Assembly (NCBI GenBank): GCA_964486045.1
Contig: CAZALK010000004.1
Coordinates: 96,001 to 160,000, forward strand
Direction of reading: 5' to 3'
Origin: an uncultured archaeon
GTDB taxonomy: Archaea; Asgardarchaeota; Lokiarchaeia; Sigyniarchaeales; SOKP01
DNA: 64,000 nucleotides
The notes below the pieces were generated by a model, which was not told the origin of the DNA, ran no database searches, and saw only the letters and a list, made by a program, of their open reading frames with translations. Within the stretch, counting starts at the first letter, position 1. Each line of letters begins with the position of its first letter. This document shows, in pieces, positions 1 to 64,000 of this stretch. The translations under genes and the position numbers were made by a program.

Positions 1-2
1 TT

Positions 3-1427
3 TTCGACAAATTATTTTATCCAAAAACTCTCGCCTTTATAGGTGCCAATCCAAGAAGAGTTTGGCATTTAAACGGTTACATAAACAGATTTCCAAAAGA
101 TTCTCTATATATTGTTTCGAATTACATCGATGAGTTTATGGAAAACCATGAAGAGTTATTCAAAGGTGTGAATATCTGCAAGGATATTTCAGATATTCCT
201 GATGAAATTGACCACAGTATAATTTCTGTAGGCAGAAATAGATTAATCAACACAATAAAGAAATGTTTAGAAAAAAAATTTTATACTATTCATGTTTTCT
301 CTGCAGGAACTGGGGAATTCGATGAGAAGGGTTTTGAAATTGAAGCGGAATTGTATGATTTGTTCAAAAACAACGAAAATAGCCGACTTGTGGGTCCAAA
401 TTGCATGGGAATTTACAGTCCAAGGGGAAGATTCTCATATAGTGGACGTTTTAGTGAACAGGCAGGAAATTTTGCATTAGTGTCTCAAAGTGGGGATCTT
501 ACTAATCGGATTGTTTCTGGTCTAAATAGTAGAGGAGTTTATTCTTCTTTTGCGGCGAGTGTAGGTAATTCTATCAGTCTTAGATCTTCAGATTTGATAG
601 ATTTCTATAATAGAGATGAAAATACGGATGTTATATTATCTTATATGGAGGGTTTTTCTCAATTTCGAAAATCAGAATTTGAAGGCAGAATTTTTTTCGA
701 TTCATTGAAGGAAAATAAGAAGCCACTTCTTCTATTGAAAGGTGGAATTTCAGAATTAGGAAAAAGAGCAGCAAGTAGTCATACAGGGTCATTAGCATCC
801 CAAAATCAAATATGGAATTCAATATACAAGCAAACAAATGCTATCCAAATAGTATCACTCGATGAATTATTAGATACTGCCGTGTTGTTTAGATTCTGTT
901 CCAATTGTGAACCAAAACATAATAGTATACTAATGGTAACTTATAGTGGAGGATCTTCAGTGCTAGGCGTGGATTCAATTGCTCGTTTGAAAGCGGGAAT
1001 AAATGTTCCTGCGATTCGAGAACCTACTCATTCCAAAATGAAAGAGTTAATCAGAGTAGGTTCTATAACAAACCCTTTAGATCTTCCGGATGTTAGAGAT
1101 GAAAATCTCCGATTTGAGTTGTTTAAACTAGCTATTAGTGAGGAGTATATATCAGGTGCTATTCGTCTTAACCCCGGACCTAAATGGAGAGGAATGGATC
1201 AGGATGAAGAAGCATTAAAGAAATATTATGCAGATTTAAAGAGATATAAAGAAATTTGTGATAAATTAGGTAAACCATTAATGTTAACTATTCCGAATTC
1301 AAACGATGCTGATTTCAGAAAAAAGCTGATTGAAATGGAAATACCTGTGTTCTCCAGCTTTTCAAGGGCAGCTAAAGCTTTTTCCAATCTTTATCGTTTT
1401 AAAAATCCTAAAATTAAAGCAAATTAA
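3..1427 (+). CDS. Acyl-CoA synthetase (NDP-forming) alpha-subunit / CoA-binding protein, 5' end outside window
   Basis: Frame is open from nt 3 (FDKLFYPKTLAFIGA...), upstream of the ORF-track Met at 138. Motifs GPNCMG, SQSG, SHTGSLA (phospho-His loop) and NPLDL are present. Confidence 0.9.
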   Translation, partial: FDKLFYPKTLAFIGANPRRVWHLNGYINRFPKDSLYIVSNYIDEFMENHEELFKGVNICKDISDIPDEIDHSIISVGRNRLINTIKKCLEKKFYTIHVFSAGTGEFDEKGFEIEAELYDLFKNNENSRLVGPNCMGIYSPRGRFSYSGRFSEQAGNFALVSQSGDLTNRIVSGLNSRGVYSSFAASVGNSISLRSSDLIDFYNRDENTDVILSYMEGFSQFRKSEFEGRIFFDSLKENKKPLLLLKGGISELGKRAASSHTGSLASQNQIWNSIYKQTNAIQIVSLDELLDTAVLFRFCSNCEPKHNSILMVTYSGGSSVLGVDSIARLKAGINVPAIREPTHSKMKELIRVGSITNPLDLPDVRDENLRFELFKLAISEEYISGAIRLNPGPKWRGMDQDEEALKKYYADLKRYKEICDKLGKPLMLTIPNSNDADFRKKLIEMEIPVFSSFSRAAKAFSNLYRFKNPKIKAN

Positions 1428-1546
1428 AAGAATAATTTTATCTTTAGTATTTTTCTATTTCAATCTCAACGCTAGCAAAAAATTGAGAAGTATTTAAAGA
1501 ACTCTATATCATAAAAACTCTTTAAGAATGAAAATTTTTTTAAATT

Positions 1547-3778
1547 ATGACAGAAACGTTTGAATTTCAAGCTGAAATCAAAAAATTACTGAATATCCTC
1601 AGCAAATCGTTATATCAACATACCGAGGTGTTTCTTAGGGAACTCATTAGCAACTCGGTAGACGCTCTGAAAAAAATACACTTCATCTTGTTAACCAACC
1701 GTGATATTGAGAATCCCGATGTTGAGTTAAAAATAGAAGTATGGATCGATTCTGAAGCAAAGACCCTAACAGTCAAAGATACCGGAGTAGGGATGGTAAA
1801 AGATGACTTAATAAACGATCTTGGGACTATAGCTGGGAGTGGGACAGAAAAATTTGCTGCACAACTCGAACAACTAAAAGAAGAAGATAAGGAAAAATTA
1901 GATTTGGATATTATCGGTCAATTTGGAGTAGGTTTCTATTCAGTGTTTATGGTAGCTAATAATGTTTCAGTTCTTACAAAATCATACAAAAAAGAAGAAC
2001 CTGCACTCCATTGGGAATCGGAAGGCTCTGGTAATTTCTCTATAAAGGAAAATAAGCGAGAAATAAGAGGTACAGATGTAACTCTGCACATGAATGAGGA
2101 AGGAGTAGAATTTCTGAACCGATACCGAATTGAAGATATAATAAAGAAATATTCTAATTTTGTATCGTTTCCGATTTATGTAAGAGATCTGAAGGAAGAA
2201 CGAGATGCTGAGAAGCTGGGTAAGGAGAAGAAAGAAGAAGTCAAAAATAAGAAACCAGATGAAAAGAAAACGGAAGAAATTGATGAGGAGAAAGAGAAAA
2301 AAGAAGAGATTCCAAAACCTGTTAATGAGACCACACCTTTGTGGAAAAAATCTAAAAATAAGATAAGTGAAGACGATTATAAGAGCTTTTACCAATTTAT
2401 CTCCAAGCGTTATGATGAATATCAAGAAGTTATTAATTATCGTGTAGATGGTCAGGTACAATTCAAATCTATAATGTTTATTCCTAAAACACCCGATGAT
2501 AACTTATTTCAACAAGATACCGAGTACGGGCTAAGTTTATATTCTAATAACGTCATGATCATGGAACGATGTAAAGAACTCTTACCACAATGGATGAGAT
2601 TTGTTAGGGGGGTTGTGGAATCAGACGAAATTCCTTTAAATGTCGCAAGAGAAACTATCCAAACTAACCGGAAGATAAGAAAGATGAGTGATCTTCTGAT
2701 AAAAAGATTCTTACGAGAACTAAAAGGAAACGCAGAGCTTCATCCTGATAAGTATAAGAAATTCTGGGATGAATATGGTAGTTTTATCAAGGAAGGTCTA
2801 ATTCAGGACAGAATTCGAGAGAAACGCCTTAAAGAATTATTAAGATTTAAGACATCTAAGACCAATGATGATGAAGTCGTAGGATTTAAAGAATATGTGG
2901 AACGTTTGAAAGAAGGACAAGAGGATATCTATTATTTAGTTGGAGAAAATATTGATCGTATGAAACTTTCCCCCCATCTTGGATACTATCTTGAAAATGA
3001 CCTTGAAGTCATCCTCTTTGATACTACTATTGATAATTTCTTGATGATGAATATTCAAAATTACACGGTTACTGAAGGAGAAGGAGAGGATCAACAAGTA
3101 AAAATCTATAAATTAACTCCAATTGACATTTCTGAAAAAACTGAAGAGAGTAAAGACGAAAAGGATACAAAAAAAGAAAAGAAAAAGGAAAAGCTGCCAA
3201 AAGATACTAGAAAGTTCTTAGAACGGGTAAAAAAAATAGTTGGTGATAAAATTGTTGATGTTAAAGTTTCCAATGTATTGCATAATTATCCTTGTAGATT
3301 AGCGACACCAGCAGAAGGGCCCTCCTCTAGCATGCAGCGAGCCATGCGTTATTGGACACATATTAAGGGTACTGATACATTTGAAATTCCAAGAAAAATA
3401 TTTGAACTTAATCCCGACCATCCCTTAATCAGAGATCTTATAAAATTACACTCTGAGGATCCTAAGAGTAAAAAAATTGAGCCCGTAGTACTTCAATTAT
3501 TCGAGAATAGCTTAGTCTCTGAGGGAGATCTCCCCGAACCTGCTTCAATGGTTCCCAGAATTAACCAAATTCTTGAGATGTTCATAACCGGAAAAGATGA
3601 TGTAGAGCGAATTGAACCGAAGAAACAAGATATTACTGACAACGAGATAAAGGAAGAAGAGCCAGACAAAGAAAAAGATGATGCAGAAGAAGAAGAACTA
3701 TTAAATGAACAAAAAAAAACTTCTACCAGAAATGCTGATGGGAAAATCATAGTTGATGTGGATCTTGAGGATGACTAA
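1547..3778 (+). CDS. htpG: Hsp90/HtpG molecular chaperone
   Basis: FEFQAEI, VFLRELISNxxDAL, DTGVGM, IGQFGVGFYS, PLNVxRE and FELNPDHPLI motifs; long charged linker and acidic C-terminal tail. Confidence 0.97.
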   Translation: MTETFEFQAEIKKLLNILSKSLYQHTEVFLRELISNSVDALKKIHFILLTNRDIENPDVELKIEVWIDSEAKTLTVKDTGVGMVKDDLINDLGTIAGSGTEKFAAQLEQLKEEDKEKLDLDIIGQFGVGFYSVFMVANNVSVLTKSYKKEEPALHWESEGSGNFSIKENKREIRGTDVTLHMNEEGVEFLNRYRIEDIIKKYSNFVSFPIYVRDLKEERDAEKLGKEKKEEVKNKKPDEKKTEEIDEEKEKKEEIPKPVNETTPLWKKSKNKISEDDYKSFYQFISKRYDEYQEVINYRVDGQVQFKSIMFIPKTPDDNLFQQDTEYGLSLYSNNVMIMERCKELLPQWMRFVRGVVESDEIPLNVARETIQTNRKIRKMSDLLIKRFLRELKGNAELHPDKYKKFWDEYGSFIKEGLIQDRIREKRLKELLRFKTSKTNDDEVVGFKEYVERLKEGQEDIYYLVGENIDRMKLSPHLGYYLENDLEVILFDTTIDNFLMMNIQNYTVTEGEGEDQQVKIYKLTPIDISEKTEESKDEKDTKKEKKKEKLPKDTRKFLERVKKIVGDKIVDVKVSNVLHNYPCRLATPAEGPSSSMQRAMRYWTHIKGTDTFEIPRKIFELNPDHPLIRDLIKLHSEDPKSKKIEPVVLQLFENSLVSEGDLPEPASMVPRINQILEMFITGKDDVERIEPKKQDITDNEIKEEEPDKEKDDAEEEELLNEQKKTSTRNADGKIIVDVDLEDD

Positions 3779-3883
3779 CTCTCTTAAATTTTTATTTTCT
3801 TCCTTAAGATTAAAGCTCTTTAAATTTTAGAAATCCTTTTATTCATTCTTTTTTTAGTAAATTATTATCTCACTGAGATATAA

Positions 3884-4094
3884 TTCGACTTTTTCGAAAA
3901 ACTTTTTTATCCAAAAACACTCGCATTTATCGGTGCCAATCCAAGAAGAGTTTGGCATTTAAATGGTTACATAAACAGATTTCCAAATGATTCTCTTTAT
4001 ATTGTTTCAAATTACGTCGACGAATTTTTGAAACAGTAAAAGCTTTTTCGAATTTGTATTGTTATAAAAATCCTAAAATACGGTAAATTAAAAG
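3884..4094 (+). pseudogene. Internally deleted copy of the acyl-CoA synthetase gene (5' end joined to 3' end)
   Basis: 3891-4030 matches 1-140 with about 14 mismatches. 4033-4094 matches the gene's 3' end (KAFSNLYxxKNPKI, about 1368-1431) in another frame. Confidence 0.9.
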
Positions 4095-4237
4095 ATAAAG
4101 AATTTTCTGAGATCCAAGTAATAAACATTTATCAACTAAAATCATCTAATGAACTATAAATATAAATTTATGTAAGTTAATTTTAAAAAATTTGCTGATA
4201 TCTTTTTTAGAGTATGAAAAATTAGTTACTTATGTAA

Positions 4238-4750
4238 ATGATTGATTATGGTCATTTGTGCTTGTTAATTTTTGCTCAAGGCACGTGGAAAGAGAATTAT
4301 AAGCATAAATTGTTGGATCAAATTAAAAAGAATTTTCTTTCAAACGTGGAAATTGATGACATAGATCTTTGGAGTGAGATAAATAAGAGTTCTTTATTTG
4401 ATCCTAAAAATCCCGAAGCAAATGATAAACCTTGTGAACTATGTCATGTTCTTTATAAAATTTATGAGGGGAAAAAAGGGGGGAATGATGGATTAATCCT
4501 TTTTTCTCACAATATTATTAGTTGGAATGGTACAGGAAATTTACTGTCGTTTCTATTAGGTGAAAGAAATATAAAAAAGGTGTACTACTTAGAATTGGAT
4601 CAAGATTCTTATCTTATAAAAACTAAGGATAGAATTCCTGAGATAATCAATAATATTAAGGATATAAGGATCAATAGAACCGAGTTTTTTACTCTACTTG
4701 AAATGAAAGAATTAGAATTTAGCAAATTATATGAAATTGGTAAATTTTAG
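4238..4750 (+). CDS. Hypothetical protein
   Basis: 170-aa ATG ORF with normal composition; no family recognised. Confidence 0.65.
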   Translation: MIDYGHLCLLIFAQGTWKENYKHKLLDQIKKNFLSNVEIDDIDLWSEINKSSLFDPKNPEANDKPCELCHVLYKIYEGKKGGNDGLILFSHNIISWNGTGNLLSFLLGERNIKKVYYLELDQDSYLIKTKDRIPEIINNIKDIRINRTEFFTLLEMKELEFSKLYEIGKF

Positions 4751-4829
4751 GATTTAATCATCGATTAATTACGAACGATTTTAAATTTATAAAAGATAAA
4801 GCACATTATTCTTTTTGATCGGTTTAAAC

Positions 4830-5267
4830 TTAATTTGAACTTAGATAATTCTTACAGAATTCTTCTGATGTGCCAATTTTTATTAGGTTCTTTACTCGAT
4901 TAAATTTTCCATCATTAGAGATTAAGAATGACACTTTCTCACGTAAAGAAGCTGCGACAATAATACTATCAGGCAATCTAAGATTTGTTTCACTTCGAAT
5001 TTTTGCCGATTGATCAGCTAATCCCCTATCCAAATTAACGATTATGTAATTATCTTGTGAATATAATTTTGAAATATATTCATCTTTCTCTTTAGGTTTG
5101 TTTATATTATAGTAACCTACACATAGTTCTGCAATTGTAATGATCGAAACAACTCCTTTTAATTGTCCATCTTCAATCGCATCTAAAATCTTAGAAGAAT
5201 ATTCGAAAAATGGTTCTTCTTCTTCCTTAACATTTATAAAGATATTAGTATCAATTGTAATTTTCAT
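4830..5267 (-). CDS. vapC: VapC-type PIN-domain toxin
   Basis: IDTN..E..LRLPDSIIVA..LISND acidic PIN residues; probable ATG at 5267 overlaps the antitoxin stop (TAATG). Confidence 0.9.
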   Translation of the reverse strand: MKITIDTNIFINVKEEEEPFFEYSSKILDAIEDGQLKGVVSIITIAELCVGYYNINKPKEKDEYISKLYSQDNYIIVNLDRGLADQSAKIRSETNLRLPDSIIVAASLREKVSFLISNDGKFNRVKNLIKIGTSEEFCKNYLSSN

Positions 5268-5503
5268 TAATCCCATTCCTTTCTTAATTTCCTCTGAAAT
5301 TCAACACCTTTAACCCCCCAACGAGTATGGCTTTTTAATATCTCTACAAGCCTTCTCTTTTCGGGTTTCTTCAGAATTATCTCATTATCTTTCAAATAAA
5401 CAATAATTTTATCCCCTTTTAAAATGTTCAATCGTTCTCTAACTTCTTTGGGAATGGTTATTTGCCCTTTTTCACTTACAGTTATTTTAGCTACTATCTC
5501 CAT
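5267..5503 (-). CDS. vapB: AbrB/MazE/SpoVT-type antitoxin
   Basis: VSEKGQITIPKEVRERLNILKGD swapped-hairpin signature, directly upstream of the PIN gene. Confidence 0.9.
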   Translation of the reverse strand: MEIVAKITVSEKGQITIPKEVRERLNILKGDKIIVYLKDNEIILKKPEKRRLVEILKSHTRWGVKGVEFQRKLRKEWD

Positions 5504-5514
5504 TAATCATCATT

Positions 5515-5552
5515 TTTTACTTTCCTATTTATAAGTAAAACCTTTCTTACTT
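5515..5552. promoter_or_regulatory. Probable TA autoregulatory operator (overlapping inverted repeats)
   Basis: TTTTACTT-N10-AAGTAAAA (5515-5540) overlapping AAGTAA-N8-TTACTT (5533-5552), just upstream of the antitoxin ATG. Confidence 0.5.
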
Positions 5553-5829
5553 TTAAGTCTTACTATGAATGGAAATCTATTGAAAATTTTTGGTTTCATT
5601 ATTAGAAATATCTTTCTAGAACATGAATTATCATAAAATATTGCCGAAATAATTTATAAAAAGTATAATGTGAGAGTCCATATCGTTTAACAAAACCAAA
5701 TTTCACTTTGTTTCTAAAGATCAATTACTACAAAATAGTTAAAGAAATTCTTGAGATCCACGTAATAAACCTTTAAAAACTAAGACAATTTACATAATGA
5801 AATTAATAAAAAATTTGGAGGAATCAGAA

Positions 5830-6957
5830 ATGACACAAGTAGAAGTGAAAGAGAGTTATGAAAATATCCGTAAATTGCTAAGTTCTGGATACTCAAGACG
5901 ATTGCCAAAACATGAACTCACAGATAAATTAATACAAAATCTCTATCATGAAGAGGAGGTAGCAATAATTTCTTCTAGCTTCAAAGAAATTAAGGAATAT
6001 CTTACCGTTGACCAGATAAGCGAAAGATCTGGAGTAGAGGATAAGGAAAAATTAAAAAAAATGTTAGATCATATGGTCTATAAAGGTACTCTTATGAGGG
6101 GAAGAAATTCAACATATTATATGTTTTCATATTTACCGGGAATTTTTGAAGCATATTTTACTGCTGTAAGGGATACACCGGAGAGGTTGAAAGAAGCAGG
6201 GAAAGCACATAGAGGATTACGTAAAATTAGTTTCGGAACTGATGGAAGGTGGCCGGTCCCGTTACCGACTGACTTTAATAAGAAGAGTGCGTGGAGATAC
6301 GTTCCTACTATGGAACCTGTATTAAGATCAATAGAAATTAATGAAGAATTAGATGTAAAAAATGAAATATTACCATTTGAGGTTCTTGAGAAGCATCTAT
6401 CTGTTTATGAAGTCTTTTCAGAGACCCCTTGTAGTTGTAGAGAATCAGCAAAATTAGCAGATGAGAAATGTGAGAGAACTACTGAAAATTTTTGTATACA
6501 AGCAGGAGATTATGCTAAAGGTGCTATTAATAATGGAACAGGAAAAGCTTTAAGTTATGATGAGGCAATGAAACGTTTGAAAGAAGCAGAAAAGAATGGA
6601 TTAGTCCATTCTACTACAAATAAATTAGATCCTTCGATGTTTGTATGTAATTGTTGCCCATGTTGTTGTATGGCCTTAGCTCCAGTGATAAAAGGATATA
6701 AACTCGGTGCCGCAAAATCGAATTTTGATCCTGTAATTGATCATGATTTATGTGCTTTGTGCGACACGTGTGTAGATATTTGTCCAATGGAAATTATTGA
6801 GCATGTTGATGACTTTGATGGTGAAAAAATCATTTTCGGCCTTGATGGTTGTTTAGGATGCGGTTTATGTGCCGCAAATTGCCCTGAAGAAGCGATTTCT
6901 TTAGAAAAAGTTAGAAATGATATTCCGCGTCAATCAATGGGAAATTTATTCTCTTAA
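5830..6957 (+). CDS. 4Fe-4S dicluster protein with N-terminal HTH-like region and Cys-rich central domain
   Basis: CSC..C..C, CNCCPCCC and two CxxCxxCxxxCP motifs; GGAGG 8 nt before ATG 5830. Confidence 0.85.
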   Translation: MTQVEVKESYENIRKLLSSGYSRRLPKHELTDKLIQNLYHEEEVAIISSSFKEIKEYLTVDQISERSGVEDKEKLKKMLDHMVYKGTLMRGRNSTYYMFSYLPGIFEAYFTAVRDTPERLKEAGKAHRGLRKISFGTDGRWPVPLPTDFNKKSAWRYVPTMEPVLRSIEINEELDVKNEILPFEVLEKHLSVYEVFSETPCSCRESAKLADEKCERTTENFCIQAGDYAKGAINNGTGKALSYDEAMKRLKEAEKNGLVHSTTNKLDPSMFVCNCCPCCCMALAPVIKGYKLGAAKSNFDPVIDHDLCALCDTCVDICPMEIIEHVDDFDGEKIIFGLDGCLGCGLCAANCPEEAISLEKVRNDIPRQSMGNLFS

Positions 6958-7116
6958 ATATTACCACCTTTTTTAATTCCATTTAATCAACTTATTTTTG
7001 TTGTTTTTTCGTTAATTATCTATACGACAAAATTGATATTGAAAGTTTCAAATTTGAATATCAACTGGTCTGATTTGAAAGATTTAAATTGAATAGAACT
7101 TAAAATTTGATTCCTG

Positions 7117-8130
7117 CTAGTCCAAGAGTGAGTCGAGTGAAATGAATTTTTTGGCGAAATCCCGAAAAACAGCATTATCCGGAAACCATATTTTATTCTG
7201 GCGACCATATTGCCAAAGGATCATGCGATCCATCAGCATGTAAATACGGAAGCGCTCCTTATAGCCTGGACGTAACGGGCATCGCTCTCGGTAAGCTGTT
7301 ATGAAGGTTCGTGCTGCGTCTTGATTCGGAAAGGCCAGACTTGCAGTCATACGCGACAAATCTTGCTCTCCGTCTCCATAAGCACAGGTCATAAAGTCGA
7401 GGATCCCGCTAAGTTTCCAGCTATCCTTGGATCTCTCAACCAATAAGTTCCCCTCCTTATAGTCGTAGTGGACGAAGCAAGGTTGAAACGGGACTGAAAG
7501 CGCTTGCCGATTTTCCTTTATGACCTCGTTAATGAAATTGAGATCCCTGTCGTGAAGCGCATCTGGAACGTTCAGGGTCTTTGTTTGCCAGTCATTGAGC
7601 GATCGAATCACCCAATCACTGAACGAATCCTCCGCGCAAATCCCTCCTGAGGTGGGATCGTATTCTCCCGGTTCCAAAGCGGTCAAGCTATGCATTTCTG
7701 CTAAACCGTCACCCATCATCCTTGCAATCTCGACGTAATCTTCGGATCTGAGTTGATCTCGGAGATCAGAGGGAGGTATCCCTGGAAGACGCGGCATCAA
7801 AGCGTAGTTCCAGCCGAATAAATCCTCTGTTTCCTCGACAAGATAAGGCCAGGGTATCGGTGCTCTAGTGCTGCGATGAAGCTGTTCGAGGAAAAAGCGT
7901 TCTTTTGCGAACTGCCAAGGCCAATGGGGCGCGCCCCTTAGAACCCACTCACCGGACTTTGATGTCAGGAAGGCATTTTGACCGAAAAGACCGGCGGTTA
8001 TTGGCTGGACGTCTATAAGGTCGCCGAGATTATGCTTGTCCAACGCTGCTTGTAACTGATCTCGCGATAATTGCCCAAGTCGCTTAGAGAGCTTAAATTT
8101 GTCAGCCTGATCGTTATGCAATTTCTTCAT
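7117..8130 (-). CDS. Aminoglycoside/choline-kinase-like phosphotransferase (APH family), high GC
   Basis: HYDYKEGN (HxDxxxxN) and ILDF motifs; GAGGGGG SD before ATG 8130; sampled lines 47-50% GC. Confidence 0.85.
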   Translation of the reverse strand: MKKLHNDQADKFKLSKRLGQLSRDQLQAALDKHNLGDLIDVQPITAGLFGQNAFLTSKSGEWVLRGAPHWPWQFAKERFFLEQLHRSTRAPIPWPYLVEETEDLFGWNYALMPRLPGIPPSDLRDQLRSEDYVEIARMMGDGLAEMHSLTALEPGEYDPTSGGICAEDSFSDWVIRSLNDWQTKTLNVPDALHDRDLNFINEVIKENRQALSVPFQPCFVHYDYKEGNLLVERSKDSWKLSGILDFMTCAYGDGEQDLSRMTASLAFPNQDAARTFITAYRERCPLRPGYKERFRIYMLMDRMILWQYGRQNKIWFPDNAVFRDFAKKFISLDSLLD

Positions 8131-9406
8131 AAAAGCAATCCCCCTCTTCGAGATCCTTGTTAAAATCAATATGTCTTATTCCTGTAGGCATATATAATGA
8201 CACTATAACGACTAATCCCCCCATAGCACTTAGAAAGAATAATAATCTTATTCCTATAATTTCAGCTAAAAATCCAGTTAGTAATGCACCAATGGGAATC
8301 ATTAGCAGAGATAATGCACTTCCAATTGAAGTAGCTCTTCCCAATTTATCATGGGGTACATTTGTTTGTACAATTGTTTGAACCACAGTGCTATTAATTA
8401 TTTGAAAAAACCCCATCAAAAATTCACTTAAAAATATTATAATAATTGCTCTTGTAGGAGCAAAAGCTAACCACATGTACCCAATCATCACAAATACTAA
8501 TGAAGCGAATGAAGTGTAAATTTTATGATTCCAGTGTTTTTTAACGATAGTAAGTATGGCTCCACAAATAATACCTACTTGAAACCCCACGGAAAATAAT
8601 GCGTATTCTAGCTCGTTTCCTAAATGAATTACATTCACATAATAAGGAAATAATACATTTAAGGGTTGTATTATTAAGTTAAGAAGCATCCCCATCATAG
8701 TAAGAATAAGCACACCAGGAGTTATCCAGATTGTGCGAAGACCCTCCACAACTTCAGCTATAAAAAACTCACTTTTAGTTTTTTCTTCCTCACTCCTTAC
8801 TTTAGGGATTTTAATTACCAGTAATGGTCCTAAGGCAATAAAAAATGTTATGATATCTAACCATAGAGCTTGCTGTACAGCAACTGATAATGTGAGATTA
8901 ATTCTCAGAAAAACCAAAATGGTTCCTGCTAGAGCTGGACCTAAAAGTTGTACTGTACCAGTAGCAAAAAAATTAATTCCGTTTACTCTGCTTAATTTAT
9001 CTTTGGGAACCATTGTTGGGATAATCACAATTACAGTTGATTGATGAAAACCCTGAAAGACACTTCTAATTGTTATAAAGATCAAAAATATCCAATAATC
9101 AGTAAATCCAAAAGTCATAAATACCATAAGAATGAAAGTTGCAAACGCCTGCGATGAATCTACTACTAAAATCAGAATTTTTCTATTTAATCTATCAGCA
9201 AAAACGCCAGCTATTGGAGTGGCGATAATTAAGGGTACAATATAGCAAACTCGTGCCCATGCTAAGACAGCTGGACTCTGAGTTGTCTCCGTTAAATACC
9301 ATGTGACGAGAAAATAGACTGCAATAGAGCCCAAGAGGGAAAATACCTGTCCTCCCCAAAAAAATATATAATGTTGAAATGTGGTTTTCGTTGGCTTAGT
9401 TTCCAA
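8114..9406 (-). CDS. MFS efflux transporter (DHA3/MefA-like)
   Basis: FWGGQVFSLLGS, GVFADRLNRK (motif A), PKDKLSRVNG and DKLGR; about 12 TM segments. Confidence 0.9.
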   Translation of the reverse strand: METKPTKTTFQHYIFFWGGQVFSLLGSIAVYFLVTWYLTETTQSPAVLAWARVCYIVPLIIATPIAGVFADRLNRKILILVVDSSQAFATFILMVFMTFGFTDYWIFLIFITIRSVFQGFHQSTVIVIIPTMVPKDKLSRVNGINFFATGTVQLLGPALAGTILVFLRINLTLSVAVQQALWLDIITFFIALGPLLVIKIPKVRSEEEKTKSEFFIAEVVEGLRTIWITPGVLILTMMGMLLNLIIQPLNVLFPYYVNVIHLGNELEYALFSVGFQVGIICGAILTIVKKHWNHKIYTSFASLVFVMIGYMWLAFAPTRAIIIIFLSEFLMGFFQIINSTVVQTIVQTNVPHDKLGRATSIGSALSLLMIPIGALLTGFLAEIIGIRLLFFLSAMGGLVVIVSLYMPTGIRHIDFNKDLEEGDCFYEEIA

Positions 9407-9767
9407 TTTTATTATCAGCTTTTATCTTATCAAATTTCACTAAATTTTCATTGAAATTAGACTTTGAATTTACCATTCTATACTAATTTCAAAGGAAATC
9501 GGCACAAAATTTTCAAAAAGCTCGAAAAACTAAGACCAAAAACTGTTTAATATAATTAAAGATAGCTTAAAAAGGATATCACGAAAAACCTCACACCCTG
9601 TGGCTAGATACAAATGTAAACCTTCCCCCTAAAAATCGATTTAATAGACAAATTATTAATTGAAAATGAAAAAGGCTATAAAAATCATGGCTCACCGAAA
9701 ATTATTTGTCTTATGATTGAAAAGTATATAATAATATGAATTATCTTTCGTTCGAAGATGGTAATGT

Positions 9768-10679
9768 ATGAGTAAAATCAAGTTTGGGGTAACGATAAAT
9801 GCTGCTCCGGATATGCTATACAGATCCGATTACGATTCAATTAGAAAAATAGCTATAGATTGTGAAAGATTGGGTTACGACTCTCTTTGGGCTATGGATC
9901 ACCTAATATGGGGAAATTTTAATGAGGGAAGCGTTTTCGAAGCTTGGACACTTCTTTCCGCCTTAGCAGTGGAAACTAAAAAAATCAAACTCGGACCTTT
10001 AGTAGCCTGCAATTCTTTTAGAAGTCCTTCACTGACCGCTAAAATAGCAGCTACAATAGATGTAATCTCAAAGGGAAGATTGATATTCGGCTATGGAGCC
10101 GGTTGGAAGGAACAAGAATATAGAGCTTATGGTTATCGATTCGAAGATCCAGTTACAAGAGTGAAACAAATGAGGGAAGGAATAACACTAATAAAGAAGC
10201 TCTGGACAGGAGAAACAACAAGCTTTCAAGGAGATTTCTATGAGGTAAATAATGCAATCTGCAAACCAAAACCCTTACAAAAACCTCATCCTCCAATCAT
10301 GATCGGTGGGGGGGGTGAAAAATATACACTAAAAGTCGCAGCTGAAATCGGGGATATCTGGGATCGATGGGGAGCTTCTATAGAAGAATATAAAAGAAAG
10401 GTGAGTATATTACATGAATACTGCGATAATCTCGGGAGAAAAATCGATGATCTAGAACTATCCTGGAGTGGTCCATTTCTAATCGGAAAAGATAAAATAC
10501 AATTAAACAAAAAAATTAGTCAGTATGGGAATGATAATGGCATTTCGTGTACGTATGACAAGTGTATAAAAATATTACAAGAGTTTATTGACCTGGGTTG
10601 TAAACAATTCATATTCGTCATAAGTGGTTTTAATGATGAAAAAGAGACCTTTATGGATGAGATAGGTTCCTCGTTTTAG
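9768..10679 (+). CDS. LLM-class (probably F420-dependent) oxidoreductase
   Basis: GYDSLWAMDH, EAWTLLSALA, GRLIFGYGAGW and PKPLQKPHPPIMIGGGGE motifs. Confidence 0.92.
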   Translation: MSKIKFGVTINAAPDMLYRSDYDSIRKIAIDCERLGYDSLWAMDHLIWGNFNEGSVFEAWTLLSALAVETKKIKLGPLVACNSFRSPSLTAKIAATIDVISKGRLIFGYGAGWKEQEYRAYGYRFEDPVTRVKQMREGITLIKKLWTGETTSFQGDFYEVNNAICKPKPLQKPHPPIMIGGGGEKYTLKVAAEIGDIWDRWGASIEEYKRKVSILHEYCDNLGRKIDDLELSWSGPFLIGKDKIQLNKKISQYGNDNGISCTYDKCIKILQEFIDLGCKQFIFVISGFNDEKETFMDEIGSSF

Positions 10680-10765
10680 AAAAAAACAAAACAGAAGCTA
10701 AAATTTTAGAAAAAAAAAAAAATTTCTCCAATGGTTCTCTCTTTTTCACATATTTTTGCGTAAAA

Positions 10766-11302
10766 CTACACTCTCCAGAGGAGTGTGGAAAAATTATTCT
10801 CGATATTGAGTTGATCCAAAAGTAATGATACTCCCCCTCGATGATGGGTATGATGATTGAACATTAGAAGCAAAGTACGCCACGTGATGTAATTAAACTT
10901 GCCACGTCGTGACTCCATTGTTATTTCTGTAGTATATTGGTCAGGAGAAAGGGCAGTAACCACACGTTCTATTATTTTATCAACCTCTACTCTTACAGTA
11001 TTATATTCAGAAAGTGTTTTCCAGTGAAGTTCTTTTTGGGGTAGTCGATCAATCTGAAAATCCTCTATTAATGGGGGAACAAAATCTAAATCTGAAATGT
11101 TCCCTCCCAGCATTTTAAGCCAACTTATATCCGAAGCCAATAGGTGATCTAGGACTCCTAAAATGGACCCAAAATAAGATCCTAAATCCTCAGTCAACTT
11201 GGAAGATTCAAGACCATCTAAAACCTTCACAACATCTTTATTCGCCATAGTATTATACTTAGCAAGCCTTTCAAATACATCCTTTATATTTTCTGGCATC
11301 AT
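10766..11302 (-). CDS. DinB/YfiT family protein
   Basis: YNxxAN, FGSIxGxLxH and FNHHTHHRG His motif. Confidence 0.88.
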   Translation of the reverse strand: MMPENIKDVFERLAKYNTMANKDVVKVLDGLESSKLTEDLGSYFGSILGVLDHLLASDISWLKMLGGNISDLDFVPPLIEDFQIDRLPQKELHWKTLSEYNTVRVEVDKIIERVVTALSPDQYTTEITMESRRGKFNYITWRTLLLMFNHHTHHRGGVSLLLDQLNIENNFSTLLWRV

Positions 11303-11549
11303 CCATTACCTCTATTTATATTTTTTTTATAGTTTAATTAATCCTTATCCCAGAATCTATTTAACAATTTAGAATTGGGATTTTTTACTAAATTTTATAA
11401 TGATTCACTCAAAACTATCTACTTTTAAGATTACAATAAGTTATTTTTAAAAAAGATCCTAAGATTATAATCATAATATAGAAAAAATGTAAAAAATCCT
11501 AAATATTTTTAGCTAAAAATTCTAAAATCTTATAATTTAAGGTGATAAT

Positions 11550-12116
11550 TTGGTTAATCTTAACAAGCTTACTGTAAATTACCTTGAAAAATTAGGTAAG
11601 GAATTAAAAATTACTTTTAAAAGCTCTAGCAAAAAGTCTGATAAAATAAGAGCAATAAACAATGCAGGTATCCCCGATAATAAGCTAGAAGAATTATTTA
11701 ACAAATACTTTGCTCAATATCAAGCTTCAAAAGGAAAACCTACTATATTTAAGAAAAAACGAGTCAAACAATCGACTGTGTTAGAAACACGTATCAAATT
11801 ACTTGAGAAACAAGTTAAGTTTCTAATGTCTAAAATCGATAATATTGAAATCAATATAGCAAAAGAGCGAACTTCCAAAACATTAGGTGGGGGTTACAAC
11901 ATAAAGGAAGTTCAAAATATAATAAAGTCGAAAGTTTCACCCGGAGAATCGATAACTATAGATGAAGTTTTGAATCTAAGGAAACTTAAGAAATTTCCGA
12001 GAGATATAATAAAAAAAGGTATTATAGATTTAATAGATGATGAAATTTTCGATGTTTCAGAAGGACGATCGATTCAAAAAATACAAGGAAACATAGCACG
12101 ATTAATACGCAGGTAA
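11550..12116 (+). CDS. Hypothetical DNA-binding protein: HeH/Rho-N-like N-terminus, coiled coil, C-terminal wHTH-like domain
   Basis: LNKLTVNYLEKLGKELKI..S.KKSDKIRAI pattern; LETRIKLLEKQVKFL heptads; GGTGA SD before TTG start. Confidence 0.7.
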   Translation: MVNLNKLTVNYLEKLGKELKITFKSSSKKSDKIRAINNAGIPDNKLEELFNKYFAQYQASKGKPTIFKKKRVKQSTVLETRIKLLEKQVKFLMSKIDNIEINIAKERTSKTLGGGYNIKEVQNIIKSKVSPGESITIDEVLNLRKLKKFPRDIIKKGIIDLIDDEIFDVSEGRSIQKIQGNIARLIRR

Positions 12117-12143
12117 GAGAAAATTCTAAAAGGAGGCAACAAT

Positions 12144-14588
12144 TTGGTATATCAAAGAAGACTAACCTGGGTTTCAACAAGCGATTACGAAAGGTTATCC
12201 TCTATAATATTTGAGACGAAAATTAATCCATTTGGTATAGCAGCTTATAATCCTAATGAACCTGTAACAGATTTTGTAGGGAGAAGGGAGGAACTTTTAC
12301 AATTTAAAGAACAAATACAAATTGTAATTAATAATAAAATCAGTAGATCTGTGAAATTAAATGGACCTGCAGGTGTAGGAAAATCCACATTATTTAATTT
12401 TCTTAAGGAATCGATAGAAAAAGAGAGAATATCTATTAGATCAGATTCTGAGTATATTTTAAAAGATTGTGATGTGCTTTCTACGTTCTTTCAAATCCCT
12501 GATAAGATCTCTGATTTTTTAGACATTTGGAAACCATTACTAGAGGGTTTAAGGCCAGGATTTGAAAAAGAAATAGGTTATGATATAAGTTTACCAGAAT
12601 ACATCACTTTTCAAATTATCTATCGAATGTTTCTAAAAGATAGAGAAAAATTAGCTGAAATTATATGGAAAGATACAGAGCGCCCTCAGAGATTATACCA
12701 GGTAGAACTTAAAGATATTATAGATCCCTTGTTTTCTCAAGGAACTCCAGCAGTTCTAGCACTTCAAGAACATTATTCCTTGAAAAAAAGAGAGCTCCGA
12801 GATGTTTTTAAAGTAAGAATAAAAGGCAGGATTTACGAAATCAAACGAAGTGATAATAAAAATATTCTTAATCTTTTCAGAGTTATTGATGAAGATGACC
12901 CTGATGATTATTTGGAATTATTACTAGATGCTAATTCAGATTTATTTAAGACCAATGATGATCTGATTAATTATTTTAATGATTTAATGCGTTATTATGC
13001 CTGTAGCACAAAAAAACAACCAATTTTATTGATTGGAATTGATGAAGCTGTAAAGGCAGATCCACAAATTTTCAATCAATATTATCAAAATTTAGGAAAT
13101 TTGTTTGTTAAATTAAGAAATACATTAAATGATATTCTATTTGTTTTCATATCTACTACGGAGGATTGGGCAGAATTTGATAATATAATAAAGAAAAATA
13201 CTGATCTTCAGAGCCAATTAGGAGAATTTATGCATGAAATGCCCCTAACTCAATTGAGTGTAGATGAATTGGCTCAAGTTTTCAAAAACCGTATGAATAG
13301 GTTTTGGGAAAATTATCCTTCCCAACGTCCTCTTGAAGCGCCTTATTATCCTTTCTCTGAGAATTTATTTGAATATGTATATCGTTATAGATTGAGAGAT
13401 TTACGCGCTACGATACACTTTCTTAAAGATATGTGGATTAAGTTTAAATATTTAAGAAAAATTCCAAAATTTGAGACAATTTTCGAATCGTTGAGAGAAG
13501 TTCGGAAATTTGATGCAAGGGGGTTCAATCCTAATACGTTTAAAAGATTTGAGTGGAATATTATAAAAAATTCATTCAATGATCCTACAAGATTTAGAAG
13601 TAATTCTGCAAGATCTTCAGAAGTTGAAAAAGGGCTGGAATATGCTTGGAAGTGTCTCTTATATGAAAATCCACCAACAGTTACGAGAGTTGATAATAAT
13701 TGCACTATTATAACATCAAGTGGTAGTCGTAGACCTGATATTTATTTAGAAATTCTGGGTAATTTAGGGGCTGAATTTCGACGTAATATTGAATTTCAAG
13801 TAAAAGCTTACAATCAAGGAGGGACTGTTGCCTTGCACCATATTAAGTCTTCTCTCGAATTATTTACGGAACAATTTACAGATTTTATTTATTTTATAAT
13901 CACAGGGAAGGGATTAAAACCAGATGCAGAAGCAGCAATTAAAGGCTTAGAAATAACTTATACTAATCGAATACGACGTCCGATTTTAACTGAAGACCAA
14001 CGAAATCGTCTGTATTTATTAGCATTATATAAAGAAATTACAGGTAAAAATTTAGATGGAACCCTCCCAAAGGACTTTCAAATTGCTAAGGATCTTCTTT
14101 CATTTATTATTGGACAACCTATTGAAGATTTTTTGTCTGGGGTTAAAAGATTAGCTTATAGACAAACAATAACCGAAGTTGAGATTATATCCCCTCCGGT
14201 TGTTAAACCTTCCGAACCATCTCAAACTGAATTGCCATCTTTTGACGATGATTCAGAAATAATAGTACTCCCTGGAGAGCAATTCGGTACTCAAGTAAAA
14301 TGGTTAGACGATCATCCCAGTTTAAAACCTTATCGATTTGAAGCATCGGCACTTTGTGGTTACTTAAAAACTAGGGAAGAGGGTAGATACAAATTCAAAT
14401 TTACCATCCCTACAGTGGAAAAAAATGTTATTATGCCTAATGCCTCTCTAGGTAAACAGTTATTTAGAACACTAGTTAAAGTTTTGAAAGAAAAAGGATA
14501 TATTGTTCCAGAAAAATCATCATTTAAACTTACTCAGTTAGGAGAGCAACTTTATCAAACAATAAAAGCAGATAATTATTCTTGTTAA
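12144..14588 (+). CDS. AAA+/STAND-like P-loop ATPase fused to an Mrr-like PD-(D/E/Q)XK nuclease and a C-terminal wHTH
   Basis: NPF..FVGRxEEL, Walker A GPAGVGKS, Walker B ILLIGIDE and YYPF; RPDI...EFQVKAY..V...I...D...IITG.G...DA; C-terminal LKEKGYI...FKLTQLG; AGGAGG SD before TTG. Confidence 0.75.
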   Translation: MVYQRRLTWVSTSDYERLSSIIFETKINPFGIAAYNPNEPVTDFVGRREELLQFKEQIQIVINNKISRSVKLNGPAGVGKSTLFNFLKESIEKERISIRSDSEYILKDCDVLSTFFQIPDKISDFLDIWKPLLEGLRPGFEKEIGYDISLPEYITFQIIYRMFLKDREKLAEIIWKDTERPQRLYQVELKDIIDPLFSQGTPAVLALQEHYSLKKRELRDVFKVRIKGRIYEIKRSDNKNILNLFRVIDEDDPDDYLELLLDANSDLFKTNDDLINYFNDLMRYYACSTKKQPILLIGIDEAVKADPQIFNQYYQNLGNLFVKLRNTLNDILFVFISTTEDWAEFDNIIKKNTDLQSQLGEFMHEMPLTQLSVDELAQVFKNRMNRFWENYPSQRPLEAPYYPFSENLFEYVYRYRLRDLRATIHFLKDMWIKFKYLRKIPKFETIFESLREVRKFDARGFNPNTFKRFEWNIIKNSFNDPTRFRSNSARSSEVEKGLEYAWKCLLYENPPTVTRVDNNCTIITSSGSRRPDIYLEILGNLGAEFRRNIEFQVKAYNQGGTVALHHIKSSLELFTEQFTDFIYFIITGKGLKPDAEAAIKGLEITYTNRIRRPILTEDQRNRLYLLALYKEITGKNLDGTLPKDFQIAKDLLSFIIGQPIEDFLSGVKRLAYRQTITEVEIISPPVVKPSEPSQTELPSFDDDSEIIVLPGEQFGTQVKWLDDHPSLKPYRFEASALCGYLKTREEGRYKFKFTIPTVEKNVIMPNASLGKQLFRTLVKVLKEKGYIVPEKSSFKLTQLGEQLYQTIKADNYSC

Positions 14589-14612
14589 AGATTATGGCTT
14601 GCGTAAAATATT

Positions 14613-14756
14613 TTACTTTTTTCTTGATTTTCCTTGAGATTTAGGATTATTTTGGTTCATTTGATTTGATCTATTATCATTTGCTGCTTTAGAAGCCGGA
14701 TTATTTGGATTTTTTGAATTTGATCTATTATCGTTTGAACTTTTATTTTTACCCAT
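14613..14756 (-). CDS. Unannotated 47-aa Asn-rich microprotein with two NDNRSNxxNxNNP repeats
   Basis: Hand translation MGKNKSSNDNRSNSKNPNNPASKAANDNRSNQMNQNNPKSQGKSRKK*; GGTGA SD upstream of ATG. Confidence 0.75.
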   Translation of the reverse strand: MGKNKSSNDNRSNSKNPNNPASKAANDNRSNQMNQNNPKSQGKSRKK

Positions 14757-14887
14757 CAACTTCACCTTTATGTTTATTTAAAAATATGATTTGTGGTAAA
14801 TTAAAATTTACATTTCTGCTCAAATTTTATAAAGCAAATAAAGGAATATATATCTATAAAACCAAATCTAAACTTTTACTTATAGTC

Positions 14888-16660
14888 ATGGCAAATTTCC
14901 TAAGTACACCCCCTTTATCAGCTACTGACGGAGAACGAGCGTTTTATAATCGAATTAAGTATCTTTATCTTGGCGAAGATCACTTAATAGGATATTTTGA
15001 GCCGGATATTGGAGGGATTCATCCTGATTTTTTACTTCTTTCTCCCATTATCGGAATAATAATAGTAGAGATAAAGGATTATTCAGAGAAATATTTGAAA
15101 ACGATGGCTAAATCGGGAAAATGGGAGAGATTAAAAGATGATAATCTTATCTTTCTTGATAATCCATTTGATCAGATATATCAATACTGGCGAGTGATAA
15201 AAGACAGGATTGATTATTGTCATTTTCCAAAAAACATAGAAATCCCAATAATTCGATTAGTAGTTTTTAGCAAAATTCCTCATGATGGTCATATTGCTGA
15301 AGAAATTAGGAAAATTGTCCCTGCGAAAATCCATCTGTGTTTTAAGAACATGTTGAATAGAAATGAGAAATTTAAAGAATATTTTAATGATATTTTACCC
15401 TCAAATTTAGAGCTCCTTGCTGAATATTTTAATCTGCTTCGAGCAAATATTATCCCAACATGTAGATTACCCACACAAAAACAAACAGATCTGCTTGAAT
15501 ACTTTACACATGAGGAGAAGGTTAAATTACTCGATCAAGACCAAGAAAAATTTGCACGAGAATTAGGAGAGGGTCATCGACTAATCTTTGGCGTTGCCGG
15601 TAGTGGAAAAACAATCTTGTTACTTGCCAGAGCTAGAATCCTTGCTAAACGTCATCCAGATTGGAAGATTTTAATTCTATGTTACAACAAACTACTTAAA
15701 AAGCTACTTTTCAACTTATTAAATCCTCAAGATTATGAGGCGGATATCACAATTAGCACTTTTCATGGATGGGCCCGGAATTACATTTTAAACATTGAAA
15801 ACGAATTCTCTATGATATACAAAAAAGCTGAAGAAAAAGCAAAGAAAGAAGAAAAAATGTATGAATTTTTCCAAGATTTTGTACCAAATTTATTATCAAA
15901 GACGATTGAAGTATTAGGAGATACTAAGATTGAATATAACGCAATTTTAATAGACGAAGCTCAAGATTTTGATGAATCTTGGTTTTTACCTCTAATGCAA
16001 ACATTAAATCTTGAGACTAACTCATTATTAATTACATGTGATGGACTTCAGGGAATATATGCCAGAAAAAGGTTTTATTGGTCTGATGTAGGGATACAAG
16101 CAAGGGGAAGAGTTAAAAAATTTAGAAATTCATATCGAACACCACTTGAAATTGGATATTTGGCCCAAGAAACTTTACCTGAAAATCTTAAAGAATTAAT
16201 AGACAAATTTGATGAATTTCTTTCAACTGACAAGTTTCTGGGTGCCCATGGGACTGTGGAAATTGCCGTATCGGAAAATAGAGATGATGAATACAAGAAT
16301 ATTGTAAGTAAAATAGGTAGACTTCTTAAAAATCCTCAAGAAATATTAGTACTTTTTAAGTACAATATGGCGAAAATTGACTATGATCATTTATTTTGTA
16401 GATACCTCGAGGATTCTAAGATTGTGTGGAAAGACCTGCAAGACCATAATTATAATTCTCCCGGATTATTAATAGGGACTCTCCACGGAACTAAAGGTTT
16501 AGAATCTGATACCATTATAATTCCTGAAATTGACACATACAGATCTGATAAGGATCGTCAATTACTTTATGTAGGTATAACTCGTTCTCGGAAAAAAATA
16601 ATCTTAACTGCTAGCAAATCTACAGAATTGATAAAGTCTTTAGAACAATATCAAACCTAA
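14888..16660 (+). CDS. NERD nuclease domain + UvrD/Rep-like SF1 helicase
   Basis: PDFLLL..GIIIVEIKD (NERD); GVAGSGKT, ILIDEAQD, NSYRT, TLHGTKGLE and LLYVGITRS helicase motifs; real start probably ATG 14888. Confidence 0.88.
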   Translation: MANFLSTPPLSATDGERAFYNRIKYLYLGEDHLIGYFEPDIGGIHPDFLLLSPIIGIIIVEIKDYSEKYLKTMAKSGKWERLKDDNLIFLDNPFDQIYQYWRVIKDRIDYCHFPKNIEIPIIRLVVFSKIPHDGHIAEEIRKIVPAKIHLCFKNMLNRNEKFKEYFNDILPSNLELLAEYFNLLRANIIPTCRLPTQKQTDLLEYFTHEEKVKLLDQDQEKFARELGEGHRLIFGVAGSGKTILLLARARILAKRHPDWKILILCYNKLLKKLLFNLLNPQDYEADITISTFHGWARNYILNIENEFSMIYKKAEEKAKKEEKMYEFFQDFVPNLLSKTIEVLGDTKIEYNAILIDEAQDFDESWFLPLMQTLNLETNSLLITCDGLQGIYARKRFYWSDVGIQARGRVKKFRNSYRTPLEIGYLAQETLPENLKELIDKFDEFLSTDKFLGAHGTVEIAVSENRDDEYKNIVSKIGRLLKNPQEILVLFKYNMAKIDYDHLFCRYLEDSKIVWKDLQDHNYNSPGLLIGTLHGTKGLESDTIIIPEIDTYRSDKDRQLLYVGITRSRKKIILTASKSTELIKSLEQYQT

Positions 16661-16947
16661 GAACAGATTTGACATATAGGGCAAAGATGGGTTCCAACAA
16701 TGATGAATCGATCAGTTGGGATAAAGAGGTTTGACCCTAATAATCTTTTAACTAAACCTTTATTTTCAGAATAATCCTTCAAAATGAATTCATTTGGAGC
16801 AAGTTCTACGGAATCATGCTTAATAGAAAGTTCGGCTATCGGTTCACCATTAATATCAAGAACATATACTGCAAGTTGACCGTTTAAATATTGTTTTAAA
16901 TGCAGTTTTCTATCAATACTTATTTGAGTAGTTATCATTTCTTTCAT
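16657..16947 (-). CDS. Small hypothetical protein, DUF4313-like
   Basis: YxNGxLAV..D..GEP.A.LS....L..NEF..KDYSEN.G pattern, recalled for DUF4313. Confidence 0.55.
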   Translation of the reverse strand: MKEMITTQISIDRKLHLKQYLNGQLAVYVLDINGEPIAELSIKHDSVELAPNEFILKDYSENKGLVKRLLGSNLFIPTDRFIIVGTHLCPICQICS

Positions 16948-17124
16948 GTTTTATGACATTGTCATTATTTATAAAGAAAAAAAGGGTATTCAAATAATGA
17001 TTTTTAAACTCTCTAAATATTAGACGTTTTAACTAAATTGATTCTAATCTCTGAATAGAAGATATATATAGTTAAACCATCAGTATTTACATTAGATATA
17101 AATATATAATATAGATTGATAACT

Positions 17125-17571
17125 ATGAGCAAAAACCAAATCAAAAGAAACAAAACTCTTAAGATCTATACTGATGGAGCAGCACGAGGAAATCCCGGAC
17201 CGGCAGCTTACTCATTTATATTCGTTTGTAATGGGGAAATAATACAAAAAGGATTTGGATTCATCGGAACAGCCACAAACAACACAGCAGAATACCAAGC
17301 AATTATAAAAGCGTTAAAAGCAGCTGAAAAGTTTCATGGCAGCAATCTCCAAGTTTATTCTGACAGCAAACTAGCTGTTCAACAGATTAATAAAAAGTGG
17401 AAAATCAATTATCCACATCTGGTGAAAATGTGTAGTGAAGTTCATAAATTAAGTGAGAGATATAAAAAAGTTGAGTTCTTTCATGTAAGTCGTAATAATC
17501 CCTTTATTAAAAAATGCGATGAACTATGTAATTCTCAATTGGATAAGCAGAGGTTTTCAAATCAACAATAA
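17125..17571 (+). CDS. rnhA: Ribonuclease HI (archaeal/Gram-positive type)
   Basis: IYTDGAARGNPGPA, TNNTAEY, VYSDSKL and HVSRxxxxIxxCDEL motifs. Confidence 0.92.
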   Translation: MSKNQIKRNKTLKIYTDGAARGNPGPAAYSFIFVCNGEIIQKGFGFIGTATNNTAEYQAIIKALKAAEKFHGSNLQVYSDSKLAVQQINKKWKINYPHLVKMCSEVHKLSERYKKVEFFHVSRNNPFIKKCDELCNSQLDKQRFSNQQ

Positions 17572-17697
17572 ATTTTTGACTATCTTTCTTTTATTTATAG
17601 AATAAGATGAATTTAGCTTTGAGTGTGAAAATTTTTATACTTACTAGTTAATTATTAAATATTAAAGGAAAGGATATTTCCAAGGTTGATAATCGAC

Positions 17698-18246
17698 ATG
17701 AAAGACAATGAAGATAAAGAGATAGCACAAGATGATATTATTTTGGTACAGGAAGAGAAGAAAGATCCTATTAGCCAATTTTTCACTGATATTTTCACAG
17801 AAATGAAGAATGGCATTGATAGTTTATCTGAAGAATCGGGGGAATACTTCCTAAATGTAAAGAAAGATGTTTCTAGCGATTGGCAAAAGTTTAAGTTGTC
17901 CTGGAAAAATATGATTGAAAAAGTCAAGAATTTGGATCCTAAGCATAAAAGATTTAAGAAGTTGTATGACAAAATAAAAACTGTGGAATTAAAGGTCTCC
18001 GAAATTAAGGATGATACAACACAAATTAAATTGGAGATTTCTGAAGTTGCAACAATGATTGAGCATCTTATGGAGGGACACGAGGATCTTGAGACTTATA
18101 TGAAAGAAAATTTAGGATCCGATTGGAAGGTTTTGAAGAACTCATGGAAAAGATGTAAAAAAGGAGATATTACAAAGTGGGAATTCGCGAAGATAGGATT
18201 ATCAAGGGTAGGGAAGAAATTCGCTGGAATATTTATTAAAGTATAA
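17698..18246 (+). CDS. Hypothetical coiled-coil protein
   Basis: Helical, charged ORF with heptad pattern; no family recognised. Confidence 0.7.
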   Translation: MKDNEDKEIAQDDIILVQEEKKDPISQFFTDIFTEMKNGIDSLSEESGEYFLNVKKDVSSDWQKFKLSWKNMIEKVKNLDPKHKRFKKLYDKIKTVELKVSEIKDDTTQIKLEISEVATMIEHLMEGHEDLETYMKENLGSDWKVLKNSWKRCKKGDITKWEFAKIGLSRVGKKFAGIFIKV

Positions 18247-18284
18247 TACAAAAACACCCCCCAATTTATTTGGATTTTATTAAC

Positions 18285-18686
18285 TTAATCGATTTTCCTA
18301 ATACTAATTAAAAATTCGACGAATAAACATCCGAAAACGAGGTCAACAATAACGGTTGCTACCGGAAGAAAGTTGGAGGCACCTATTATAAAATAGATTA
18401 GAAACAGTATAAAAAGATAGAATTTTCCTATTACACCTAACAATATAATACCGTGATTCTTTTCAATATTCCTCGATACTAGATAATAACCTATTCCGAA
18501 TAAAGAAGTTAAACCAAAAAAACCTTGAAAAAAAACCAGACTAGTTGGTGATTCCATACCAAACAAGGGAAATACTGAATCCGCGAGAGGAGATAAAGCT
18601 ATGAATAAAAATCCAACGACAAGGTTCCATATTGCCCCAATTAAGAATAAATATTTGTAATAATTTTTCCTTTCCAAACTATTCAT
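18285..18686 (-). CDS. Small 4-TM membrane protein
   Basis: Four hydrophobic segments; 37 nt downstream of the MoxR operon's last gene. Confidence 0.75.
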   Translation of the reverse strand: MNSLERKNYYKYLFLIGAIWNLVVGFLFIALSPLADSVFPLFGMESPTSLVFFQGFFGLTSLFGIGYYLVSRNIEKNHGIILLGVIGKFYLFILFLIYFIIGASNFLPVATVIVDLVFGCLFVEFLISIRKID

Positions 18687-18723
18687 AATGAATGACCTTT
18701 TGCTTTTTTAATTAATGTTTTTA

Positions 18724-19548
18724 TCATGCTGCAAAAAAGTCTTCTGGAAATAATGTCACAGGTCTCCATTCCAAAATATCTAACATTAGACTAGGTTTGA
18801 TGCTGTTTATCTTAAGAGGACGACCATTCTGAGTTGATATCACGAAAGGCCCAATAGCATTATTTTCAAAGTTGCTTTGGTAATTTTGCAAGTAGTGAAA
18901 GATTCCTTGAGCATTTATTGTTGATTTTATTGATTGATTATGATACAAAACACCAATTTGGGCTCTCGTTTCTCCAACACTGCAATTTTTCTCTTTAAAA
19001 TCAAGATTAACTTTAATTAATTTTCGTAATCTGCTTTCCTTGATAAGTAGTTTAGCACAGTATGGACAATTATTTTCTTTTAAATCATCTTTTTGAATTT
19101 TCCAACGGAAACCATAGCGTAATAACATAATATCGCATTCCTTACAAGCGAATATCTTCTTTCTAGTTCGGGAAATAGTGGGTTTTGCTCCTGGTCTATC
19201 AAGAATAACTTTTAAATAGTAGTGAATATCCGTCCCTTTTTTGTACTTGGCAATCTCTTCTAGCATTAGTATCCCAACCTCAGAGAACCTTTTTAATTTA
19301 TTGGTTTGTATTATATTCATTAAATCAATTAACCCAATCTCATTTAGTTTAAATTCTCTTCCTAACTTCTTTCCCTCCGAATCATTTACAGATACATAAT
19401 AATCTGCTGAATAATCACCATCATAATATTTGGTCTTGTAATCATTTATTGTTAAATAACAATTTGAAATTTGATCACCAACCTTTACCTTTAAACTATT
19501 TTTCAAATAGCTCTCTATTGGTGTAGCATCATCATTTTTAATTACCAT
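18724..19548 (-). CDS. Hypothetical Zn-ribbon protein ending in EWRPVTLFPEDFFAA
   Basis: CKEC...CPYC ribbon; C-terminal motif shared with the 26325-26816 product. Confidence 0.75.
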   Translation of the reverse strand: MVIKNDDATPIESYLKNSLKVKVGDQISNCYLTINDYKTKYYDGDYSADYYVSVNDSEGKKLGREFKLNEIGLIDLMNIIQTNKLKRFSEVGILMLEEIAKYKKGTDIHYYLKVILDRPGAKPTISRTRKKIFACKECDIMLLRYGFRWKIQKDDLKENNCPYCAKLLIKESRLRKLIKVNLDFKEKNCSVGETRAQIGVLYHNQSIKSTINAQGIFHYLQNYQSNFENNAIGPFVISTQNGRPLKINSIKPSLMLDILEWRPVTLFPEDFFAA

Positions 19549-19599
19549 TATATTTCATTTTTTCAATTTTTTATTTTTTAACAAAAAATCACTGAAAAT

Positions 19600-21012
19600 T
19601 CATTTCATAAGCTTAGCAATTAGCTCTGGAAGATTTTTTGGGGTACAAGCGAGAACATCTATACCCATTTGTTTCATTTCCCTTGCATAGCGACGATCAT
19701 ACATTGGCTGGCTATTATAACCGAGAGCCGCAATTCCTAAAATCTTTGTCTGACCTTCTAATACATGTTTTAATGCCTTGGTTAGATTATCATAACCTCC
19801 TCCTTCATAAAAATCGCTAATAATAACCATTATTGCTTTCTTAGGGTTTTTAATTAAAGATTGACCATATCGTACTGCTCTTGTAATATCAGTTCCACCT
19901 CCTAATTGAACAGACATTAACACATCAACGGGATCATCGATTTTACTTGAGAGATCAACAACTTGGGTGTCAAATATTAGGAGATTAGTATGAACAGATG
20001 GTAAAGTAGCAAAAATTGAAGCCATTACTATTGAATAGATAACTGAATCAGTCATAGATCCGCTCTCATCTATCATAACTACTATCTGCCAAGGTTTTTT
20101 CCTTCTTTCAGCGCTAAAAAAACGCGGTTCTGCCATTATTAATTTTTTTAAATTAGGATTATAGTGTTTCAGATTTCTCCGGATACTTTGTTTCCAGTCA
20201 ATATTTCTAAACACTTTAATAGGAGTATGTTTATCTCTTTTAATTGCTCCTACGATATGTCGTTCTACTTCTTGTTTAAATTTATTTTTTAAAGCATTTA
20301 CTACTTTTTTCACAATTTTTCGTGCAATATTTTTAACATTCTCTGGAAGCATGTGTTTCATACTGATAATAACTTTTACCATCTCAAGACTCGGTTCCAC
20401 CTTATCGAATAACTCCGGATTTTTAATGATATCTTTTAAATCAGATCGTTCCACAAAATCTTTTTCAAGTACTTCTTTAGTTTGTTTTGGAAAGAATTTT
20501 TTGACATTTTCTATCCATTTTGGGATTGAAAGTCTGCTTCCCTCTAAACCAGCACTTCTTTTTTGATTAGGAGGATGGTAAACGAAATTTAGCGTATTAT
20601 CGATTTTAGTTAAAGTACTCGCTTGTGGTGTATGTGGAGTTTGTTGACTATTTCTTTGAGAATCTGTTTTAGATTCAGATTCTTCTCTTCCTCCTCCTGG
20701 CTTTTTTTTTTGACCTGATTTGGCTTGACTAGAACCAATTTTACCCGATCTGCCTCCAGGTCGAGATTTTGCTTGTCTTTTATGAGCATTGTTTTTCTTC
20801 ACTCCCTTTCCAGGTTTAGATTGTCCTGCCTTTGAAATATTTTGGTTAGCTTGAGTATTCAGATTATTTTGACCAGCCATCCCCGGATTAGGAGAACTAA
20901 AATTTATGCCCTGCTCTTCAGATTTTTTACCTAAAATTAATCTCCATCTATTTAAAGCTGACCTTTTCTCTTCAGAGAGATTTTTTGCATCAAATATTTG
21001 ATCTGACGTCAA
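19600..21012 (-). CDS. VWA (CoxE-like) protein, YehP-like
   Basis: RWRLILG N-terminal motif, MIDAS DESGSM, QLGGGTDI and ISDFYEGG; TTG start at 21012 after GAGGT. Confidence 0.9.
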   Translation of the reverse strand: MTSDQIFDAKNLSEEKRSALNRWRLILGKKSEEQGINFSSPNPGMAGQNNLNTQANQNISKAGQSKPGKGVKKNNAHKRQAKSRPGGRSGKIGSSQAKSGQKKKPGGGREESESKTDSQRNSQQTPHTPQASTLTKIDNTLNFVYHPPNQKRSAGLEGSRLSIPKWIENVKKFFPKQTKEVLEKDFVERSDLKDIIKNPELFDKVEPSLEMVKVIISMKHMLPENVKNIARKIVKKVVNALKNKFKQEVERHIVGAIKRDKHTPIKVFRNIDWKQSIRRNLKHYNPNLKKLIMAEPRFFSAERRKKPWQIVVMIDESGSMTDSVIYSIVMASIFATLPSVHTNLLIFDTQVVDLSSKIDDPVDVLMSVQLGGGTDITRAVRYGQSLIKNPKKAIMVIISDFYEGGGYDNLTKALKHVLEGQTKILGIAALGYNSQPMYDRRYAREMKQMGIDVLACTPKNLPELIAKLMK

Positions 21013-21013
21013 T

Positions 21014-23491
21014 TTATACCTCACCAAACCAAGTTTCAAAAACATCCCTTACCTTTTTATCAATAGATTTAAAGAATATTAGGATTTCGTCATCTACATC
21101 ATCAAAAACTTCATTAATTTTGGATTCCTTTAAGCCATAATGCTCTGCGAGTTTTTCTATGAATATTTCATATTCCCTTTGTTGGAGTTCTGAAAAGGCT
21201 TTTCTTAAAGCAGGTACAATTGCAGTAAAGATATCCCACTCAAGATTTTCAACTACTTCTGCGAAGAGTTCAATTATTTCCTTATTAAATAAAATTTTAG
21301 CTTGACATACATAAATAATTCCCCGAATCAAATCTCCCACTTTTACTTGGATTGATTGAACACTATTCACATCATCAAGAACATTTCGTTTTATTTCATT
21401 AATGCTAAGTTTATTCATAAGATAAAGTATGCCTAAATTACCGCCTTTTATAAACTCATTTCGAGTGGAATCTATGCATGTTTTGATACTTTCTGTAAAA
21501 ACATATAGATCAAGGTCAAGTTCTGTTATTGAGTTAAAAGAATCCGCTAATTTCTTTATTGTTACAATGTATTTTTCCGCATCTTGCTGTGGTGGATTAG
21601 CAAAATTCGGAATAGCATAACAACACGTATAATAACAACGATTGATTAATTTGGTTATGAGTTCTATGATTTCTTTTCTCGCATCCATCATTAAAAGATA
21701 TTGATGGATCATAATCAAATTAAAAAATCCACCAGAAAGGCTTAAAAGTTGGTTATCTACACTTATAGAATTGTCACATTCGGTATATAGTTTTTCAAAC
21801 TGATCTGAAAACCCCATTAATAAACTTTGGAATAGTAGATTAGTTACTTTATTAAAATTTTTAATACTTTTTTTAGTCTCCTCAATTAGCATACTATTAC
21901 TTGCTTCTTCCACTGAAGCGCCAAAAGCGCTAAGTTCAACGAGTTTTGTATCAATTCTTGGAGTCCAATGTAATGCCCAGACTTCTGTAAATACTCCTGT
22001 TATCCCTTGCAAAACATCTGGACCAGAAACCCGCGCCAAATAATCTATTCCTAAAAATTTTATTCTCCAAAACAGTTGTGATGTTTCTATATCTTTTTCT
22101 TCGCGTAAACTCAAATGTATTTCTTGTGACCTTTCTTCAAGATCAATTCCACGCGATTCTAATTGAAGATAAAAATCCTCTTGGAGTGGTAATCTTCCTA
22201 TTTTTTTAGTTACTTTTCCTACCTTATATCCAATTGTTTTACTATATATATAATCTTCTAAATACTTTCCATCTATTTTTGGATTCCCTTTTATGAGTGA
22301 CATATAAATTGCATCAACAATATCTTTTAATCCTGGTTCTGAACGTCGTCTCAACATCGCGAGCATTTTTGCCCCATTATATGCATTTATAGAATCAGAA
22401 ATAGAAATAAGGTGGCCTCCTTGACGAGCACTTCTAAAAATGTCTGTAATAATCTCTAATGCAGTAGCTTCATAAGTTTTATGAACTTTGGAATTGAATT
22501 TTTCCCAAATATTATTATAAAATTGGGGTGCTTGGTTTCCAGAAAGATAACCTGACTTTTGGCTAATTCTGAAATAAGAGAATGGAATTAATGAATTAGT
22601 CATACCCTTAACAGGAAATGTGTAATTTTTCGCTGAAGTATCTGGAAGTGCGATTGAATGGATACCTCCAGTTATCACCAACACATCTCTTCTTTTAACT
22701 TTGTATTTATTTATATATTTTTCAATCTGATATTTCATGTAGGCTTCTCTCGCGAGTGTACCATCTATTTTGAGTAAGCTTTTGTCTAGTGTTTGACGTA
22801 TGCACGAGCAAAATAATAAGATACTTTCTCTTAACTGATTAATATTAGAATGAGGGGCATTAATTTCAAATAGAGTTTCCCATGTTTCATTAAAACTGTC
22901 AAATTCAAATACTTGTGCAAATTTTTGATAAAATTTGCTAATTGTATATACCATTTCTTTTTGAACAATAAAGGAATTTAAATCTTTTTTTTCATGAATT
23001 TCAGAAAAAAACGATAGTAATCCTGTCATAGGTAAATCAATAAAATGTGTTGGTATTTTCTTTTTTACACATTCAGTTAATGCAACCATTTCGGGGGAGT
23101 AAGAAACAAACGGATATAAAACTTCAAAACGAGCAGGTAGAGAAACATCTGGACTAAGAATTCCATTTAGACTAAATTTATTGTTAATATCTGAAAACAT
23201 CGAAAGGATGGCAATAGGCGGAATTGTATCTTTAGCAACCATAAATTGTATTAGTTTATCTGCAACCGTTGGACCTTCTATTAACACCAATTTAGGTTTA
23301 TGAACTTCTATCCATTTTTTTACTAGAAAACTAGAACCTGGTGAATGATGGCGAATTGGCAGATATTTAATTTCAGCTTTTTTTACTTTTTGAACCTGAT
23401 CGTCAATTAAATCAGTGTCTAATTGGAGTAAGTCTCCAATTTCATATAAAATGTTCTTTAAATTTGTTGCATTTAAGGTATTATTGCTCAT
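21014..23491 (-). CDS. DUF5682 / YehM-like protein
   Basis: PIRHHSPG, LVLIEGP, YSPE, AREAYM, VITGGIH and SGYxSG motifs. Confidence 0.85.
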   Translation of the reverse strand: MSNNTLNATNLKNILYEIGDLLQLDTDLIDDQVQKVKKAEIKYLPIRHHSPGSSFLVKKWIEVHKPKLVLIEGPTVADKLIQFMVAKDTIPPIAILSMFSDINNKFSLNGILSPDVSLPARFEVLYPFVSYSPEMVALTECVKKKIPTHFIDLPMTGLLSFFSEIHEKKDLNSFIVQKEMVYTISKFYQKFAQVFEFDSFNETWETLFEINAPHSNINQLRESILLFCSCIRQTLDKSLLKIDGTLAREAYMKYQIEKYINKYKVKRRDVLVITGGIHSIALPDTSAKNYTFPVKGMTNSLIPFSYFRISQKSGYLSGNQAPQFYNNIWEKFNSKVHKTYEATALEIITDIFRSARQGGHLISISDSINAYNGAKMLAMLRRRSEPGLKDIVDAIYMSLIKGNPKIDGKYLEDYIYSKTIGYKVGKVTKKIGRLPLQEDFYLQLESRGIDLEERSQEIHLSLREEKDIETSQLFWRIKFLGIDYLARVSGPDVLQGITGVFTEVWALHWTPRIDTKLVELSAFGASVEEASNSMLIEETKKSIKNFNKVTNLLFQSLLMGFSDQFEKLYTECDNSISVDNQLLSLSGGFFNLIMIHQYLLMMDARKEIIELITKLINRCYYTCCYAIPNFANPPQQDAEKYIVTIKKLADSFNSITELDLDLYVFTESIKTCIDSTRNEFIKGGNLGILYLMNKLSINEIKRNVLDDVNSVQSIQVKVGDLIRGIIYVCQAKILFNKEIIELFAEVVENLEWDIFTAIVPALRKAFSELQQREYEIFIEKLAEHYGLKESKINEVFDDVDDEILIFFKSIDKKVRDVFETWFGEV

Positions 23492-23515
23492 CTTATCGAA
23501 ATTGTCTGTATAATA

Positions 23516-24793
23516 TTATAAAAGTTTACGAAATGCACTATCGAACTCCCTCCATATAGGGGATTGGGAAGTTCGATTTCTTACTGCCATATTAAAATAC
23601 TCTCTTAACTTTGGGAGATTTTCTTTATCATCTTTAACAACAGCATCAATGATGTTCATAGCGATATGTTTTGGTTCCACTTTTGCTTTTCCGAAATATT
23701 TAGCATTGATAGCACTATCTACTAATAGTGAAATTTCTTCAGAAGTTGACATAACGGTGGAAATAGGAGTAAATCTGCCTCCTCTTGTACTTCTCCCTGT
23801 TCTCAATTCTTGGAAAACTGTAATTAATAAATCCAAGGTTTCATCTGGAATTTGGATTTTGAATCCTATTTTTGATAGTAAATCATCTGTACGTTGTATA
23901 ACAATTTTCTTTTCCAGATTTTTATCTTGAATTACTGGAATATAAATAAAATTAAATCGACGTTTTAGAGCAGCACTCATTTCGTTTACACCTCTATCTC
24001 TATCATTAGCAGAGGCTATTATATTAAAACCCGGGATTCCAAAGATTAAGTATTTAGAGCCCAGTTCTGGTACTGGTATAACCTTTTCAGAGAGGATAGA
24101 TATCATACTATCTTGAATTTCTTGTGGGCATCTAGTTAATTCTTCAAATCGGAGAATTTTCCCTTCTCTCATAGAATTGATTGTAGGGGAGGGGACAAGT
24201 GATTTCGGACTAGGCCCTTCTGAAACTAGTAACGCATAGTTCCACGAATACCTAATCTGATCTTCAGTAGTCCCCGCCGTCCCCTGTATTAAATATGTAC
24301 TTGTTCCACAAATTGCTGCTGAAAGATGCTCTGAAAGCCATGATTTAGCGGTACCTGGCTCCCCGATAAGCATTAAAGCTCTTTCGCTTGCTAAAGTGAC
24401 GATTGATTTTTGGATTATATTTCGATCCCCAAAAAATTTGGTGGATATCTTAATCTTTTTTTGTCCACCATTTTGTTTTAAGGGAAATTCTTCATCGGAA
24501 CCTGAAATAAACAATTCAACCATCTTCGGTGATAACTGCCAATTCGGAGGTTTAGGGTAAGTATCATTTTGTATCAATGCTAATAATTCTTCTTTATGTA
24601 AATCCTCTGCGGGAACCCGAATTTTTTGATCTTTAGTTTTAACCGCTTTTTTATCTTTCCCTAAAATAATGTCCTTAGTTTTTTTAATAATTTTCGCAGG
24701 AGTGTTTGGTTTTTTAGGAATGGTTTGTTTCTGAGGAGTTTTTTTTAATGGAGCTTTTTTTATAGGTGTTTTTTTCTTAGCCATAATTTTCAC
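23516..24793 (-). CDS. MoxR-family AAA+ ATPase, YehL subfamily
   Basis: PPNWQLSP, GEPGTAKSWLSEHL, QGTAGTTEDQIRYSWNYA, FEELTR and RDRGVNEMSAALKRRFNF; Lys/Pro-rich N-terminal extension. Confidence 0.93.
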   Translation of the reverse strand: MKIMAKKKTPIKKAPLKKTPQKQTIPKKPNTPAKIIKKTKDIILGKDKKAVKTKDQKIRVPAEDLHKEELLALIQNDTYPKPPNWQLSPKMVELFISGSDEEFPLKQNGGQKKIKISTKFFGDRNIIQKSIVTLASERALMLIGEPGTAKSWLSEHLSAAICGTSTYLIQGTAGTTEDQIRYSWNYALLVSEGPSPKSLVPSPTINSMREGKILRFEELTRCPQEIQDSMISILSEKVIPVPELGSKYLIFGIPGFNIIASANDRDRGVNEMSAALKRRFNFIYIPVIQDKNLEKKIVIQRTDDLLSKIGFKIQIPDETLDLLITVFQELRTGRSTRGGRFTPISTVMSTSEEISLLVDSAINAKYFGKAKVEPKHIAMNIIDAVVKDDKENLPKLREYFNMAVRNRTSQSPIWREFDSAFRKLL

Positions 24794-24799
24794 ATTATT

Positions 24800-25960
24800 T
24801 TATTTTGGTTTTACTTTATAAACTTGTTTTAAATATTCTCTATTATCAAGAGTATGAACTTGTGAAATAGATGGGAAATTTATATGATTATTATCTATAA
24901 TACTAAGAGGGAATAATCCAAGTTGCCCTCTCTCTAAAATTAATTTACAGAATAAACCATCTATTTTTGTAGATTTTTTGTAAAAGTCATCAAACTTAGT
25001 GATTAAATTTTTATTAATATCTTTTTCCGGAATTCGGACAAATAAAGGATATTTCTTTTCATGATCTAGCGGATATATATTCACAGGAGTCTTCTTTTTA
25101 TCTTCTCCTTCTTTATAACTTCCAATAACATGTGCCTGCTTTATATATATATAATCAAGGAAGCTTGCAGGCAGATCAAATGGAGTAATGTCATGGTCTT
25201 TCCTAAGCATTTTATATATCTCTCCTGAATCAAAATAAAACTTTTCCAGTTTTGATATAGAAAATACATCTTCAACTGACTCAGCTGTTTCTTCAACAAA
25301 TACCTTTGAATCGGGATTTTTTTCCAAGAATATATTTCCTTCCTTAATTGCAGTAGGAATATTTTCAGTTTCAAAATAAGTAGAAAGAATTTTTTCTATG
25401 GCACATGGTGGCTCGGAATTGGGTAAAGCAGTTTGGAATAAAACATCTGGATTAAAACCCTTTTTGTAAGGATACATCAAATTCCATTTAAGTATAGCTC
25501 CCCTAGTTTTTCCGAATAAAGACATGAAATAAAAAATTAACCCAATCATCGTTCCTTCTAAAACGATTTTCTCAATTCCCGTTACTCGTAATAAAAATCT
25601 ACTCATTATTTCTGTTTCTGATAATTTCCCCATCAACTTATCGAAAAATTCGACTTTCTTATTATTTTTTTGGGCTTCGATGAATGATATAAAAGCCCTA
25701 CTCTGCAACCAACAATTACTCAAGAAAAAGACATACCTTTCAATGTTAAATGCTGGACTATTATCTAAAAACCTTTTTAATTCTACGTGTAAATACCGAA
25801 GTGATGTTGCTAATCTGAATGATTCTAATTGTGATATGTTTTGTAAAAAGAATTCAATCTCTCTAATTCTTTCCTGGGTGACTAAATTTAACCCCTTATA
25901 TGTTAAATTTTCACAGTATTTTTTTATTTGTTCACAAACTTTCTCTAATTGGATTTTCAT
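24800..25960 (-). CDS. MoxR-operon-associated hypothetical protein (N-terminal helical bundle)
   Basis: 386-aa ORF tightly linked (6-8 nt gaps); LxxKGLxxVTQE...RLATSLR N-terminal motif. Confidence 0.75.
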   Translation of the reverse strand: MKIQLEKVCEQIKKYCENLTYKGLNLVTQERIREIEFFLQNISQLESFRLATSLRYLHVELKRFLDNSPAFNIERYVFFLSNCWLQSRAFISFIEAQKNNKKVEFFDKLMGKLSETEIMSRFLLRVTGIEKIVLEGTMIGLIFYFMSLFGKTRGAILKWNLMYPYKKGFNPDVLFQTALPNSEPPCAIEKILSTYFETENIPTAIKEGNIFLEKNPDSKVFVEETAESVEDVFSISKLEKFYFDSGEIYKMLRKDHDITPFDLPASFLDYIYIKQAHVIGSYKEGEDKKKTPVNIYPLDHEKKYPLFVRIPEKDINKNLITKFDDFYKKSTKIDGLFCKLILERGQLGLFPLSIIDNNHINFPSISQVHTLDNREYLKQVYKVKPK

Positions 25961-25968
25961 TGTGCTCT

Positions 25969-26328
25969 TTATTCTTTTTGTAAATCCTTTTTTACAATCT
26001 CAAGGGTCATTATCCTCTCAAACATTCTTATAATCGTAATTATATGCAATATATATATCGCCAAATCTTGTTTAAGGTCGTTCGTAACATTACCTTGTAA
26101 TAGTTGATCTATTTTTGCTATAAACGAAGTTAGTTTCTTGTTTAGGATATTCATGTGCATATTTTCTAAGTTATTCTTTAAATTGATTATTTTATTATAA
26201 TCTTCTTGACTTACGCTTTCTATTCCTTTAATTAATATTTCATTTAGATGAGGTTTAATTGAATCGAAAACGGAGAAAATTGCTTCTGCATTATTGTGTT
26301 CCATATAAATTGATCCTCTCTTAATCAA
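25969..26328 (-). CDS. MoxR-operon-associated small helical protein
   Basis: Overlaps or abuts its neighbours; LxxILIKGIESVSQE motif resembles the N-terminus of 24800-25960. Confidence 0.7.
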   Translation of the reverse strand: MIKRGSIYMEHNNAEAIFSVFDSIKPHLNEILIKGIESVSQEDYNKIINLKNNLENMHMNILNKKLTSFIAKIDQLLQGNVTNDLKQDLAIYILHIITIIRMFERIMTLEIVKKDLQKE

Positions 26329-26816
26329 AAAGCCATAAAATCTTCAGGTAAAATTTCAACAGGGCGCCATTCTATTTTTCCTTCAATTGCATTTTGATAT
26401 TTTAAAAATATTGCTGTTGCTTCTGGTTTTATGAATTTTGGTTTAAAATTAATCGTATTATTTACCCAACTGATTATTTCATTTACGGTTGCTTGTTTTG
26501 ATTTAACTGTAGCAATTAGCGCAAGTATAATATGTTTACAAATTTTACCTCTTAAACCACCACATGAATAGAGATTTTGGGTGCCACAGAAAAAAGTCCC
26601 ATCACTATTTAACGATACCGCATATTCTAATTTATCTGGATGCGTTTGAGATTTAATTACTGCTCTTAAGGCATTATCTGTTTTATCAACATAGAGGAGA
26701 TTTGACTCCTTTTTAAACATTCTAATTGCCTTATTAATTCGAGGTGGGATCTTTTCATCTCTTATTGACGACTTTAATTTATCCACAAATTTTAGTATAT
26801 CTTCGGATACACTCAT
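26325..26816 (-). CDS. SWIM-type zinc-finger protein (YehQ-like role), ending in EWRPVEILPEDFMAF
   Basis: VIKSQT..Y...L.SDG.FFCGTQNLYSCGGLRGKICKH (C..C..CxH); first gene of the operon. Confidence 0.8.
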   Translation of the reverse strand: MSVSEDILKFVDKLKSSIRDEKIPPRINKAIRMFKKESNLLYVDKTDNALRAVIKSQTHPDKLEYAVSLNSDGTFFCGTQNLYSCGGLRGKICKHIILALIATVKSKQATVNEIISWVNNTINFKPKFIKPEATAIFLKYQNAIEGKIEWRPVEILPEDFMAF

Positions 26817-27053
26817 TTGAAACTTCCTAGATTTTTGATAATTATTTTAATTTTACCAATTTAAACTATTAACTTTTATCCCAGTTTTAATTTATTATCA
26901 AAAACATATTATGGCCATTTCCAGAGGATTTAATAACGATTTAATTCTATTATTAAAAAATTCTTTATCTCAATTTCTTTAAATACATTAGATTTTAAAA
27001 TTTAATTATACATCAAAATTCTCAAAAGATGACAAAAATTAAATGGGGGAAAA

Positions 27054-28955
27054 ATGCCAGATAACCCAAATGATTTAGAAGATAGAATCAAATATTTGGT
27101 TAAAGAAATAGAACGCCACCGATATCTATATTATAACAAACAGCCAGAGATCTCCGATGCTAAATATGATTCTCTAGAAGATGAGTTAAGAGATATTGAT
27201 CCAAAGAATCCGATATTATTTAAAATTGGAGTTGATTATTCAGAGCTCTTTACTAAAAGGGAACACATAATACCAATGACTTCTCAAGATAAAGTTTCAA
27301 ATCCTCAAGATTTTATAGCTTGGGTGCGAAAAAGAAATATTAAAACATTTCTAGTTCAATTTAAACTTGATGGGATAAGCATTGAGCTTCAGTATGAAGA
27401 TGGTGATTTTAAACATGCAGTAACGCGCGGAGATGGAAAAATTGGGGATGATGTTAGTATCAATGTGATTAAAATGAAAGGTTTTATACCAAAGTTGATA
27501 AATCGGTTTACAGGGGCTGTTAGGGCAGAAATATTGTTGTTTCATGATATTTTTGATAAAAAATATGCTGATAAACAAAACTGTAGAAATGCTGCAGCAG
27601 GAATTGTAAGAAGGAAGGACGGTGTTGGTTGTAATGATTTAAATCTGATTTTTTATGACGCAATAAGTATAACAGATGATGTAGTTTTTACAAGTGAAGT
27701 AAAAAAACTGAAATGGCTAAAAGATCAAAATTTCCCTACTATAAAAACTAAAACAATTCATACACCTCAAGAGGTTATTAAAGTTCGGAAAGACGTAATT
27801 GATAACATCAGAAGCTCTTTGGAGTATGATATAGATGGACTTGTAATAAAAGGAAATGAAATTGACATCGAAGATATGCAGAGAACAAAACCTATGAAAC
27901 AGGTTGCGTTTAAATTTCAAGCTGAGGAAATAGAAACTAAATTGCTTGATGTAGAGTGGTCTATTAGTGGGCAAAATTACACCCCTGTGGCTATTGTAGA
28001 GACTGTTAAATTAGCCGGTTCTAATGTAAGTAGAGCAAGTTTAGCTAATCCTAATTTAATTGAGGAATTAGGAATAAAAATTGGTTCTGAGGTAGTGATA
28101 AGTAAAAGAGGGGACATAATTCCAAAAATTGAAAGAGTTGTTAAGAATTCCTCAGAAACAAGAGAAATTATAGTTCCAAAAATCTGTGAGGTGTGCGATA
28201 CTGAATTAGTTAATGAAGGTACTCGAATATTTTGTCCGAATGAAGCCTGTCCTAAGCGTGTATATTACCGTCTGGTTAGGTGGATTAAAAAATTAAATGT
28301 TAAACACTTCAGCGAAAAATTAATGTTAAAACCTTTATTTAAAAGCAGAAAAGTAAGAAAAATTGCTGATTTATACAAATTAAAAATAAGAGACCTCACT
28401 CTTTTTGAGGCTGTAAAAGAAACATCAGCAAAAAAAGCTTTAGATAATTTACTTGCTGTGAAAGAAGTTTCTTTAGCAAAATTTATAGGCGGCTTTGCTA
28501 TTGAAAATGTAGGAGAAGATTTAGCACAACGAATAGTAGATGCGGGATATAATACATTGGATAAAATTAGAAATTCATCTGTTCTTCAATTATCCCAGGT
28601 AGAAGGATTTGCGAGAAAAACGGCACAGCAATTACTTGAAGGAGTTATAAAAATCTATCCACTAATGAAGGAATTATTAGATACGAACAAAATAAAAATA
28701 CAAGAAACAAGCCAAAGTAAGAAATTTAACGGATTAAGTTTCTGTTTTACTGGAAAATTAAATACTATCAAGAGGACTAGAGCTGAACAGCTAGTTAAAG
28801 ATCTTGGGGGTCAACCAAAAAGTAGTGTTGTTAGTAATTTAACATATTTAGTAACAAATTCAACTGATCAATCAGCTAAATACTTGAAGGCACAAAATCA
28901 AGTTGGTACCAAAATTATTACAGAAGAGGAGTTCATTAAACTGATTAAAAGTTAA
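27054..28955 (+). CDS. ligA: NAD+-dependent DNA ligase
   Basis: YY...PEISDAKYD, KLDG adenylation motif, TRGDG, RNAAAG, DIDGLVIK, AFKF, GDIIP, C4 Zn finger and C-terminal BRCT (FCFTG). Confidence 0.96.
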   Translation: MPDNPNDLEDRIKYLVKEIERHRYLYYNKQPEISDAKYDSLEDELRDIDPKNPILFKIGVDYSELFTKREHIIPMTSQDKVSNPQDFIAWVRKRNIKTFLVQFKLDGISIELQYEDGDFKHAVTRGDGKIGDDVSINVIKMKGFIPKLINRFTGAVRAEILLFHDIFDKKYADKQNCRNAAAGIVRRKDGVGCNDLNLIFYDAISITDDVVFTSEVKKLKWLKDQNFPTIKTKTIHTPQEVIKVRKDVIDNIRSSLEYDIDGLVIKGNEIDIEDMQRTKPMKQVAFKFQAEEIETKLLDVEWSISGQNYTPVAIVETVKLAGSNVSRASLANPNLIEELGIKIGSEVVISKRGDIIPKIERVVKNSSETREIIVPKICEVCDTELVNEGTRIFCPNEACPKRVYYRLVRWIKKLNVKHFSEKLMLKPLFKSRKVRKIADLYKLKIRDLTLFEAVKETSAKKALDNLLAVKEVSLAKFIGGFAIENVGEDLAQRIVDAGYNTLDKIRNSSVLQLSQVEGFARKTAQQLLEGVIKIYPLMKELLDTNKIKIQETSQSKKFNGLSFCFTGKLNTIKRTRAEQLVKDLGGQPKSSVVSNLTYLVTNSTDQSAKYLKAQNQVGTKIITEEEFIKLIKS

Positions 28956-29049
28956 TGGATTTTCCTTTCATTTCTAATTTTAAAGCGATCTTTAAATATT
29001 TAAATTAGAGAATTAATCTTATAAATCTTCATCAAATATTAGAATAGTT

Positions 29050-29772
29050 TCAATCAAAATGATTTGAAATATGAATTGCGATCAAAGTAACGAGTGCTTT
29101 TGAAACTAAAATCTCCTTCTTATTTAGTATAACATATATCTCAGATTCAGAAACTATTATTTTCTTTCCTCCGCTAAGCACTTTAGACTTACAAATAATT
29201 TCACTACCTTTTGCAGGTTTAAAATAATTTATTTTAAATTCAACAGTGAGAATCCGCAAATTTTCGGGTATAGTCGTGTAAGCAGAGTAGCCTGCTGTAT
29301 GATCAGCCATTGTAGCTATTACACCTGCATGAACAAACCCATCTTGTTGTTTATGTTCTGGACGAATTATAAGACGAGATTCAAATACTCTTTTATCCAC
29401 TTTATCAACAATAAATCCACAATAAGCCGGAAATCCTTGAACATAATATTTTTTTAAGAAAGTAACCCGATTCTTAAGAGCAGGATATAAACCGAGAGAT
29501 ATGATACCAACAAGCCCTATGATAGCGATATCCAAGAGATTAAACACGTAAATAGATTCTCCGTTGAACCCGGCATTCATTTTAAATAGTTTAACAAGCC
29601 AATTGTTTGCAATCCAGCCGACAATAGTATCCGGTCGAAGATCTCCAAAAAGACCAACGATTCCCATTAGGAATAATATAAATACAAGTAGAGAAGCTGC
29701 TCCAGCAACCTTATAAAGTGTTTTCCTGACAGTATTTATAGTTTCCGCGCTTGATTCATTCATACGCTTCAA
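29050..29772 (-). CDS. PaaI/hotdog thioesterase with an N-terminal membrane segment (possible chimera)
   Basis: HKQQDGFVHAGVIATMADHTAG and LTVEFKINYFKPA; first 100 aa hydrophobic and unrelated. Confidence 0.8.
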   Translation of the reverse strand: MKRMNESSAETINTVRKTLYKVAGAASLLVFILFLMGIVGLFGDLRPDTIVGWIANNWLVKLFKMNAGFNGESIYVFNLLDIAIIGLVGIISLGLYPALKNRVTFLKKYYVQGFPAYCGFIVDKVDKRVFESRLIIRPEHKQQDGFVHAGVIATMADHTAGYSAYTTIPENLRILTVEFKINYFKPAKGSEIICKSKVLSGGKKIIVSESEIYVILNKKEILVSKALVTLIAIHISNHFD

Positions 29773-30114
29773 TCACCATATTTTACTTCCACTCTAATAT
29801 TAAATTACATCTTACTTTTTTAATTAATGTTTTTAGCGACCATATAAATAACCAAAAGGCATAAGTCAATATCACTTCAAAAAAATCTACTTTAGGCAGT
29901 TTATATTAGCTCTAGATAAATAATTGAAATTAAAATCTTGATAAATATAAAAGATTTTAACTCACAATAATTTTAAACTAAAAAGTTTAAATGTTCTTAT
30001 TTACCATTTTTTTTATTACACTGTTAAATTTTTATTAAAAATTTGGAATTCGTATTAAGAAAAACGTCTTTTAATTCAGGATAGACATTAGAATATTTTA
30101 AAATAGGTGAAAAA

Positions 30115-30321
30115 ATGACAATAATATGTAGAATATGTGAAAAAGATAAAAAAAAAAGAAAAGTTATAAAAAGAATGCCATACGTGGAGAACGAATTGCC
30201 AGAGAAATACAGTGATTACCGGGAATACATATGTATGAACGTTATTAAGGAACTTCGTAAAGATAAGAAATGGTATGATAATGTCTGTGAGAATCGGATG
30301 TTAGTAAAAAAAAAGAAGTGA
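30115..30321 (+). CDS. Small basic Cys-containing hypothetical protein
   Basis: GGTGA SD before ATG; CRIC...C...C, possible Zn site. Confidence 0.55.
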   Translation: MTIICRICEKDKKKRKVIKRMPYVENELPEKYSDYREYICMNVIKELRKDKKWYDNVCENRMLVKKKK

Positions 30322-30327
30322 AAAAAT

Positions 30328-30993
30328 TTAATGATGTCGACCATTTTTCTTCCAAATCGTTTCGGTCTCATTAGAATTTTTGACTATTAAACCTTTATGG
30401 ACGAATTCTTTTAATTTGAGCTTAAGATATTTAATATCTGCTTCTTTAGTTAATTCTAATTTATATAAGAGTTCACGAAAATTTTGTCCGTTTCGAGTGA
30501 GGGCACCCAAGATATCATCACCTTTTACTTTAAAACCGTATCCGTCAGGTATAACTAATTTTTTTGACTGTTTCTTCTCCTCAGGTTTTTCTTTTACCCT
30601 TAGATCGAACGTGAATTTACACTTAGGATACCCCCTACACCCATAGAACCTACCATAAGTTCCAGTTCGCTCTTTCATGATTTTCCCACATTTTGGACAG
30701 GAAATATTATATGGATCCTTAAAATTATGTGAATAATTACAGTTAGGATAACCCTTACACCCAAGAAAGATACCATATTTTCCAATATATAATGCTAATT
30801 TTTTACTGCATTTTGGGCATGATGAGGGTGTGTTTAAGCCATTCTGTTTTTTCTCAGGTACATTTTTATTAGAGAATTCCTCTGTATACTTACATTTTGG
30901 ATAATCCATACAATCTAGATAAGTCCCATAAGTCCCTTTTCTTATCTCTAATGGCTTACCGCACCTTGGGCAAGTTTTTGGGATGTCAGCCAT
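30328..30993 (-). CDS. Stand-alone topoisomerase-type C4 Zn-ribbon protein (3 repeats) with C-terminal wHTH-like domain
   Basis: Three CPxCG...G.YG.F.GC.GYPxC repeats; C-terminal LKLKEFVHKGLI. Confidence 0.85.
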   Translation of the reverse strand: MADIPKTCPRCGKPLEIRKGTYGTYLDCMDYPKCKYTEEFSNKNVPEKKQNGLNTPSSCPKCSKKLALYIGKYGIFLGCKGYPNCNYSHNFKDPYNISCPKCGKIMKERTGTYGRFYGCRGYPKCKFTFDLRVKEKPEEKKQSKKLVIPDGYGFKVKGDDILGALTRNGQNFRELLYKLELTKEADIKYLKLKLKEFVHKGLIVKNSNETETIWKKNGRHH

Positions 30994-31177
30994 AATTGAT
31001 TTTATTTATATTTTTTGGAAATAAAACACGGATCCTAACCTTAGGTATAAATAATTCCAATTAACCACAATTAAAAAATTTAGAGAATTAATATATTATT
31101 TTTAAAACTTATATATAAAACTGAAAAGTGAATTATGATTAGAAAAAATTAATATACAACTTTATCTGATCAAATTT

Positions 31178-32461
31178 TTACTTTTTTCTATTAGTTGGGG
31201 AATATTTTAAGGTGTTTTTTAAAAAAAGCTTATAATTTTTGGTTAAATTTCTTTTAAAATAAGGATTTTTTCCAGTATCTTTCATATATTTTTTATACAT
31301 TCTGTCTTTCCATTTTATAAAATTCTGAGTCTCTAACTCTTTCCATATAGCATTCTTACCCATTATTATTTCAAAAACATATTGTTCTGAGATTTCTTTT
31401 TGATCTTTACTTAAATTTATCTTTTTCTTTTCAGTTGTTTTTTTCGGTTTTTTTTCTTTAATCACAATGTTCTTGGGAAGGGATTTTAAATATTGTGCAA
31501 ATTTATTTGTAGGTTTGCCTCTATAATGAGTAATATTCCCGGTTTCTAAGCGATATTTATTTACTACTTTTGCTTTCCATTTCTGAAAAACTTTTGTTTC
31601 GGATCCATTCCACATTGCATTCTTGCCTGTTAATGTTTTAAAAATATCATGTTCTGAGAATTCTTTTTCGACTTTTTTAGAGCTTCGAGGTTTTAGTGTT
31701 TTTTCAATTATTTTTTTGGGCTTTTTTTTTTCAACTTTTTTGTTATTGAGAAGAAATTTCAAATACAGGGAAAATTTAGTTGTAGGTTTTCCTTTATAAT
31801 GAGTAATATTCCCCGTATCTATACGATATTTATTAGTTGTTCTAGCTTTCCATTTCTGAAAGGTATTAGTTTCGGATTCATTCCAAATAGCTTTTTTATT
31901 CGTTAATTTTTCAAAAACGAAAGCTTCAATATTTTCTAGTTTGACATCTTTTATATCCACCAATTTCTTTTTTGGGACTTCTTTTTGTTGTTTTGATACT
32001 GGTTTTGTTTTTTTGTTAATGATTTTTAAGATTTCAGAACAATTAATTTTCTTACTATTACCAATCGTAAAAAAGGGCTCATTTAATGCATCCAAATTGA
32101 CAGAAAAATCAAAAGCTTGGTGATCGACTAAACCTGGACCTAAATATTTCGCTATAACGATAATAGTGCCATTATTTTGAGAAATGTCAATATGATTGTT
32201 TGCTGAGGTGGTTGCTTGATATATGGAGAGATGGGTGAAATCTTTTATCTTATTAATTTCATTTATATCTTGTTTATTTTTTATAATCTGGTCATGTTTA
32301 GACTTTTTTTTTCCATTAAATAAGGCATCGAGAGCGATTAATCGGTATTCCGCATCCTTTTTCAACGTATTTGAAATAATAAATTTAATAAATTTCTTTA
32401 TTTGATTCCATTTTGATTTTTTAGTTATTCCAATAATCTCTCTGAGAGTTTCTTCGGACAT
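31178..32461 (-). CDS. Very basic hypothetical protein with three internal repeats
   Basis: Three units of F..LTGKNAIW..SET..FQKWK...KY..(D/E)TG..THY.GKPT.KF..YLK, separated by Lys-rich linkers. Confidence 0.8.
   Translation of the reverse strand: MSEETLREIIGITKKSKWNQIKKFIKFIISNTLKKDAEYRLIALDALFNGKKKSKHDQIIKNKQDINEINKIKDFTHLSIYQATTSANNHIDISQNNGTIIVIAKYLGPGLVDHQAFDFSVNLDALNEPFFTIGNSKKINCSEILKIINKKTKPVSKQQKEVPKKKLVDIKDVKLENIEAFVFEKLTNKKAIWNESETNTFQKWKARTTNKYRIDTGNITHYKGKPTTKFSLYLKFLLNNKKVEKKKPKKIIEKTLKPRSSKKVEKEFSEHDIFKTLTGKNAMWNGSETKVFQKWKAKVVNKYRLETGNITHYRGKPTNKFAQYLKSLPKNIVIKEKKPKKTTEKKKINLSKDQKEISEQYVFEIIMGKNAIWKELETQNFIKWKDRMYKKYMKDTGKNPYFKRNLTKNYKLFLKNTLKYSPTNRKK
31215..31930 (-). repeat. 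Intragenic direct repeats (3 units, about 273 nt period; outer limits approximate)
   Basis: TATAATGAGTAATATTCCC is identical at 31522-31540 and 31795-31813; protein repeats are evident. Confidence 0.8.
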
Positions 32462-32699
32462 AAAATATTCATCTTAATGGCAACTCTAAGTTACCTCAAC
32501 ACTTCCAAAAAATAAATAGAAAATTGGCTTAATATGTTTTTATTTTTAAATAATGTTATATATTTAAAAATTATAATTCCAGGCCTGCTTATCGGAGACG
32601 AATTTATACGGGATAATTAATCTAAATACGGAGAATTGGGCTTAAATATTACTGTAAGCAAAAATATGAACCCAATTGTTTATCTCTCTCTTTTTATCC

Positions 32700-33227
32700 T
32701 TATTTCTTAACCATACGTCGTGTAAGGTCAAGAAAAGCTTTTTCAACATTTTCTCCAGTTTTTGCTGAGGTTTCGAAATAAGAGCATTTTTCATTATGAG
32801 AATATTTTTCTATAGTACTCCGATCTATAATCTGACCTATTTGTTCCATTAAATCGCTTTTATTTCCTATAATTACTTTTGGTATTTCTTGTGCCATAAT
32901 ACTACGCATCTCTGAAAGCCAAGATTTCATTCCTGAAAATGTATTTTGTCTTGAGAGATCAAATACAAGTAATGCGCCTGATGCACCTTCATAAAAGCCG
33001 CGATGTAGAAATTTAAATCTTTCTTGACCACCAATATCCCATATATGGAGTTTAATAAATTTAGACGGTTGAAATTCCAAATTTTTAGTTAAAAAATCAG
33101 CACCAATCGTCAATTTATATTTCAAAGCAAATTCCTTATGTACAAACCTGTTTAGTAGACTAGTTTTACCAACCGCACTTGGTCCGACAATTATGACTTT
33201 AAAAGACAAATCTACATTATCATTCAT
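32700..33227 (-). CDS. Rab-like small GTPase (eukaryotic signature protein)
   Basis: GPSAVGKTS, TIGADF, KLHIWDIGGQERF, FYEGA, LVFDLS, NKSD and ETSAK; no C-terminal Cys. Confidence 0.95.
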   Translation of the reverse strand: MNDNVDLSFKVIIVGPSAVGKTSLLNRFVHKEFALKYKLTIGADFLTKNLEFQPSKFIKLHIWDIGGQERFKFLHRGFYEGASGALLVFDLSRQNTFSGMKSWLSEMRSIMAQEIPKVIIGNKSDLMEQIGQIIDRSTIEKYSHNEKCSYFETSAKTGENVEKAFLDLTRRMVKK

Positions 33228-33467
33228 TTTATCGTTAAATCTATAATCATTTATTATCTTATTAAATTTAATCTAGAGGTTAGTTCTTTATCTGATTAAT
33301 TTTATAAATCTTTATCAACTAATTCGTTTATAAGATTTTACAACCAATCCAAAACGATAAAAAAACTGTTTTTTAGTTTAACAAATATTATTAAACTTCT
33401 TTAACCATAATTATATCAAAATTATATCAAAAAAAAATAAACTCTATTCAAAAAAACAGTTTAAAAT

Positions 33468-34367
33468 TTGCCGAATCCTAATCCCGAGAAGGAGTCAATT
33501 CGCTATGCAACGCGTGATGGAGAGAACAAGTTAATTCCCCCATTTCCTGTTGATCCTTGGGAATTGACTAAGCAAACACGTAAGGTTGTTTGTAAAGAAG
33601 TCAATGGTATAGTTCACCGGAAATATACCGATTTTTACGCTGTGGGTGTTTATGGAGGAATTGCTACAGCATATTCTGTCGGATGCAACTTTAGGTGTAT
33701 ATTTTGCTGGGTGGATTGGAGTCGTGACTGGCCGGAGCTCTATGGAGACTTTTACTCACCTGATATGGTTTACTCAAAATTACGGCAGGTAATGTCAGGT
33801 AAAGGTTTGAGAAGAGCTAGGATAAGTGGTGCTGAACCTACTCTATGCCCGGATCATCTCTGTGGAGTCCTAGAACTAGTTCACCAAGAATCTGATGCCT
33901 TTGACCTTTTTGTGATTGAAACAAATGGCGTTGTTCTCGCGCATGATGAGAACTTAGCAACACGTCTTGCTAAATATGCTTCTCGAAATTCAGGCGATGG
34001 GACTGTTGGTCATGTGCGTTTGTCAATAAGGGGGGGATTACCTGAATCATTTGAAGAAAAAACAGGAAATGAAAAAGATTTCGTGGATCTCCCGTTTAAA
34101 GCTGCTAGGAGACTTTGGGATGCAGGTGTATCATTCCACGTTGCTGTGGTGGTCGATCCGCGATTTACATCTGAGGAAGATAAAGCAACAATCTATAGAA
34201 AGCTAAAAAATATTGATCCAATGTTGAAAAAAGAAGTGGAAGAAGAATTTTTATCTCCCTATCCTCATGCTCTTGTGAGACTTAGAGCTGTAGGTCGAAC
34301 AGACGTGACAGGGAAGGAAATGAAATTAAAGGAACGCGCAGCACTAGGCGGAAAACCTCCTAATTAA
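33468..34367 (+). CDS. Radical SAM protein (archaeal-type, function unknown)
   Basis: YGGIATA..VGCNFRCIFCW (CxxxCxxC), RISGAEPT and IETNG; elevated GC. Confidence 0.88.
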   Translation: MPNPNPEKESIRYATRDGENKLIPPFPVDPWELTKQTRKVVCKEVNGIVHRKYTDFYAVGVYGGIATAYSVGCNFRCIFCWVDWSRDWPELYGDFYSPDMVYSKLRQVMSGKGLRRARISGAEPTLCPDHLCGVLELVHQESDAFDLFVIETNGVVLAHDENLATRLAKYASRNSGDGTVGHVRLSIRGGLPESFEEKTGNEKDFVDLPFKAARRLWDAGVSFHVAVVVDPRFTSEEDKATIYRKLKNIDPMLKKEVEEEFLSPYPHALVRLRAVGRTDVTGKEMKLKERAALGGKPPN

Positions 34368-34508
34368 GAAAATTGGAATAGTTAACTAAAAGTTTTAGTG
34401 ATATCCCTATTTGACTCAATTAGTTAAAAAATCTTAAATATAAAGTAATTAAAATACGAGAAAAAAGTTTTCCTTATAAGACAAATATTTGATATTCCCT
34501 AAAATTTA

Positions 34509-34676
34509 TCATATAAGGTTTTTCTGCTTCTTTAAAAATTGAATTGTGCGAAATAAATGTAATTCAAAAAGCATTTCATCTTGAGGAAATTCATCCCGTA
34601 ATTCCTGAATTAAATCTTCTTTTTCTTTTTCTGTCAAATTTAATTCTTCTAAAAGATTTTCTATATCATATAACAT
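34509..34676 (-). CDS. Small helical protein, probable partner/antitoxin of the upstream PIN fragment
   Basis: 55 aa ending FPQDEMLFELHLFR; starts 10 nt after the PIN stop. Confidence 0.6.
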   Translation of the reverse strand: MLYDIENLLEELNLTEKEKEDLIQELRDEFPQDEMLFELHLFRTIQFLKKQKNLI

Positions 34677-34686
34677 ATTATATCCT

Positions 34687-35031
34687 CTATAATTCTGGTG
34701 GGGCAAGAATCTCTATGGCTTTATACCCTTCTTTTAAATTAATCAAATTGACTCCGATACGAGTTTTCCTTTTAACTAGATGTTTAAAATTCCAGCTAAT
34801 TAATATATCTAATGAATAAACTGAAGTTAGGGCGATTAATAATGCATCATTCTCATATTTTTCTGGAATTAAACTCTCATAGATATATCTCTTTGTTAAA
34901 TTACTAACTTCTTTACTTATTTCAATCTTCTGACCTTTCATTAATAGAGCCTTCAGTTTTTCTTTTAGCTTTTCATTAGATATAGCGTCAATTTCCTCGT
35001 TAAGCTTCAAATTTGAAAGTTCATATTTTCC
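34687..35031 (-). pseudogene. 5'-truncated PIN-domain toxin
   Basis: DALLIA..LDILISWNFKHLV..N..N..GY..IEI..P.EL C-terminal PIN pattern; in-frame TGA upstream, no N-terminal xDT strand. Confidence 0.7.
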
Positions 35032-35159
35032 TCAATCTTCAAAAGATACTAAACAATTGAGACTTAAATATTTTAACTGAATTCAAACTAAAATAAGAAT
35101 ATAAGTTTTATTTAGCTTTTTCGGTTTAACGAGTTTATATCTATTTATGAATTACAGTT

Positions 35160-35180
35160 AAAAAAAAAAAAAAAAAAAAA
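35160..35180 (-). terminator. T21 tract, probable archaeal-type terminator
   Basis: A21 on the + strand, starting 20 nt downstream of the stop of 35200-35523 (-). Confidence 0.5.
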
Positions 35181-35199
35181 TCTTCTTAGTCATTAGATT

Positions 35200-35523
35200 T
35201 TATTCTGCTACCCGACGGAGCATCATTTCCAGCTTTCCATTTGATCTTTTCGTACCTATAACGAATTGCTTAGGTTTTCCTGTTTGGACAGGATAATTTA
35301 CATAAATATCGATGGGAAACTTATGCTTTTGAGCTTTTTGCAGATTATCTTCACTCGGAATTAAAGTTCTTTCCGTGAGTGTGATATAATATACACTTGT
35401 ACTGCTATTACACTTAGGGCACCCGGGAATAAATTTAGAACTTATAAAAATAACAGGATCCTCAAACTTTGGAAGATTTTTTTTGAGAAACTCGCGCATC
35501 TCTCCCATTGCAATTACTTCCAT
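35200..35523 (-). CDS. Hypothetical protein with CxxC
   Basis: 107-aa ORF containing GCPKC, co-oriented behind the nitroreductase. Confidence 0.6.
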   Translation of the reverse strand: MEVIAMGEMREFLKKNLPKFEDPVIFISSKFIPGCPKCNSSTSVYYITLTERTLIPSEDNLQKAQKHKFPIDIYVNYPVQTGKPKQFVIGTKRSNGKLEMMLRRVAE

Positions 35524-35566
35524 ATTAGAAGATAAATTAAATTGTACTATTTAACTTGTTCATTTT

Positions 35567-36310
35567 TCATCTACTTTTACCAACTATACCCATGTATATG
35601 GTAAACTCTTCATTTTCATCTAAATCTAATAATTCGTTTATTTCATTATCATAATACCTTCCTATAACACACGCATTTAACCCTAAAGCCTCGGTAGCTA
35701 AATACATATTTTGGCCAATATGACCAGCATCTAAGTAAATATATCGATAGCTGCGCTCCCCATATGTAATCCTTGTCCGTTCAATCATCGCGGTCAAGAC
35801 TAAAATTACTGCTGATTTAGCTACCATTCTCTGGCCATAACTAGCATCAGTAAATGACTTTCCAAAGTCTCCTCCATGCAATAATTCCAGTTCGTGTTTT
35901 TTGATATCGTAATGATAAATTCCTTTCTCTACTTCATTAACCTTATTGATTATAGGGTAGATTTCTATAGGAAATTTTGCTCCTGCGGAAGGTACAGTCC
36001 GAAAAGCAAAATTAGGAAATTTCCTTGTAAGACCAGACATCCCGAATAAAAGCGAACTTAAATCCATCTTTGATATCGGTTTAATACTAAAAACCCTTGA
36101 AGTATGCCTCTTACTTACAATATCCCAAAACTGTGTATCTGGTGAAAATTCTGGTTTCGGAAGCTGGACTCTTGGCGAATCTTCCTCGTATCTTTTATAT
36201 AATTCTGGTGTTTGCTTACCTGTTGGATTTGAGGATCTATCTATACCCCGAATATTTTTTGACTTTTGCTGGAATATTTCTCCATTTAATCTTTTTTTCT
36301 CATTAATCAT
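35567..36310 (-). CDS. SagB/ThcOx-family nitroreductase-like dehydrogenase
   Basis: RxTSRxF, FRTVPSAGAKFPIE, YGERSYRYIYLDAGHIGQN motifs. Confidence 0.92.
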   Translation of the reverse strand: MINEKKRLNGEIFQQKSKNIRGIDRSSNPTGKQTPELYKRYEEDSPRVQLPKPEFSPDTQFWDIVSKRHTSRVFSIKPISKMDLSSLLFGMSGLTRKFPNFAFRTVPSAGAKFPIEIYPIINKVNEVEKGIYHYDIKKHELELLHGGDFGKSFTDASYGQRMVAKSAVILVLTAMIERTRITYGERSYRYIYLDAGHIGQNMYLATEALGLNACVIGRYYDNEINELLDLDENEEFTIYMGIVGKSR

Positions 36311-36480
36311 AGTTAAAACTTTACCCCTAAACTTTATAAAGTTAATTATAGATGTAATTCAGGAAATAAATATTTCTACTGGTAGTACTATGGATTTGAC
36401 TCGTAAAAATTGTCCAAATTGGTTTAAATATCACAGAAAGAGGTAATCTCTTATATCTATTTTATTGATAAAATTGATAA

Positions 36481-36813
36481 TTCGCATTTATTTATGAGAC
36501 AAAGGGTGTAGACATTAAATCAATAGAGACAGCTGATGAAGCTTTATACATCCTCAAAACCTTGACTCCTAGAGTAATATTACTTGATATTAACTTAAAG
36601 ACTAGCAGAATAAGTGGTGACAAATTATGCCAAATGCTAAAATCGAGCCCTCAATACAACTTAATTCCAATAATTCTAATATCTGCTATTTTTTCAGAAA
36701 AAGAAAAGGAGGAAATTTTGACAAGGACAGGAGCAGATGATATTATTTTTAAACCCATTGACGAATTGAAAGACTTAGATGTTCTATTTAAATATCTAAA
36801 GCAGCAATATTGA
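36481..36813 (+). pseudogene. 5'-truncated response-regulator receiver domain
   Basis: PRVILLDINL..SG..LC..LK, IPIILISA and GADDIIFKP; frame closed by stops just before 36481, so the first acidic strand is missing. Confidence 0.7.
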
Positions 36814-37126
36814 AAAGAGAAATCGATTTTTTTAATTCTTTAATTTTTTTTTTTTTAAAAATACTCAGTCCTTAACAATTTACCTAAATAACTTATATAT
36901 ATTCTAAAAATCAAAATAATAATAAATCTTGTTCTATTTAAAGTGAAATATAGTAGAAGTTACTCATTGGAAGTATTTTGAGCTTAGTTGGAGGATCTTA
37001 ACACGGGAATAAATGAAGTTAAATATGTTAAAGTCTGTTGTAAATCAGGTATTGAGAGAGTCATCAGGTGATTCATAAGGATATATAATTGATCCATTTT
37101 ATCATTATACACCCGAAACCGAAATT

Positions 37127-37348
37127 ATGATAGATCTAAAGTCGGGTACTTTTACTCCAGAATTGGAAGGAGATGATGTTGAAAGGTATTACAAATCTAT
37201 TATTGATTGGTTTCATAAAGTGCCCCCAAAAGAAGGGATTTCAATTGAGATAATTGATAAAGCTATTTTAAAGATAAGTCCTCAAGGTAAGGAATGTATT
37301 ATTGAAGCTCAAGGACGAAAATTTACTTCTTTTATAAAATTTAAATAA
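37127..37348 (+). CDS. Small hypothetical protein or gene fragment
   Basis: 73-aa ATG ORF in a decayed region. Confidence 0.4.
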   Translation: MIDLKSGTFTPELEGDDVERYYKSIIDWFHKVPPKEGISIEIIDKAILKISPQGKECIIEAQGRKFTSFIKFK

Positions 37349-37376
37349 TTAAACAAAATTTGCATATTAATCTATT

Positions 37377-37675
37377 ATGATTGATGATGTAGCTTTATCA
37401 TTGAAAAAAGCTTACGAGAAAGGAGAAAATATAACTCAAAAAGAAGCTCAGAAAATGCTTGAGCAATTACATCTAGGAGTTTTCTATATTGTTGTAAGGA
37501 CCACCTGGTGCAATCAAAAAACCATTGAACTGCGAAATTGTATTTTCAGTAATATCTTGTGTAAATATCCAAAATGAATCTAAATCACACTGAAGCAGAT
37601 CTTTTGAATGTAAATACCCTTATTCGTAGCCAGGTGTGTTTCAGATTTCGAATTCAAGTCACCGATATTGGCTAG
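37377..37675 (+). pseudogene. Possible degraded V4R/ATC-hydrolase-like gene
   Basis: IELRNCIF..LC in one frame, continuing as NTLIRSQVCFRFRIQV in another frame to TAG at 37675. Confidence 0.3.
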
Positions 37676-37851
37676 TTTCATTGTCATAATTATATAGATA
37701 AATTATAACATCTATGCTTCATAGATAAATTTTTGAATATAAATTGCTATATTATGAACTCACGTTTCCATTTTTTAATCGATAGCTTAAAGAAAGCTAG
37801 TATATAATCAAAGGGATATTTTTTAAATTAAACACCATTTCTCTTAGTAGA

Positions 37852-39153
37852 ATGGATATCATCCTACCCGCAATAGTATTGATCTTGGTTTTATTTACTA
37901 TCTTGATGATATTTTTTTCACAAAATAAGATCGATTATTTCCCTGTTGCATTAATCATAGGGGCAATTGCAGTAGTCTTAATACCCATATTTGGTATTGA
38001 ACAGGAAAAAATTCCTGGTTTTATCAACTTTAGCACCTTAATTTTTATTTTTGCGATGCAAATTATCATCCATTTTGCATCATCTAACGGTGTTTTAGAT
38101 TATATCGCGATCAAATTGATTCATATGACGAAAGGGAATAACCGGTTATTTTTCTATATGATATGCTTGTTTACAGGTATATTGGTTGCATTTATTGAGG
38201 ATCTAACCCTTTCGTTAATAATAGTTCCGTTGATCTATAGAACATGCCGGGTTTTAAAGATTCGTGCTGGTACCTACATGATGGGTATGACAATTACTAT
38301 AAACATAGGGGCAATACTTACGCCTGTCTCGAGTTTAAAGAATTTGATAATTGGGGCAGAATTTGGGTGGGGTTTTGCTGAGTATCTCGCCAATATGGGT
38401 ATTTTATACTTAATCACGTTAATTTCCACCATTTTTCTTATGGATCGGTTTATTTTGAAAAAAGAAGAAACTCCAACTGAGGAGAACAAGAAGATCTTAC
38501 TATCAACACTCGACCCAGCTATTGTTATCAGAGATAGAACATACTTTTTCATGACAGTTGTCATTGTTCTAGCCACTTTTATATTCATGATCTTAGGATT
38601 CAGCCCTGCTCTTGTCGCAATTGTATCCGCAGCTATTCTTCTTCTTATTCACTCTAAGAAAACGAATTTTTCTGAAATTAAGAAAGATATCGAATGGAAG
38701 CTCCTCATAACATTTGCGGTTTTGTTCATTCTTACAAATTCTTTATCAGGATTTGGCTTTTCAGAGTTAATTTCCACAGGATTGGTGAACTTTATAAATA
38801 ATAACATTTATCTCGCTGTTTTGATAACATTATTCATTTCAACTCTTTTGTCCGCATTTCTTGCTGGCACACCCGTTACTCTCCTCCTTCTTCCGATCAT
38901 TTCGACAATTATCGTAAACGGGAGTTTCCTTCCTAACCCGATCATCATTGCTTTCATAGGCGGTGTTAATATGGCAGGTAATTTTTTACCACAAGGTTCT
39001 GCCTGTGACCTTCTTACTCTGTCATTGGCAAAAAAATATAATGTGGAGAATTTGGGGTACAAGCGGTTACTTAAAAATGGTTCACGTTTCGCTCTGTTTC
39101 ACTTCTTAATTATTTTGGGATATACAATGGTTTATACTTTAATTTTAGGTTAA
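37852..39153 (+). CDS. ArsB/NhaD (SLC13/CitMHS, IT superfamily) permease
   Basis: About 12 TM segments; NIGAILTPVSSLKNLII, IEWKLL and NMAGNFLPQGSACDL repeat motifs. Confidence 0.85.
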   Translation: MDIILPAIVLILVLFTILMIFFSQNKIDYFPVALIIGAIAVVLIPIFGIEQEKIPGFINFSTLIFIFAMQIIIHFASSNGVLDYIAIKLIHMTKGNNRLFFYMICLFTGILVAFIEDLTLSLIIVPLIYRTCRVLKIRAGTYMMGMTITINIGAILTPVSSLKNLIIGAEFGWGFAEYLANMGILYLITLISTIFLMDRFILKKEETPTEENKKILLSTLDPAIVIRDRTYFFMTVVIVLATFIFMILGFSPALVAIVSAAILLLIHSKKTNFSEIKKDIEWKLLITFAVLFILTNSLSGFGFSELISTGLVNFINNNIYLAVLITLFISTLLSAFLAGTPVTLLLLPIISTIIVNGSFLPNPIIIAFIGGVNMAGNFLPQGSACDLLTLSLAKKYNVENLGYKRLLKNGSRFALFHFLIILGYTMVYTLILG

Positions 39154-39321
39154 GAGAAAAGTACCATCAAAGAAGACACGATTATTATTCGGATTCTCGT
39201 ATTCACAGGATCTATTTAATCATTCATTTTGACATATATTGTTTGAGTTATCTAAAAGATTTGAATGCTCTTGATGAGATCTGGGGGCTGTTTAATTTTC
39301 TTATCGTTTTATAAAATGATC

Positions 39322-39609
39322 TTATAAAATTCTCTTGAAATCTTCCATAATTAAATTAGATGGGATACCCAGTTGAGACATTTTGAGAATAAGGTCGTGC
39401 AAAGAAACTCTCGCAATTTCCGCTGCTCGTTCAATGGAGATTTCTTTTCTCAAATATTTTTGGAGAGCAAAATTTAAACGTTCTTGATGTAAACCTTCAA
39501 TTAAAATTTTCCTTACTAATGCAGACCTATCCAGATTTTCTTGTTCTGCGAGCTCTTCAAATTCCTTAATTAAATTTTCATCTAGTCTTAAATTCATTTG
39601 TTTGGTCAT
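39322..39609 (-). CDS. UPF0175-type antitoxin (RHH + HTH)
   Basis: QMNLRLD..LDRSALVR (RHH) and Y...EISIERAAEIARVS; 4-nt overlap with the PIN gene. Confidence 0.85.
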   Translation of the reverse strand: MTKQMNLRLDENLIKEFEELAEQENLDRSALVRKILIEGLHQERLNFALQKYLRKEISIERAAEIARVSLHDLILKMSQLGIPSNLIMEDFKRIL

Positions 39610-40133
39610 TTATTTTCCTCCATAGATTTATTATTTTTTGTTTTATTAATTTCTTCTGCTTTTTTATTAAAAAATATGATAATCTCTGGTTTTAATACTT
39701 TAATAACAGCAAGTTCTCCGAATAAGGTATTAAATTTTTCATAATCTATTATTGATCTTTTAAGAAGATCTAATAAAATTATTTCAGAAGTTTTAGGTTG
39801 CAAACCTACACTTATAGCTAGATTCAATGCTTGGTGATCATCGGTTACAAGTATCCATTCATTTTTAAGGCAAATTTCTATAGTGCTTTTTTCTCCTTTT
39901 CCTAAATTTTTAGTCGAAAAAAGATCCTGTATTCTATAATCGGTTTCTTTAATAATTTTCTTCGCAATATTTTTTTTCAATGCTTTTGCGTCTTTAAACC
40001 TCTCAATATCTTCTATTAATTCATTCTTAACCGTTGAACTTATGATTAGATCTCCTAATTTAGGGAGCATTTCCTTTATATTAATTTTAGTTAAATATAT
40101 TAGTGAACAAGCATCAAAAACATATTTTTTCAT
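39606..40133 (-). CDS. PIN-domain toxin (DUF3368-like)
   Basis: VFDACSLIYL, V.NE, LGKGE and LVTDD motifs. Confidence 0.85.
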   Translation of the reverse strand: MKKYVFDACSLIYLTKINIKEMLPKLGDLIISSTVKNELIEDIERFKDAKALKKNIAKKIIKETDYRIQDLFSTKNLGKGEKSTIEICLKNEWILVTDDHQALNLAISVGLQPKTSEIILLDLLKRSIIDYEKFNTLFGELAVIKVLKPEIIIFFNKKAEEINKTKNNKSMEENK

Positions 40134-40144
40134 TTAATTAAATA

Positions 40145-40160
40145 TAGCAATGCTAGCATT
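40145..40160. promoter_or_regulatory. Probable TA operator palindrome
   Basis: AATGCTAGCATT perfect palindrome (40149-40160) overlapping TAGCAATGCTA, between a TATA-like box and ATG 40133. Confidence 0.55.
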
Positions 40161-40345
40161 TATATCTTTTTGTTATCAATTCATAGCTTTACTATTATCT
40201 TTATTTTCTTTTTTTGCTCAATAAATACCCCAAATTAAAGGAGTGCACTTTTCGCTATGTACTGAGAAAAGATTTTTTAAGGAAATTAAAATAATAGACG
40301 AGGAGATGAAAAGAAATTATGTGGACAAAATCAAAAATAGGTAGA

Positions 40346-42814
40346 TTAAAGTTTTTCCATAAAATCAAACAGATCCACCGGTTTAGGATATTTTTTTAAT
40401 ACCTTTTCAGGTTTTTCTGGCTGATCATCATATTTTATTTGAGTTGTCCAGAAGGTTCGAATGCGTTTGATTAGATCTGGAGGCTGTTCAATTCTCCAAT
40501 CGGTCGGAAGAAGGTTTTGATAATAAGGAGTACTAAATCGGTGCCCAATTAACATCACAAATCCACGATCAGTTGATGTCCGGAAAATCCGCCCCCCGGC
40601 CTGAATCACTTTCAACATCCCGGGATTCCGATAGGCATATTCGAAACCTCTTTTCCACTTGAATTCAAAGTATTTTCGCATCAAATCTTGTTCCATTGAA
40701 TAGGCTGGTAATCCAGGTCCAATAATGAAGGCTCCAATTGCCATATCTCCCGTGTAATCCACACCCTCGCTGAAGATTCCTCCATGAACAGCCAATAAAA
40801 GATATTTTTTATTAGGATCCTTGAGTTTTTTTAATAGATTTTTGCGTTTATGCTCGCTCATTTTACGCTCTTGCACTAGGAGTTCAACTGACAGTGAATA
40901 AGTTTCAATCTCGCGCTGAACAGCTTTAAGATATCCAAATGAAGGAAAAAAAGCCAAATAATTTCCATTTTTAACATTTACAGCTTTACAAATTGTAGAG
41001 GCTATTTCATCATATGACTCCATACGGTTTTCATATTTAGTGGAAAGATTAGGTATGAGTAGATAAAGACGATTTTGTTGGGAAAAGGGAGAATTATATT
41101 GTATTTTCTGAGCTGAGGGTGGATAACCTAACATTTTTTGGAAATAATCCAGTGGAAATAAAGTTGCTGATTGCATGATGACTGAATGAAAACCTGCAAT
41201 TTGTTTTTCGAGTTTTAATGCTGCTGATTTGCATAATATTTTGATTTTTCCTTCCTTAATATACAACAATTCGCTATACTCGGGAGAATCACTTTCCTTC
41301 AAGATTGTTGAGAATTGACGCAAATTTAAAGCAAATTCTATGAGTTTATCCTTCCCTCCTGGTTGGATCTTTCGTTGGTAATTAATGGCTTGAATATATT
41401 CTAAAATAAATTGATCATAATCCTTCAGTATTTTTCGGAAAAATTTTTTATCAAATTTCTCTAAAACTGGTTTCTTTGTTACCACATCGGGAAATTGGTT
41501 GATTAAATCTGTAATATAACTGGTAACCTGTTTATAGATGGCAATACCTTTCTTCTCAATAGATTTTGGTATTGCTAGTGATTGCAAATGATCGATAACA
41601 TTAGTGAGAGACTGTAATGTTATTTCTGGAGAATAATAAGTCATCGCTCGGGCAGGTAGATTATGGGCTTCATCGACAATTAATATGATATCCTCATAAG
41701 GTTGGTCAAAAAACCTCTTCAACTTGATGTAGGGATGGAATACATAATTGTAGTCACCGACGATTACATCACAATAGATTGCGCAATCCAGAGAAATTTC
41801 AAAAGGGCAGATGTTATGATTTTTTGCTATTTTTCTGATATACCTAGCATCAATGACTTGTTTAGTGAGCATTTCAGAGACAATCTTGACTAAGGAGATC
41901 TTCCCATAATTTTCAATATAGGAACATAACGATTTCTCACAGACAAAGACACTATTAATGCACATTTTTTCTTTGGCAGTGAGAATAATCGAATTGAACT
42001 TAGCTTTCTTCTTAGTAAACAATCGTAACGTCTCCCGATAGATATGTTGCTGAGTAGTTTTTGAAGTAATAACGAATACACGCTTATTTTTCTTTAAAGT
42101 AAACTTTAACGCGGGAAATAGTGTCCCAATTGTCTTTCCTAAACCTGAGGGGGCTAGTAACATTAATCTACCCCGTTGTTGAAGACATTGATTAGTTTGT
42201 TGGATGATATCTTCTTGATTTGGGCGATATTCCTCAAAGGGAAAGATGAGTGTTTTAGCACGTTTTCTTTGCTCTTTTTTTAATTTTTGTGCCATCTCCC
42301 AAGATTTAAAGATAGTTTCACATTGGTTTTGAATGTATTCTGAAAGATCTTGAGTGGGAACATTGATAATCTTTGTTTTATCGGTGTAAATATCAATTAA
42401 TACAAGATGACACTGAATAGATTTGCCCAAAGTGAGAAAATAATGCCCATACAATAATAACTGTAAACGATATTCTTCTGCAATATTCGATTCTAAAGAA
42501 AAATCTTCAAGGTTTGAGACTGACTTTATTTCTTCAATAATCAAGACTCCTTCCTTTTCATAGACAATATCAGCACGTCCCGAGATGAAGAATTCCCACT
42601 CTTGAATATTTGTTTGAAGTTTTACCAGGACCTCGCGTTGGAAGGATTGTTGAGTTTTTTTTCGTTCCGCTTGGAACTTTTGGTGAGTTTCAGTTCCTTT
42701 TGAGGCTCGAAGACGTAAGGGAATCACTGAGGTAGAAAATCTTCGTTCGGATGAAGCAAAAATAACATCTTTTATTGAAATGCGGAATTCTTTTTGCTCC
42801 TTAATGACTTTCAT
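40346..42814 (-). CDS. Rad3/XPD/DinG-family Fe-S helicase with N-terminal RecB/Cas4-like PD-(D/E)XK nuclease
   Basis: GTETH..GRAD..EEIKS..QL..Y nuclease; RPNQ, APSGLGKT, C..C..C..CPFE, DYNY, DEAHNL, SAT, FFPSF, FSEGVD and QAGGRIFR helicase motifs. Confidence 0.92.
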   Translation of the reverse strand: MKVIKEQKEFRISIKDVIFASSERRFSTSVIPLRLRASKGTETHQKFQAERKKTQQSFQREVLVKLQTNIQEWEFFISGRADIVYEKEGVLIIEEIKSVSNLEDFSLESNIAEEYRLQLLLYGHYFLTLGKSIQCHLVLIDIYTDKTKIINVPTQDLSEYIQNQCETIFKSWEMAQKLKKEQRKRAKTLIFPFEEYRPNQEDIIQQTNQCLQQRGRLMLLAPSGLGKTIGTLFPALKFTLKKNKRVFVITSKTTQQHIYRETLRLFTKKKAKFNSIILTAKEKMCINSVFVCEKSLCSYIENYGKISLVKIVSEMLTKQVIDARYIRKIAKNHNICPFEISLDCAIYCDVIVGDYNYVFHPYIKLKRFFDQPYEDIILIVDEAHNLPARAMTYYSPEITLQSLTNVIDHLQSLAIPKSIEKKGIAIYKQVTSYITDLINQFPDVVTKKPVLEKFDKKFFRKILKDYDQFILEYIQAINYQRKIQPGGKDKLIEFALNLRQFSTILKESDSPEYSELLYIKEGKIKILCKSAALKLEKQIAGFHSVIMQSATLFPLDYFQKMLGYPPSAQKIQYNSPFSQQNRLYLLIPNLSTKYENRMESYDEIASTICKAVNVKNGNYLAFFPSFGYLKAVQREIETYSLSVELLVQERKMSEHKRKNLLKKLKDPNKKYLLLAVHGGIFSEGVDYTGDMAIGAFIIGPGLPAYSMEQDLMRKYFEFKWKRGFEYAYRNPGMLKVIQAGGRIFRTSTDRGFVMLIGHRFSTPYYQNLLPTDWRIEQPPDLIKRIRTFWTTQIKYDDQPEKPEKVLKKYPKPVDLFDFMEKL

Positions 42815-42968
42815 TTTTTAACTCTAGCTCTAAAAAGTCTATCCCTTGTAATATAAAACCTCCCCTCGATGATATTTTAAATTATTAATGAGAAACTAAG
42901 ATAATTTTTGGGTTAAGAATAACAAAACATCATTTTGAATTAACTTTAAAGGTATGTTACTATTTTTT

Positions 42969-43481
42969 TTATGATTGGGAAAGTTTTTTAAGCTTTTCTT
43001 CTACAAGACTATAAACATCTGATGATAAGTACATAATTGAGTTAAGTTTTTTTAAACATTGGTGTGCTTCCTCTAAATCTAAGAAGTTTTGCTCAAGTAA
43101 ATCAACAAGAATTCCTAAAGTTCCTTTAACTTTGATATCCAATTTTCTGGCGAACATTCTCGCTTCTTCATCATCTAGTAAGATAACGTCGACCTCTGAC
43201 TGAAGCGTAAGTAATATCGCATTAATTTCTCCTTGATGTAATTTTGACGATGTTATATTTCGGTTCTCTTTTTCTACTTTTTCCACTTTGATTTTTTCAT
43301 TAATAATAGCTTGTTCAAGAATAATAGCATCAGAATGTCCCTCTTCCTTACCTTTTACCACTATCTCATCATAAACAGATTGTGGAATAAGGATTATATC
43401 ATAAAGTTTGAAAACAAGATCAAGTAATCCAGCTAAGGTTAAATGGATTAAAGGTCCAGAATTACTTACCGCTACTTTCAT
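42969..43481 (-). CDS. DUF3368 PIN-domain toxin
   Basis: VSNSGPLIHL, IPQSVYDE, LHQGE, ILLDDEEAR and GTLGIL motifs. Confidence 0.9.
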   Translation of the reverse strand: MKVAVSNSGPLIHLTLAGLLDLVFKLYDIILIPQSVYDEIVVKGKEEGHSDAIILEQAIINEKIKVEKVEKENRNITSSKLHQGEINAILLTLQSEVDVILLDDEEARMFARKLDIKVKGTLGILVDLLEQNFLDLEEAHQCLKKLNSIMYLSSDVYSLVEEKLKKLSQS

Positions 43482-43764
43482 CGATTTCACGCTCTATCTC
43501 CTTAGCGGAAAGTGGAAAAGGTACGTTTTCTTCACGTAATAGATTTAGAAAAAAACGATACGATTCACCGCAATATTCGGCAGCTTTCCAAACAGTCCAA
43601 TCCCGCAGTCGAACCTTTTCTAATGCCTCTTTCTTTTTTAACTCTTTAATTCCTAGTTCAATGGCTCTGCGAGCAACGCTGGATTTATCTGTTTTCATCT
43701 TTTTTGCAATGGAATCGAGTTCTTCATCTTCCTTTTCATCAATTCGAACTGATAAAGTCTTCAT
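43462..43764 (-). CDS. UPF0175-type antitoxin (RHH + HTH)
   Basis: TLSVRID..DKSSVARR and TVWKAAEYCG..F..LL; overlaps the toxin start. Confidence 0.85.
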   Translation of the reverse strand: MKTLSVRIDEKEDEELDSIAKKMKTDKSSVARRAIELGIKELKKKEALEKVRLRDWTVWKAAEYCGESYRFFLNLLREENVPFPLSAKEIEREIDESSGK

Positions 43765-43771
43765 CTCTATG

Positions 43772-43794
43772 TATACAATATCCTATATTGTATA
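43772..43794. promoter_or_regulatory. TA operator: perfect 10-bp inverted repeat
   Basis: TATACAATAT-CCT-ATATTGTATA, 7 nt upstream of the antitoxin ATG and overlapping a TTTATATA box on the - strand. Confidence 0.7.
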
Positions 43795-43956
43795 TAAATC
43801 TCCCCTATGAAAATATACAAAAAAAAATCTTATTTTAAATTGCAATAGTAGTGATCAATGGCTTGATGTAGAGCAAATAATAGCTTGTACATAATCTAGG
43901 ATATGTCTTCTATACTTTTTTTTACATGACTTTTACGAAATCCTTTTCTCCTAGAT

Positions 43957-44742
43957 TTATGTCTCATCTTTTTGGCAATTACTACAAAAAAAGCCGTGTC
44001 TTCCTGCAAGCTCGAAGCGTGTAATCTCGGTATCACAAATTGGGCACCGTCCTTCTTTCTTGCGATTAGGAATTAAAAAATTGTCAGGATATGAACTGAA
44101 ATCACCTTGTTTCTCAATCCCCACTTTCAAAATATCTTTTATATTTTTGAATAGTTCTTTTATTTTGCTTTCGCCAAGTGAGTTAATTTTAGCCTTAGGA
44201 TGTATTTTTGAACTGAATAAAATTTCGTCAGAATAAATATTTCCCACACCAGCAATAAAACTTTGATTTAAAAAAGCATTTTTAATAATAGCAGTTCTTT
44301 TATGTACTGCTTCTTTAAATTCTTCAAAGCTCATTTTATATGCATCTAGTCCTAATTTCTTGTTTTTAATAAACTTCTCAATTGTGTCAGCAATATCAAC
44401 CTTTCCAAACATTCTAGTAGAGATATAGGCTAAATTAAAATCGTTATTAAATTGAAATATAACCTTGCTGAATTTTGGGTTATTATCTTTTTTATTAAAA
44501 TATTCTAAATCTCCGGTCATTCCAAAATGCATTACAAGATATTTCGGGTTAAGATATACAAACAGATACTTACCATGTCGAGTTGAGGATTCAAAAGTTT
44601 TACCTTCTAATGACTTTTTAAGATAAGACTTATCAATTTTCAAAATCCTATTATCAGTAACTATTATTTTCCTTATCAACTGTTTTAAGGATGTTTTATC
44701 TAAATATCGCTTGAAGGTTTCTACTTCTGGAAGTTCTGGCAT
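43957..44742 (-). CDS. mutM: Formamidopyrimidine-DNA glycosylase (Fpg/Nei family)
   Basis: N-terminal PELPEVE, RHGKYL, HFGMTG, AGVGNIYSDEILF and C-terminal CPIC...CSNCQ Zn finger. Confidence 0.93.
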   Translation of the reverse strand: MPELPEVETFKRYLDKTSLKQLIRKIIVTDNRILKIDKSYLKKSLEGKTFESSTRHGKYLFVYLNPKYLVMHFGMTGDLEYFNKKDNNPKFSKVIFQFNNDFNLAYISTRMFGKVDIADTIEKFIKNKKLGLDAYKMSFEEFKEAVHKRTAIIKNAFLNQSFIAGVGNIYSDEILFSSKIHPKAKINSLGESKIKELFKNIKDILKVGIEKQGDFSSYPDNFLIPNRKKEGRCPICDTEITRFELAGRHGFFCSNCQKDET

Positions 44743-44919
44743 GATTACAATTATAAGTTTTATCTAACTATTAAAGAATTTTATAATTATTCGATAGATG
44801 CATTAGAGAAACACATTTTTAAACTTCTATCTTGAGTATTTCTGGATTTTAATCAAAAGAGTTTTAAATGAAAATCACCATTAATCTGTTAAATTCATCC
44901 ATAAATAGGTTATTGTTTT

Positions 44920-45891
44920 ATGAAAGTACAAATTGGAAAAATGATATTGTACGGGGTAATGAGTGCGGTTTTTTACATTGCTGTACCCATAATCTTGTTT
45001 GAGGTTCTCGGTGCACTTAACATTATGACGTTTAGCCAAGAGTTTAAACTCTTTATTATAATTTTTGGAATTATTGGTGTGGCTATCTCGATGCTTAGAC
45101 ACTTGTTTCCACCGGATACATCTGCAAATAGGTTAATAGCTTTTGGTGCTACGCTCTACTCTGGGATTTACCTGTTTTATATGTTTGGAGGCTTTACTCC
45201 TGGTGTATCTTATGGTACTTATGCTATCGCTCTCGGACCTATTTCAGCTCGTTTAGGTTTACAATTAATTGCTTGGACTCTACTAGCGTCATCGGGAATA
45301 AGAGCGTTACAGTATCTAGTTGAAGCTATAGAAATCAGCAAACAAAAGGAATACAGCGTGAATGTGAAAAGAAAATTTAAACTCAGTAAACTCTTTAAAG
45401 CGTTTGGAACTATATTGAGTTTAGTCATTGCAGGATACTTTGGGTCATTAATTTATAGCGGAACGCAACTTGGCTTTAAAATCAATCCAGGATTTGCTCC
45501 AGTTCATGATGACGGAGGAACTCCTCTCGATCCAAGCGATGATACTATCGGTATTACGATGGGCTTTAATGTGACCAATAATGGACTATATGCAATTTAT
45601 GATGTTTCTATTGATGTACGCTTCTATACAATTACTTCTGCAAACACTAGCGCGCTACCAGAAGATACTAAAATTGCTGAATCTTTAAGTAATAGTTTTG
45701 GCACATTCCACGCTTTTACAGCAACGCCAAATAATAATGTTACAGTTAATATCGACCCTACTTATGTTGTGGGATTAATAACTACCGATGCTACGTTAGA
45801 ATTCAAAATTTCTTTTTCAACATTATATGCCGGAATACTCGTAAATTTAAATGTATCAATTCTGAACTTAGGTTGGACAGCGCTAATATAA
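44920..45891 (+). CDS. Membrane protein with C-terminal beta-sandwich (LEA_2-like) domain
   Basis: Five TM segments followed by a beta-rich region (FNVTNNGLYAIYDVSI). Confidence 0.7.
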   Translation: MKVQIGKMILYGVMSAVFYIAVPIILFEVLGALNIMTFSQEFKLFIIIFGIIGVAISMLRHLFPPDTSANRLIAFGATLYSGIYLFYMFGGFTPGVSYGTYAIALGPISARLGLQLIAWTLLASSGIRALQYLVEAIEISKQKEYSVNVKRKFKLSKLFKAFGTILSLVIAGYFGSLIYSGTQLGFKINPGFAPVHDDGGTPLDPSDDTIGITMGFNVTNNGLYAIYDVSIDVRFYTITSANTSALPEDTKIAESLSNSFGTFHAFTATPNNNVTVNIDPTYVVGLITTDATLEFKISFSTLYAGILVNLNVSILNLGWTALI

Positions 45892-46118
45892 ACCAAAAAC
45901 AGATTAAATTTTTTTATTCTTTTTTTTAGTTAATGAATTTTTCGAAATAAACGTTTTAATAAGATATATTTTAAAATATTGTAAAAGATATTAAAGGAAT
46001 TACAATTTATTGGCGAACTGGTGGCCAATTTAATAATTCAAAATGAGTAGATTTAAACTTCATATCTTTTCTTATTTACTTGAATTTAAACAAACTAATT
46101 TTATGTGAGTTGATTTTG

Positions 46119-46574
46119 ATGTATAAAAAAATATTAGTAGGTGTTGATAGGTCAGATCATGCTATGAAAGCAATTAACAAAGCTATAGAGTTACATAAAA
46201 GAGACAATAGTGAAGTTGTTGTATTTCATTCAGTGATCCATAAATTTTCCGATTTTTCACCAGTCATGACTCAAGATATCTATCCTGGCGCAAAAATTAT
46301 TTACGAATTACGCGAAAATCGAGAAAAAGAGGGTCAAGAGCTTTTAGACGAAGTAAAGAATATTTTTGAAAAAGTTAATGTACCTGTTGAAACACTATTG
46401 AAATATGATATCGGCCCTCAATATTATATCGAGAAGCAAGTAGAAAAGGAAGGGTTTGATTTAGTGTTGTTAGGATGTGCTGGTGAACATTCCAAATTTA
46501 GACGGACATTTTTGGGGACGGTACCCGAATATATACTAAATAATGTGAGTTGTAATGTTTTAATAGTTAAGTAA
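46119..46574 (+). CDS. Universal stress protein
   Basis: YKKILVGVDRS..A.KA, FDLVLLG and FLGTV..ILNNVSCNVLIVK. Confidence 0.92.
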   Translation: MYKKILVGVDRSDHAMKAINKAIELHKRDNSEVVVFHSVIHKFSDFSPVMTQDIYPGAKIIYELRENREKEGQELLDEVKNIFEKVNVPVETLLKYDIGPQYYIEKQVEKEGFDLVLLGCAGEHSKFRRTFLGTVPEYILNNVSCNVLIVK

Positions 46575-46680
46575 AAATTAATTCTTTTTCTTATCTTTTT
46601 TATACTGTATCTTAGATTAAAAAGGAAGGAAAAATACTAATAAAATTACAATTAAGATTACTTAAATCGTTTTATGGGAA

Positions 46681-47502
46681 TTACTCATCTTTAAAAATAG
46701 GTTCTCTTTTTTCTTGGAGGGATTTAATTGACTCTCTAAAGTTATTCGAGGCAAATGCTTTGCGCATACCTTTATTTTCTAAATCTAAAGTAGAACTAAG
46801 GATATCTATGAAATAAGAATGCATAGTTTGTTTCATTGAATGTATTGCCGAGGTTGGACCTTTTGGTGGAATTAATCGAAGGGCCTGTTGCCTTACGAAT
46901 GGAATTAACTCATCATTAGGGAGAACTTTATTCACCAATCCAAGTTTTTCGGCTTCTTGAGCAGATATTTTATCCCCAAAATAACAGATCTCTTTTGCTT
47001 TCTGAAAACCAACCAAGAGTGGGAGAAGAAATGAGGAGGAAAACTCAGGAATGATTGCTCGTTGGCTGAAATATAATCCCAACCAAGCATCTTCTGCCAT
47101 GTATATTAAATCTGCTCCAACTAAAAGCATTGTATAAGCACCTCCGATAGCTAATCCATTGATGGCGGCAATTATAGGTTTGCTAAATTTGAATAAGCTT
47201 AATGTTGTTTCTTTTTGAGCAAGATCACTCATGTCAATCTCGGATCTTAGATCTTCACTAGCATTTTTTAACGTTTCAGAATCAAAAAAAGCCCCCGAAG
47301 AGAACGCTCGACCGCGTGGGTCTCCTGTAATTATCAATACCTTGGCACTTTTATCTTTTTCCATATCATCTAAAATTGTTCGAATTTCTAAGAACGAGAA
47401 AGCAGAAACAGCGTTACGTTTATCTGGTCTACTAATCATAGCGGTACAAATCCCATTATCTTCTTTCTCATAAATAATACTCTTGATATCGTCTACTTTC
47501 AT
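46681..47502 (-). CDS. Enoyl-CoA hydratase/isomerase family protein
   Basis: RPDKRNA, AFSSG, KPIIAAINGLAIGG and ISAQEAEKLGLVNKV motifs. Confidence 0.92.
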   Translation of the reverse strand: MKVDDIKSIIYEKEDNGICTAMISRPDKRNAVSAFSFLEIRTILDDMEKDKSAKVLIITGDPRGRAFSSGAFFDSETLKNASEDLRSEIDMSDLAQKETTLSLFKFSKPIIAAINGLAIGGAYTMLLVGADLIYMAEDAWLGLYFSQRAIIPEFSSSFLLPLLVGFQKAKEICYFGDKISAQEAEKLGLVNKVLPNDELIPFVRQQALRLIPPKGPTSAIHSMKQTMHSYFIDILSSTLDLENKGMRKAFASNNFRESIKSLQEKREPIFKDE

Positions 47503-47720
47503 TTTAAATCAAATTTTCATATATTTTATAATAAATTCAATTACAGTTGTCTTCTCATTCTTAATAATTTTCTGGTTTTTTACTTATTAATAAGGACTTG
47601 AATAACAAATCTATTGTAAAACACAAATAAAGATATAATAATAAAAAACTTTCATAACCTAAAATTTAGTTATTATAACAAAAAAAGAAGAGTGCTTTCA
47701 CGCTGGCATTTGGTAGGTAA

Positions 47721-48164
47721 ATGTCTCATACAGATAATAATAAAACTCAAAAATAAGATAAAAAGGAAGTGGTTGAACAATTATTCAATTATCTTTCAGG
47801 AACATCAGCCTCCCGTAAAACACTACGTGGTCTTTACACTGGTTTTTCTCTTAGTTCCTTGATCTTTATGATTTCAATCTCAAATAATTTAGCTGTTTAC
47901 CAATCTAATGGTATAGCATTATTATTAATCGTCGCGTTTTACCTATTCATATTCGCCTCAAGTGGCTTTTATAGAGTTGAAGAAAAGGCTCATCGAATTA
48001 TGATTGGTAACAAAAATTTAATCGAAATTTACCAACACCTTTCTGAATTAGATCGAAAAAGCAATAAAGCTGGTAAAATAATATCATTAGGGCAAATAAT
48101 TTTGTTATTTAGCGCTGTCTTTTTTGGATTAACATCTACGTTACCAAATATTTTAGTCATTTGA
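47721..48164 (+). pseudogene. Small 3-TM membrane protein, possibly interrupted by one nonsense codon
   Basis: ATG 47721 is in frame with ORF 47769-48164 but separated from it by TAA at 47754; a GTG start at 47769 is the alternative. Confidence 0.45.
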
Positions 48165-48298
48165 AGGTTATTTAAAAAGTTAATTTAACAAAATTTGAAG
48201 TCTATCTTTTATCCCCATTTTTAATTAGTACCCAGATTTTTCTTTAATGATTTCTTGAATATTATAACAGATTGTATTAATATTATCGTAAAGATATT

Positions 48299-49144
48299 AT
48301 GAATGAATTTAAAGATAAAATTGCGGTAATCACTGGTGCAGCCAATGGAATTGGACGCGCTGTTGCTGAGAAATTTGCTCAAGAGGGCATGAAAGTTGTG
48401 ATATCTGATATTGAAAAAGAAACATTATCCCAGACAGGAGAAGAATTAAAAAAAATGGGATTTGATGTATTGGAAGTACCTGCAGATGTTTCAAAAATTG
48501 ATGATATCAAAATATTAGCCCAAAAAACACTTGATAATTATGGTGCTGTGCATATTTTGGTTAATAATGCAGGTGTTGGTTTTGCGGGAAAATCCTCAAC
48601 AACAATATGGGAAAGTCCTCTTACTGAATGGCAATGGATTTTAGGAGTAAATCTCTACGGAGTAATTCATGGAATTCATGTTTTTACCCCAATAATGCTT
48701 GAACAAAATTTTGAGTGTTTTATAATTAATACGTGTTCTGTTGCAGGATTAATCCCTCCTCAACCAGGGGCAAGTATCTATAGTATATCAAAACACGCTG
48801 TCGTAGCATTATCCGAGGCTTTACAATCTGATTTAACGCAATTAAAATCTAGAATAAAAGTGTTAGCTCTTTGTCCATGCTTTATATCAACAAAAATTAC
48901 TGAGAGTGAACGAAATCGTCCTAAAGAATTAGATGATGTTAATACCACTAATCCGGAATTAGAACAAACAATGAATCTTTACAAACAAGTAATTGCAAAT
49001 GGTATATCTCCAAATATCGTAGCTGAGGAATTATTCCAAGCCTTAAACGGTGAAAAATTCTATATTCCTACAGACTCTCATGTGTTTATACAAGGATTTG
49101 TAAAGAAAAGAATGGAATTAATCTTAGGGGATATTAAGAAATAA
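48299..49144 (+). CDS. SDR family oxidoreductase
   Basis: TGAANGIG, NNAG and YSISK motifs. Confidence 0.95.
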   Translation: MNEFKDKIAVITGAANGIGRAVAEKFAQEGMKVVISDIEKETLSQTGEELKKMGFDVLEVPADVSKIDDIKILAQKTLDNYGAVHILVNNAGVGFAGKSSTTIWESPLTEWQWILGVNLYGVIHGIHVFTPIMLEQNFECFIINTCSVAGLIPPQPGASIYSISKHAVVALSEALQSDLTQLKSRIKVLALCPCFISTKITESERNRPKELDDVNTTNPELEQTMNLYKQVIANGISPNIVAEELFQALNGEKFYIPTDSHVFIQGFVKKRMELILGDIKK

Positions 49145-49194
49145 TTACATTTGAATTGATTTATATTCATTTACATTAAAACCAAAGTTCGATT

Positions 49195-50604
49195 TCATTT
49201 ATTACTACTAATAATCCCAATTCTATCTATTTCTACCTGTTCTACCATATGAGGACTTAATTTGCGAATTGCAATCAAAAAAATCGGGATTAAACACAAT
49301 CCGGTGTATATCGAAATTATAAAGGGGAGGTTATAATCTAAAGTATCCCATAAAACTCCTCCTATTAATGGACCGATTACTCTTCCTAATCGATCAAACC
49401 ACATATTTAAACCAAATATTTTACCCCTATGTTTTATGGAAATTCGACTCATGATTGCTTGTATGAGGTACACGTTTGATTCTAATGCTATATATAAAAA
49501 AATTAGAATGATTGCGAAATCAATTGAGGAAAAAGCACTAATCAACAACCAAATCATTAACGCTTTGAAAATACCAATTATTAGAACGCTTTTAAGTGGA
49601 GAAATATGATCAAATAATTTTCCCAATCTTGATGCCACCAACTGAGAAAGTACCTGAGCAGGAAAATAAACAATCATTACAATTATTGGAACAATTCTCA
49701 CTGAGAAATCGGGTAAGAGAGATTCTATCAAATACGCTGAGATAAATGGTGAATATATTGTTCCAGTCATAGACGTGGCTAAAATTCCCAGAAGAAGAAT
49801 AAAGAAACCAATAAAAAATGCTGTTTGATCCTTTTTCCCGTCAGTTAGCTGTGATTCCATAATTTCATTCTTTTCATTTGCATTAATAGCATTTGCAAGT
49901 CCACTTCTATTGTTTAAATTTGAGCTAGAACCATTTAATGAAGCGATAAACCTCTCGTAAGTTAGATCTTCATCTACTCTCTTATAAAAACGGTACCCTG
50001 CTACTGTATTAATTGTCGCGAATATCAAAAGAGGACTATACATTAATGAAATATTATTAGGCATAAAAATACTAACAGATGCAAAGATGGGAATACTGAT
50101 AAAAGCCCCCATTAAGAATCCGTACCCAATCATCTTTCCCCTTCCTGTTGCTAATGCCTCAGTCCTATTACCTTTGAAAGATTTTTCGGAAATTAATGAA
50201 AAAAATGGAGGCCAGAAAAATCCCACGAGCAAACCTTGAACGAACGTACCTGCTCCAAATAAAACTAAATTTGGTAAAACTAGTGAAATCCAGTATAGAG
50301 AATAAGCTAAAGTTCTACCCATTGAACCAATTAGAACTAATTTCTTTTTTGATGTATGATCTGTTAGATACGCAATTAATGGCATTGAAAAGAGTCTTGC
50401 TAAAGGCTGCAAAGACATAATAATTCCCACATCAACTCCTGTACCTCCAAAGAAATAAATTACAACATAAGATTTTATAAACATGAAGAATATGAAACCC
50501 AATCCGTTCCAAAACGTAATCCGAATCATAGCATTAAAATCTGGAGTCGTTTTAATTGGTTCTGATGATTTTTTGTCTGTTGATTCAGATTTTGATTGAG
50601 ACAA
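49195..50604 (-). CDS. MFS transporter
   Basis: Two 6-TM halves; LTDHTSKKK and HRGKIFG..GRVIGPLIGG motifs. Confidence 0.88.
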   Translation of the reverse strand: MSQSKSESTDKKSSEPIKTTPDFNAMIRITFWNGLGFIFFMFIKSYVVIYFFGGTGVDVGIIMSLQPLARLFSMPLIAYLTDHTSKKKLVLIGSMGRTLAYSLYWISLVLPNLVLFGAGTFVQGLLVGFFWPPFFSLISEKSFKGNRTEALATGRGKMIGYGFLMGAFISIPIFASVSIFMPNNISLMYSPLLIFATINTVAGYRFYKRVDEDLTYERFIASLNGSSSNLNNRSGLANAINANEKNEIMESQLTDGKKDQTAFFIGFFILLLGILATSMTGTIYSPFISAYLIESLLPDFSVRIVPIIVMIVYFPAQVLSQLVASRLGKLFDHISPLKSVLIIGIFKALMIWLLISAFSSIDFAIILIFLYIALESNVYLIQAIMSRISIKHRGKIFGLNMWFDRLGRVIGPLIGGVLWDTLDYNLPFIISIYTGLCLIPIFLIAIRKLSPHMVEQVEIDRIGIISSNK

Positions 50605-50871
50605 AATTAAGACACAATAGTCAGATTATTTAAATTCCTTATTTAGCTGATAGATAAGAAAGAGATACACATCTTTTAAACTTCAATCTTTAATATTTCT
50701 CTTTTGTTTTGATCTGGAATCAAATCCAAACTTTACATATTATCACGACCTTTAGGTTAATTACAATTCCCTAAATTTTTTCTTCTTTTACTTTATTTCT
50801 TTTGGAACATGGCATTATTTAAGGTTCAGACCTAAAAACCTATAAAGCTACTTAAATTAAAACAATAATCT

Positions 50872-51807
50872 ATGACCAATATTAATAGAATAATACAGAA
50901 ATTTCGTAATGGGTTAAAACTTCATGGTATTGAGGGTAAAATTGTACATGCTAAACACATTCCCGACTTGAGGAATGACATAAGAAAGCGCCATGAACAG
51001 AATCTTATTTATCCGCAATTATACAAAGATTATAAAGCATATTTTGAGTTTGAGCCGAATGTGGATTTCCCCCAGATTAATTCGCTATTTATTCTTGCGA
51101 TCCCAGTACCACAGTTTAAAGCTATATTTCACTTGAATCAAAAGGAGTTTTCCTTCCTTATTCCTCCAACATATTTATACGAGCTAGATCTTTTTAATCA
51201 GATGAAAGATTTCTTATCTGATATATTAAGTCCTGAAGGATATAATATAGCTTACGCCCAGTTACCTCAAAAAACCCTAGCCGTGCGATGTGGATTAGCA
51301 GAATACGGGAGAAACAATATTACCTACGTTTCAGGAATGGGAAGTTTCCACCGTTTAGCAACATTTTATTCGGACTTTCCAGTTGAACAAGACAATTGGC
51401 AAGATCTTCGGATGATGGATCTATGCAAAGAATGTTCTGCTTGTATTCGTAAATGTCCTACAGGTGCAATTCCTACAGATCGATTTCTTCTTCGTGCTGG
51501 TAGATGCCTAACTTTTCATAATGAGCAACCAAGAGATATTCCCTTTCCAGAGTGGATAGACCTTACATGGCATAATTGTTTAGTCGGTTGCCTACATTGT
51601 CAAAAAATATGCCCTGCTAATAAAAAAGTTAAAGATTGGACTGAACTGGGGCCAGAGTTTACGGAAGAAGAGACTAAATTGCTTTTAAATAGGAAAAAGC
51701 TCGATCATTTACCCGAAGAATTAAAGAAAAAACTTGAAAAGTGTAATTTAGATTATTACCTAGAGGTTTTTCCACGAAATTTAGGTGTATTTTTAGGAAA
51801 AATTTAA
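50872..51807 (+). CDS. QueG/reductive-dehalogenase-like 4Fe-4S double-cluster protein
   Basis: KTLAVRCGLAEYGRNN..GMGSF, CKECSACIRKCPTGA, RCLT and GCLHCQKICP motifs. Confidence 0.8.
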   Translation: MTNINRIIQKFRNGLKLHGIEGKIVHAKHIPDLRNDIRKRHEQNLIYPQLYKDYKAYFEFEPNVDFPQINSLFILAIPVPQFKAIFHLNQKEFSFLIPPTYLYELDLFNQMKDFLSDILSPEGYNIAYAQLPQKTLAVRCGLAEYGRNNITYVSGMGSFHRLATFYSDFPVEQDNWQDLRMMDLCKECSACIRKCPTGAIPTDRFLLRAGRCLTFHNEQPRDIPFPEWIDLTWHNCLVGCLHCQKICPANKKVKDWTELGPEFTEEETKLLLNRKKLDHLPEELKKKLEKCNLDYYLEVFPRNLGVFLGKI

Positions 51808-51908
51808 CAGTAATTATTTATGTAAAACTATTTAGGATTTACTATTTTCGTCTAATCTAATAATGTACGATCAAAAATTTTATTAGAATAACAACTTTCT
51901 TAATCTAA

Positions 51909-52544
51909 ATGAGTCTAAAAATCTTAGGAGTATCAGGCAGCCCTGTGCAAGATAGTAATACAGATCGAGCTGTTAAAGCCGTTCTTAAAGCTAGTGAACT
52001 TGAATCTGAATTTGTGAAACTGAGTGATATCACTGTCAGACCATGTCGAGCATGTAAATGCTGTGTAGAGGATAACATTTGTAAACAAGAGGATGATTTT
52101 CCTGTTCTTGCCAGTAAAGTTCTTGAAGCAAGTGCTCTTGTGATTGGTGCATATTGTCCTTATAGGTCGCTTGATGCCAGCACAAAAGCTTTTTTGGAAC
52201 GTTTATGGTCAATGCGACACCAAAGAAATCTCAATGAAGGTATGCAGGTTGTCATAGTGGTGACTGGTGTTATACCCCCGATTGCCAAAATAGTGAGTGA
52301 TACAATTGCACATGAGATGAGAATGGAAAACATGGAGGTTATCGAGACTATACTGATTAGAGGAAATGTCCCATGTTTAACTTGTGGAAGAGGAAGCGAG
52401 TGTAAAATGAGTGGAGTTCCGTTATTATTTGGTAAAGGTACTAAAGCTTCAAGCGACCTTTGCATTCGTGTTGAAGACCAAGATAAAGTTCAAAAACAAA
52501 TTATTCAAGTGGGAAAAATGCTCCAAGAGCGTCTTTCGGAATAA
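51909..52544 (+). CDS. Flavodoxin-like iron-sulfur flavoprotein (WrbA/Isf family)
   Basis: ILGVSGSP..SNT, PCRACKCC....C...DD and KAFLERL; extra C-terminal Cys motif. Confidence 0.85.
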   Translation: MSLKILGVSGSPVQDSNTDRAVKAVLKASELESEFVKLSDITVRPCRACKCCVEDNICKQEDDFPVLASKVLEASALVIGAYCPYRSLDASTKAFLERLWSMRHQRNLNEGMQVVIVVTGVIPPIAKIVSDTIAHEMRMENMEVIETILIRGNVPCLTCGRGSECKMSGVPLLFGKGTKASSDLCIRVEDQDKVQKQIIQVGKMLQERLSE

Positions 52545-52623
52545 AATATCATAAGTTTTATTAATTTTAAATCTCTAATTTTCTAAGTTCGGAAATTTGT
52601 AAAAATCATTAAAAAAAAATAAT

Positions 52624-53772
52624 TTGGTGATAAAAATAGGCTTAAAGAATCTTTTTAGTCCGGAGTATATAGGTAACGTTAAAATAAGCAATAGAATTGT
52701 TCGGACGGCAACGTATATGGCAGGAGCTACAGAAAAAGGATATGTCACGGATGATTTAGTTAAAATTTATGATATATTAGCAGGTGGGGGGATAGGTTTA
52801 ATTATTTCTGGCTATATTGCTGTGCATCCAACTGGGTCGGCTACACATAGAATGGCATGTTTTTTTGATAAATCTTATAGTGCTGGACAAAAAAGATTAG
52901 TTGGTGCCGTTCATGAGCATTCAGAGGTTAAATTTTGTGCTCAGATAGCACACACAGGCAGTCAAGTATACAATCCTGTTCATGAACCTATAGGACCTTC
53001 ACAGATGATTAATCCAATTACTAAAAGAACGGTTCGAAAGTTGACCATAAAAGAGATTGAAGAGATAATCAAGAGCTTTATCTCCGCTGGGATTGGTTTG
53101 TTCGAGTGTGGTTATGACATGATTCAACTCCACGGAGGTCATGGATATTTGTTAAGCGATTTTATCTCACCTTTTACTAATCAGCGCACAGATAACTACG
53201 GTGGAAGTATCGACAATAGAATTAGAATCATTAAAGAAATCCTTAAAGGGCTTAAAGATGCTCTTGGAAAAACTTTCCCTATTCTCATAAAATTAAACAC
53301 CATGGATTTTCTTGGGAAAGAGAAGGGACTTCAATTTAGCGAAGGAAAACAAGTAACAAAAGAAATAGTTAATATGGGGTTCGATTCCGTTGAACCTACT
53401 TCTGGACGAACAAGTTTGAAATATAGTAATAATAAAACCTATCCTTCAGCGATGATAAAATCTCCGGATGAGGAGAATTTCTTTCTTCCTTATGTGAGGG
53501 AATTAAAACTGTTAATGGACAATTGTAAAATGATACTTATGGGAGGTATCCGGAATCCTTTAAGAGCTGAAGAATTCTTACAGGAGAAATTTACTGATTT
53601 TGTATCTCTTTGTAGACCACTGATATATGAACCAAATCTTCCAAATCGATGGAAAAATGGCGATCACTCACCTGCGTTATGTAATAGTTGTAATGCTTGC
53701 CTAGGGACAGGATCTCGAGGTTACTTTTACTGTCCAGTAAAGGAAAAAAAAGAAAAGAAAGCAAATTCGTAA
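52624..53772 (+). CDS. NADH:flavin oxidoreductase (Old Yellow Enzyme family)
   Basis: NRIVRTAT, QIAHTG, IQLHGGHGYLLSDFISP..N.RTDNYGGS and C-terminal CNSCNAC. Confidence 0.93.
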   Translation: MVIKIGLKNLFSPEYIGNVKISNRIVRTATYMAGATEKGYVTDDLVKIYDILAGGGIGLIISGYIAVHPTGSATHRMACFFDKSYSAGQKRLVGAVHEHSEVKFCAQIAHTGSQVYNPVHEPIGPSQMINPITKRTVRKLTIKEIEEIIKSFISAGIGLFECGYDMIQLHGGHGYLLSDFISPFTNQRTDNYGGSIDNRIRIIKEILKGLKDALGKTFPILIKLNTMDFLGKEKGLQFSEGKQVTKEIVNMGFDSVEPTSGRTSLKYSNNKTYPSAMIKSPDEENFFLPYVRELKLLMDNCKMILMGGIRNPLRAEEFLQEKFTDFVSLCRPLIYEPNLPNRWKNGDHSPALCNSCNACLGTGSRGYFYCPVKEKKEKKANS

Positions 53773-53894
53773 AAGTGATCATTTCAGCCTTCTTAACATG
53801 TCACTAACTTTCTAAAATTCTTCTAAACGCACGCTTCATGACCATTTTCCAATTAAAAAAAAAGAAAAAATAATCTTTAATTTAGGAAAGAATC

Positions 53895-54554
53895 TTATTT
53901 AATTTTTGATTCTTCTTCGATATTAATAGCCTCAGCTTTGTCTTTTACACTTGTAATAGAGTCAAGTACTTTCTGATGATAAGAAGATTCTACATCAACA
54001 ATTGTATTGAGAATATTTTGCATCGTTTCTAGTTTAGCTTTATTGAATTCTTCGGTCGCCATTTTCACATCATTTTTTTCCTTCTTGGATATTTCGAGGG
54101 CTGCTTTCAATTTACTTTCTGCGTTTTCTAACTCATTTGGTTTTAGCTTTTCCACTTGTTTATTTTTTACTTTATTAAGTTGTTTTTCTGCTTTCTCTTC
54201 TAATTTTACCGCTTTTTTTGCTTCTCCTTGCTCCGTTTGAAGTTTTCGTAAGTTGATCACCAGTTCATCTAAGGGTGAGATAAATTCAACTCGAAGTTTA
54301 TTAACTTTATCTAATCTTTCTTTTTCGATAATTTCAAAAGTATTTGCCAATGAATTAATTGCTTTTCCCAGAGAAGGAGTTTCAGATTCGGCATAACTTT
54401 TAAGTGCATTAAAAGTTTCTTTGACTGATTTAGAGGTATTTTCTTCAGCGTTTATATAACGATTAGTTTCCCTGATAATTTCACTGATTTTATTGTTAGC
54501 GATTCCCAGGGTATTTGAAACATTATCTAAAAACTTTTTAAACATTTTTTCCAC
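53895..54554 (-). CDS. BAR-domain protein, FAM92/CIBAR-like (eukaryotic signature protein)
   Basis: All-helical, about 220 aa; YAESETPSL..A....A..F...E.ER...V.KL..EFISPL and F...KL..M..IL...V.VE..YH.K.L patterns. Confidence 0.75.
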   Translation of the reverse strand: MEKMFKKFLDNVSNTLGIANNKISEIIRETNRYINAEENTSKSVKETFNALKSYAESETPSLGKAINSLANTFEIIEKERLDKVNKLRVEFISPLDELVINLRKLQTEQGEAKKAVKLEEKAEKQLNKVKNKQVEKLKPNELENAESKLKAALEISKKEKNDVKMATEEFNKAKLETMQNILNTIVDVESSYHQKVLDSITSVKDKAEAINIEEESKIK

Positions 54555-54755
54555 TTTGGTTTGAATTTCCTATATACTAGATAAACAAACCATAATTCTT
54601 TTGATATTTAAATCCTTGCTAGATATACCCTATTCTATCTCTTCGTGAGAAAATTAATAGGAGCCTTCTCATAGAAATTATATTGAGTAGCTATGTTCTC
54701 AAATATATGGTTTTAGAAATAAAAAATACCAATTCTAAGAAAACTAAATTGTGTG

Positions 54756-55670
54756 CTATTTACTCATTTCCCAGAAATAATCATTCCCTGCTTTTATTGA
54801 TCTAACGCTTTTCAACTTGTTCAAGTATTCATAAGTTGTGAATCTTTCTATATCCAGTAAAGTTGCCACTTCTTGAGTAGAGACCTTATCAAACTCCTTT
54901 ATGAACCTAAGAATGTCTACTTCTTTTAATTGGTATGTATCTTTTTTTAGTGAATCATTAGTCAGTTTTTTGAATAAAATTTCAAAATTTTGATATTGCT
55001 GCCATCCACGTAGGAACATTCCTTTTCCATCCCGATTTTTTACATAAAACGTTGGGAATCCATGGATTCCGAAACTCCTACTGAGTTTTATATCCTCAAG
55101 AAATTTTTTTTCGGCTTCCCCACTTTCAATATCATTAATAAATTTTTCCTTATCTAAGCCAATATTTTCTGCCAATTCCAGTTGGACGTCGATCTTATGA
55201 ATGAATCTTTTTTCTGCTGATGTAGCTTCTCTCAATCTCCTAAGATACTTATCAGCTAGGACCTCATTCTGCATTTGAGCTGCTTTATAGGCAATGCTTG
55301 CAGGATAAGTTGAGTGGAAATCTCCCTTTAGATCAAAAATGAGTTGATTATCTACGGGTTGACCATGTCTTCCAGATGCTTCCGCCCAATGAGCAGCACC
55401 TTGTTCGAACTTTTTAGGCCCACCTATGTTATTGTGTGAGTCGTAAAATGTATCAAAATTTTCAACTAAACCTCCCATTACGAATGAAATCTTGACCTGT
55501 TCACCATAGATAGCTTTAATTTTCCTCATAATCGGTTCGGATCCCCAACACCATGTACAATAAGGATCTGTATACTGAGTTATTTCAATTAACCAATTAT
55601 CACTCTTTTTACTAATATTCTCTTCCATATTTTCAATTTCTGTTGTTTTTTCCATTTCCAAATTTTTCAC
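54756..55670 (-). CDS. DsbA/FrnE-family thioredoxin-fold protein, YjbH/SpxH-like
   Basis: YTDPYCTWCWGSEP, STYPASIAYKAA..Q, YLRRLRE, GIHGFPT and a C-terminal wHTH-like tail. Confidence 0.85.
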   Translation of the reverse strand: MKNLEMEKTTEIENMEENISKKSDNWLIEITQYTDPYCTWCWGSEPIMRKIKAIYGEQVKISFVMGGLVENFDTFYDSHNNIGGPKKFEQGAAHWAEASGRHGQPVDNQLIFDLKGDFHSTYPASIAYKAAQMQNEVLADKYLRRLREATSAEKRFIHKIDVQLELAENIGLDKEKFINDIESGEAEKKFLEDIKLSRSFGIHGFPTFYVKNRDGKGMFLRGWQQYQNFEILFKKLTNDSLKKDTYQLKEVDILRFIKEFDKVSTQEVATLLDIERFTTYEYLNKLKSVRSIKAGNDYFWEMSK

Positions 55671-55710
55671 CTCAATAATAACCTTTTTATATTCTTAATG
55701 GTATATAATA

Positions 55711-55772
55711 TATAGTAAGTAATAAAAGTATATAAATCAGTCAGTATCCCTTAGTATAGTAATAAAGTATAT
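55711..55772. promoter_or_regulatory. Direct repeat in the divergent HxlR/DsbA promoter region
   Basis: AGTAATAAA(A)GTATAT occurs twice, each copy with TATAGT at or just before its start. Confidence 0.3.
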
Positions 55773-55774
55773 CT

Positions 55775-56143
55775 TTGTATAGTGATGAAAAAATGGAAAA
55801 AATCGATAATTCCCAATGTTATGTGGAGGATGTAATAACTTTTCTCAGTAAAAAATGGGCTTTATTAATATTACGTTATCTACTTGAAGGAGAAACACTT
55901 CGATTTAATGAATTATTAAAGAGTATTGGACAAATTAGTCCAAGATCCCTATCTCAACGATTAAAAGAATTGGTTGAGTTGAAGATAATAAAGAAGCAGC
56001 AATATAATGAGATTCCCCCAAGAGTAGAATATTCATTAACTAAGAGTGGTGAGGATTTGGCCAAATGCTTCGAGGCTTTGGAAGAATGGGGTATTAAATG
56101 GGGAAAAAGTACTTTTCCTAGAGTTTTAAAAATTTTAAAATAA
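55775..56143 (+). CDS. HxlR-family (MarR/DUF24) transcription regulator
   Basis: N-terminal Cys (QCYVE), KKWALLIL, RFNEL, ISPRSLSQRLKEL and PPRVEYSLT. Confidence 0.93.
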   Translation: MYSDEKMEKIDNSQCYVEDVITFLSKKWALLILRYLLEGETLRFNELLKSIGQISPRSLSQRLKELVELKIIKKQQYNEIPPRVEYSLTKSGEDLAKCFEALEEWGIKWGKSTFPRVLKILK

Positions 56144-56251
56144 TCATCAAAACGATTTTGATCTTTTATATTGAATTAACCACAATTATACTATTAGAAA
56201 TAACCTAAAAGGATCAAATCTTTTTTATATTCGGATGTTTTATGATACTTT

Positions 56252-57409
56252 ATGAGCCTAATAAACATTTTCATTGAAATCCATCTTAAACTTAAACAAT
56301 ACAAGTTGCAATTTATATTCTTCTTCTTATTTTGGTTTGGTGGTTTTTTATTTTTTCTGATTAGTGAACCCTTGGATAGTTTTAGTGAAATAGCCCTATA
56401 TTCCCTAACTATTCGTTCTCCGGCGGGCGCTGGAGATTTTGCTAATTTATATGCCTTAGTTTGGCCTATACTGTTGGAAGTTATTTTTTTCGGCTTTATT
56501 ATGGGGGAATTATTACAGAAGTATAATCCGGTTATTACCAGTAGAATACTCGCTCAACACCAAAGGAATCATACTGTAGTTATAGGGTATCACCATCTAT
56601 CTGAGAGAATTATTGAGTATTGCATCGAAAAAAAAGAACCCTTCTGCCTTTTAGAGGACGATCGAGAATTAGTAGAAGATTTAATCAATACAAACTCTCC
56701 GGTAGTAGTTGGGGACCCCACTGAAACATCAAGCCTCTTATTTGGGAATATTAAACGCGCTAAAGAAATTTTTATCACCATAGACGATGTTAGAATTGTA
56801 ATAATTTGTACAGAAAAAATTCGCAACCTTAATCCGGATTGCCCAATTTATGTTAGGGCATTTGAAGATCATGTACAAGAATATCTCAAACAAGCCCCGT
56901 TAAATGCATTCTCGTTCTCAACATCAAAATGGGCGATGGATGGTATTCGTAAGTGGGTTAAAGGAAAAGAAGGCAAAGCAATTGTGGTAGGTCGGGATAA
57001 CTTAACTCATCGAATTGCTTATCATATCTCTTTGCAACCAGAACGTGAGGTCTATCTTTTTGATGATGAACATGATGGTGTCGAATTTCCACAAAATTCA
57101 CGATTACATATCATAAATGAGTTCGCTTGCTTTTTAAGTGATTTTCAAATCCACGTGAACTTAGAAGAGGTTACACAATTATTTATTTGTTGGAAACGAG
57201 AGGCTGAGTTCGATGAATCTATTTACCTTACATCAAAAATTAATTTACTACATCCGCATATTAAGGTATATGTACGCATTTTTGATGAAGAACTCATCGA
57301 TATAGTTGAAAAAAATAACGCAAAAACTTTCTCATCCTCAAGTAAAGCATTTAAAATGCTCCAAAAAGAAGTAACTAGGGATTCTGCAATTGCCATTAGA
57401 GATAACTAA
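56252..57409 (+). CDS. 2-TM protein with two TrkA-N/RCK domains (K+ channel-like, no GYG filter)
   Basis: NHTVVIG, VVVGDPT, IYVRAF, second RCK AIVVG..VYVRIFD. Confidence 0.75.
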   Translation: MSLINIFIEIHLKLKQYKLQFIFFFLFWFGGFLFFLISEPLDSFSEIALYSLTIRSPAGAGDFANLYALVWPILLEVIFFGFIMGELLQKYNPVITSRILAQHQRNHTVVIGYHHLSERIIEYCIEKKEPFCLLEDDRELVEDLINTNSPVVVGDPTETSSLLFGNIKRAKEIFITIDDVRIVIICTEKIRNLNPDCPIYVRAFEDHVQEYLKQAPLNAFSFSTSKWAMDGIRKWVKGKEGKAIVVGRDNLTHRIAYHISLQPEREVYLFDDEHDGVEFPQNSRLHIINEFACFLSDFQIHVNLEEVTQLFICWKREAEFDESIYLTSKINLLHPHIKVYVRIFDEELIDIVEKNNAKTFSSSSKAFKMLQKEVTRDSAIAIRDN

Positions 57410-57484
57410 TTGATGTTCTAATACCGATTTAAGGTTTCTTAGTCATGAAATAAAAAAGGAAATAAAAAAAATTTTATAATTAGT

Positions 57485-58537
57485 CTAATTTAGGAAACCA
57501 GATATAGCTTTAATTCGTTTTTCTGCTTTTTTAACGATATTTTCTATAAGATCAGGTACACTTTCAAGGCTATTGATAATCCCAATACTTTGCCCTACAA
57601 GAACGGCTCCATCCTCTACATTACCATTGTAAGCGAGTTCATATTTTTTTGCTTGTTCTAGCGCTTGTACGGGAGATGTTTGTGATTCTTGAGCCATTTT
57701 TTCTTCTTTACTCGAAATAAGTTCTCGAGATAAAGAATATTTGTTTTTCCAGAGTCGAATTGGTCCAAATCCTCCGGTCACTAAAACGGTATCTTGAGCT
57801 TTAGCAGGTGGAATTATATTCTTTATTGCTTGATTGAATTCACTCTCTTTCGATGCGATAAACCTTGAACCCATAACCATCGCTCCAGCGCCCATAGCTA
57901 AAGCTGCTGCGAGTGCTTGACCTGTAGCATACCCTCCACATGCCGCAATAGGCATATCTGGGTATTTTTCAGTGACTTGTTGTAGCAAGACTAAAGAGCT
58001 AACTTTCTCATATGATTGGTGTCCTCCACCTTCATTACCAGTTACTACCAACCCATCGACATTTGAAGCAATACATTTATCTGCAAGCCATAATGCTGGC
58101 GCAACATGAAAATGTTTAATATTTGATCCACTTTCCCTCAATTTTTTGAAAGATTGAGTTTGGGGAAGCATTTTTGAAGATCCTGCGCTTGTTAGAGCAT
58201 ACACGCATTGTTCTTTTATTTTAGGATTCGACATAATAAATTCTGGGATTTCTTTACATAAAGGCAAAGCAGAAGGGGCTGTTCTTGATGCCAGGATGTT
58301 AAATCCAAACGGTTTATCGGTATGTTCTACAACAAATTCCATATTTTTTTTCATCGTATCAACAGGAGTTATTCCTGCCTGATATTCACTGATTAATCCC
58401 GTATTACTCAATACTCCAAGACCACCAGCTTCAGAGACGGCAACTGTTAAATCTTTAGTATAAAAGGGTCCCATGGGCGCAGAAAATATGGGATGCTTAA
58501 TACCAAACATCTCAGTAATATTTGTTTTAATTACCAT
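57485..58537 (-). CDS. Nitronate monooxygenase / FabK-like flavin oxidoreductase
   Basis: GIKHPIFSAPMG, AVSEAGGLG, GNEGGGH and GAGAMVMGSRF motifs. Confidence 0.92.
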   Translation of the reverse strand: MVIKTNITEMFGIKHPIFSAPMGPFYTKDLTVAVSEAGGLGVLSNTGLISEYQAGITPVDTMKKNMEFVVEHTDKPFGFNILASRTAPSALPLCKEIPEFIMSNPKIKEQCVYALTSAGSSKMLPQTQSFKKLRESGSNIKHFHVAPALWLADKCIASNVDGLVVTGNEGGGHQSYEKVSSLVLLQQVTEKYPDMPIAACGGYATGQALAAALAMGAGAMVMGSRFIASKESEFNQAIKNIIPPAKAQDTVLVTGGFGPIRLWKNKYSLSRELISSKEEKMAQESQTSPVQALEQAKKYELAYNGNVEDGAVLVGQSIGIINSLESVPDLIENIVKKAEKRIKAISGFLN

Positions 58538-58628
58538 ATCATATCATTTTAGATTTTAATTTTTATTTAACCTTTAATTTTAATGACTTAATTAATTAAA
58601 ATAATAATTTTAAATTATTGTCTATTAG

Positions 58629-60212
58629 GTGCTGAAAATTAGCGAAAAATTGAATTTTTTATTTATATTTACAGACCAGCAGAGATCCGATCATTTAAGT
58701 TGTTACAATAACAACATGGTTTTAAAAACACCCAACATCGATAGTATAGCTAAAGAAGGAATTAAGTTTACAAACTTCTACTGTAACAACCCAATATGTA
58801 TGCCTAATAGAAGTACAATCTTTACTGGTCAATATCCGTCAGTTCATGGAGTCACCACCAATGGAAGGAACTTACCAAAACATGCGAAAACCTTTGTCAA
58901 TATACTCTTAGAATCAGGACTTTATCACACAGCAAGTTTTGGTAAGATTCATTTGAATTACTTTGGAGCACCCTCCGGAAAATATGAAACTCCGGTTGAA
59001 AGTCAAGAATATGCTCAATCAAAAGACTACCCTAAATTAAGTAATTATTCTCCCTATTTTGGATTAAAGGAAGTTAAACTTGTTTCAGGGCATGGAACTT
59101 TTTGTGGACATCCTGATTATATCAACTGGGTAAAATCAAAAATAAAAGAGAATCCTATATTAGCGAAGCCTCTTCGGATAAAACAAAGTAACACCGATGA
59201 AATAATACAAACTAAACTTGCTATAAGTTTTGATACGAGGGATCCTTTAGGTAAGATCCAAGTTCTTAAAAATAAAGTACCAGATGAACTCTATTCGACT
59301 ACTTTTGTGAAAGAACACACAATCAACTTCTTTAAAAGATTTGCGGATGGTCAATATTCAAAGCAAAATTTTTTCGTTTTCTGTTCTTTTCCTGATCCAC
59401 ACCATCCTTATACTCCCCCAGGGAAATATTTTGATATGTACAAACCCGAAGATGTAGTTTTACCTGAATCTTTTAACGATAATCATCAGAATAGTTCAGC
59501 ATTTAATAGAAAACACTTTAATGAGTTACTAAAAAGCGAAGGTACAGAAAAAAAGATCTTCCCGATTCCTAAAGATTTGACAGAAGAAGAAGCTAAACGT
59601 GTAATTGCAGCTTCATACGGAATGGAAAAAATGATAGATGATGCGATTGGTGAAATTCTAAATTGTTTAGAAGAATGTGGTTTAGCTGATAACACAGTTA
59701 TCATTTACACTTCTGATCACGGTGACTTAGGAGGTGATCATCGGTTCTTTTTTAAGGGTCCGTTTTTATATCAAGGATTAATTAGAATTCCCTTTCTAAT
59801 TAAAGTCCCAAACGGTATTAAGGGCCAAGTTAGTGATTCATTAGTAAGCTCGATTGATATTCCTGAAACAATTTTAGAATTAAGCGGATTTAGTATTCCA
59901 AGCACCATGCAAGGAAGGAGTATGCTTCCGATCTTAAATAATTCCGCAGAAAAAATTAATGAAGAGATCTTAATAGAGATGGACGATGATCATAACAATG
60001 AAAAAACTAGAACATTAATTACTGATCATTGGAGAATTACAGTTTTTCGTAATCACGGAGAATTATATAATTTAAAGGAAGATCCCGACGAGATGAATAA
60101 TTTATGGAATAATCACTCATTTAATGGAAAAAAGCATCATCTCCTTGTAAGACTCTTGAGAAGATGTATTAATACTCAAAATTTTTCAGTAAATAGAGAT
60201 TGTGGATATTAA
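58629..60212 (+). CDS. Cys-type sulfatase
   Basis: FIFTDQQR, CMPNRSTIFTG (CxPxR), GKIH, PDPHHP, YTSDHG and ELYNLKEDPDE. Confidence 0.93.
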   Translation: MLKISEKLNFLFIFTDQQRSDHLSCYNNNMVLKTPNIDSIAKEGIKFTNFYCNNPICMPNRSTIFTGQYPSVHGVTTNGRNLPKHAKTFVNILLESGLYHTASFGKIHLNYFGAPSGKYETPVESQEYAQSKDYPKLSNYSPYFGLKEVKLVSGHGTFCGHPDYINWVKSKIKENPILAKPLRIKQSNTDEIIQTKLAISFDTRDPLGKIQVLKNKVPDELYSTTFVKEHTINFFKRFADGQYSKQNFFVFCSFPDPHHPYTPPGKYFDMYKPEDVVLPESFNDNHQNSSAFNRKHFNELLKSEGTEKKIFPIPKDLTEEEAKRVIAASYGMEKMIDDAIGEILNCLEECGLADNTVIIYTSDHGDLGGDHRFFFKGPFLYQGLIRIPFLIKVPNGIKGQVSDSLVSSIDIPETILELSGFSIPSTMQGRSMLPILNNSAEKINEEILIEMDDDHNNEKTRTLITDHWRITVFRNHGELYNLKEDPDEMNNLWNNHSFNGKKHHLLVRLLRRCINTQNFSVNRDCGY

Positions 60213-60251
60213 TAAAAAATTAATAAAAGTTGGAGAATTGATTTAAACACA

Positions 60252-61628
60252 TTAGTTAGCTTTGTTTGTTTCTTCAACTCTTGTTGGTTCTTCTTCAGTT
60301 ATTTCTGCTTTAGCTTCTAACTCTCCTTCTAATGGTTTTACTTCCTGAATTTTTATATTTCTAGAACCTAAGAAATTTTGAATATCAGACTCATCTACTT
60401 TATCAGAGTTTAAAGCGCCTCTAATTTCAAGAAATTCTTTAAAATCATTTATTAGAAGAGCTACATCTTCGGGATAAAGCTTTTTTTTCATAATAAAACC
60501 TTTTCTTTCCAAAGAGTGTTCCGCATACCACCAATAGAAGCTAACTGTAATTAAAATTATTAAGAAATTGTTAATAAGATTAATTTGATTCGCGTTTGCG
60601 AATACTCCTGTTAGAGATCCTGCTCCAGTAACCATGATAATCTGACCTGCAATATACAGAAGTGTGAACGCAAAAAGGAAGAATGGAAGATTATTTACTT
60701 TAATAATTATCGAATCATATATTTTATCACCTAAACTCTTTAAAACTAATAATGCAGTTATAATCATGAGTAATATATCTATAAGCCTCGATATTATATC
60801 CATATCAGGTGAACTTTGGATTACACCTTTTAAAGAATTCAAAAAACTGAAAGATCTGAACCATATAACAAGCCATATGAGAATGTAAAACGTTGAAGAA
60901 TAGGAATTAGAGGAACTTATTTTTTTACTCCGGTAAAACAATGTACCCAGACGCCACGAAGTGAAAATTATCACGAGTCCGATAATAAAATTGAATGCAA
61001 TAAATAAAGTTAAATCTTCTGATGTGTTATTAAAATCCTCTAAAAATCCAAAAAAAGTCCCTAACTGGAGTAAAATAGGAATAACCAATGCTAATATAAC
61101 CATTACCAAATCTACTAATTCTTTTGTTTTGCCCATTCCTAATTTATCAAGTATCTTCTCATCTGTAGTAACTGAAAGATTTTCAAAACCAATTTTTAAA
61201 TAAAAAATCTGAATCACATTCCATCCAAAATAGATGACTACGAAAATTACTGGGAGTACTACATCCCAACTTAAAAACTGTATTGCTGATTGAGTAGAAC
61301 TCCCTGCTAAAAAGTAAATTAGTATCAAAACAAAACTAATAAGGAAGTTGACTAAGAAGAATATTAACTTCCTTAGGTCAAATTTTTTTTCTGTTGAAAA
61401 GAGATACTTCTCTAATTGAGGAATTAAGCCTTCAAACATTAAAAATATAAATGTTAGAGAGAAATTGGCAACCAAAAATAAGATAACATTTCCCATAACT
61501 TGACCTGGAATAAAACTCAATAAGGCAATTAATAGGGATGATATTAAAAAAACTGTAGTGTAAAGGAAATGACTATTATTAAAGATTTTATGAAAATTTT
61601 TATCTAAAAATGCTTGAATTTTGCTCAA
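60252..61628 (-). CDS. Multi-pass membrane protein of unknown function
   Basis: About 10-11 hydrophobic segments with an acidic C-terminal tail. Confidence 0.75.
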   Translation of the reverse strand: MSKIQAFLDKNFHKIFNNSHFLYTTVFLISSLLIALLSFIPGQVMGNVILFLVANFSLTFIFLMFEGLIPQLEKYLFSTEKKFDLRKLIFFLVNFLISFVLILIYFLAGSSTQSAIQFLSWDVVLPVIFVVIYFGWNVIQIFYLKIGFENLSVTTDEKILDKLGMGKTKELVDLVMVILALVIPILLQLGTFFGFLEDFNNTSEDLTLFIAFNFIIGLVIIFTSWRLGTLFYRSKKISSSNSYSSTFYILIWLVIWFRSFSFLNSLKGVIQSSPDMDIISRLIDILLMIITALLVLKSLGDKIYDSIIIKVNNLPFFLFAFTLLYIAGQIIMVTGAGSLTGVFANANQINLINNFLIILITVSFYWWYAEHSLERKGFIMKKKLYPEDVALLINDFKEFLEIRGALNSDKVDESDIQNFLGSRNIKIQEVKPLEGELEAKAEITEEEPTRVEETNKAN

Positions 61629-61992
61629 AATATTATTCGCTCTTTTTAATATAAACGTTAAATTGTGAGTTTTATATCTAAAAAGGTATATAAATCTTCT
61701 TATTGATGGGGAATCTTTAAAAAAAAAACGAGTTGTTAAAATAGGTTTTGAATTTTTTTATTCCTTTTGAGATGTAAAATAGCAAAAATAAAGGACTTTT
61801 ATAAACTCTATAAGTGTTTTCTCTCACTGAAAATATTAAATAATGCAATTTTGGGTTTAGATTTTCTACTTTTCAATGAAAACACTTATAGTTTTACAAA
61901 AAAAACTATTATAATTCATCATGCCTAAAAGTTTATATAGGAATATCCATAATTTCAATATGATATTCTTATTTTGAATGGAATGAAAGGGT

Positions 61993-62289
61993 ATGGTTAG
62001 TAAAGTTAAAAAAGATTTAAAATCTCTCCCCAACTCCAATGTCTTAAAAAAATGTCTAACAGAGTGTGAAAAAGGAGAAGAAGTAATCGTATTATCTGTG
62101 GATGCCGATCTTAAGCAGAAAAGACGTTTAGCTAATTTGGGTATAGTTCCCGGGGCAGAAATTAAAAAAAAAAAAGATGCACCATTTAAAGGACCTTTAG
62201 AAGTCATTGTAAAAGGATCTTCTTTAGTGATCGGGAGAGGACTGGCTTCAAAAATTAAGGTACAATGCGATAAGTCCTGCAACGATTAA
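61993..62289 (+). CDS. feoA: Ferrous iron transport protein A
   Basis: RRLANLGIVPG..APFKGPL...VKGSSLVIGRGLA; upstream of feoB. Confidence 0.93.
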   Translation: MVSKVKKDLKSLPNSNVLKKCLTECEKGEEVIVLSVDADLKQKRRLANLGIVPGAEIKKKKDAPFKGPLEVIVKGSSLVIGRGLASKIKVQCDKSCND

Positions 62290-62369
62290 ACCAATATGAA
62301 ACAACCTGCCTTTATTAATAAAATTTCAGTTAAGTTTTGAAAACTTTAATTAGTTTATTATTGAGTAAA

Positions 62370-64000
62370 ATGAGTTGTCACTTACCAGAAACGGATTCAA
62401 AGATAAAAAGAAAAAACCATACAGACACAATCAATATAGCATTAGCTGGTAACCCAAACGTAGGAAAATCAGTAATCTTTAATCAGTTGACAGGGCTTAG
62501 TCAAACAATTGGAAATTGGCCAGGTAAAACAGTTGAGAAAAAGGAGGGGTATCTTGACTTTTCAGGGTATCATTTTAACATAGTTGATTTACCAGGGATT
62601 TATTCTCTTTCAACTTATACAATAGAAGAAATTGTAAGTCGGGAATATATCGTTTCTGAAGATGTTGATATCATTATTAACGTAATTGATTCGACAAATT
62701 TAGAAAGGAATTTATTCTTCACTTTTCAATTATTAGATCTCCAAATTCCAATGATTATTGCGATGAATCAAATGGATATTTTAAGAAAACGCAATATTGA
62801 TCTTGATTTTGATTTACTACAAGATCTTTTTAAATTACCTGTTCTTCCTGTTGTTGCTGTTCATGGAACAGGAGTTCATCAACTATTAGAACTAGCTATT
62901 GAAATGGTAAAAACTTCTGAAAATAACACTTTAGCTGAAAATAGTAGAATTCAAACCCCGGAATTATTACAAATTACCACATTTGGAAAAGAGGTTGAAG
63001 AAAAAGTAAGATCATTGCTTCAGAGCATAATGGACAGTCCTACAAAAGATAAAAATAATTTTCATTATTCTCCCCGTTTCTTAGCAATAAAATTATTAGA
63101 GAATGATGAAGAAATTCTAAAGTTACTCAGTATAAATAACGAATTTAAGGAAACTATAATATTAGCTAACGAATATCGAACGCAATTAGAAGATTACCAT
63201 GGAGAGGATATACACACAATTTTATCCTCAGAAATTTATCAAAATATTAATACTATCATTGAAAGCGTAGTGAAAATCAAATCTCACAAGGAATTAAAGA
63301 AAGTTTCAATTGCTGACAAATTAGATCATTTAACCACGCATTCTGTTTTTGGATATGTTATATTAATTTTAGTGTTAATTGGAATTTACATGTTCACTTT
63401 CGCGATTGGAGACTTCCTCGGCAGACTAATTGATGGTTTATATAAAAATTGGAGTGAAGTGATACATTCCGTTTCCGGGGAGAGTAATTTTTTGATCAAT
63501 ATATTCTGGGACGGTGCCGTGGGAGGATTTTTTGGGGGTTTAGCTGGTGTTTTAGTTTATGTTATTCCTTTCTTTTTTGTGATTGAGATTTTACAAGATT
63601 CTGGTTATCTACCACGAGCAGCATTTCTTATGGATAGAATGATGCATGCGATAGGTGTACATGGAAAAACAGTTATTACTATGATTCTTGGGTTTGGGTG
63701 TAACGTTCCAGCGTGTATGGGGTGTCGAATTATGGAGACTGAAAGAGAGAAAAAAATCTCAATAGCTTTAACATCTCTCGTGCCATGTGCTGCAGCGATG
63801 ACTGTAGTTATGGGTTTAGTTGGACGTTATTTAGGTTTAAGTTGGGTTTTAATTCTATTTGTGATTAATTTTTCTGTTATTTTACTTGTTGGCAAGATTT
63901 TAAATAAAATAATGCCTGGAAAGTGTACTGAATTAATTATGGAAATGCATGAGTATAGAATGCCTAACTTCAACGTAATCTTTAAACAAACATGGATGAG
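62370..64000 (+). CDS. feoB: Ferrous iron transport protein B (3' end beyond window; absent from ORF track)
   Basis: Hand translation from ATG 62370: IALAGNPNVGKS, GNWPGKTVE, DLPGIYSL, NLERNL, NQMD, DSGYLPRAAF and LGFGCNVPA. Confidence 0.96.
   Translation, partial: MSCHLPETDSKIKRKNHTDTINIALAGNPNVGKSVIFNQLTGLSQTIGNWPGKTVEKKEGYLDFSGYHFNIVDLPGIYSLSTYTIEEIVSREYIVSEDVDIIINVIDSTNLERNLFFTFQLLDLQIPMIIAMNQMDILRKRNIDLDFDLLQDLFKLPVLPVVAVHGTGVHQLLELAIEMVKTSENNTLAENSRIQTPELLQITTFGKEVEEKVRSLLQSIMDSPTKDKNNFHYSPRFLAIKLLENDEEILKLLSINNEFKETIILANEYRTQLEDYHGEDIHTILSSEIYQNINTIIESVVKIKSHKELKKVSIADKLDHLTTHSVFGYVILILVLIGIYMFTFAIGDFLGRLIDGLYKNWSEVIHSVSGESNFLINIFWDGAVGGFFGGLAGVLVYVIPFFFVIEILQDSGYLPRAAFLMDRMMHAIGVHGKTVITMILGFGCNVPACMGCRIMETEREKKISIALTSLVPCAAAMTVVMGLVGRYLGLSWVLILFVINFSVILLVGKILNKIMPGKCTELIMEMHEYRMPNFNVIFKQTWM

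Follow-up and report, generated by a model that had tools for sequence, protein, structure and literature searches.

Results

Gene pair and flanking DNA

The window, meaning the whole stretch of DNA that was analysed, comprises 64,000 nt (CAZALK010000004.1, positions 96,001-160,000 of the forward strand, assembly GCA_964486045.1) from an uncultured archaeon classified by GTDB as Archaea; Asgardarchaeota; Lokiarchaeia; Sigyniarchaeales; SOKP01, and positions are counted within it. The original prediction had described two co-oriented genes with TTG starts and strong Shine-Dalgarno sequences, separated by 27 nt, and all of these elements were present. An open reading frame for a protein of 188 aa, here called the partner (11550-12116, plus strand), is followed after the 27-nt gap by one for a large protein of 814 aa (12144-14588, plus strand), with AAGGTGA preceding the first TTG and AGGAGG the second, and both TTG starts were consistent with the N-termini of homologues. 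Upstream of the pair lies an AT-rich intergenic region (11303-11549, plus strand), which ends with AAGGTGA just ahead of the TTG and was read as a putative promoter region. Past the stop codon of the large gene, an oligo-T tract (14611-14626, plus strand) is terminator-like for an archaeon and thus suggests that the pair may form its own transcription unit. The absence of an adjacent methyltransferase, which had also been claimed, was confirmed within about 6 kb on both sides. The 15-aa C-terminal tail described for the neighbouring MoxR operon was absent from both pair proteins.

ATPase half and C-terminal region of the large protein

The large gene was modelled at full length with a pLDDT of 87.7, and its product is arranged as an AAA+ ATPase, a PD-(D/E)xK nuclease, a linker, and a winged helix. 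The ATPase module (aa 20-459; 12201-13520, plus strand), delimited by structure search and alignment, carries Walker A (GPAGVGKST, aa 74-82) and Walker B (LLIGIDE, aa 294-301) motifs that are invariant in 35 orthologues, as well as a sensor-1 (S337/T338) and three arginines (R325, R383, and R421) that are also invariant in orthologues. It has the alpha-beta-alpha base and helical lid of AAA+ proteins, with fold Z scores of 10-13. The best VIA matches to this module were Cdc6 (7jgr_G, Z 13.2), Orc1/Cdc6 (2qby_B, Z 12.4), TnsC (7rzy, Z 12.1), MuB (8xvb, Z 11.6), and BrxC (9zdx, Z 11.4), the last of which (rmsd 4.8, 276 aligned) was tied with many other AAA+ proteins. The N-terminal half thus contains an intact ATPase of the AAA+ class, with Orc1/Cdc6, TnsC, MuB, and BrxC as its structural type. 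Sequence profiles gave fainter signals, namely, 11 of 35 members had weak matches to Pfam ATPase_2, and the search of PDB sequences with the family profile returned P-loop noise at E 0.1 and nothing more.

The interval of about 220 aa that had been noticed between Walker A and Walker B was reproduced (K80 and D300 are 220 aa apart), and modelled secondary structure placed within it a mostly helical insert of ~170 aa (aa ~118-290; 12495-13013, plus strand). This insert is not hypervariable, with a mean pairwise identity of 44%; the corresponding values were 40-58% across all domains of the large protein, and no hypervariable sensor domain was visible in the per-domain conservation. A repeat domain was found neither in Pfam nor in the model, in agreement with the claimed lack of a repeat sensor. 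Behind the nuclease core, the model shows a helical bundle (aa 613-680; 13980-14183, plus strand). The predicted low-complexity linker and terminal winged helix-turn-helix follow: a disordered Pro/Glu/Thr-rich tether (aa 681-716; 14184-14291, plus strand) with 15% identity, a length that varies among orthologues, and pLDDT values below 50 (aa 685-716), and then a C-terminal winged helix-turn-helix (aa 717-814; 14292-14588, plus strand), which was indicated by the model and by matches to HTH_45 (8.9e-5) and the Sso10a family (2.8e-4), HTH_45 being matched in 32 of 35 members.

Nuclease domain

Because AAA+ matches filled the results of fold searches with the full 814-aa model, leaving nothing on the nuclease, this domain was refolded alone as residues 465-680 (pLDDT 96.2). 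As a result, restriction-fold nucleases occupied nearly every row of the Foldseek and VIA lists, as expected from the restriction-endonuclease fold that had been proposed for aa 480-630. The top Foldseek matches were the Mrr-type AF1548 (1y88, 7.8e-5), MspJI (4f0q, 1.1e-4), and AspBHI, and those of VIA included 1xmx (Z 8.6, rmsd 3.5, 128 aligned), 1y88 (Z 8.2, rmsd 4.0, 118 aligned), LlaBIII (Z 7.5), McrC (Z 6.9, rmsd 3.7, 133 aligned), and the nuclease domains of Avs3 (Z 6.2) and Avs4 (Z 4.9); NucS/EndoMS, Bax1, and Hjc were also among the fold matches. AF1548 has been placed under Mrr_cat (PMC3424549).

The core (aa 487-612; 13602-13979, plus strand), delimited by the domain model, both structure searches, and alignment, has the alpha-beta-beta-beta-alpha-beta fold of the PD-(D/E)xK superfamily, with acidic residues and a lysine at the expected positions: E495 in the first helix, D532 at a strand start, and E550-x-Q552-x-K554 in the next strand. 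The Mrr-like PD...QxK pattern that had been read from the sequence is present as the stretch RRPD...EFQVK...FIITGKG, and E495, P531, D532, E550, Q552, and K554 show no variation among the 35 orthologues; across a set of 59 orthologues and paralogues, E495, P531, D532, K554, and D580 are each retained in at least 90%. Pfam Mrr_cat and Mrr_cat_2 gave no match to the window's large protein at E <= 1, and among 35 members Mrr_cat_2 had weak matches in 11, at a best E of 0.0076, below the Pfam gathering threshold. By fold and catalytic residues, the domain is thus an intact PD-(D/E)xK nuclease of the Mrr/MspJI type. A TnsA-like nuclease was also considered and was rejected, since TnsA was not among the 50 best matches listed in either the Foldseek or the VIA search.

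Partner protein

The partner had been expected to consist of a HeH motif, a coiled coil, and a winged helix. Its layout comprises a SAP/HeH-like N-terminal motif, a Lys-rich linker, a leucine-zipper-like coiled coil at aa ~75-105, and a C-terminal globular domain of ~70 aa. The coiled coil was upheld as zipper-like by matches to GCN4/CREB zippers (E 0.002-0.03). The expected head is clear in a single orthologue: Pfam SAP was detected in 1 of 20 partner orthologues (1e-5), to which the others align column for column, but in two orthologues a C2H2-like zinc finger takes the place of the SAP/HeH head, and the window's own partner had no Pfam match. For the C-terminal domain, the winged helix is a weak lead (scores <0.9). 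On the basis of these alignments, the partner is predicted to combine a DNA-binding head, SAP/HeH-like or, in some orthologues, a zinc finger, with a zipper-like coiled coil. Homology of the partner to a part of the large protein was rejected at an hhalign probability of 0.1%.

Linkage and distribution

The linkage that had been proposed as a check on the pair was found in every assessable case, the partner gene lying directly upstream of the large gene in 12/12 orthologue loci with upstream DNA. At 10 of 12 assessable loci of distant paralogues (~720-920 aa), a small gene of their own likewise precedes the large one, and hhalign between the orthologue and paralogue partner families gave a weak relationship (probability 65%, E 6e-5). 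The family is small, with 119 representatives among 1.84 billion proteins, and every named member is from Asgard archaea. The patchiness that had likewise been put forward for checking was evident, because full-length orthologues were found in 9 of 301 genomes of the phylum, and of 90 high-quality genomes 10 had a match of any kind. Most complete genomes from the same genus and family yielded no copy of the pair, and in the nearest relatives the order of genes is disrupted directly next to the locus. The large protein occurs once in the genome of the window. It shares 82% identity with a protein from a different genus but only 57% with one from its own genus, which makes it likely that the gene was moved by gene transfer. 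The cultured Promethearchaeum syntrophicum MK-D1 also has an orthologue pair, with 33% identity to the pair of the window.

Gene neighbourhoods

The neighbours of the orthologues include a type III-D CRISPR-Cas operon; McrC with NurA/HerA and DruA; SIR2-TPR; PRTase-CE (two loci); a Cas4-like nuclease; a PLD-like nuclease; and a Tn7-like transposition module. Defence genes were thus present in about 8 of 12 neighbourhoods, a guilt-by-association count without a statistical baseline, and no obvious defence genes were seen in three of them (L039, L043, and L045). In the window, the pair is followed by a NERD and UvrD-type SF1 helicase gene (14870-16660, plus strand), which matches the PADLOC candidate C3a187 NERD+UvrD at 3e-69; its open reading frame spans 14705-16660, and homologues align only from codon 56. 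Convergent with it and overlapping by 4 nt is a gene for a 96-aa protein with no Pfam match (16657-16947, minus strand). The helicase is a recurrent but optional neighbour, present in 3 of 12 orthologue loci (the window, L037, and L038), and the 96-aa gene accompanies it in every case.

Comparison with known systems

The pair had been predicted to be an undescribed system. Neither protein matched any family in PADLOC-DB 2.0.0 at E <= 1, and searches of Pfam, NCBIfam, PDB sequences, and the literature gave no described system matching the pair. Given its strict linkage, its immune-gene neighbours, and the lack of a matching system, the pair is a credible candidate for a new antiviral defence module.

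The closest likenesses are partial. The nuclease fold and the D...(E)xQxK pattern are common to the type IV enzymes Mrr, MspJI, and AspBHI, which also have no cognate methyltransferase; however, these carry an N-terminal winged-helix or SRA-like reader without an ATPase, whereas the nuclease of the large protein sits behind an AAA+ motor. By analogy, the pair may resemble McrBC, in which an AAA+ assembly on DNA licenses, driven by nucleotide, a restriction-fold nuclease, again with no methyltransferase. McrBC, however, consists of the AAA+ GTPase McrB and a separate McrC and has no counterpart of the small partner, whereas the large protein is one polypeptide with an ATPase nearest to Orc/Cdc6, TnsC, and MuB; no McrBC model matched either protein in Pfam and PADLOC at E <= 1, and the sole link is the generic fold likeness of the nuclease to McrC. 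Orc1/Cdc6, TnsC/TniB, MuB, and BrxC gave the best structural matches to aa 20-459 (Z 11-13), and winged helices also occur on Orc1/Cdc6 and BrxC, but none of them has a nuclease, which the large protein has in addition to the ~170-aa insert. The large protein falls outside Orc1/Cdc6, with a score for NCBIfam TIGR02928 of 25.6 bits against a cut-off of 181.3, covering aa 42-123 only, and with the nuclease and tether separating the lid from the winged helix. It likewise falls outside BREX, as no PglZ/PglX genes were found among the neighbours scanned (5.8-18.7 kb of the window).

Avs4, in which a Mrr-like nuclease is followed by a STAND NTPase and a TPR sensor, also joins an NTPase and a Mrr-type nuclease in one antiviral protein. 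The large protein has the opposite order, no repeat sensor, a dedicated small partner gene, and an ATPase closer to the Orc/Cdc6-type AAA+ (Z 13) than to the STAND type (Z ~10), and no Avs model in PADLOC matched the pair; it is thus placed outside Avs4/STAND. The claimed reversal of the order holds relative to Avs4 but is not without precedent, because archaeal proteins with an AAA+ ATPase_2 (PF01637) followed by a PD-(D/E)xK domain, DUF234 (PF03008), are on record (PMC3424549). They have the same domain order at ~470 aa. A divergent branch of these proteins was tried and rejected: hhalign against eight Asgard DUF234 proteins aligned 39 columns, covering the P-loop only, and DUF234 was found neither in the large protein or its orthologues nor in the whole genome.

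Discussion

We consider that the pair is an Asgard-restricted, horizontally mobile two-gene module whose most likely role is defence against viruses or other invading DNA, and we assign this reading a probability of roughly 55%. Like its structural relatives, the ATPase would assemble on DNA in an ATP-dependent manner, and this assembly could license the nuclease to cut. The partner, probably a dimer, may either deliver the enzyme to its target DNA or restrain it and repress the operon until infection. Because there is no methyltransferase and the nuclease most resembles modification-dependent enzymes, discrimination between self and non-self would probably be of the type IV kind, recognising modified or unusual invader DNA, or the outcome could be abortive infection. 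The original prediction had left defence beside chromosome maintenance, and the patchy distribution together with the defence-island neighbourhoods favours the former as the inferred function. Some observations run against defence, namely, the lack of a hypervariable sensor, the three neighbourhoods without obvious defence genes, and a housekeeping precedent among archaeal ATPase-nucleases.

That precedent is Cran1, an archaeal OLD-family protein for which a role in cell-cycle progression rather than defence is reported (PMC12796447). A housekeeping DNA transaction, such as repair, processing of recombination intermediates, or chromosome maintenance, comparable to those of NucS/EndoMS or Cran1, would agree with the NucS/EndoMS, Bax1, and Hjc matches of the nuclease, with the combination of an Orc-like ATPase and winged helices, and with the even conservation of the domains. 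It is nevertheless very unlikely, as no copy of the pair was found in the majority of complete genomes of its genus and family, synteny is lost in the nearest relatives, and the genes around it belong to defence, not to replication or repair operons. Unlikely, too, but somewhat less so, is a service to a mobile element, whether in replication initiation or maintenance, in toxin-antitoxin-like addiction where the partner would repress or act as antitoxin, or in transposon target selection or immunity. The top scores of the AAA+ fold belong to initiators (Orc1/Cdc6) and transposition regulators (TnsC/MuB), the distribution is patchy with signs of transfer, and in one orthologue locus (L042) the pair abuts a Tn7-like TnsA-integrase/TniB/TniQ set. 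There, however, the pair is on the side of tnsA, not where cargo usually sits in the Tn7 layout; integrase, transposase, and capsid genes were not found flanking the pair in the window or at 10 other loci, no relative was found on the IMG/VR viral contigs scanned, and TnsA is missing from the best nuclease matches noted above.

The pair could also be the core of a larger three- or four-gene machine, in which the NERD-UvrD helicase, with its 96-aa companion, would unwind or translocate DNA and the ATPase-nuclease would cut it. In the window, L037, and L038, these two genes adjoin the pair in three different gene orders, which suggests that the adjacency was retained through rearrangement. On the other hand, they are absent from the other nine orthologue loci, the oligo-T tract and a separate AT-rich region lie between the pair and the helicase, and NERD+UvrD is already a stand-alone candidate in PADLOC. 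Moreover, the helicases of the window and L038 share 78% identity but the large proteins only 55%, so the histories of the two differ. We therefore regard such a machine as improbable, if not quite to the degree of a housekeeping role.

Among known prokaryotes, the Asgard archaea are the closest relatives of eukaryotes, and their immunity is poorly charted beyond CRISPR, restriction-modification, viperins, and argonautes. As a defence module, the pair would add a lineage-specific system in which an Orc/Cdc6-like motor is combined with a Mrr-type nuclease and with a small adaptor whose SAP or zinc-finger head can be exchanged, and the large protein could be of interest as an ATP-gated nuclease. 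A far more speculative idea, to which we give little credence, is that a whole superfamily arose within Asgard archaea when an AAA+ loader resembling replication initiators was turned into an ATP-gated restriction machine, steered by interchangeable DNA readers of eukaryotic style (a SAP or C2H2-like zinc-finger head with a bZIP-like zipper). The superfamily would then be a new class of immune system in which each of several paralogous clades retains an adaptor of its own, and it might represent an early occurrence of DNA-binding modules that are more familiar from the chromatin and repair proteins of eukaryotes. The defence role itself is testable in principle, because the cultured MK-D1 has an orthologue pair and a cultivated Lokiarchaeum virus is reported in a preprint (bioRxiv 10.64898/2026.02.13.705702).

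Conservation of the two-gene arrangement

The two-gene pair was confirmed in the window. The partner ORF (11550-12116, + strand, 188 aa; preceded by AAGGTGA) and the large ORF (12144-14588, + strand, 814 aa; preceded by AGGAGG) are in the same orientation with a gap of 27 nt, and their TTG starts, predicted together with strong SD sequences, are judged correct because homologues share the same first residues. An oligo-T tract was read 3' of the large gene's stop codon, and the gene downstream of the pair has its own AT-rich leader, which suggests that the two genes are transcribed as a unit of their own.

A partner homologue was found immediately upstream on the same strand in all 12 orthologue loci with upstream DNA (window counted), which include other families, one record labelled Heimdallarchaeota and the cultured Promethearchaeum syntrophicum MK-D1, so that the predicted linkage holds in every assessable locus. 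Distant relatives of the large protein (720-920 aa; 20-30% identity in the ATPase and nuclease regions) also have a co-oriented gene for 130-212 aa directly upstream (10 of 12 assessable loci). In these small proteins, as in the partner, a variable head precedes a coiled coil and a C-terminal domain comes last, and hhalign matched them to the partner family with a probability of 65% (E 6e-5). Thus, the two-gene arrangement is a feature of a wider superfamily.

Domain architecture of the large protein

Pfam indicated sub-threshold matches of the large protein to AAA_16 (aa 44-102) and HTH_45 (aa 760-808), and NCBIfam a weak match to Orc1/Cdc6 (25.6 bits versus a cut-off of 181). An AlphaFold2 model based on an alignment of 35 orthologues (pLDDT 87.7) has an AAA+ fold at aa 20-459, for which the top Z-scores in the structure search were those of Cdc6/Orc (13.2 to 12.2), TnsC (12.1), MuB (11.6) and BrxC (11.4), with STAND proteins below them (Z about 10). 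The orthologue alignment shows no variation in Walker A (aa 74-82), in Walker B (aa 294-301), at S337/T338 or at three arginines, and the predicted large insert between Walker A and Walker B was recovered in the model as about 170 mostly helical residues.

Because matches to the AAA+ part crowded out all others in the searches with the full model, aa 465-680 was refolded alone using a 59-sequence alignment (pLDDT 96.2, pTM 0.92). Restriction-endonuclease-type matches headed both structure searches, with AF1548 (1y88), MspJI and AspBHI on top in Foldseek, followed by FokI, EndoMS/NucS, Bax1 and Cap4, and with VC1899 (Z 8.6), AF1548 (Z 8.2), LlaBIII, Can2, McrC and NucS in a Foldseek-independent search, the remainder of which was almost purely restriction-fold proteins. 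A PD-(D/E)xK survey lists 1y88 as the structure for the Mrr_cat family (PMC3424549). E495, D532, E550, Q552 and K554 are all invariant in the orthologues, and E495, D532 and K554 are conserved in at least 90% of the sequences, distant paralogues included. Mrr_cat_2 was weakly matched by 11 of the 35 members. Taken together, the domain model, the fold matches and the conserved catalytic residues confirm, at the level of the predicted structure, that aa 465-680 is a PD-(D/E)xK nuclease by fold and active site; the Mrr-like nuclease of the original prediction is upheld in these two respects, with membership of the Pfam Mrr family unconfirmed.

The nuclease is followed by a disordered, Pro/Glu-rich tether of variable length and a terminal winged helix (HTH_45 match in 32 of the 35 members; Sso10a family weakly), as had been expected of a low-complexity linker and a wHTH. 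This winged helix was also found standing alone. In one locus (L045, 4212-6828), the large gene is split within the tether into ORFs of 747 and 134 aa; in Harpocratesius (L031 3269-3547, genome G213), a separate 121-aa open frame about 6 kb from the pair is 43-46% identical to aa 714-812; and many proteins of 100-150 aa in the global search, including P0158-P0166, match the winged helix alone.

Partner protein

The partner had 56 relatives in the protein collection; few carry a source name, and all of those are labelled Asgard. Its alignment indicated an N-terminal head with SAP/HeH spacing (SAP score 1e-5 in one orthologue), replaced in two orthologues by a C2H2-like zinc finger, then a lysine-rich stretch, a heptad region weakly similar to GCN4/CREB zippers (E 0.002-0.03) and a conserved C-terminal domain of about 70 aa. 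The predicted HeH is clear in one orthologue only, and for the predicted C-terminal wHTH a language-model search gave weak winged-helix leads. No homology was detectable between the partner and the large protein.

Distribution and genomic context

When 1.84 billion cluster representatives were searched with a profile, 119 proteins passed E <= 1e-3 and 51 of them E <= 1e-30, and all named members of the large-protein family are Asgard (Promethearchaeota, Lokiarchaeota, Heimdallarchaeota, Hodarchaeales/Hodarchaeota, Helarchaeota and Harpocratesius). The anticipated patchiness was evident, with full-length orthologues in 9 of 301 phylum genomes and any match at E <= 1e-10 in 22 of 301 (10 of 90 high-quality genomes). 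Among the sampled genomes of the window's genus, this one and one other have an orthologue. Sequence identity of the large protein is higher with one from another genus (82%) than with the one from the same genus (57%), which suggests gene transfer or allelic lineages of long standing. The large gene is single-copy in its own genome, and no relative was found on IMG/VR viral contigs.

Synteny with the nearest relatives is lost right beside a luciferase-like gene (9768-10679), and the MoxR operon on the downstream side occurs in few genomes of the genus (2 of 26 sampled), which places the pair in a variable region. In these relatives (G302 and G312), the window's first gene (138-1427) has its orthologue right next to the luciferase-like gene, so that the genes lying between the two in the window (1547-9406; Hsp90, Fe-S, phosphotransferase and MFS) are absent from that position there. 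The MoxR-type operon (18724-26816), counted by its 481-aa gene, carries an EWRPV...PEDF C-terminal tail on its first and last genes; the tail is on neither protein of the pair.

Proposed mechanism and relation to known systems

In its anatomy, the pair joins a motor and a nuclease, both intact, with two or three DNA-binding modules, and the coupling to the small gene is obligatory. The motor's nearest structural relatives (Orc1/Cdc6, TnsC, MuB and BrxC) form ATP-dependent assemblies on DNA, and those of the nuclease are modification-dependent enzymes, which need no methyltransferase; no methyltransferase was found among the pair's neighbours. By analogy with these relatives, we favour a mechanism in which the large protein would perform ATP-licensed, McrBC-like restriction of invading DNA, with the partner, probably dimeric, acting as a targeting adaptor or as a restraint and repressor. 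The swap of SAP and zinc-finger heads fits a role of the partner in recognition or regulation, and the absence of any hypervariable domain speaks against a classic sensor-effector design. As reported for Cran1, archaeal ATPase-nucleases can also have housekeeping roles (PMC12796447).

The working of the pair may resemble McrBC or Mrr-type restriction with an Orc-like motor. A PADLOC search of the pair gave no match to described systems, and membership tests placed it outside Mrr_cat, Orc1/Cdc6, Avs4, McrBC, BREX and ATPase_2-DUF234. The predicted position of the nuclease C-terminal to the ATPase is correct, although not unprecedented, because DUF234 proteins share this order (PMC3424549); they are alignable with the large protein in the P-loop region only. 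The earlier interpretation as a defence pair passes its own tests, and we classify the pair as a putative, Asgard-restricted NTPase-nuclease conflict system.

Neighbouring genes

The pair's neighbourhoods provide a qualitative association with defence (guilt by association). Its neighbours include a NERD-UvrD helicase (PADLOC candidate C3a187, 3e-69) and its companion of 96 aa in the window, L037 and L038, each of which has its own gene order; McrC, NurA/HerA and DruA (L041); a type III-D CRISPR-Cas effector operon (L034); SIR2-TPR (L038); PRTase-CE (L046 and MK-D1, L047); a Cas4-like nuclease (L046); a PLD-like nuclease (L040); and a Tn7-like TnsA-integrase/TniB/TniQ set (L042). The neighbours in L039, L043 and L045 are without obvious defence genes.

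The helicase gene and the convergent 96-aa gene, which overlap by 4 nt, are conserved together as a separate pair (window 14705-16947; L037 7181-9258; L038 7199-9276), with identities across the three genomes of 69-78% and 61-66%, respectively; a Pfam search of the 96-aa gene gave no match. The first ~55-61 codons of ORF 14705 are probably untranslated, because homologues align from codon 56 only. The Tn7-like transposition set, in an Asgard archaeon (L042, Promethearchaeum sp. MAG contig JAUWOE010000066.1, 3956-8814), consists of a TnsA-like endonuclease-rve integrase fusion (850 aa), TniB (314 aa) and TniQ (452 aa). The set and the partner gene are divergently oriented, with about 490 nt between the partner gene and the start of the set. 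The large PRTase-CE domain proteins (PF24390) are encoded at 13083-15299 in L047 (NZ_CP042905.2) and 1573-4452 in L046, and leucine-rich-repeat proteins flank the pair of MK-D1 as well. A protein of repeated topoisomerase-type C4 zinc ribbons recurs beside the pair in four related genomes (L037 6000-7049, L038 6409-7092, L039 618-1295, L040 130-843), and its window homologue (30328-30993) lies 16 kb from the pair. Furthermore, an RNase H gene beside the pair in the window (17116-17571) and in L039 (1336-1773), the other orthologue-bearing genome of the genus, is 65% identical between the two and lies on opposite sides of the pair in opposite orientation.

Follow-up and report, generated by a model that had tools for sequence, protein, structure and literature searches.

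We analysed a 64,000-nt stretch (the window; contig CAZALK010000004.1 of assembly GCA_964486045.1) from the genome of a Lokiarchaeia (Promethearchaeota) archaeon, which includes a cassette of the YehL/ddrTUVWX type (SWIM-MoxR-DUF5682-VWA) on the minus strand. The first and last genes of this cassette encode proteins with closely similar C-terminal tails. The features, in the order of the genes, are as follows:

26325..26816 (-): SWIM-like zinc-finger protein, 163 aa (C-x7-C-x7-C-x-H), carrying the tail
26325..26372 (-): C-terminal tail, copy 1 (15 codons plus stop)
25969..26328 (-): small helical protein, about 113-119 aa
24800..25960 (-): 386-aa protein without a Pfam hit, probably YehQ-like without its SWIM domain
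23516..24793 (-): MoxR (YehL-type) AAA+ ATPase, 425 aa
21014..23491 (-): DUF5682 (YehM-like) protein, 825 aa, with an N-terminal TraB/TIKI-like putative hydrolase or peptidase domain
19600..21045 (-): VWA_CoxE protein, 481 aa, with an intact MIDAS
18724..19548 (-): predicted OB fold with an inserted zinc ribbon (RPA70C/Teb1-like), 274 aa, carrying the tail
18724..18771 (-): C-terminal tail, copy 2 (15 codons plus stop)

A co-oriented gene for a 133-aa membrane-protein-like product follows 37 bp downstream, so the description of the OB-zinc ribbon gene as the last gene is approximate. A scan for sigma-70 promoters was at chance level.

To determine how closely the cassette resembles YehL-subfamily MoxR operons (E. 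coli yehL-yehM-yehP-yehQ and Deinococcus ddrTUVWX; PMC5552922), we examined each protein in turn. The ATPase matches Pfam AAA_5 (E 4e-35), the gene that follows it matches DUF5682 (E 2e-88) and the VWA protein matches VWA_CoxE (E 4e-47), with MIDAS residues D326, S328, S330, T385 and D411 invariant among its homologues. The evidence for a SWIM zinc finger is weaker: the Pfam SWIM match is below cut-off (E 0.13), the best fold match is to ZSWIM8 (Z 5.1, residues 9-122), similarity to SWIM-type clusters of the atlas is TM 0.57, and a Foldseek search with the model found nothing at E<=0.001. We therefore describe this protein as SWIM-like with variant Cys spacing, without deciding its membership of the family; its relatives form 481 clusters at 50% identity, mostly bacterial fusions. 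Alignment (hhalign) of residues 30-330 of the DUF5682 protein to TraB homologues gave a probability of 97.4 (E 1e-11), as compared to 0.3 for a reversed control, and R47, H48, E72, R248, E249 and H278 are invariant, whereas a sequence search of PDB with DUF5682 found nothing. The small helical protein is conserved in operons of the tail-carrying type, has weak similarity to the N-terminus of the 386-aa protein, and is fused to it in one planctomycete genome. The neighbours of the 386-aa protein in the atlas include a cluster in which 21% carry SWIM (score 0.88), which we treat only as a lead. The Deinococcus operon is radiation-induced and has no known mechanism; orthology to its genes was not tested by sequence, and no expression data were examined for the archaeal cassette. 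The system described here differs from these operons in that SWIM is a separate 163-aa protein with a C-terminal tail, and in the presence of the helical/386-aa pair and of extra tailed OB, HIRAN and BRCT/pentapeptide proteins.

The original prediction was that the first and last genes share a 15-aa C-terminal motif, and this observation is confirmed: the two tails (W-R-P-x4-P-E-D-x4-stop) are identical at 10/15 positions in the same register. The similarity is more than chance. The tail occurs in only these 2 of 20,471 six-frame ORFs of the genome, and a tail HMM scores them at E 6e-15 and 9e-13, with the next hit at E 1.7. Five of the ten shared residues use different synonymous codons (32/48 nt identical), which rules out a recent DNA duplication or gene conversion. 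Loss of the motif from orthologues of the last gene had been named in advance as grounds for abandoning the idea; instead, the W, R, P, P, E and D positions are invariant in 9 homologues of the last gene and in 37 of the SWIM gene. Specifically, E260, W261, R262, P263, L266, F267, P268, E269 and D270 are invariant in the former, and W150, R151, P152, E154, P157, E158 and D159 in the latter. We conclude that the tail is under selection.

Two further claims did not hold. First, a GxFxxxTQN motif was proposed as a second shared element. It is present in both proteins, with TQN-to-tail distances of 67 and 18 aa, but TQN is kept in only 2 of 9 homologues of the last gene and the family profiles do not align there, so the match is incidental. 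Second, the last gene was suggested to encode a SWIM protein that has lost its ligands, possibly a decoy. An AF2 model instead predicts an OB fold, with four invariant Cys of its own (C135, C138, C161 and C164); structure comparison (VIA) gave Z 6.7 to Teb1 OB-C and the RPA core (rmsd 3.5-4.1), and the top seven rows are all ssDNA-binding OB proteins. The protein looks like an alternative ssDNA-binding front end rather than a degenerate-SWIM decoy. A buried structural element of a shared fold, the other outcome named beforehand as evidence against a docking peptide, was also not found: the two proteins share no fold, only the last 17 columns of the families align, and the tail of the OB protein has no structural home in the model (pLDDT <50 over residues 255-274). 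In the SWIM protein, however, the tail folds back as an ordered strand (152-155, pLDDT about 85).

In 400 Asgard genomes, the tail ends 33 ORFs in 17 genomes, whereas a reversed-pattern control gave 0. The carriers are 15 SWIM, 10 HIRAN with or without OB, 6 OB-zinc ribbon, 1 Cdc6-like and 1 unknown protein, five unrelated scaffolds in total. The second tagged gene is often next to the operon but belongs to a different family in different genomes. Among 161 Lokiarchaeia, 12 genomes have both the tag and the 386-aa gene, 5 have only the tag, 1 has only the gene (its contig ends at the SWIM position) and 143 have neither; note that related genomes are not independent. In 251 Planctomycetota, the SWIM-type tag and the 386-aa gene are in the same 2 genomes. 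In bacteria the tag ends SWIM domains fused to BRCT or pentapeptide repeats; in one bacterial order, 17/107 genomes carry up to 11 tagged genes, and each of 5 genomes tested has exactly one 386-aa gene, making this gene a single-copy marker of the tag-using subtype. Distant DUF5682 operons without the 386-aa gene (genomes G278 and G043, and Embleya) lack the tag. Four tag-positive genomes lack a detectable core, namely G219 (99% complete), G030 (96%), G197 (68%) and G243 (a deletion remnant), and a fifth tagged protein lies in G765, where no 386-aa gene was found. A genome-wide scan for non-SWIM-type tails gave 23 loci, of which 16 were archaeal ORF ends; the seven bacterial hits were out of frame, internal or in frames of 60 codons or fewer, and were treated as chance, as were hits in genome G556 and viral contig L082.

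The tag is also found in viruses. Six IMG/VR contigs hold 8 in-frame copies, with P values of 0.009 to <5e-6 on positions not fixed by the search pattern, and no SWIM domain was found in the viral contigs. Five of the viral copies are internal, so a free C-terminus is not needed for whatever they do, and up to three copies lie inside one phage protein. The 91-aa viral carrier has no homologue besides itself. Hosts of the six IMG/VR viruses were not determined, nor was a host assigned to archaeal virus G404; however, the one full-length non-SWIM carrier among 47 bacterial carriers lies in a prophage of a genome that has the machine. A search of cultured phages found no SWIM homologue and no tail, although the short query is insensitive. 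None of the seven operon proteins matches a PADLOC defence model (library of 2023).

These data are consistent with a model in which the tail is a short linear docking tag that acts in trans, and we favour this model with moderate confidence. In this view, each genome has one core machine (the small helical protein, the 386-aa protein, the MoxR ATPase, the DUF5682 TraB/TIKI-like hydrolase and the VWA adaptor) and one to eleven tagged front-end proteins, whose bodies mostly bind unusual DNA structures (ssDNA-binding OB folds, 3′-end-binding HIRAN, BRCT, pentapeptide DNA mimics and a Cdc6-like fragment). The tag would have begun as the C-terminal end of a SWIM domain family; bacteria would swap front ends in front of the whole SWIM-plus-tag module, whereas Lokiarchaeia would graft the tag alone onto new proteins. 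When a front end binds damaged or replicating foreign DNA, the tag would recruit or switch on the ATP-driven machine there, and viruses would carry the tag on small proteins and inside large virion-associated proteins to occupy the receptor. The portability of the tag, its conservation, its linkage to the core, the many-to-one gene ratio and the viral copies are direct results of the analysis, whereas binding, the trigger, the output and the decoy role are inferred, there being no binding or functional data. The original interpretation, a conserved interaction peptide on alternative partners of one AAA+/VWA machine, is thus partly supported: the reading as a docking tag is well supported, the proposed receptors (VWA MIDAS or MoxR pore) are not shown, and the decoy idea fits the viral copies better than the last gene.

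Within this model, the helical/386-aa pair is the leading but still tentative candidate for the receptor, with DUF5682 or the MoxR pore only slightly less likely and the VWA MIDAS the least likely. MoxR/VWA pairs engage acidic client residues (PMC9976466), and, as in CbbQ/CbbO and NorQ/NorD client recognition (PMC4660213, PMC9976466), an intact MIDAS could bind an acidic residue of the tag: E and D are invariant in 149 cellular tails and 30 aligned tails, although the search pattern also required them, and metal-dependent binding was not assayed. Those machines, however, have one dedicated client with a surface acidic patch rather than a portable tag on many unrelated proteins. Co-folding of the tail (31 aa) with the 386-aa protein, the helical protein and VWA residues 143-481, as had been suggested for identifying the receptor, gave no answer (score 0.00) and is not evidence either way; Mg was omitted, and MoxR, DUF5682 and the SWIM core were not included.

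Other explanations are also possible. Since the tail is ordered against its own domain in the SWIM model, the SWIM domain itself could be the receptor: the tail would complete the SWIM sheet in cis, tails on other proteins would bind the same groove in trans, displacing the SWIM tail, building hetero-oligomers or capping SWIM polymers, and viral copies would poison this exchange. Consistent with this, 44/47 bacterial carriers keep the tail attached to SWIM, and G219 and G030 keep SWIM-tag and HIRAN-tag genes without a detectable core. However, E154 is mostly replaced in non-SWIM carriers, the fold match to ZSWIM8 ends at residue 122, without the tail, and genomes G033 and G049 each keep two tagged non-SWIM genes but only a broken SWIM gene was found (both assemblies are incomplete, and in G033 the relevant region is not assembled). 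We consider this explanation unlikely, but the strongest of the alternatives. Alternatively, the tag might dock on a general host factor outside the operon, as a PIP box binds a clamp or the SSB tail binds repair enzymes, its link to the operon reflecting only the location of the SWIM gene. The carriers are DNA-transaction proteins, some tagged genes are unlinked or lie in genomes without the core, and viral copies can be internal. Nonetheless, the tag is absent from 144/161 Lokiarchaeia and tracks the patchy core in archaea and bacteria; a universal receptor would not give this pattern, and the same motif works in both domains of life, making this explanation very unlikely. Lastly, the tail might have no function in trans, being a structural end of the SWIM domain repeatedly captured by recombination as a passenger 3′ end. 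Tagged genes often lie beside the SWIM operon, where rearrangements are common (the G243 deletion and relocated SWIM genes), but the invariant residues with synonymous divergence in non-SWIM families, the family-specific tail variants and the multiple copies inside one phage protein argue against this, and conservation already largely refutes it; we regard it as a remote possibility.

We compared the cassette with two further kinds of system. Like MoxR-vWA ternary conflict systems (Kaur et al. 2020, PMC7159879), it has MoxR plus a MIDAS-bearing vWA, a patchy distribution and variable partner domains including pentapeptide repeats; peptide binding and proteolysis are predicted for those systems. 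However, no VMAP, iSTAND, FtsH or beta-propeller component was found by Pfam in the operon (bpMoxR matched the ATPase only below cut-off), and variation lies in separate tagged proteins rather than in effectors fused to vWA, since 15 VWA homologues differ only in a low-complexity linker. That paper does not mention SWIM, HIRAN, BRCT or YehL. The tag resembles the PIP box, the SSB C-terminal tip and the ssrA degron as a short, terminal, aromatic/acidic motif on unrelated DNA-transaction proteins, and such motifs are imitated by viruses, but the sequence of the tag is different and its putative receptor, which has not been identified, is a patchy accessory machine, not a universal factor. Literature searches on DUF5682, TIGR02996, MoxR in Asgard archaea and the yeh genes, whose coverage was incomplete, found no description of the tag.

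A more far-reaching reading is possible, though tentative: an undescribed antiviral or DNA-surveillance system shared by Asgard archaea and bacteria, in which interchangeable DNA-structure sensors signal through one peptide tag to a MoxR/VWA-driven TIKI-like peptidase, and viruses of both domains have repeatedly evolved tag mimics, including multi-copy mimics in virion-associated proteins, to block it. YehL-type MoxR operons are widespread and have no known mechanism, client or output. The tag gives a 15-residue handle on this machine, and the motif lists candidate partners genome by genome. The viral copies are independent evidence that the machine matters in virus-host conflict, and provide ready-made candidate inhibitors. 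The tag is also a clear case of a linear motif spreading by grafting in Asgard archaea, a eukaryote-like way of wiring modular signalling.

To confirm that two genes of the cluster share a C-terminal motif, we first examined the minus-strand cluster, which reads in order:

26325-26816 (minus strand), SWIM-like protein of 163 aa, ending in the motif
25969-26328 (minus strand), helical protein of 119 aa
24800-25960 (minus strand), 386-aa protein
minus strand, MoxR AAA_5 protein
21014-23491 (minus strand), DUF5682 protein
minus strand, VWA_CoxE protein
18724-19548 (minus strand), 274-aa protein, ending in the motif
18285-18686 (co-oriented, 37 bp after the 274-aa protein gene), 133-aa membrane-protein-like gene, without a Pfam hit and not seen in related loci

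Homologues of the cluster are from Promethearchaeota/Lokiarchaeia. The SWIM-like and 274-aa proteins end in the same 15-residue motif, W-R-P-x4-P-E-D-x4-stop, with 10 of 15 residues identical, as the original prediction had stated; the observation of a shared tail therefore holds. The motif is the only significant BLAST match between the two proteins, and it occurs in no other ORF of the 5.18-Mb genome. The core residues are invariant in 9 homologues of the 274-aa protein and in 37 homologues of the SWIM-like protein, and half of the shared residues use different codons. By contrast, the GxFxxxTQN likeness that had been proposed as a second shared feature is not conserved.

To determine whether the two carriers are related outside the tail, we compared their family profiles and predicted structures. 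Profile-profile comparison aligned only the last 17 columns. The model of the SWIM-like protein (pLDDT 89) best matched ZSWIM8 (Z 5.1, residues 9–122), and its tail is an ordered strand plus a short helix. The model of the 274-aa protein (pLDDT 76) is an OB fold with an inserted zinc ribbon; its top matches are Teb1 OB-C, RPA70C, CST and Cdc13, with Z scores of 5.1–6.7 that are middling but consistent, and its tail is unstructured. We conclude that the two carriers are unrelated.

We next asked how widely the motif, hereafter the tag, is distributed. A codon-pattern scan of 400 Asgard genomes yielded 33 matches in 17 genomes, all in this class (Lokiarchaeia), whereas a reversed control pattern yielded none. 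All 33 matches are ORF ends: 15 SWIM proteins (two fused behind probable OB domains), 10 HIRAN proteins with up to three OB folds, 6 OB-zinc ribbon proteins, one Cdc6-like AAA+ fragment and one unknown 338-aa protein. In the Cdc6/Orc1-like fragment (locus L047:1501-2391 of genome G033; Pfam Cdc6_lid, E 2e-8), the tag stands where the winged helix normally is. Thirteen of the 17 genomes have two or more tagged genes. The second tagged gene next to the operon varies: it is OB-zinc ribbon here, in genomes G053, G210 and G215 and at locus L128, HIRAN in genomes G039, G267 and G274 and at locus L126, and a pentapeptide-OB-zinc fusion at locus L129. Two outcomes had been named in advance as evidence against an interaction peptide, namely that the tail is a buried element of a shared fold, or that the motif is not conserved in orthologues of the 274-aa protein; neither was observed. 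Elsewhere, a 29-codon frame near a contig end (L181:226-315, genome G727) ends in the tag, and may be a stand-alone tag peptide or a fragment.

To test whether the tag tracks the operon, we scored its co-occurrence with the 386-aa gene. Among 161 Lokiarchaeia genomes, both occur in 12, the tag alone in 5, the gene alone in 1 and neither in 143; the Fisher P value of 2e-13 is overstated, since kin are not independent. The gene-only case is a contig that ends at the SWIM position. The tag-only cases include a deletion remnant, a decayed operon and a 68% complete genome, but also G219 and G030, which are nearly complete. In the remnant (L116:4959-5519, genome G243), a deletion has fused the SWIM N-terminus in frame to the VWA C-terminus, removing the operon core, and the HIRAN-tag gene remains beside it. 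In G219, which is 99% complete and has no detectable core, the SWIM-tag protein (L046:1033-1545) has a substitution at the otherwise invariant A133, possibly reflecting early decay after operon loss. In addition, a 146-aa Lokiarchaeia protein (L063:6773-7213, genome G765) has a tag-like end in a genome where no 386-aa gene was found.

The SWIM-plus-tag domain is widespread, with 481 clusters, in most of which it is the C-terminal domain of BRCT/pentapeptide proteins. The same operon is in Symmachiella dynata, and among 251 Planctomycetota the tag and the 386-aa gene are in the same two genomes. In one bacterial order, 17 of 107 genomes have 1–11 tagged genes, and 44 of 47 examined carriers are SWIM fusions; each of five genomes tested has exactly one 386-aa gene. 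Related MoxR-DUF5682-VWA operons without that gene lack the tag; one of these, on a megaplasmid or secondary replicon of Embleya (L131:7738-16206), includes a SWIM protein that lacks the tag. The helical protein weakly resembles the N-terminus of the 386-aa protein, and the two are fused in genome G421 (L115:2811-4295). The N-terminal 300 residues of DUF5682 align with TraB/TIKI-family proteins (probability 97.4), with conserved His/Glu/Arg residues, so this domain is a probable metallo-hydrolase or peptidase, and the machine may carry a peptidase. The VWA MIDAS is intact.

Pattern scans of IMG/VR identified six viral contigs with eight in-frame copies of the tag. Three copies are exact C-termini of small orphan ORFs of 91, 132 and 148 aa in clusters of small phage genes (contigs L083, L081 and L080, respectively). 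L081 (genome G404; 43 kb with direct terminal repeats) is a complete virus with terminase, primase and its own PCNA (Pfam E 5e-12), and is therefore probably archaeal; its host was not assigned. The other five copies are internal in large proteins: three in a 1687-aa protein beside a terminase gene (L085:2868-7931), one in a 912-aa protein (L086), and one in a polyvalent-type provirus protein in which a portal is fused to NUDIX and ADP-ribosyltransferase domains (L084:2125-7773). The 1687-aa protein has four repeats of TIGR02996, a planctomycete host domain, and may mimic more than one host module. Raw hit counts are near chance: one hit was out of frame, and a reversed control gave three copies of one sequence. 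Hence, we scored only the positions that the search pattern left free against a profile of 149 cellular tails, which gave P values of 0.009 to <5e-6 for all eight copies. The L081 copy is the weakest in kind, with a mismatch after the D that was not scored. No SWIM domain was found in viral contigs. The only full-length non-SWIM carrier among the bacterial hits is a 147-aa ORF in a prophage (primase, tail fibre J, tape measure) of genome G738, which also encodes a SWIM-tag gene and the 386-aa gene. This ties a viral tag to a host that has the machine.

The many-to-one gene ratio, the DNA-binding nature of the carriers and the lack of a structural role outside SWIM point to a docking tag that would connect interchangeable DNA-structure sensors to one MoxR/VWA/DUF5682 machine. 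The distribution, conservation and viral occurrence of the tag are observed, whereas the docking role is inferred, and we regard it as somewhat more likely than not. The original interpretation, a conserved interaction peptide that might for example engage the VWA MIDAS site or the MoxR ring, is partly supported: the interaction peptide is well supported, but the receptor is unknown. MIDAS binding of an acidic residue has precedent (PMC9976466), but VWA, MoxR and DUF5682 also occur in tag-less operons, whereas the helical/386-aa pair is specific to tag-using ones. The main rival, which we consider unlikely, is that the tag binds the SWIM domain in trans. A related operon is radiation-induced in Deinococcus (PMC5552922). 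Given that ssDNA, 3′ ends and nicks arise in both damage and viral replication, repair and defence roles are not exclusive; the patchy distribution and the viral copies favour at least some conflict role. An 814-aa AAA+ protein and a NERD-UvrD helicase matching a PADLOC model (C3a187, E 3e-69) lie about 2 kb from the end of the operon (12144-16660), a possible small defence island, although this is weak evidence.

The operon belongs to a known but uncharacterised kind (yehLMPQ/ddrTUVWX), and is not one of the described MoxR-vWA ternary systems (PMC7159879). We found no paper on the tag; what is new here is its viral and prophage copies. The tag makes a long-unexplained machine directly testable, and suggests viral mimicry.
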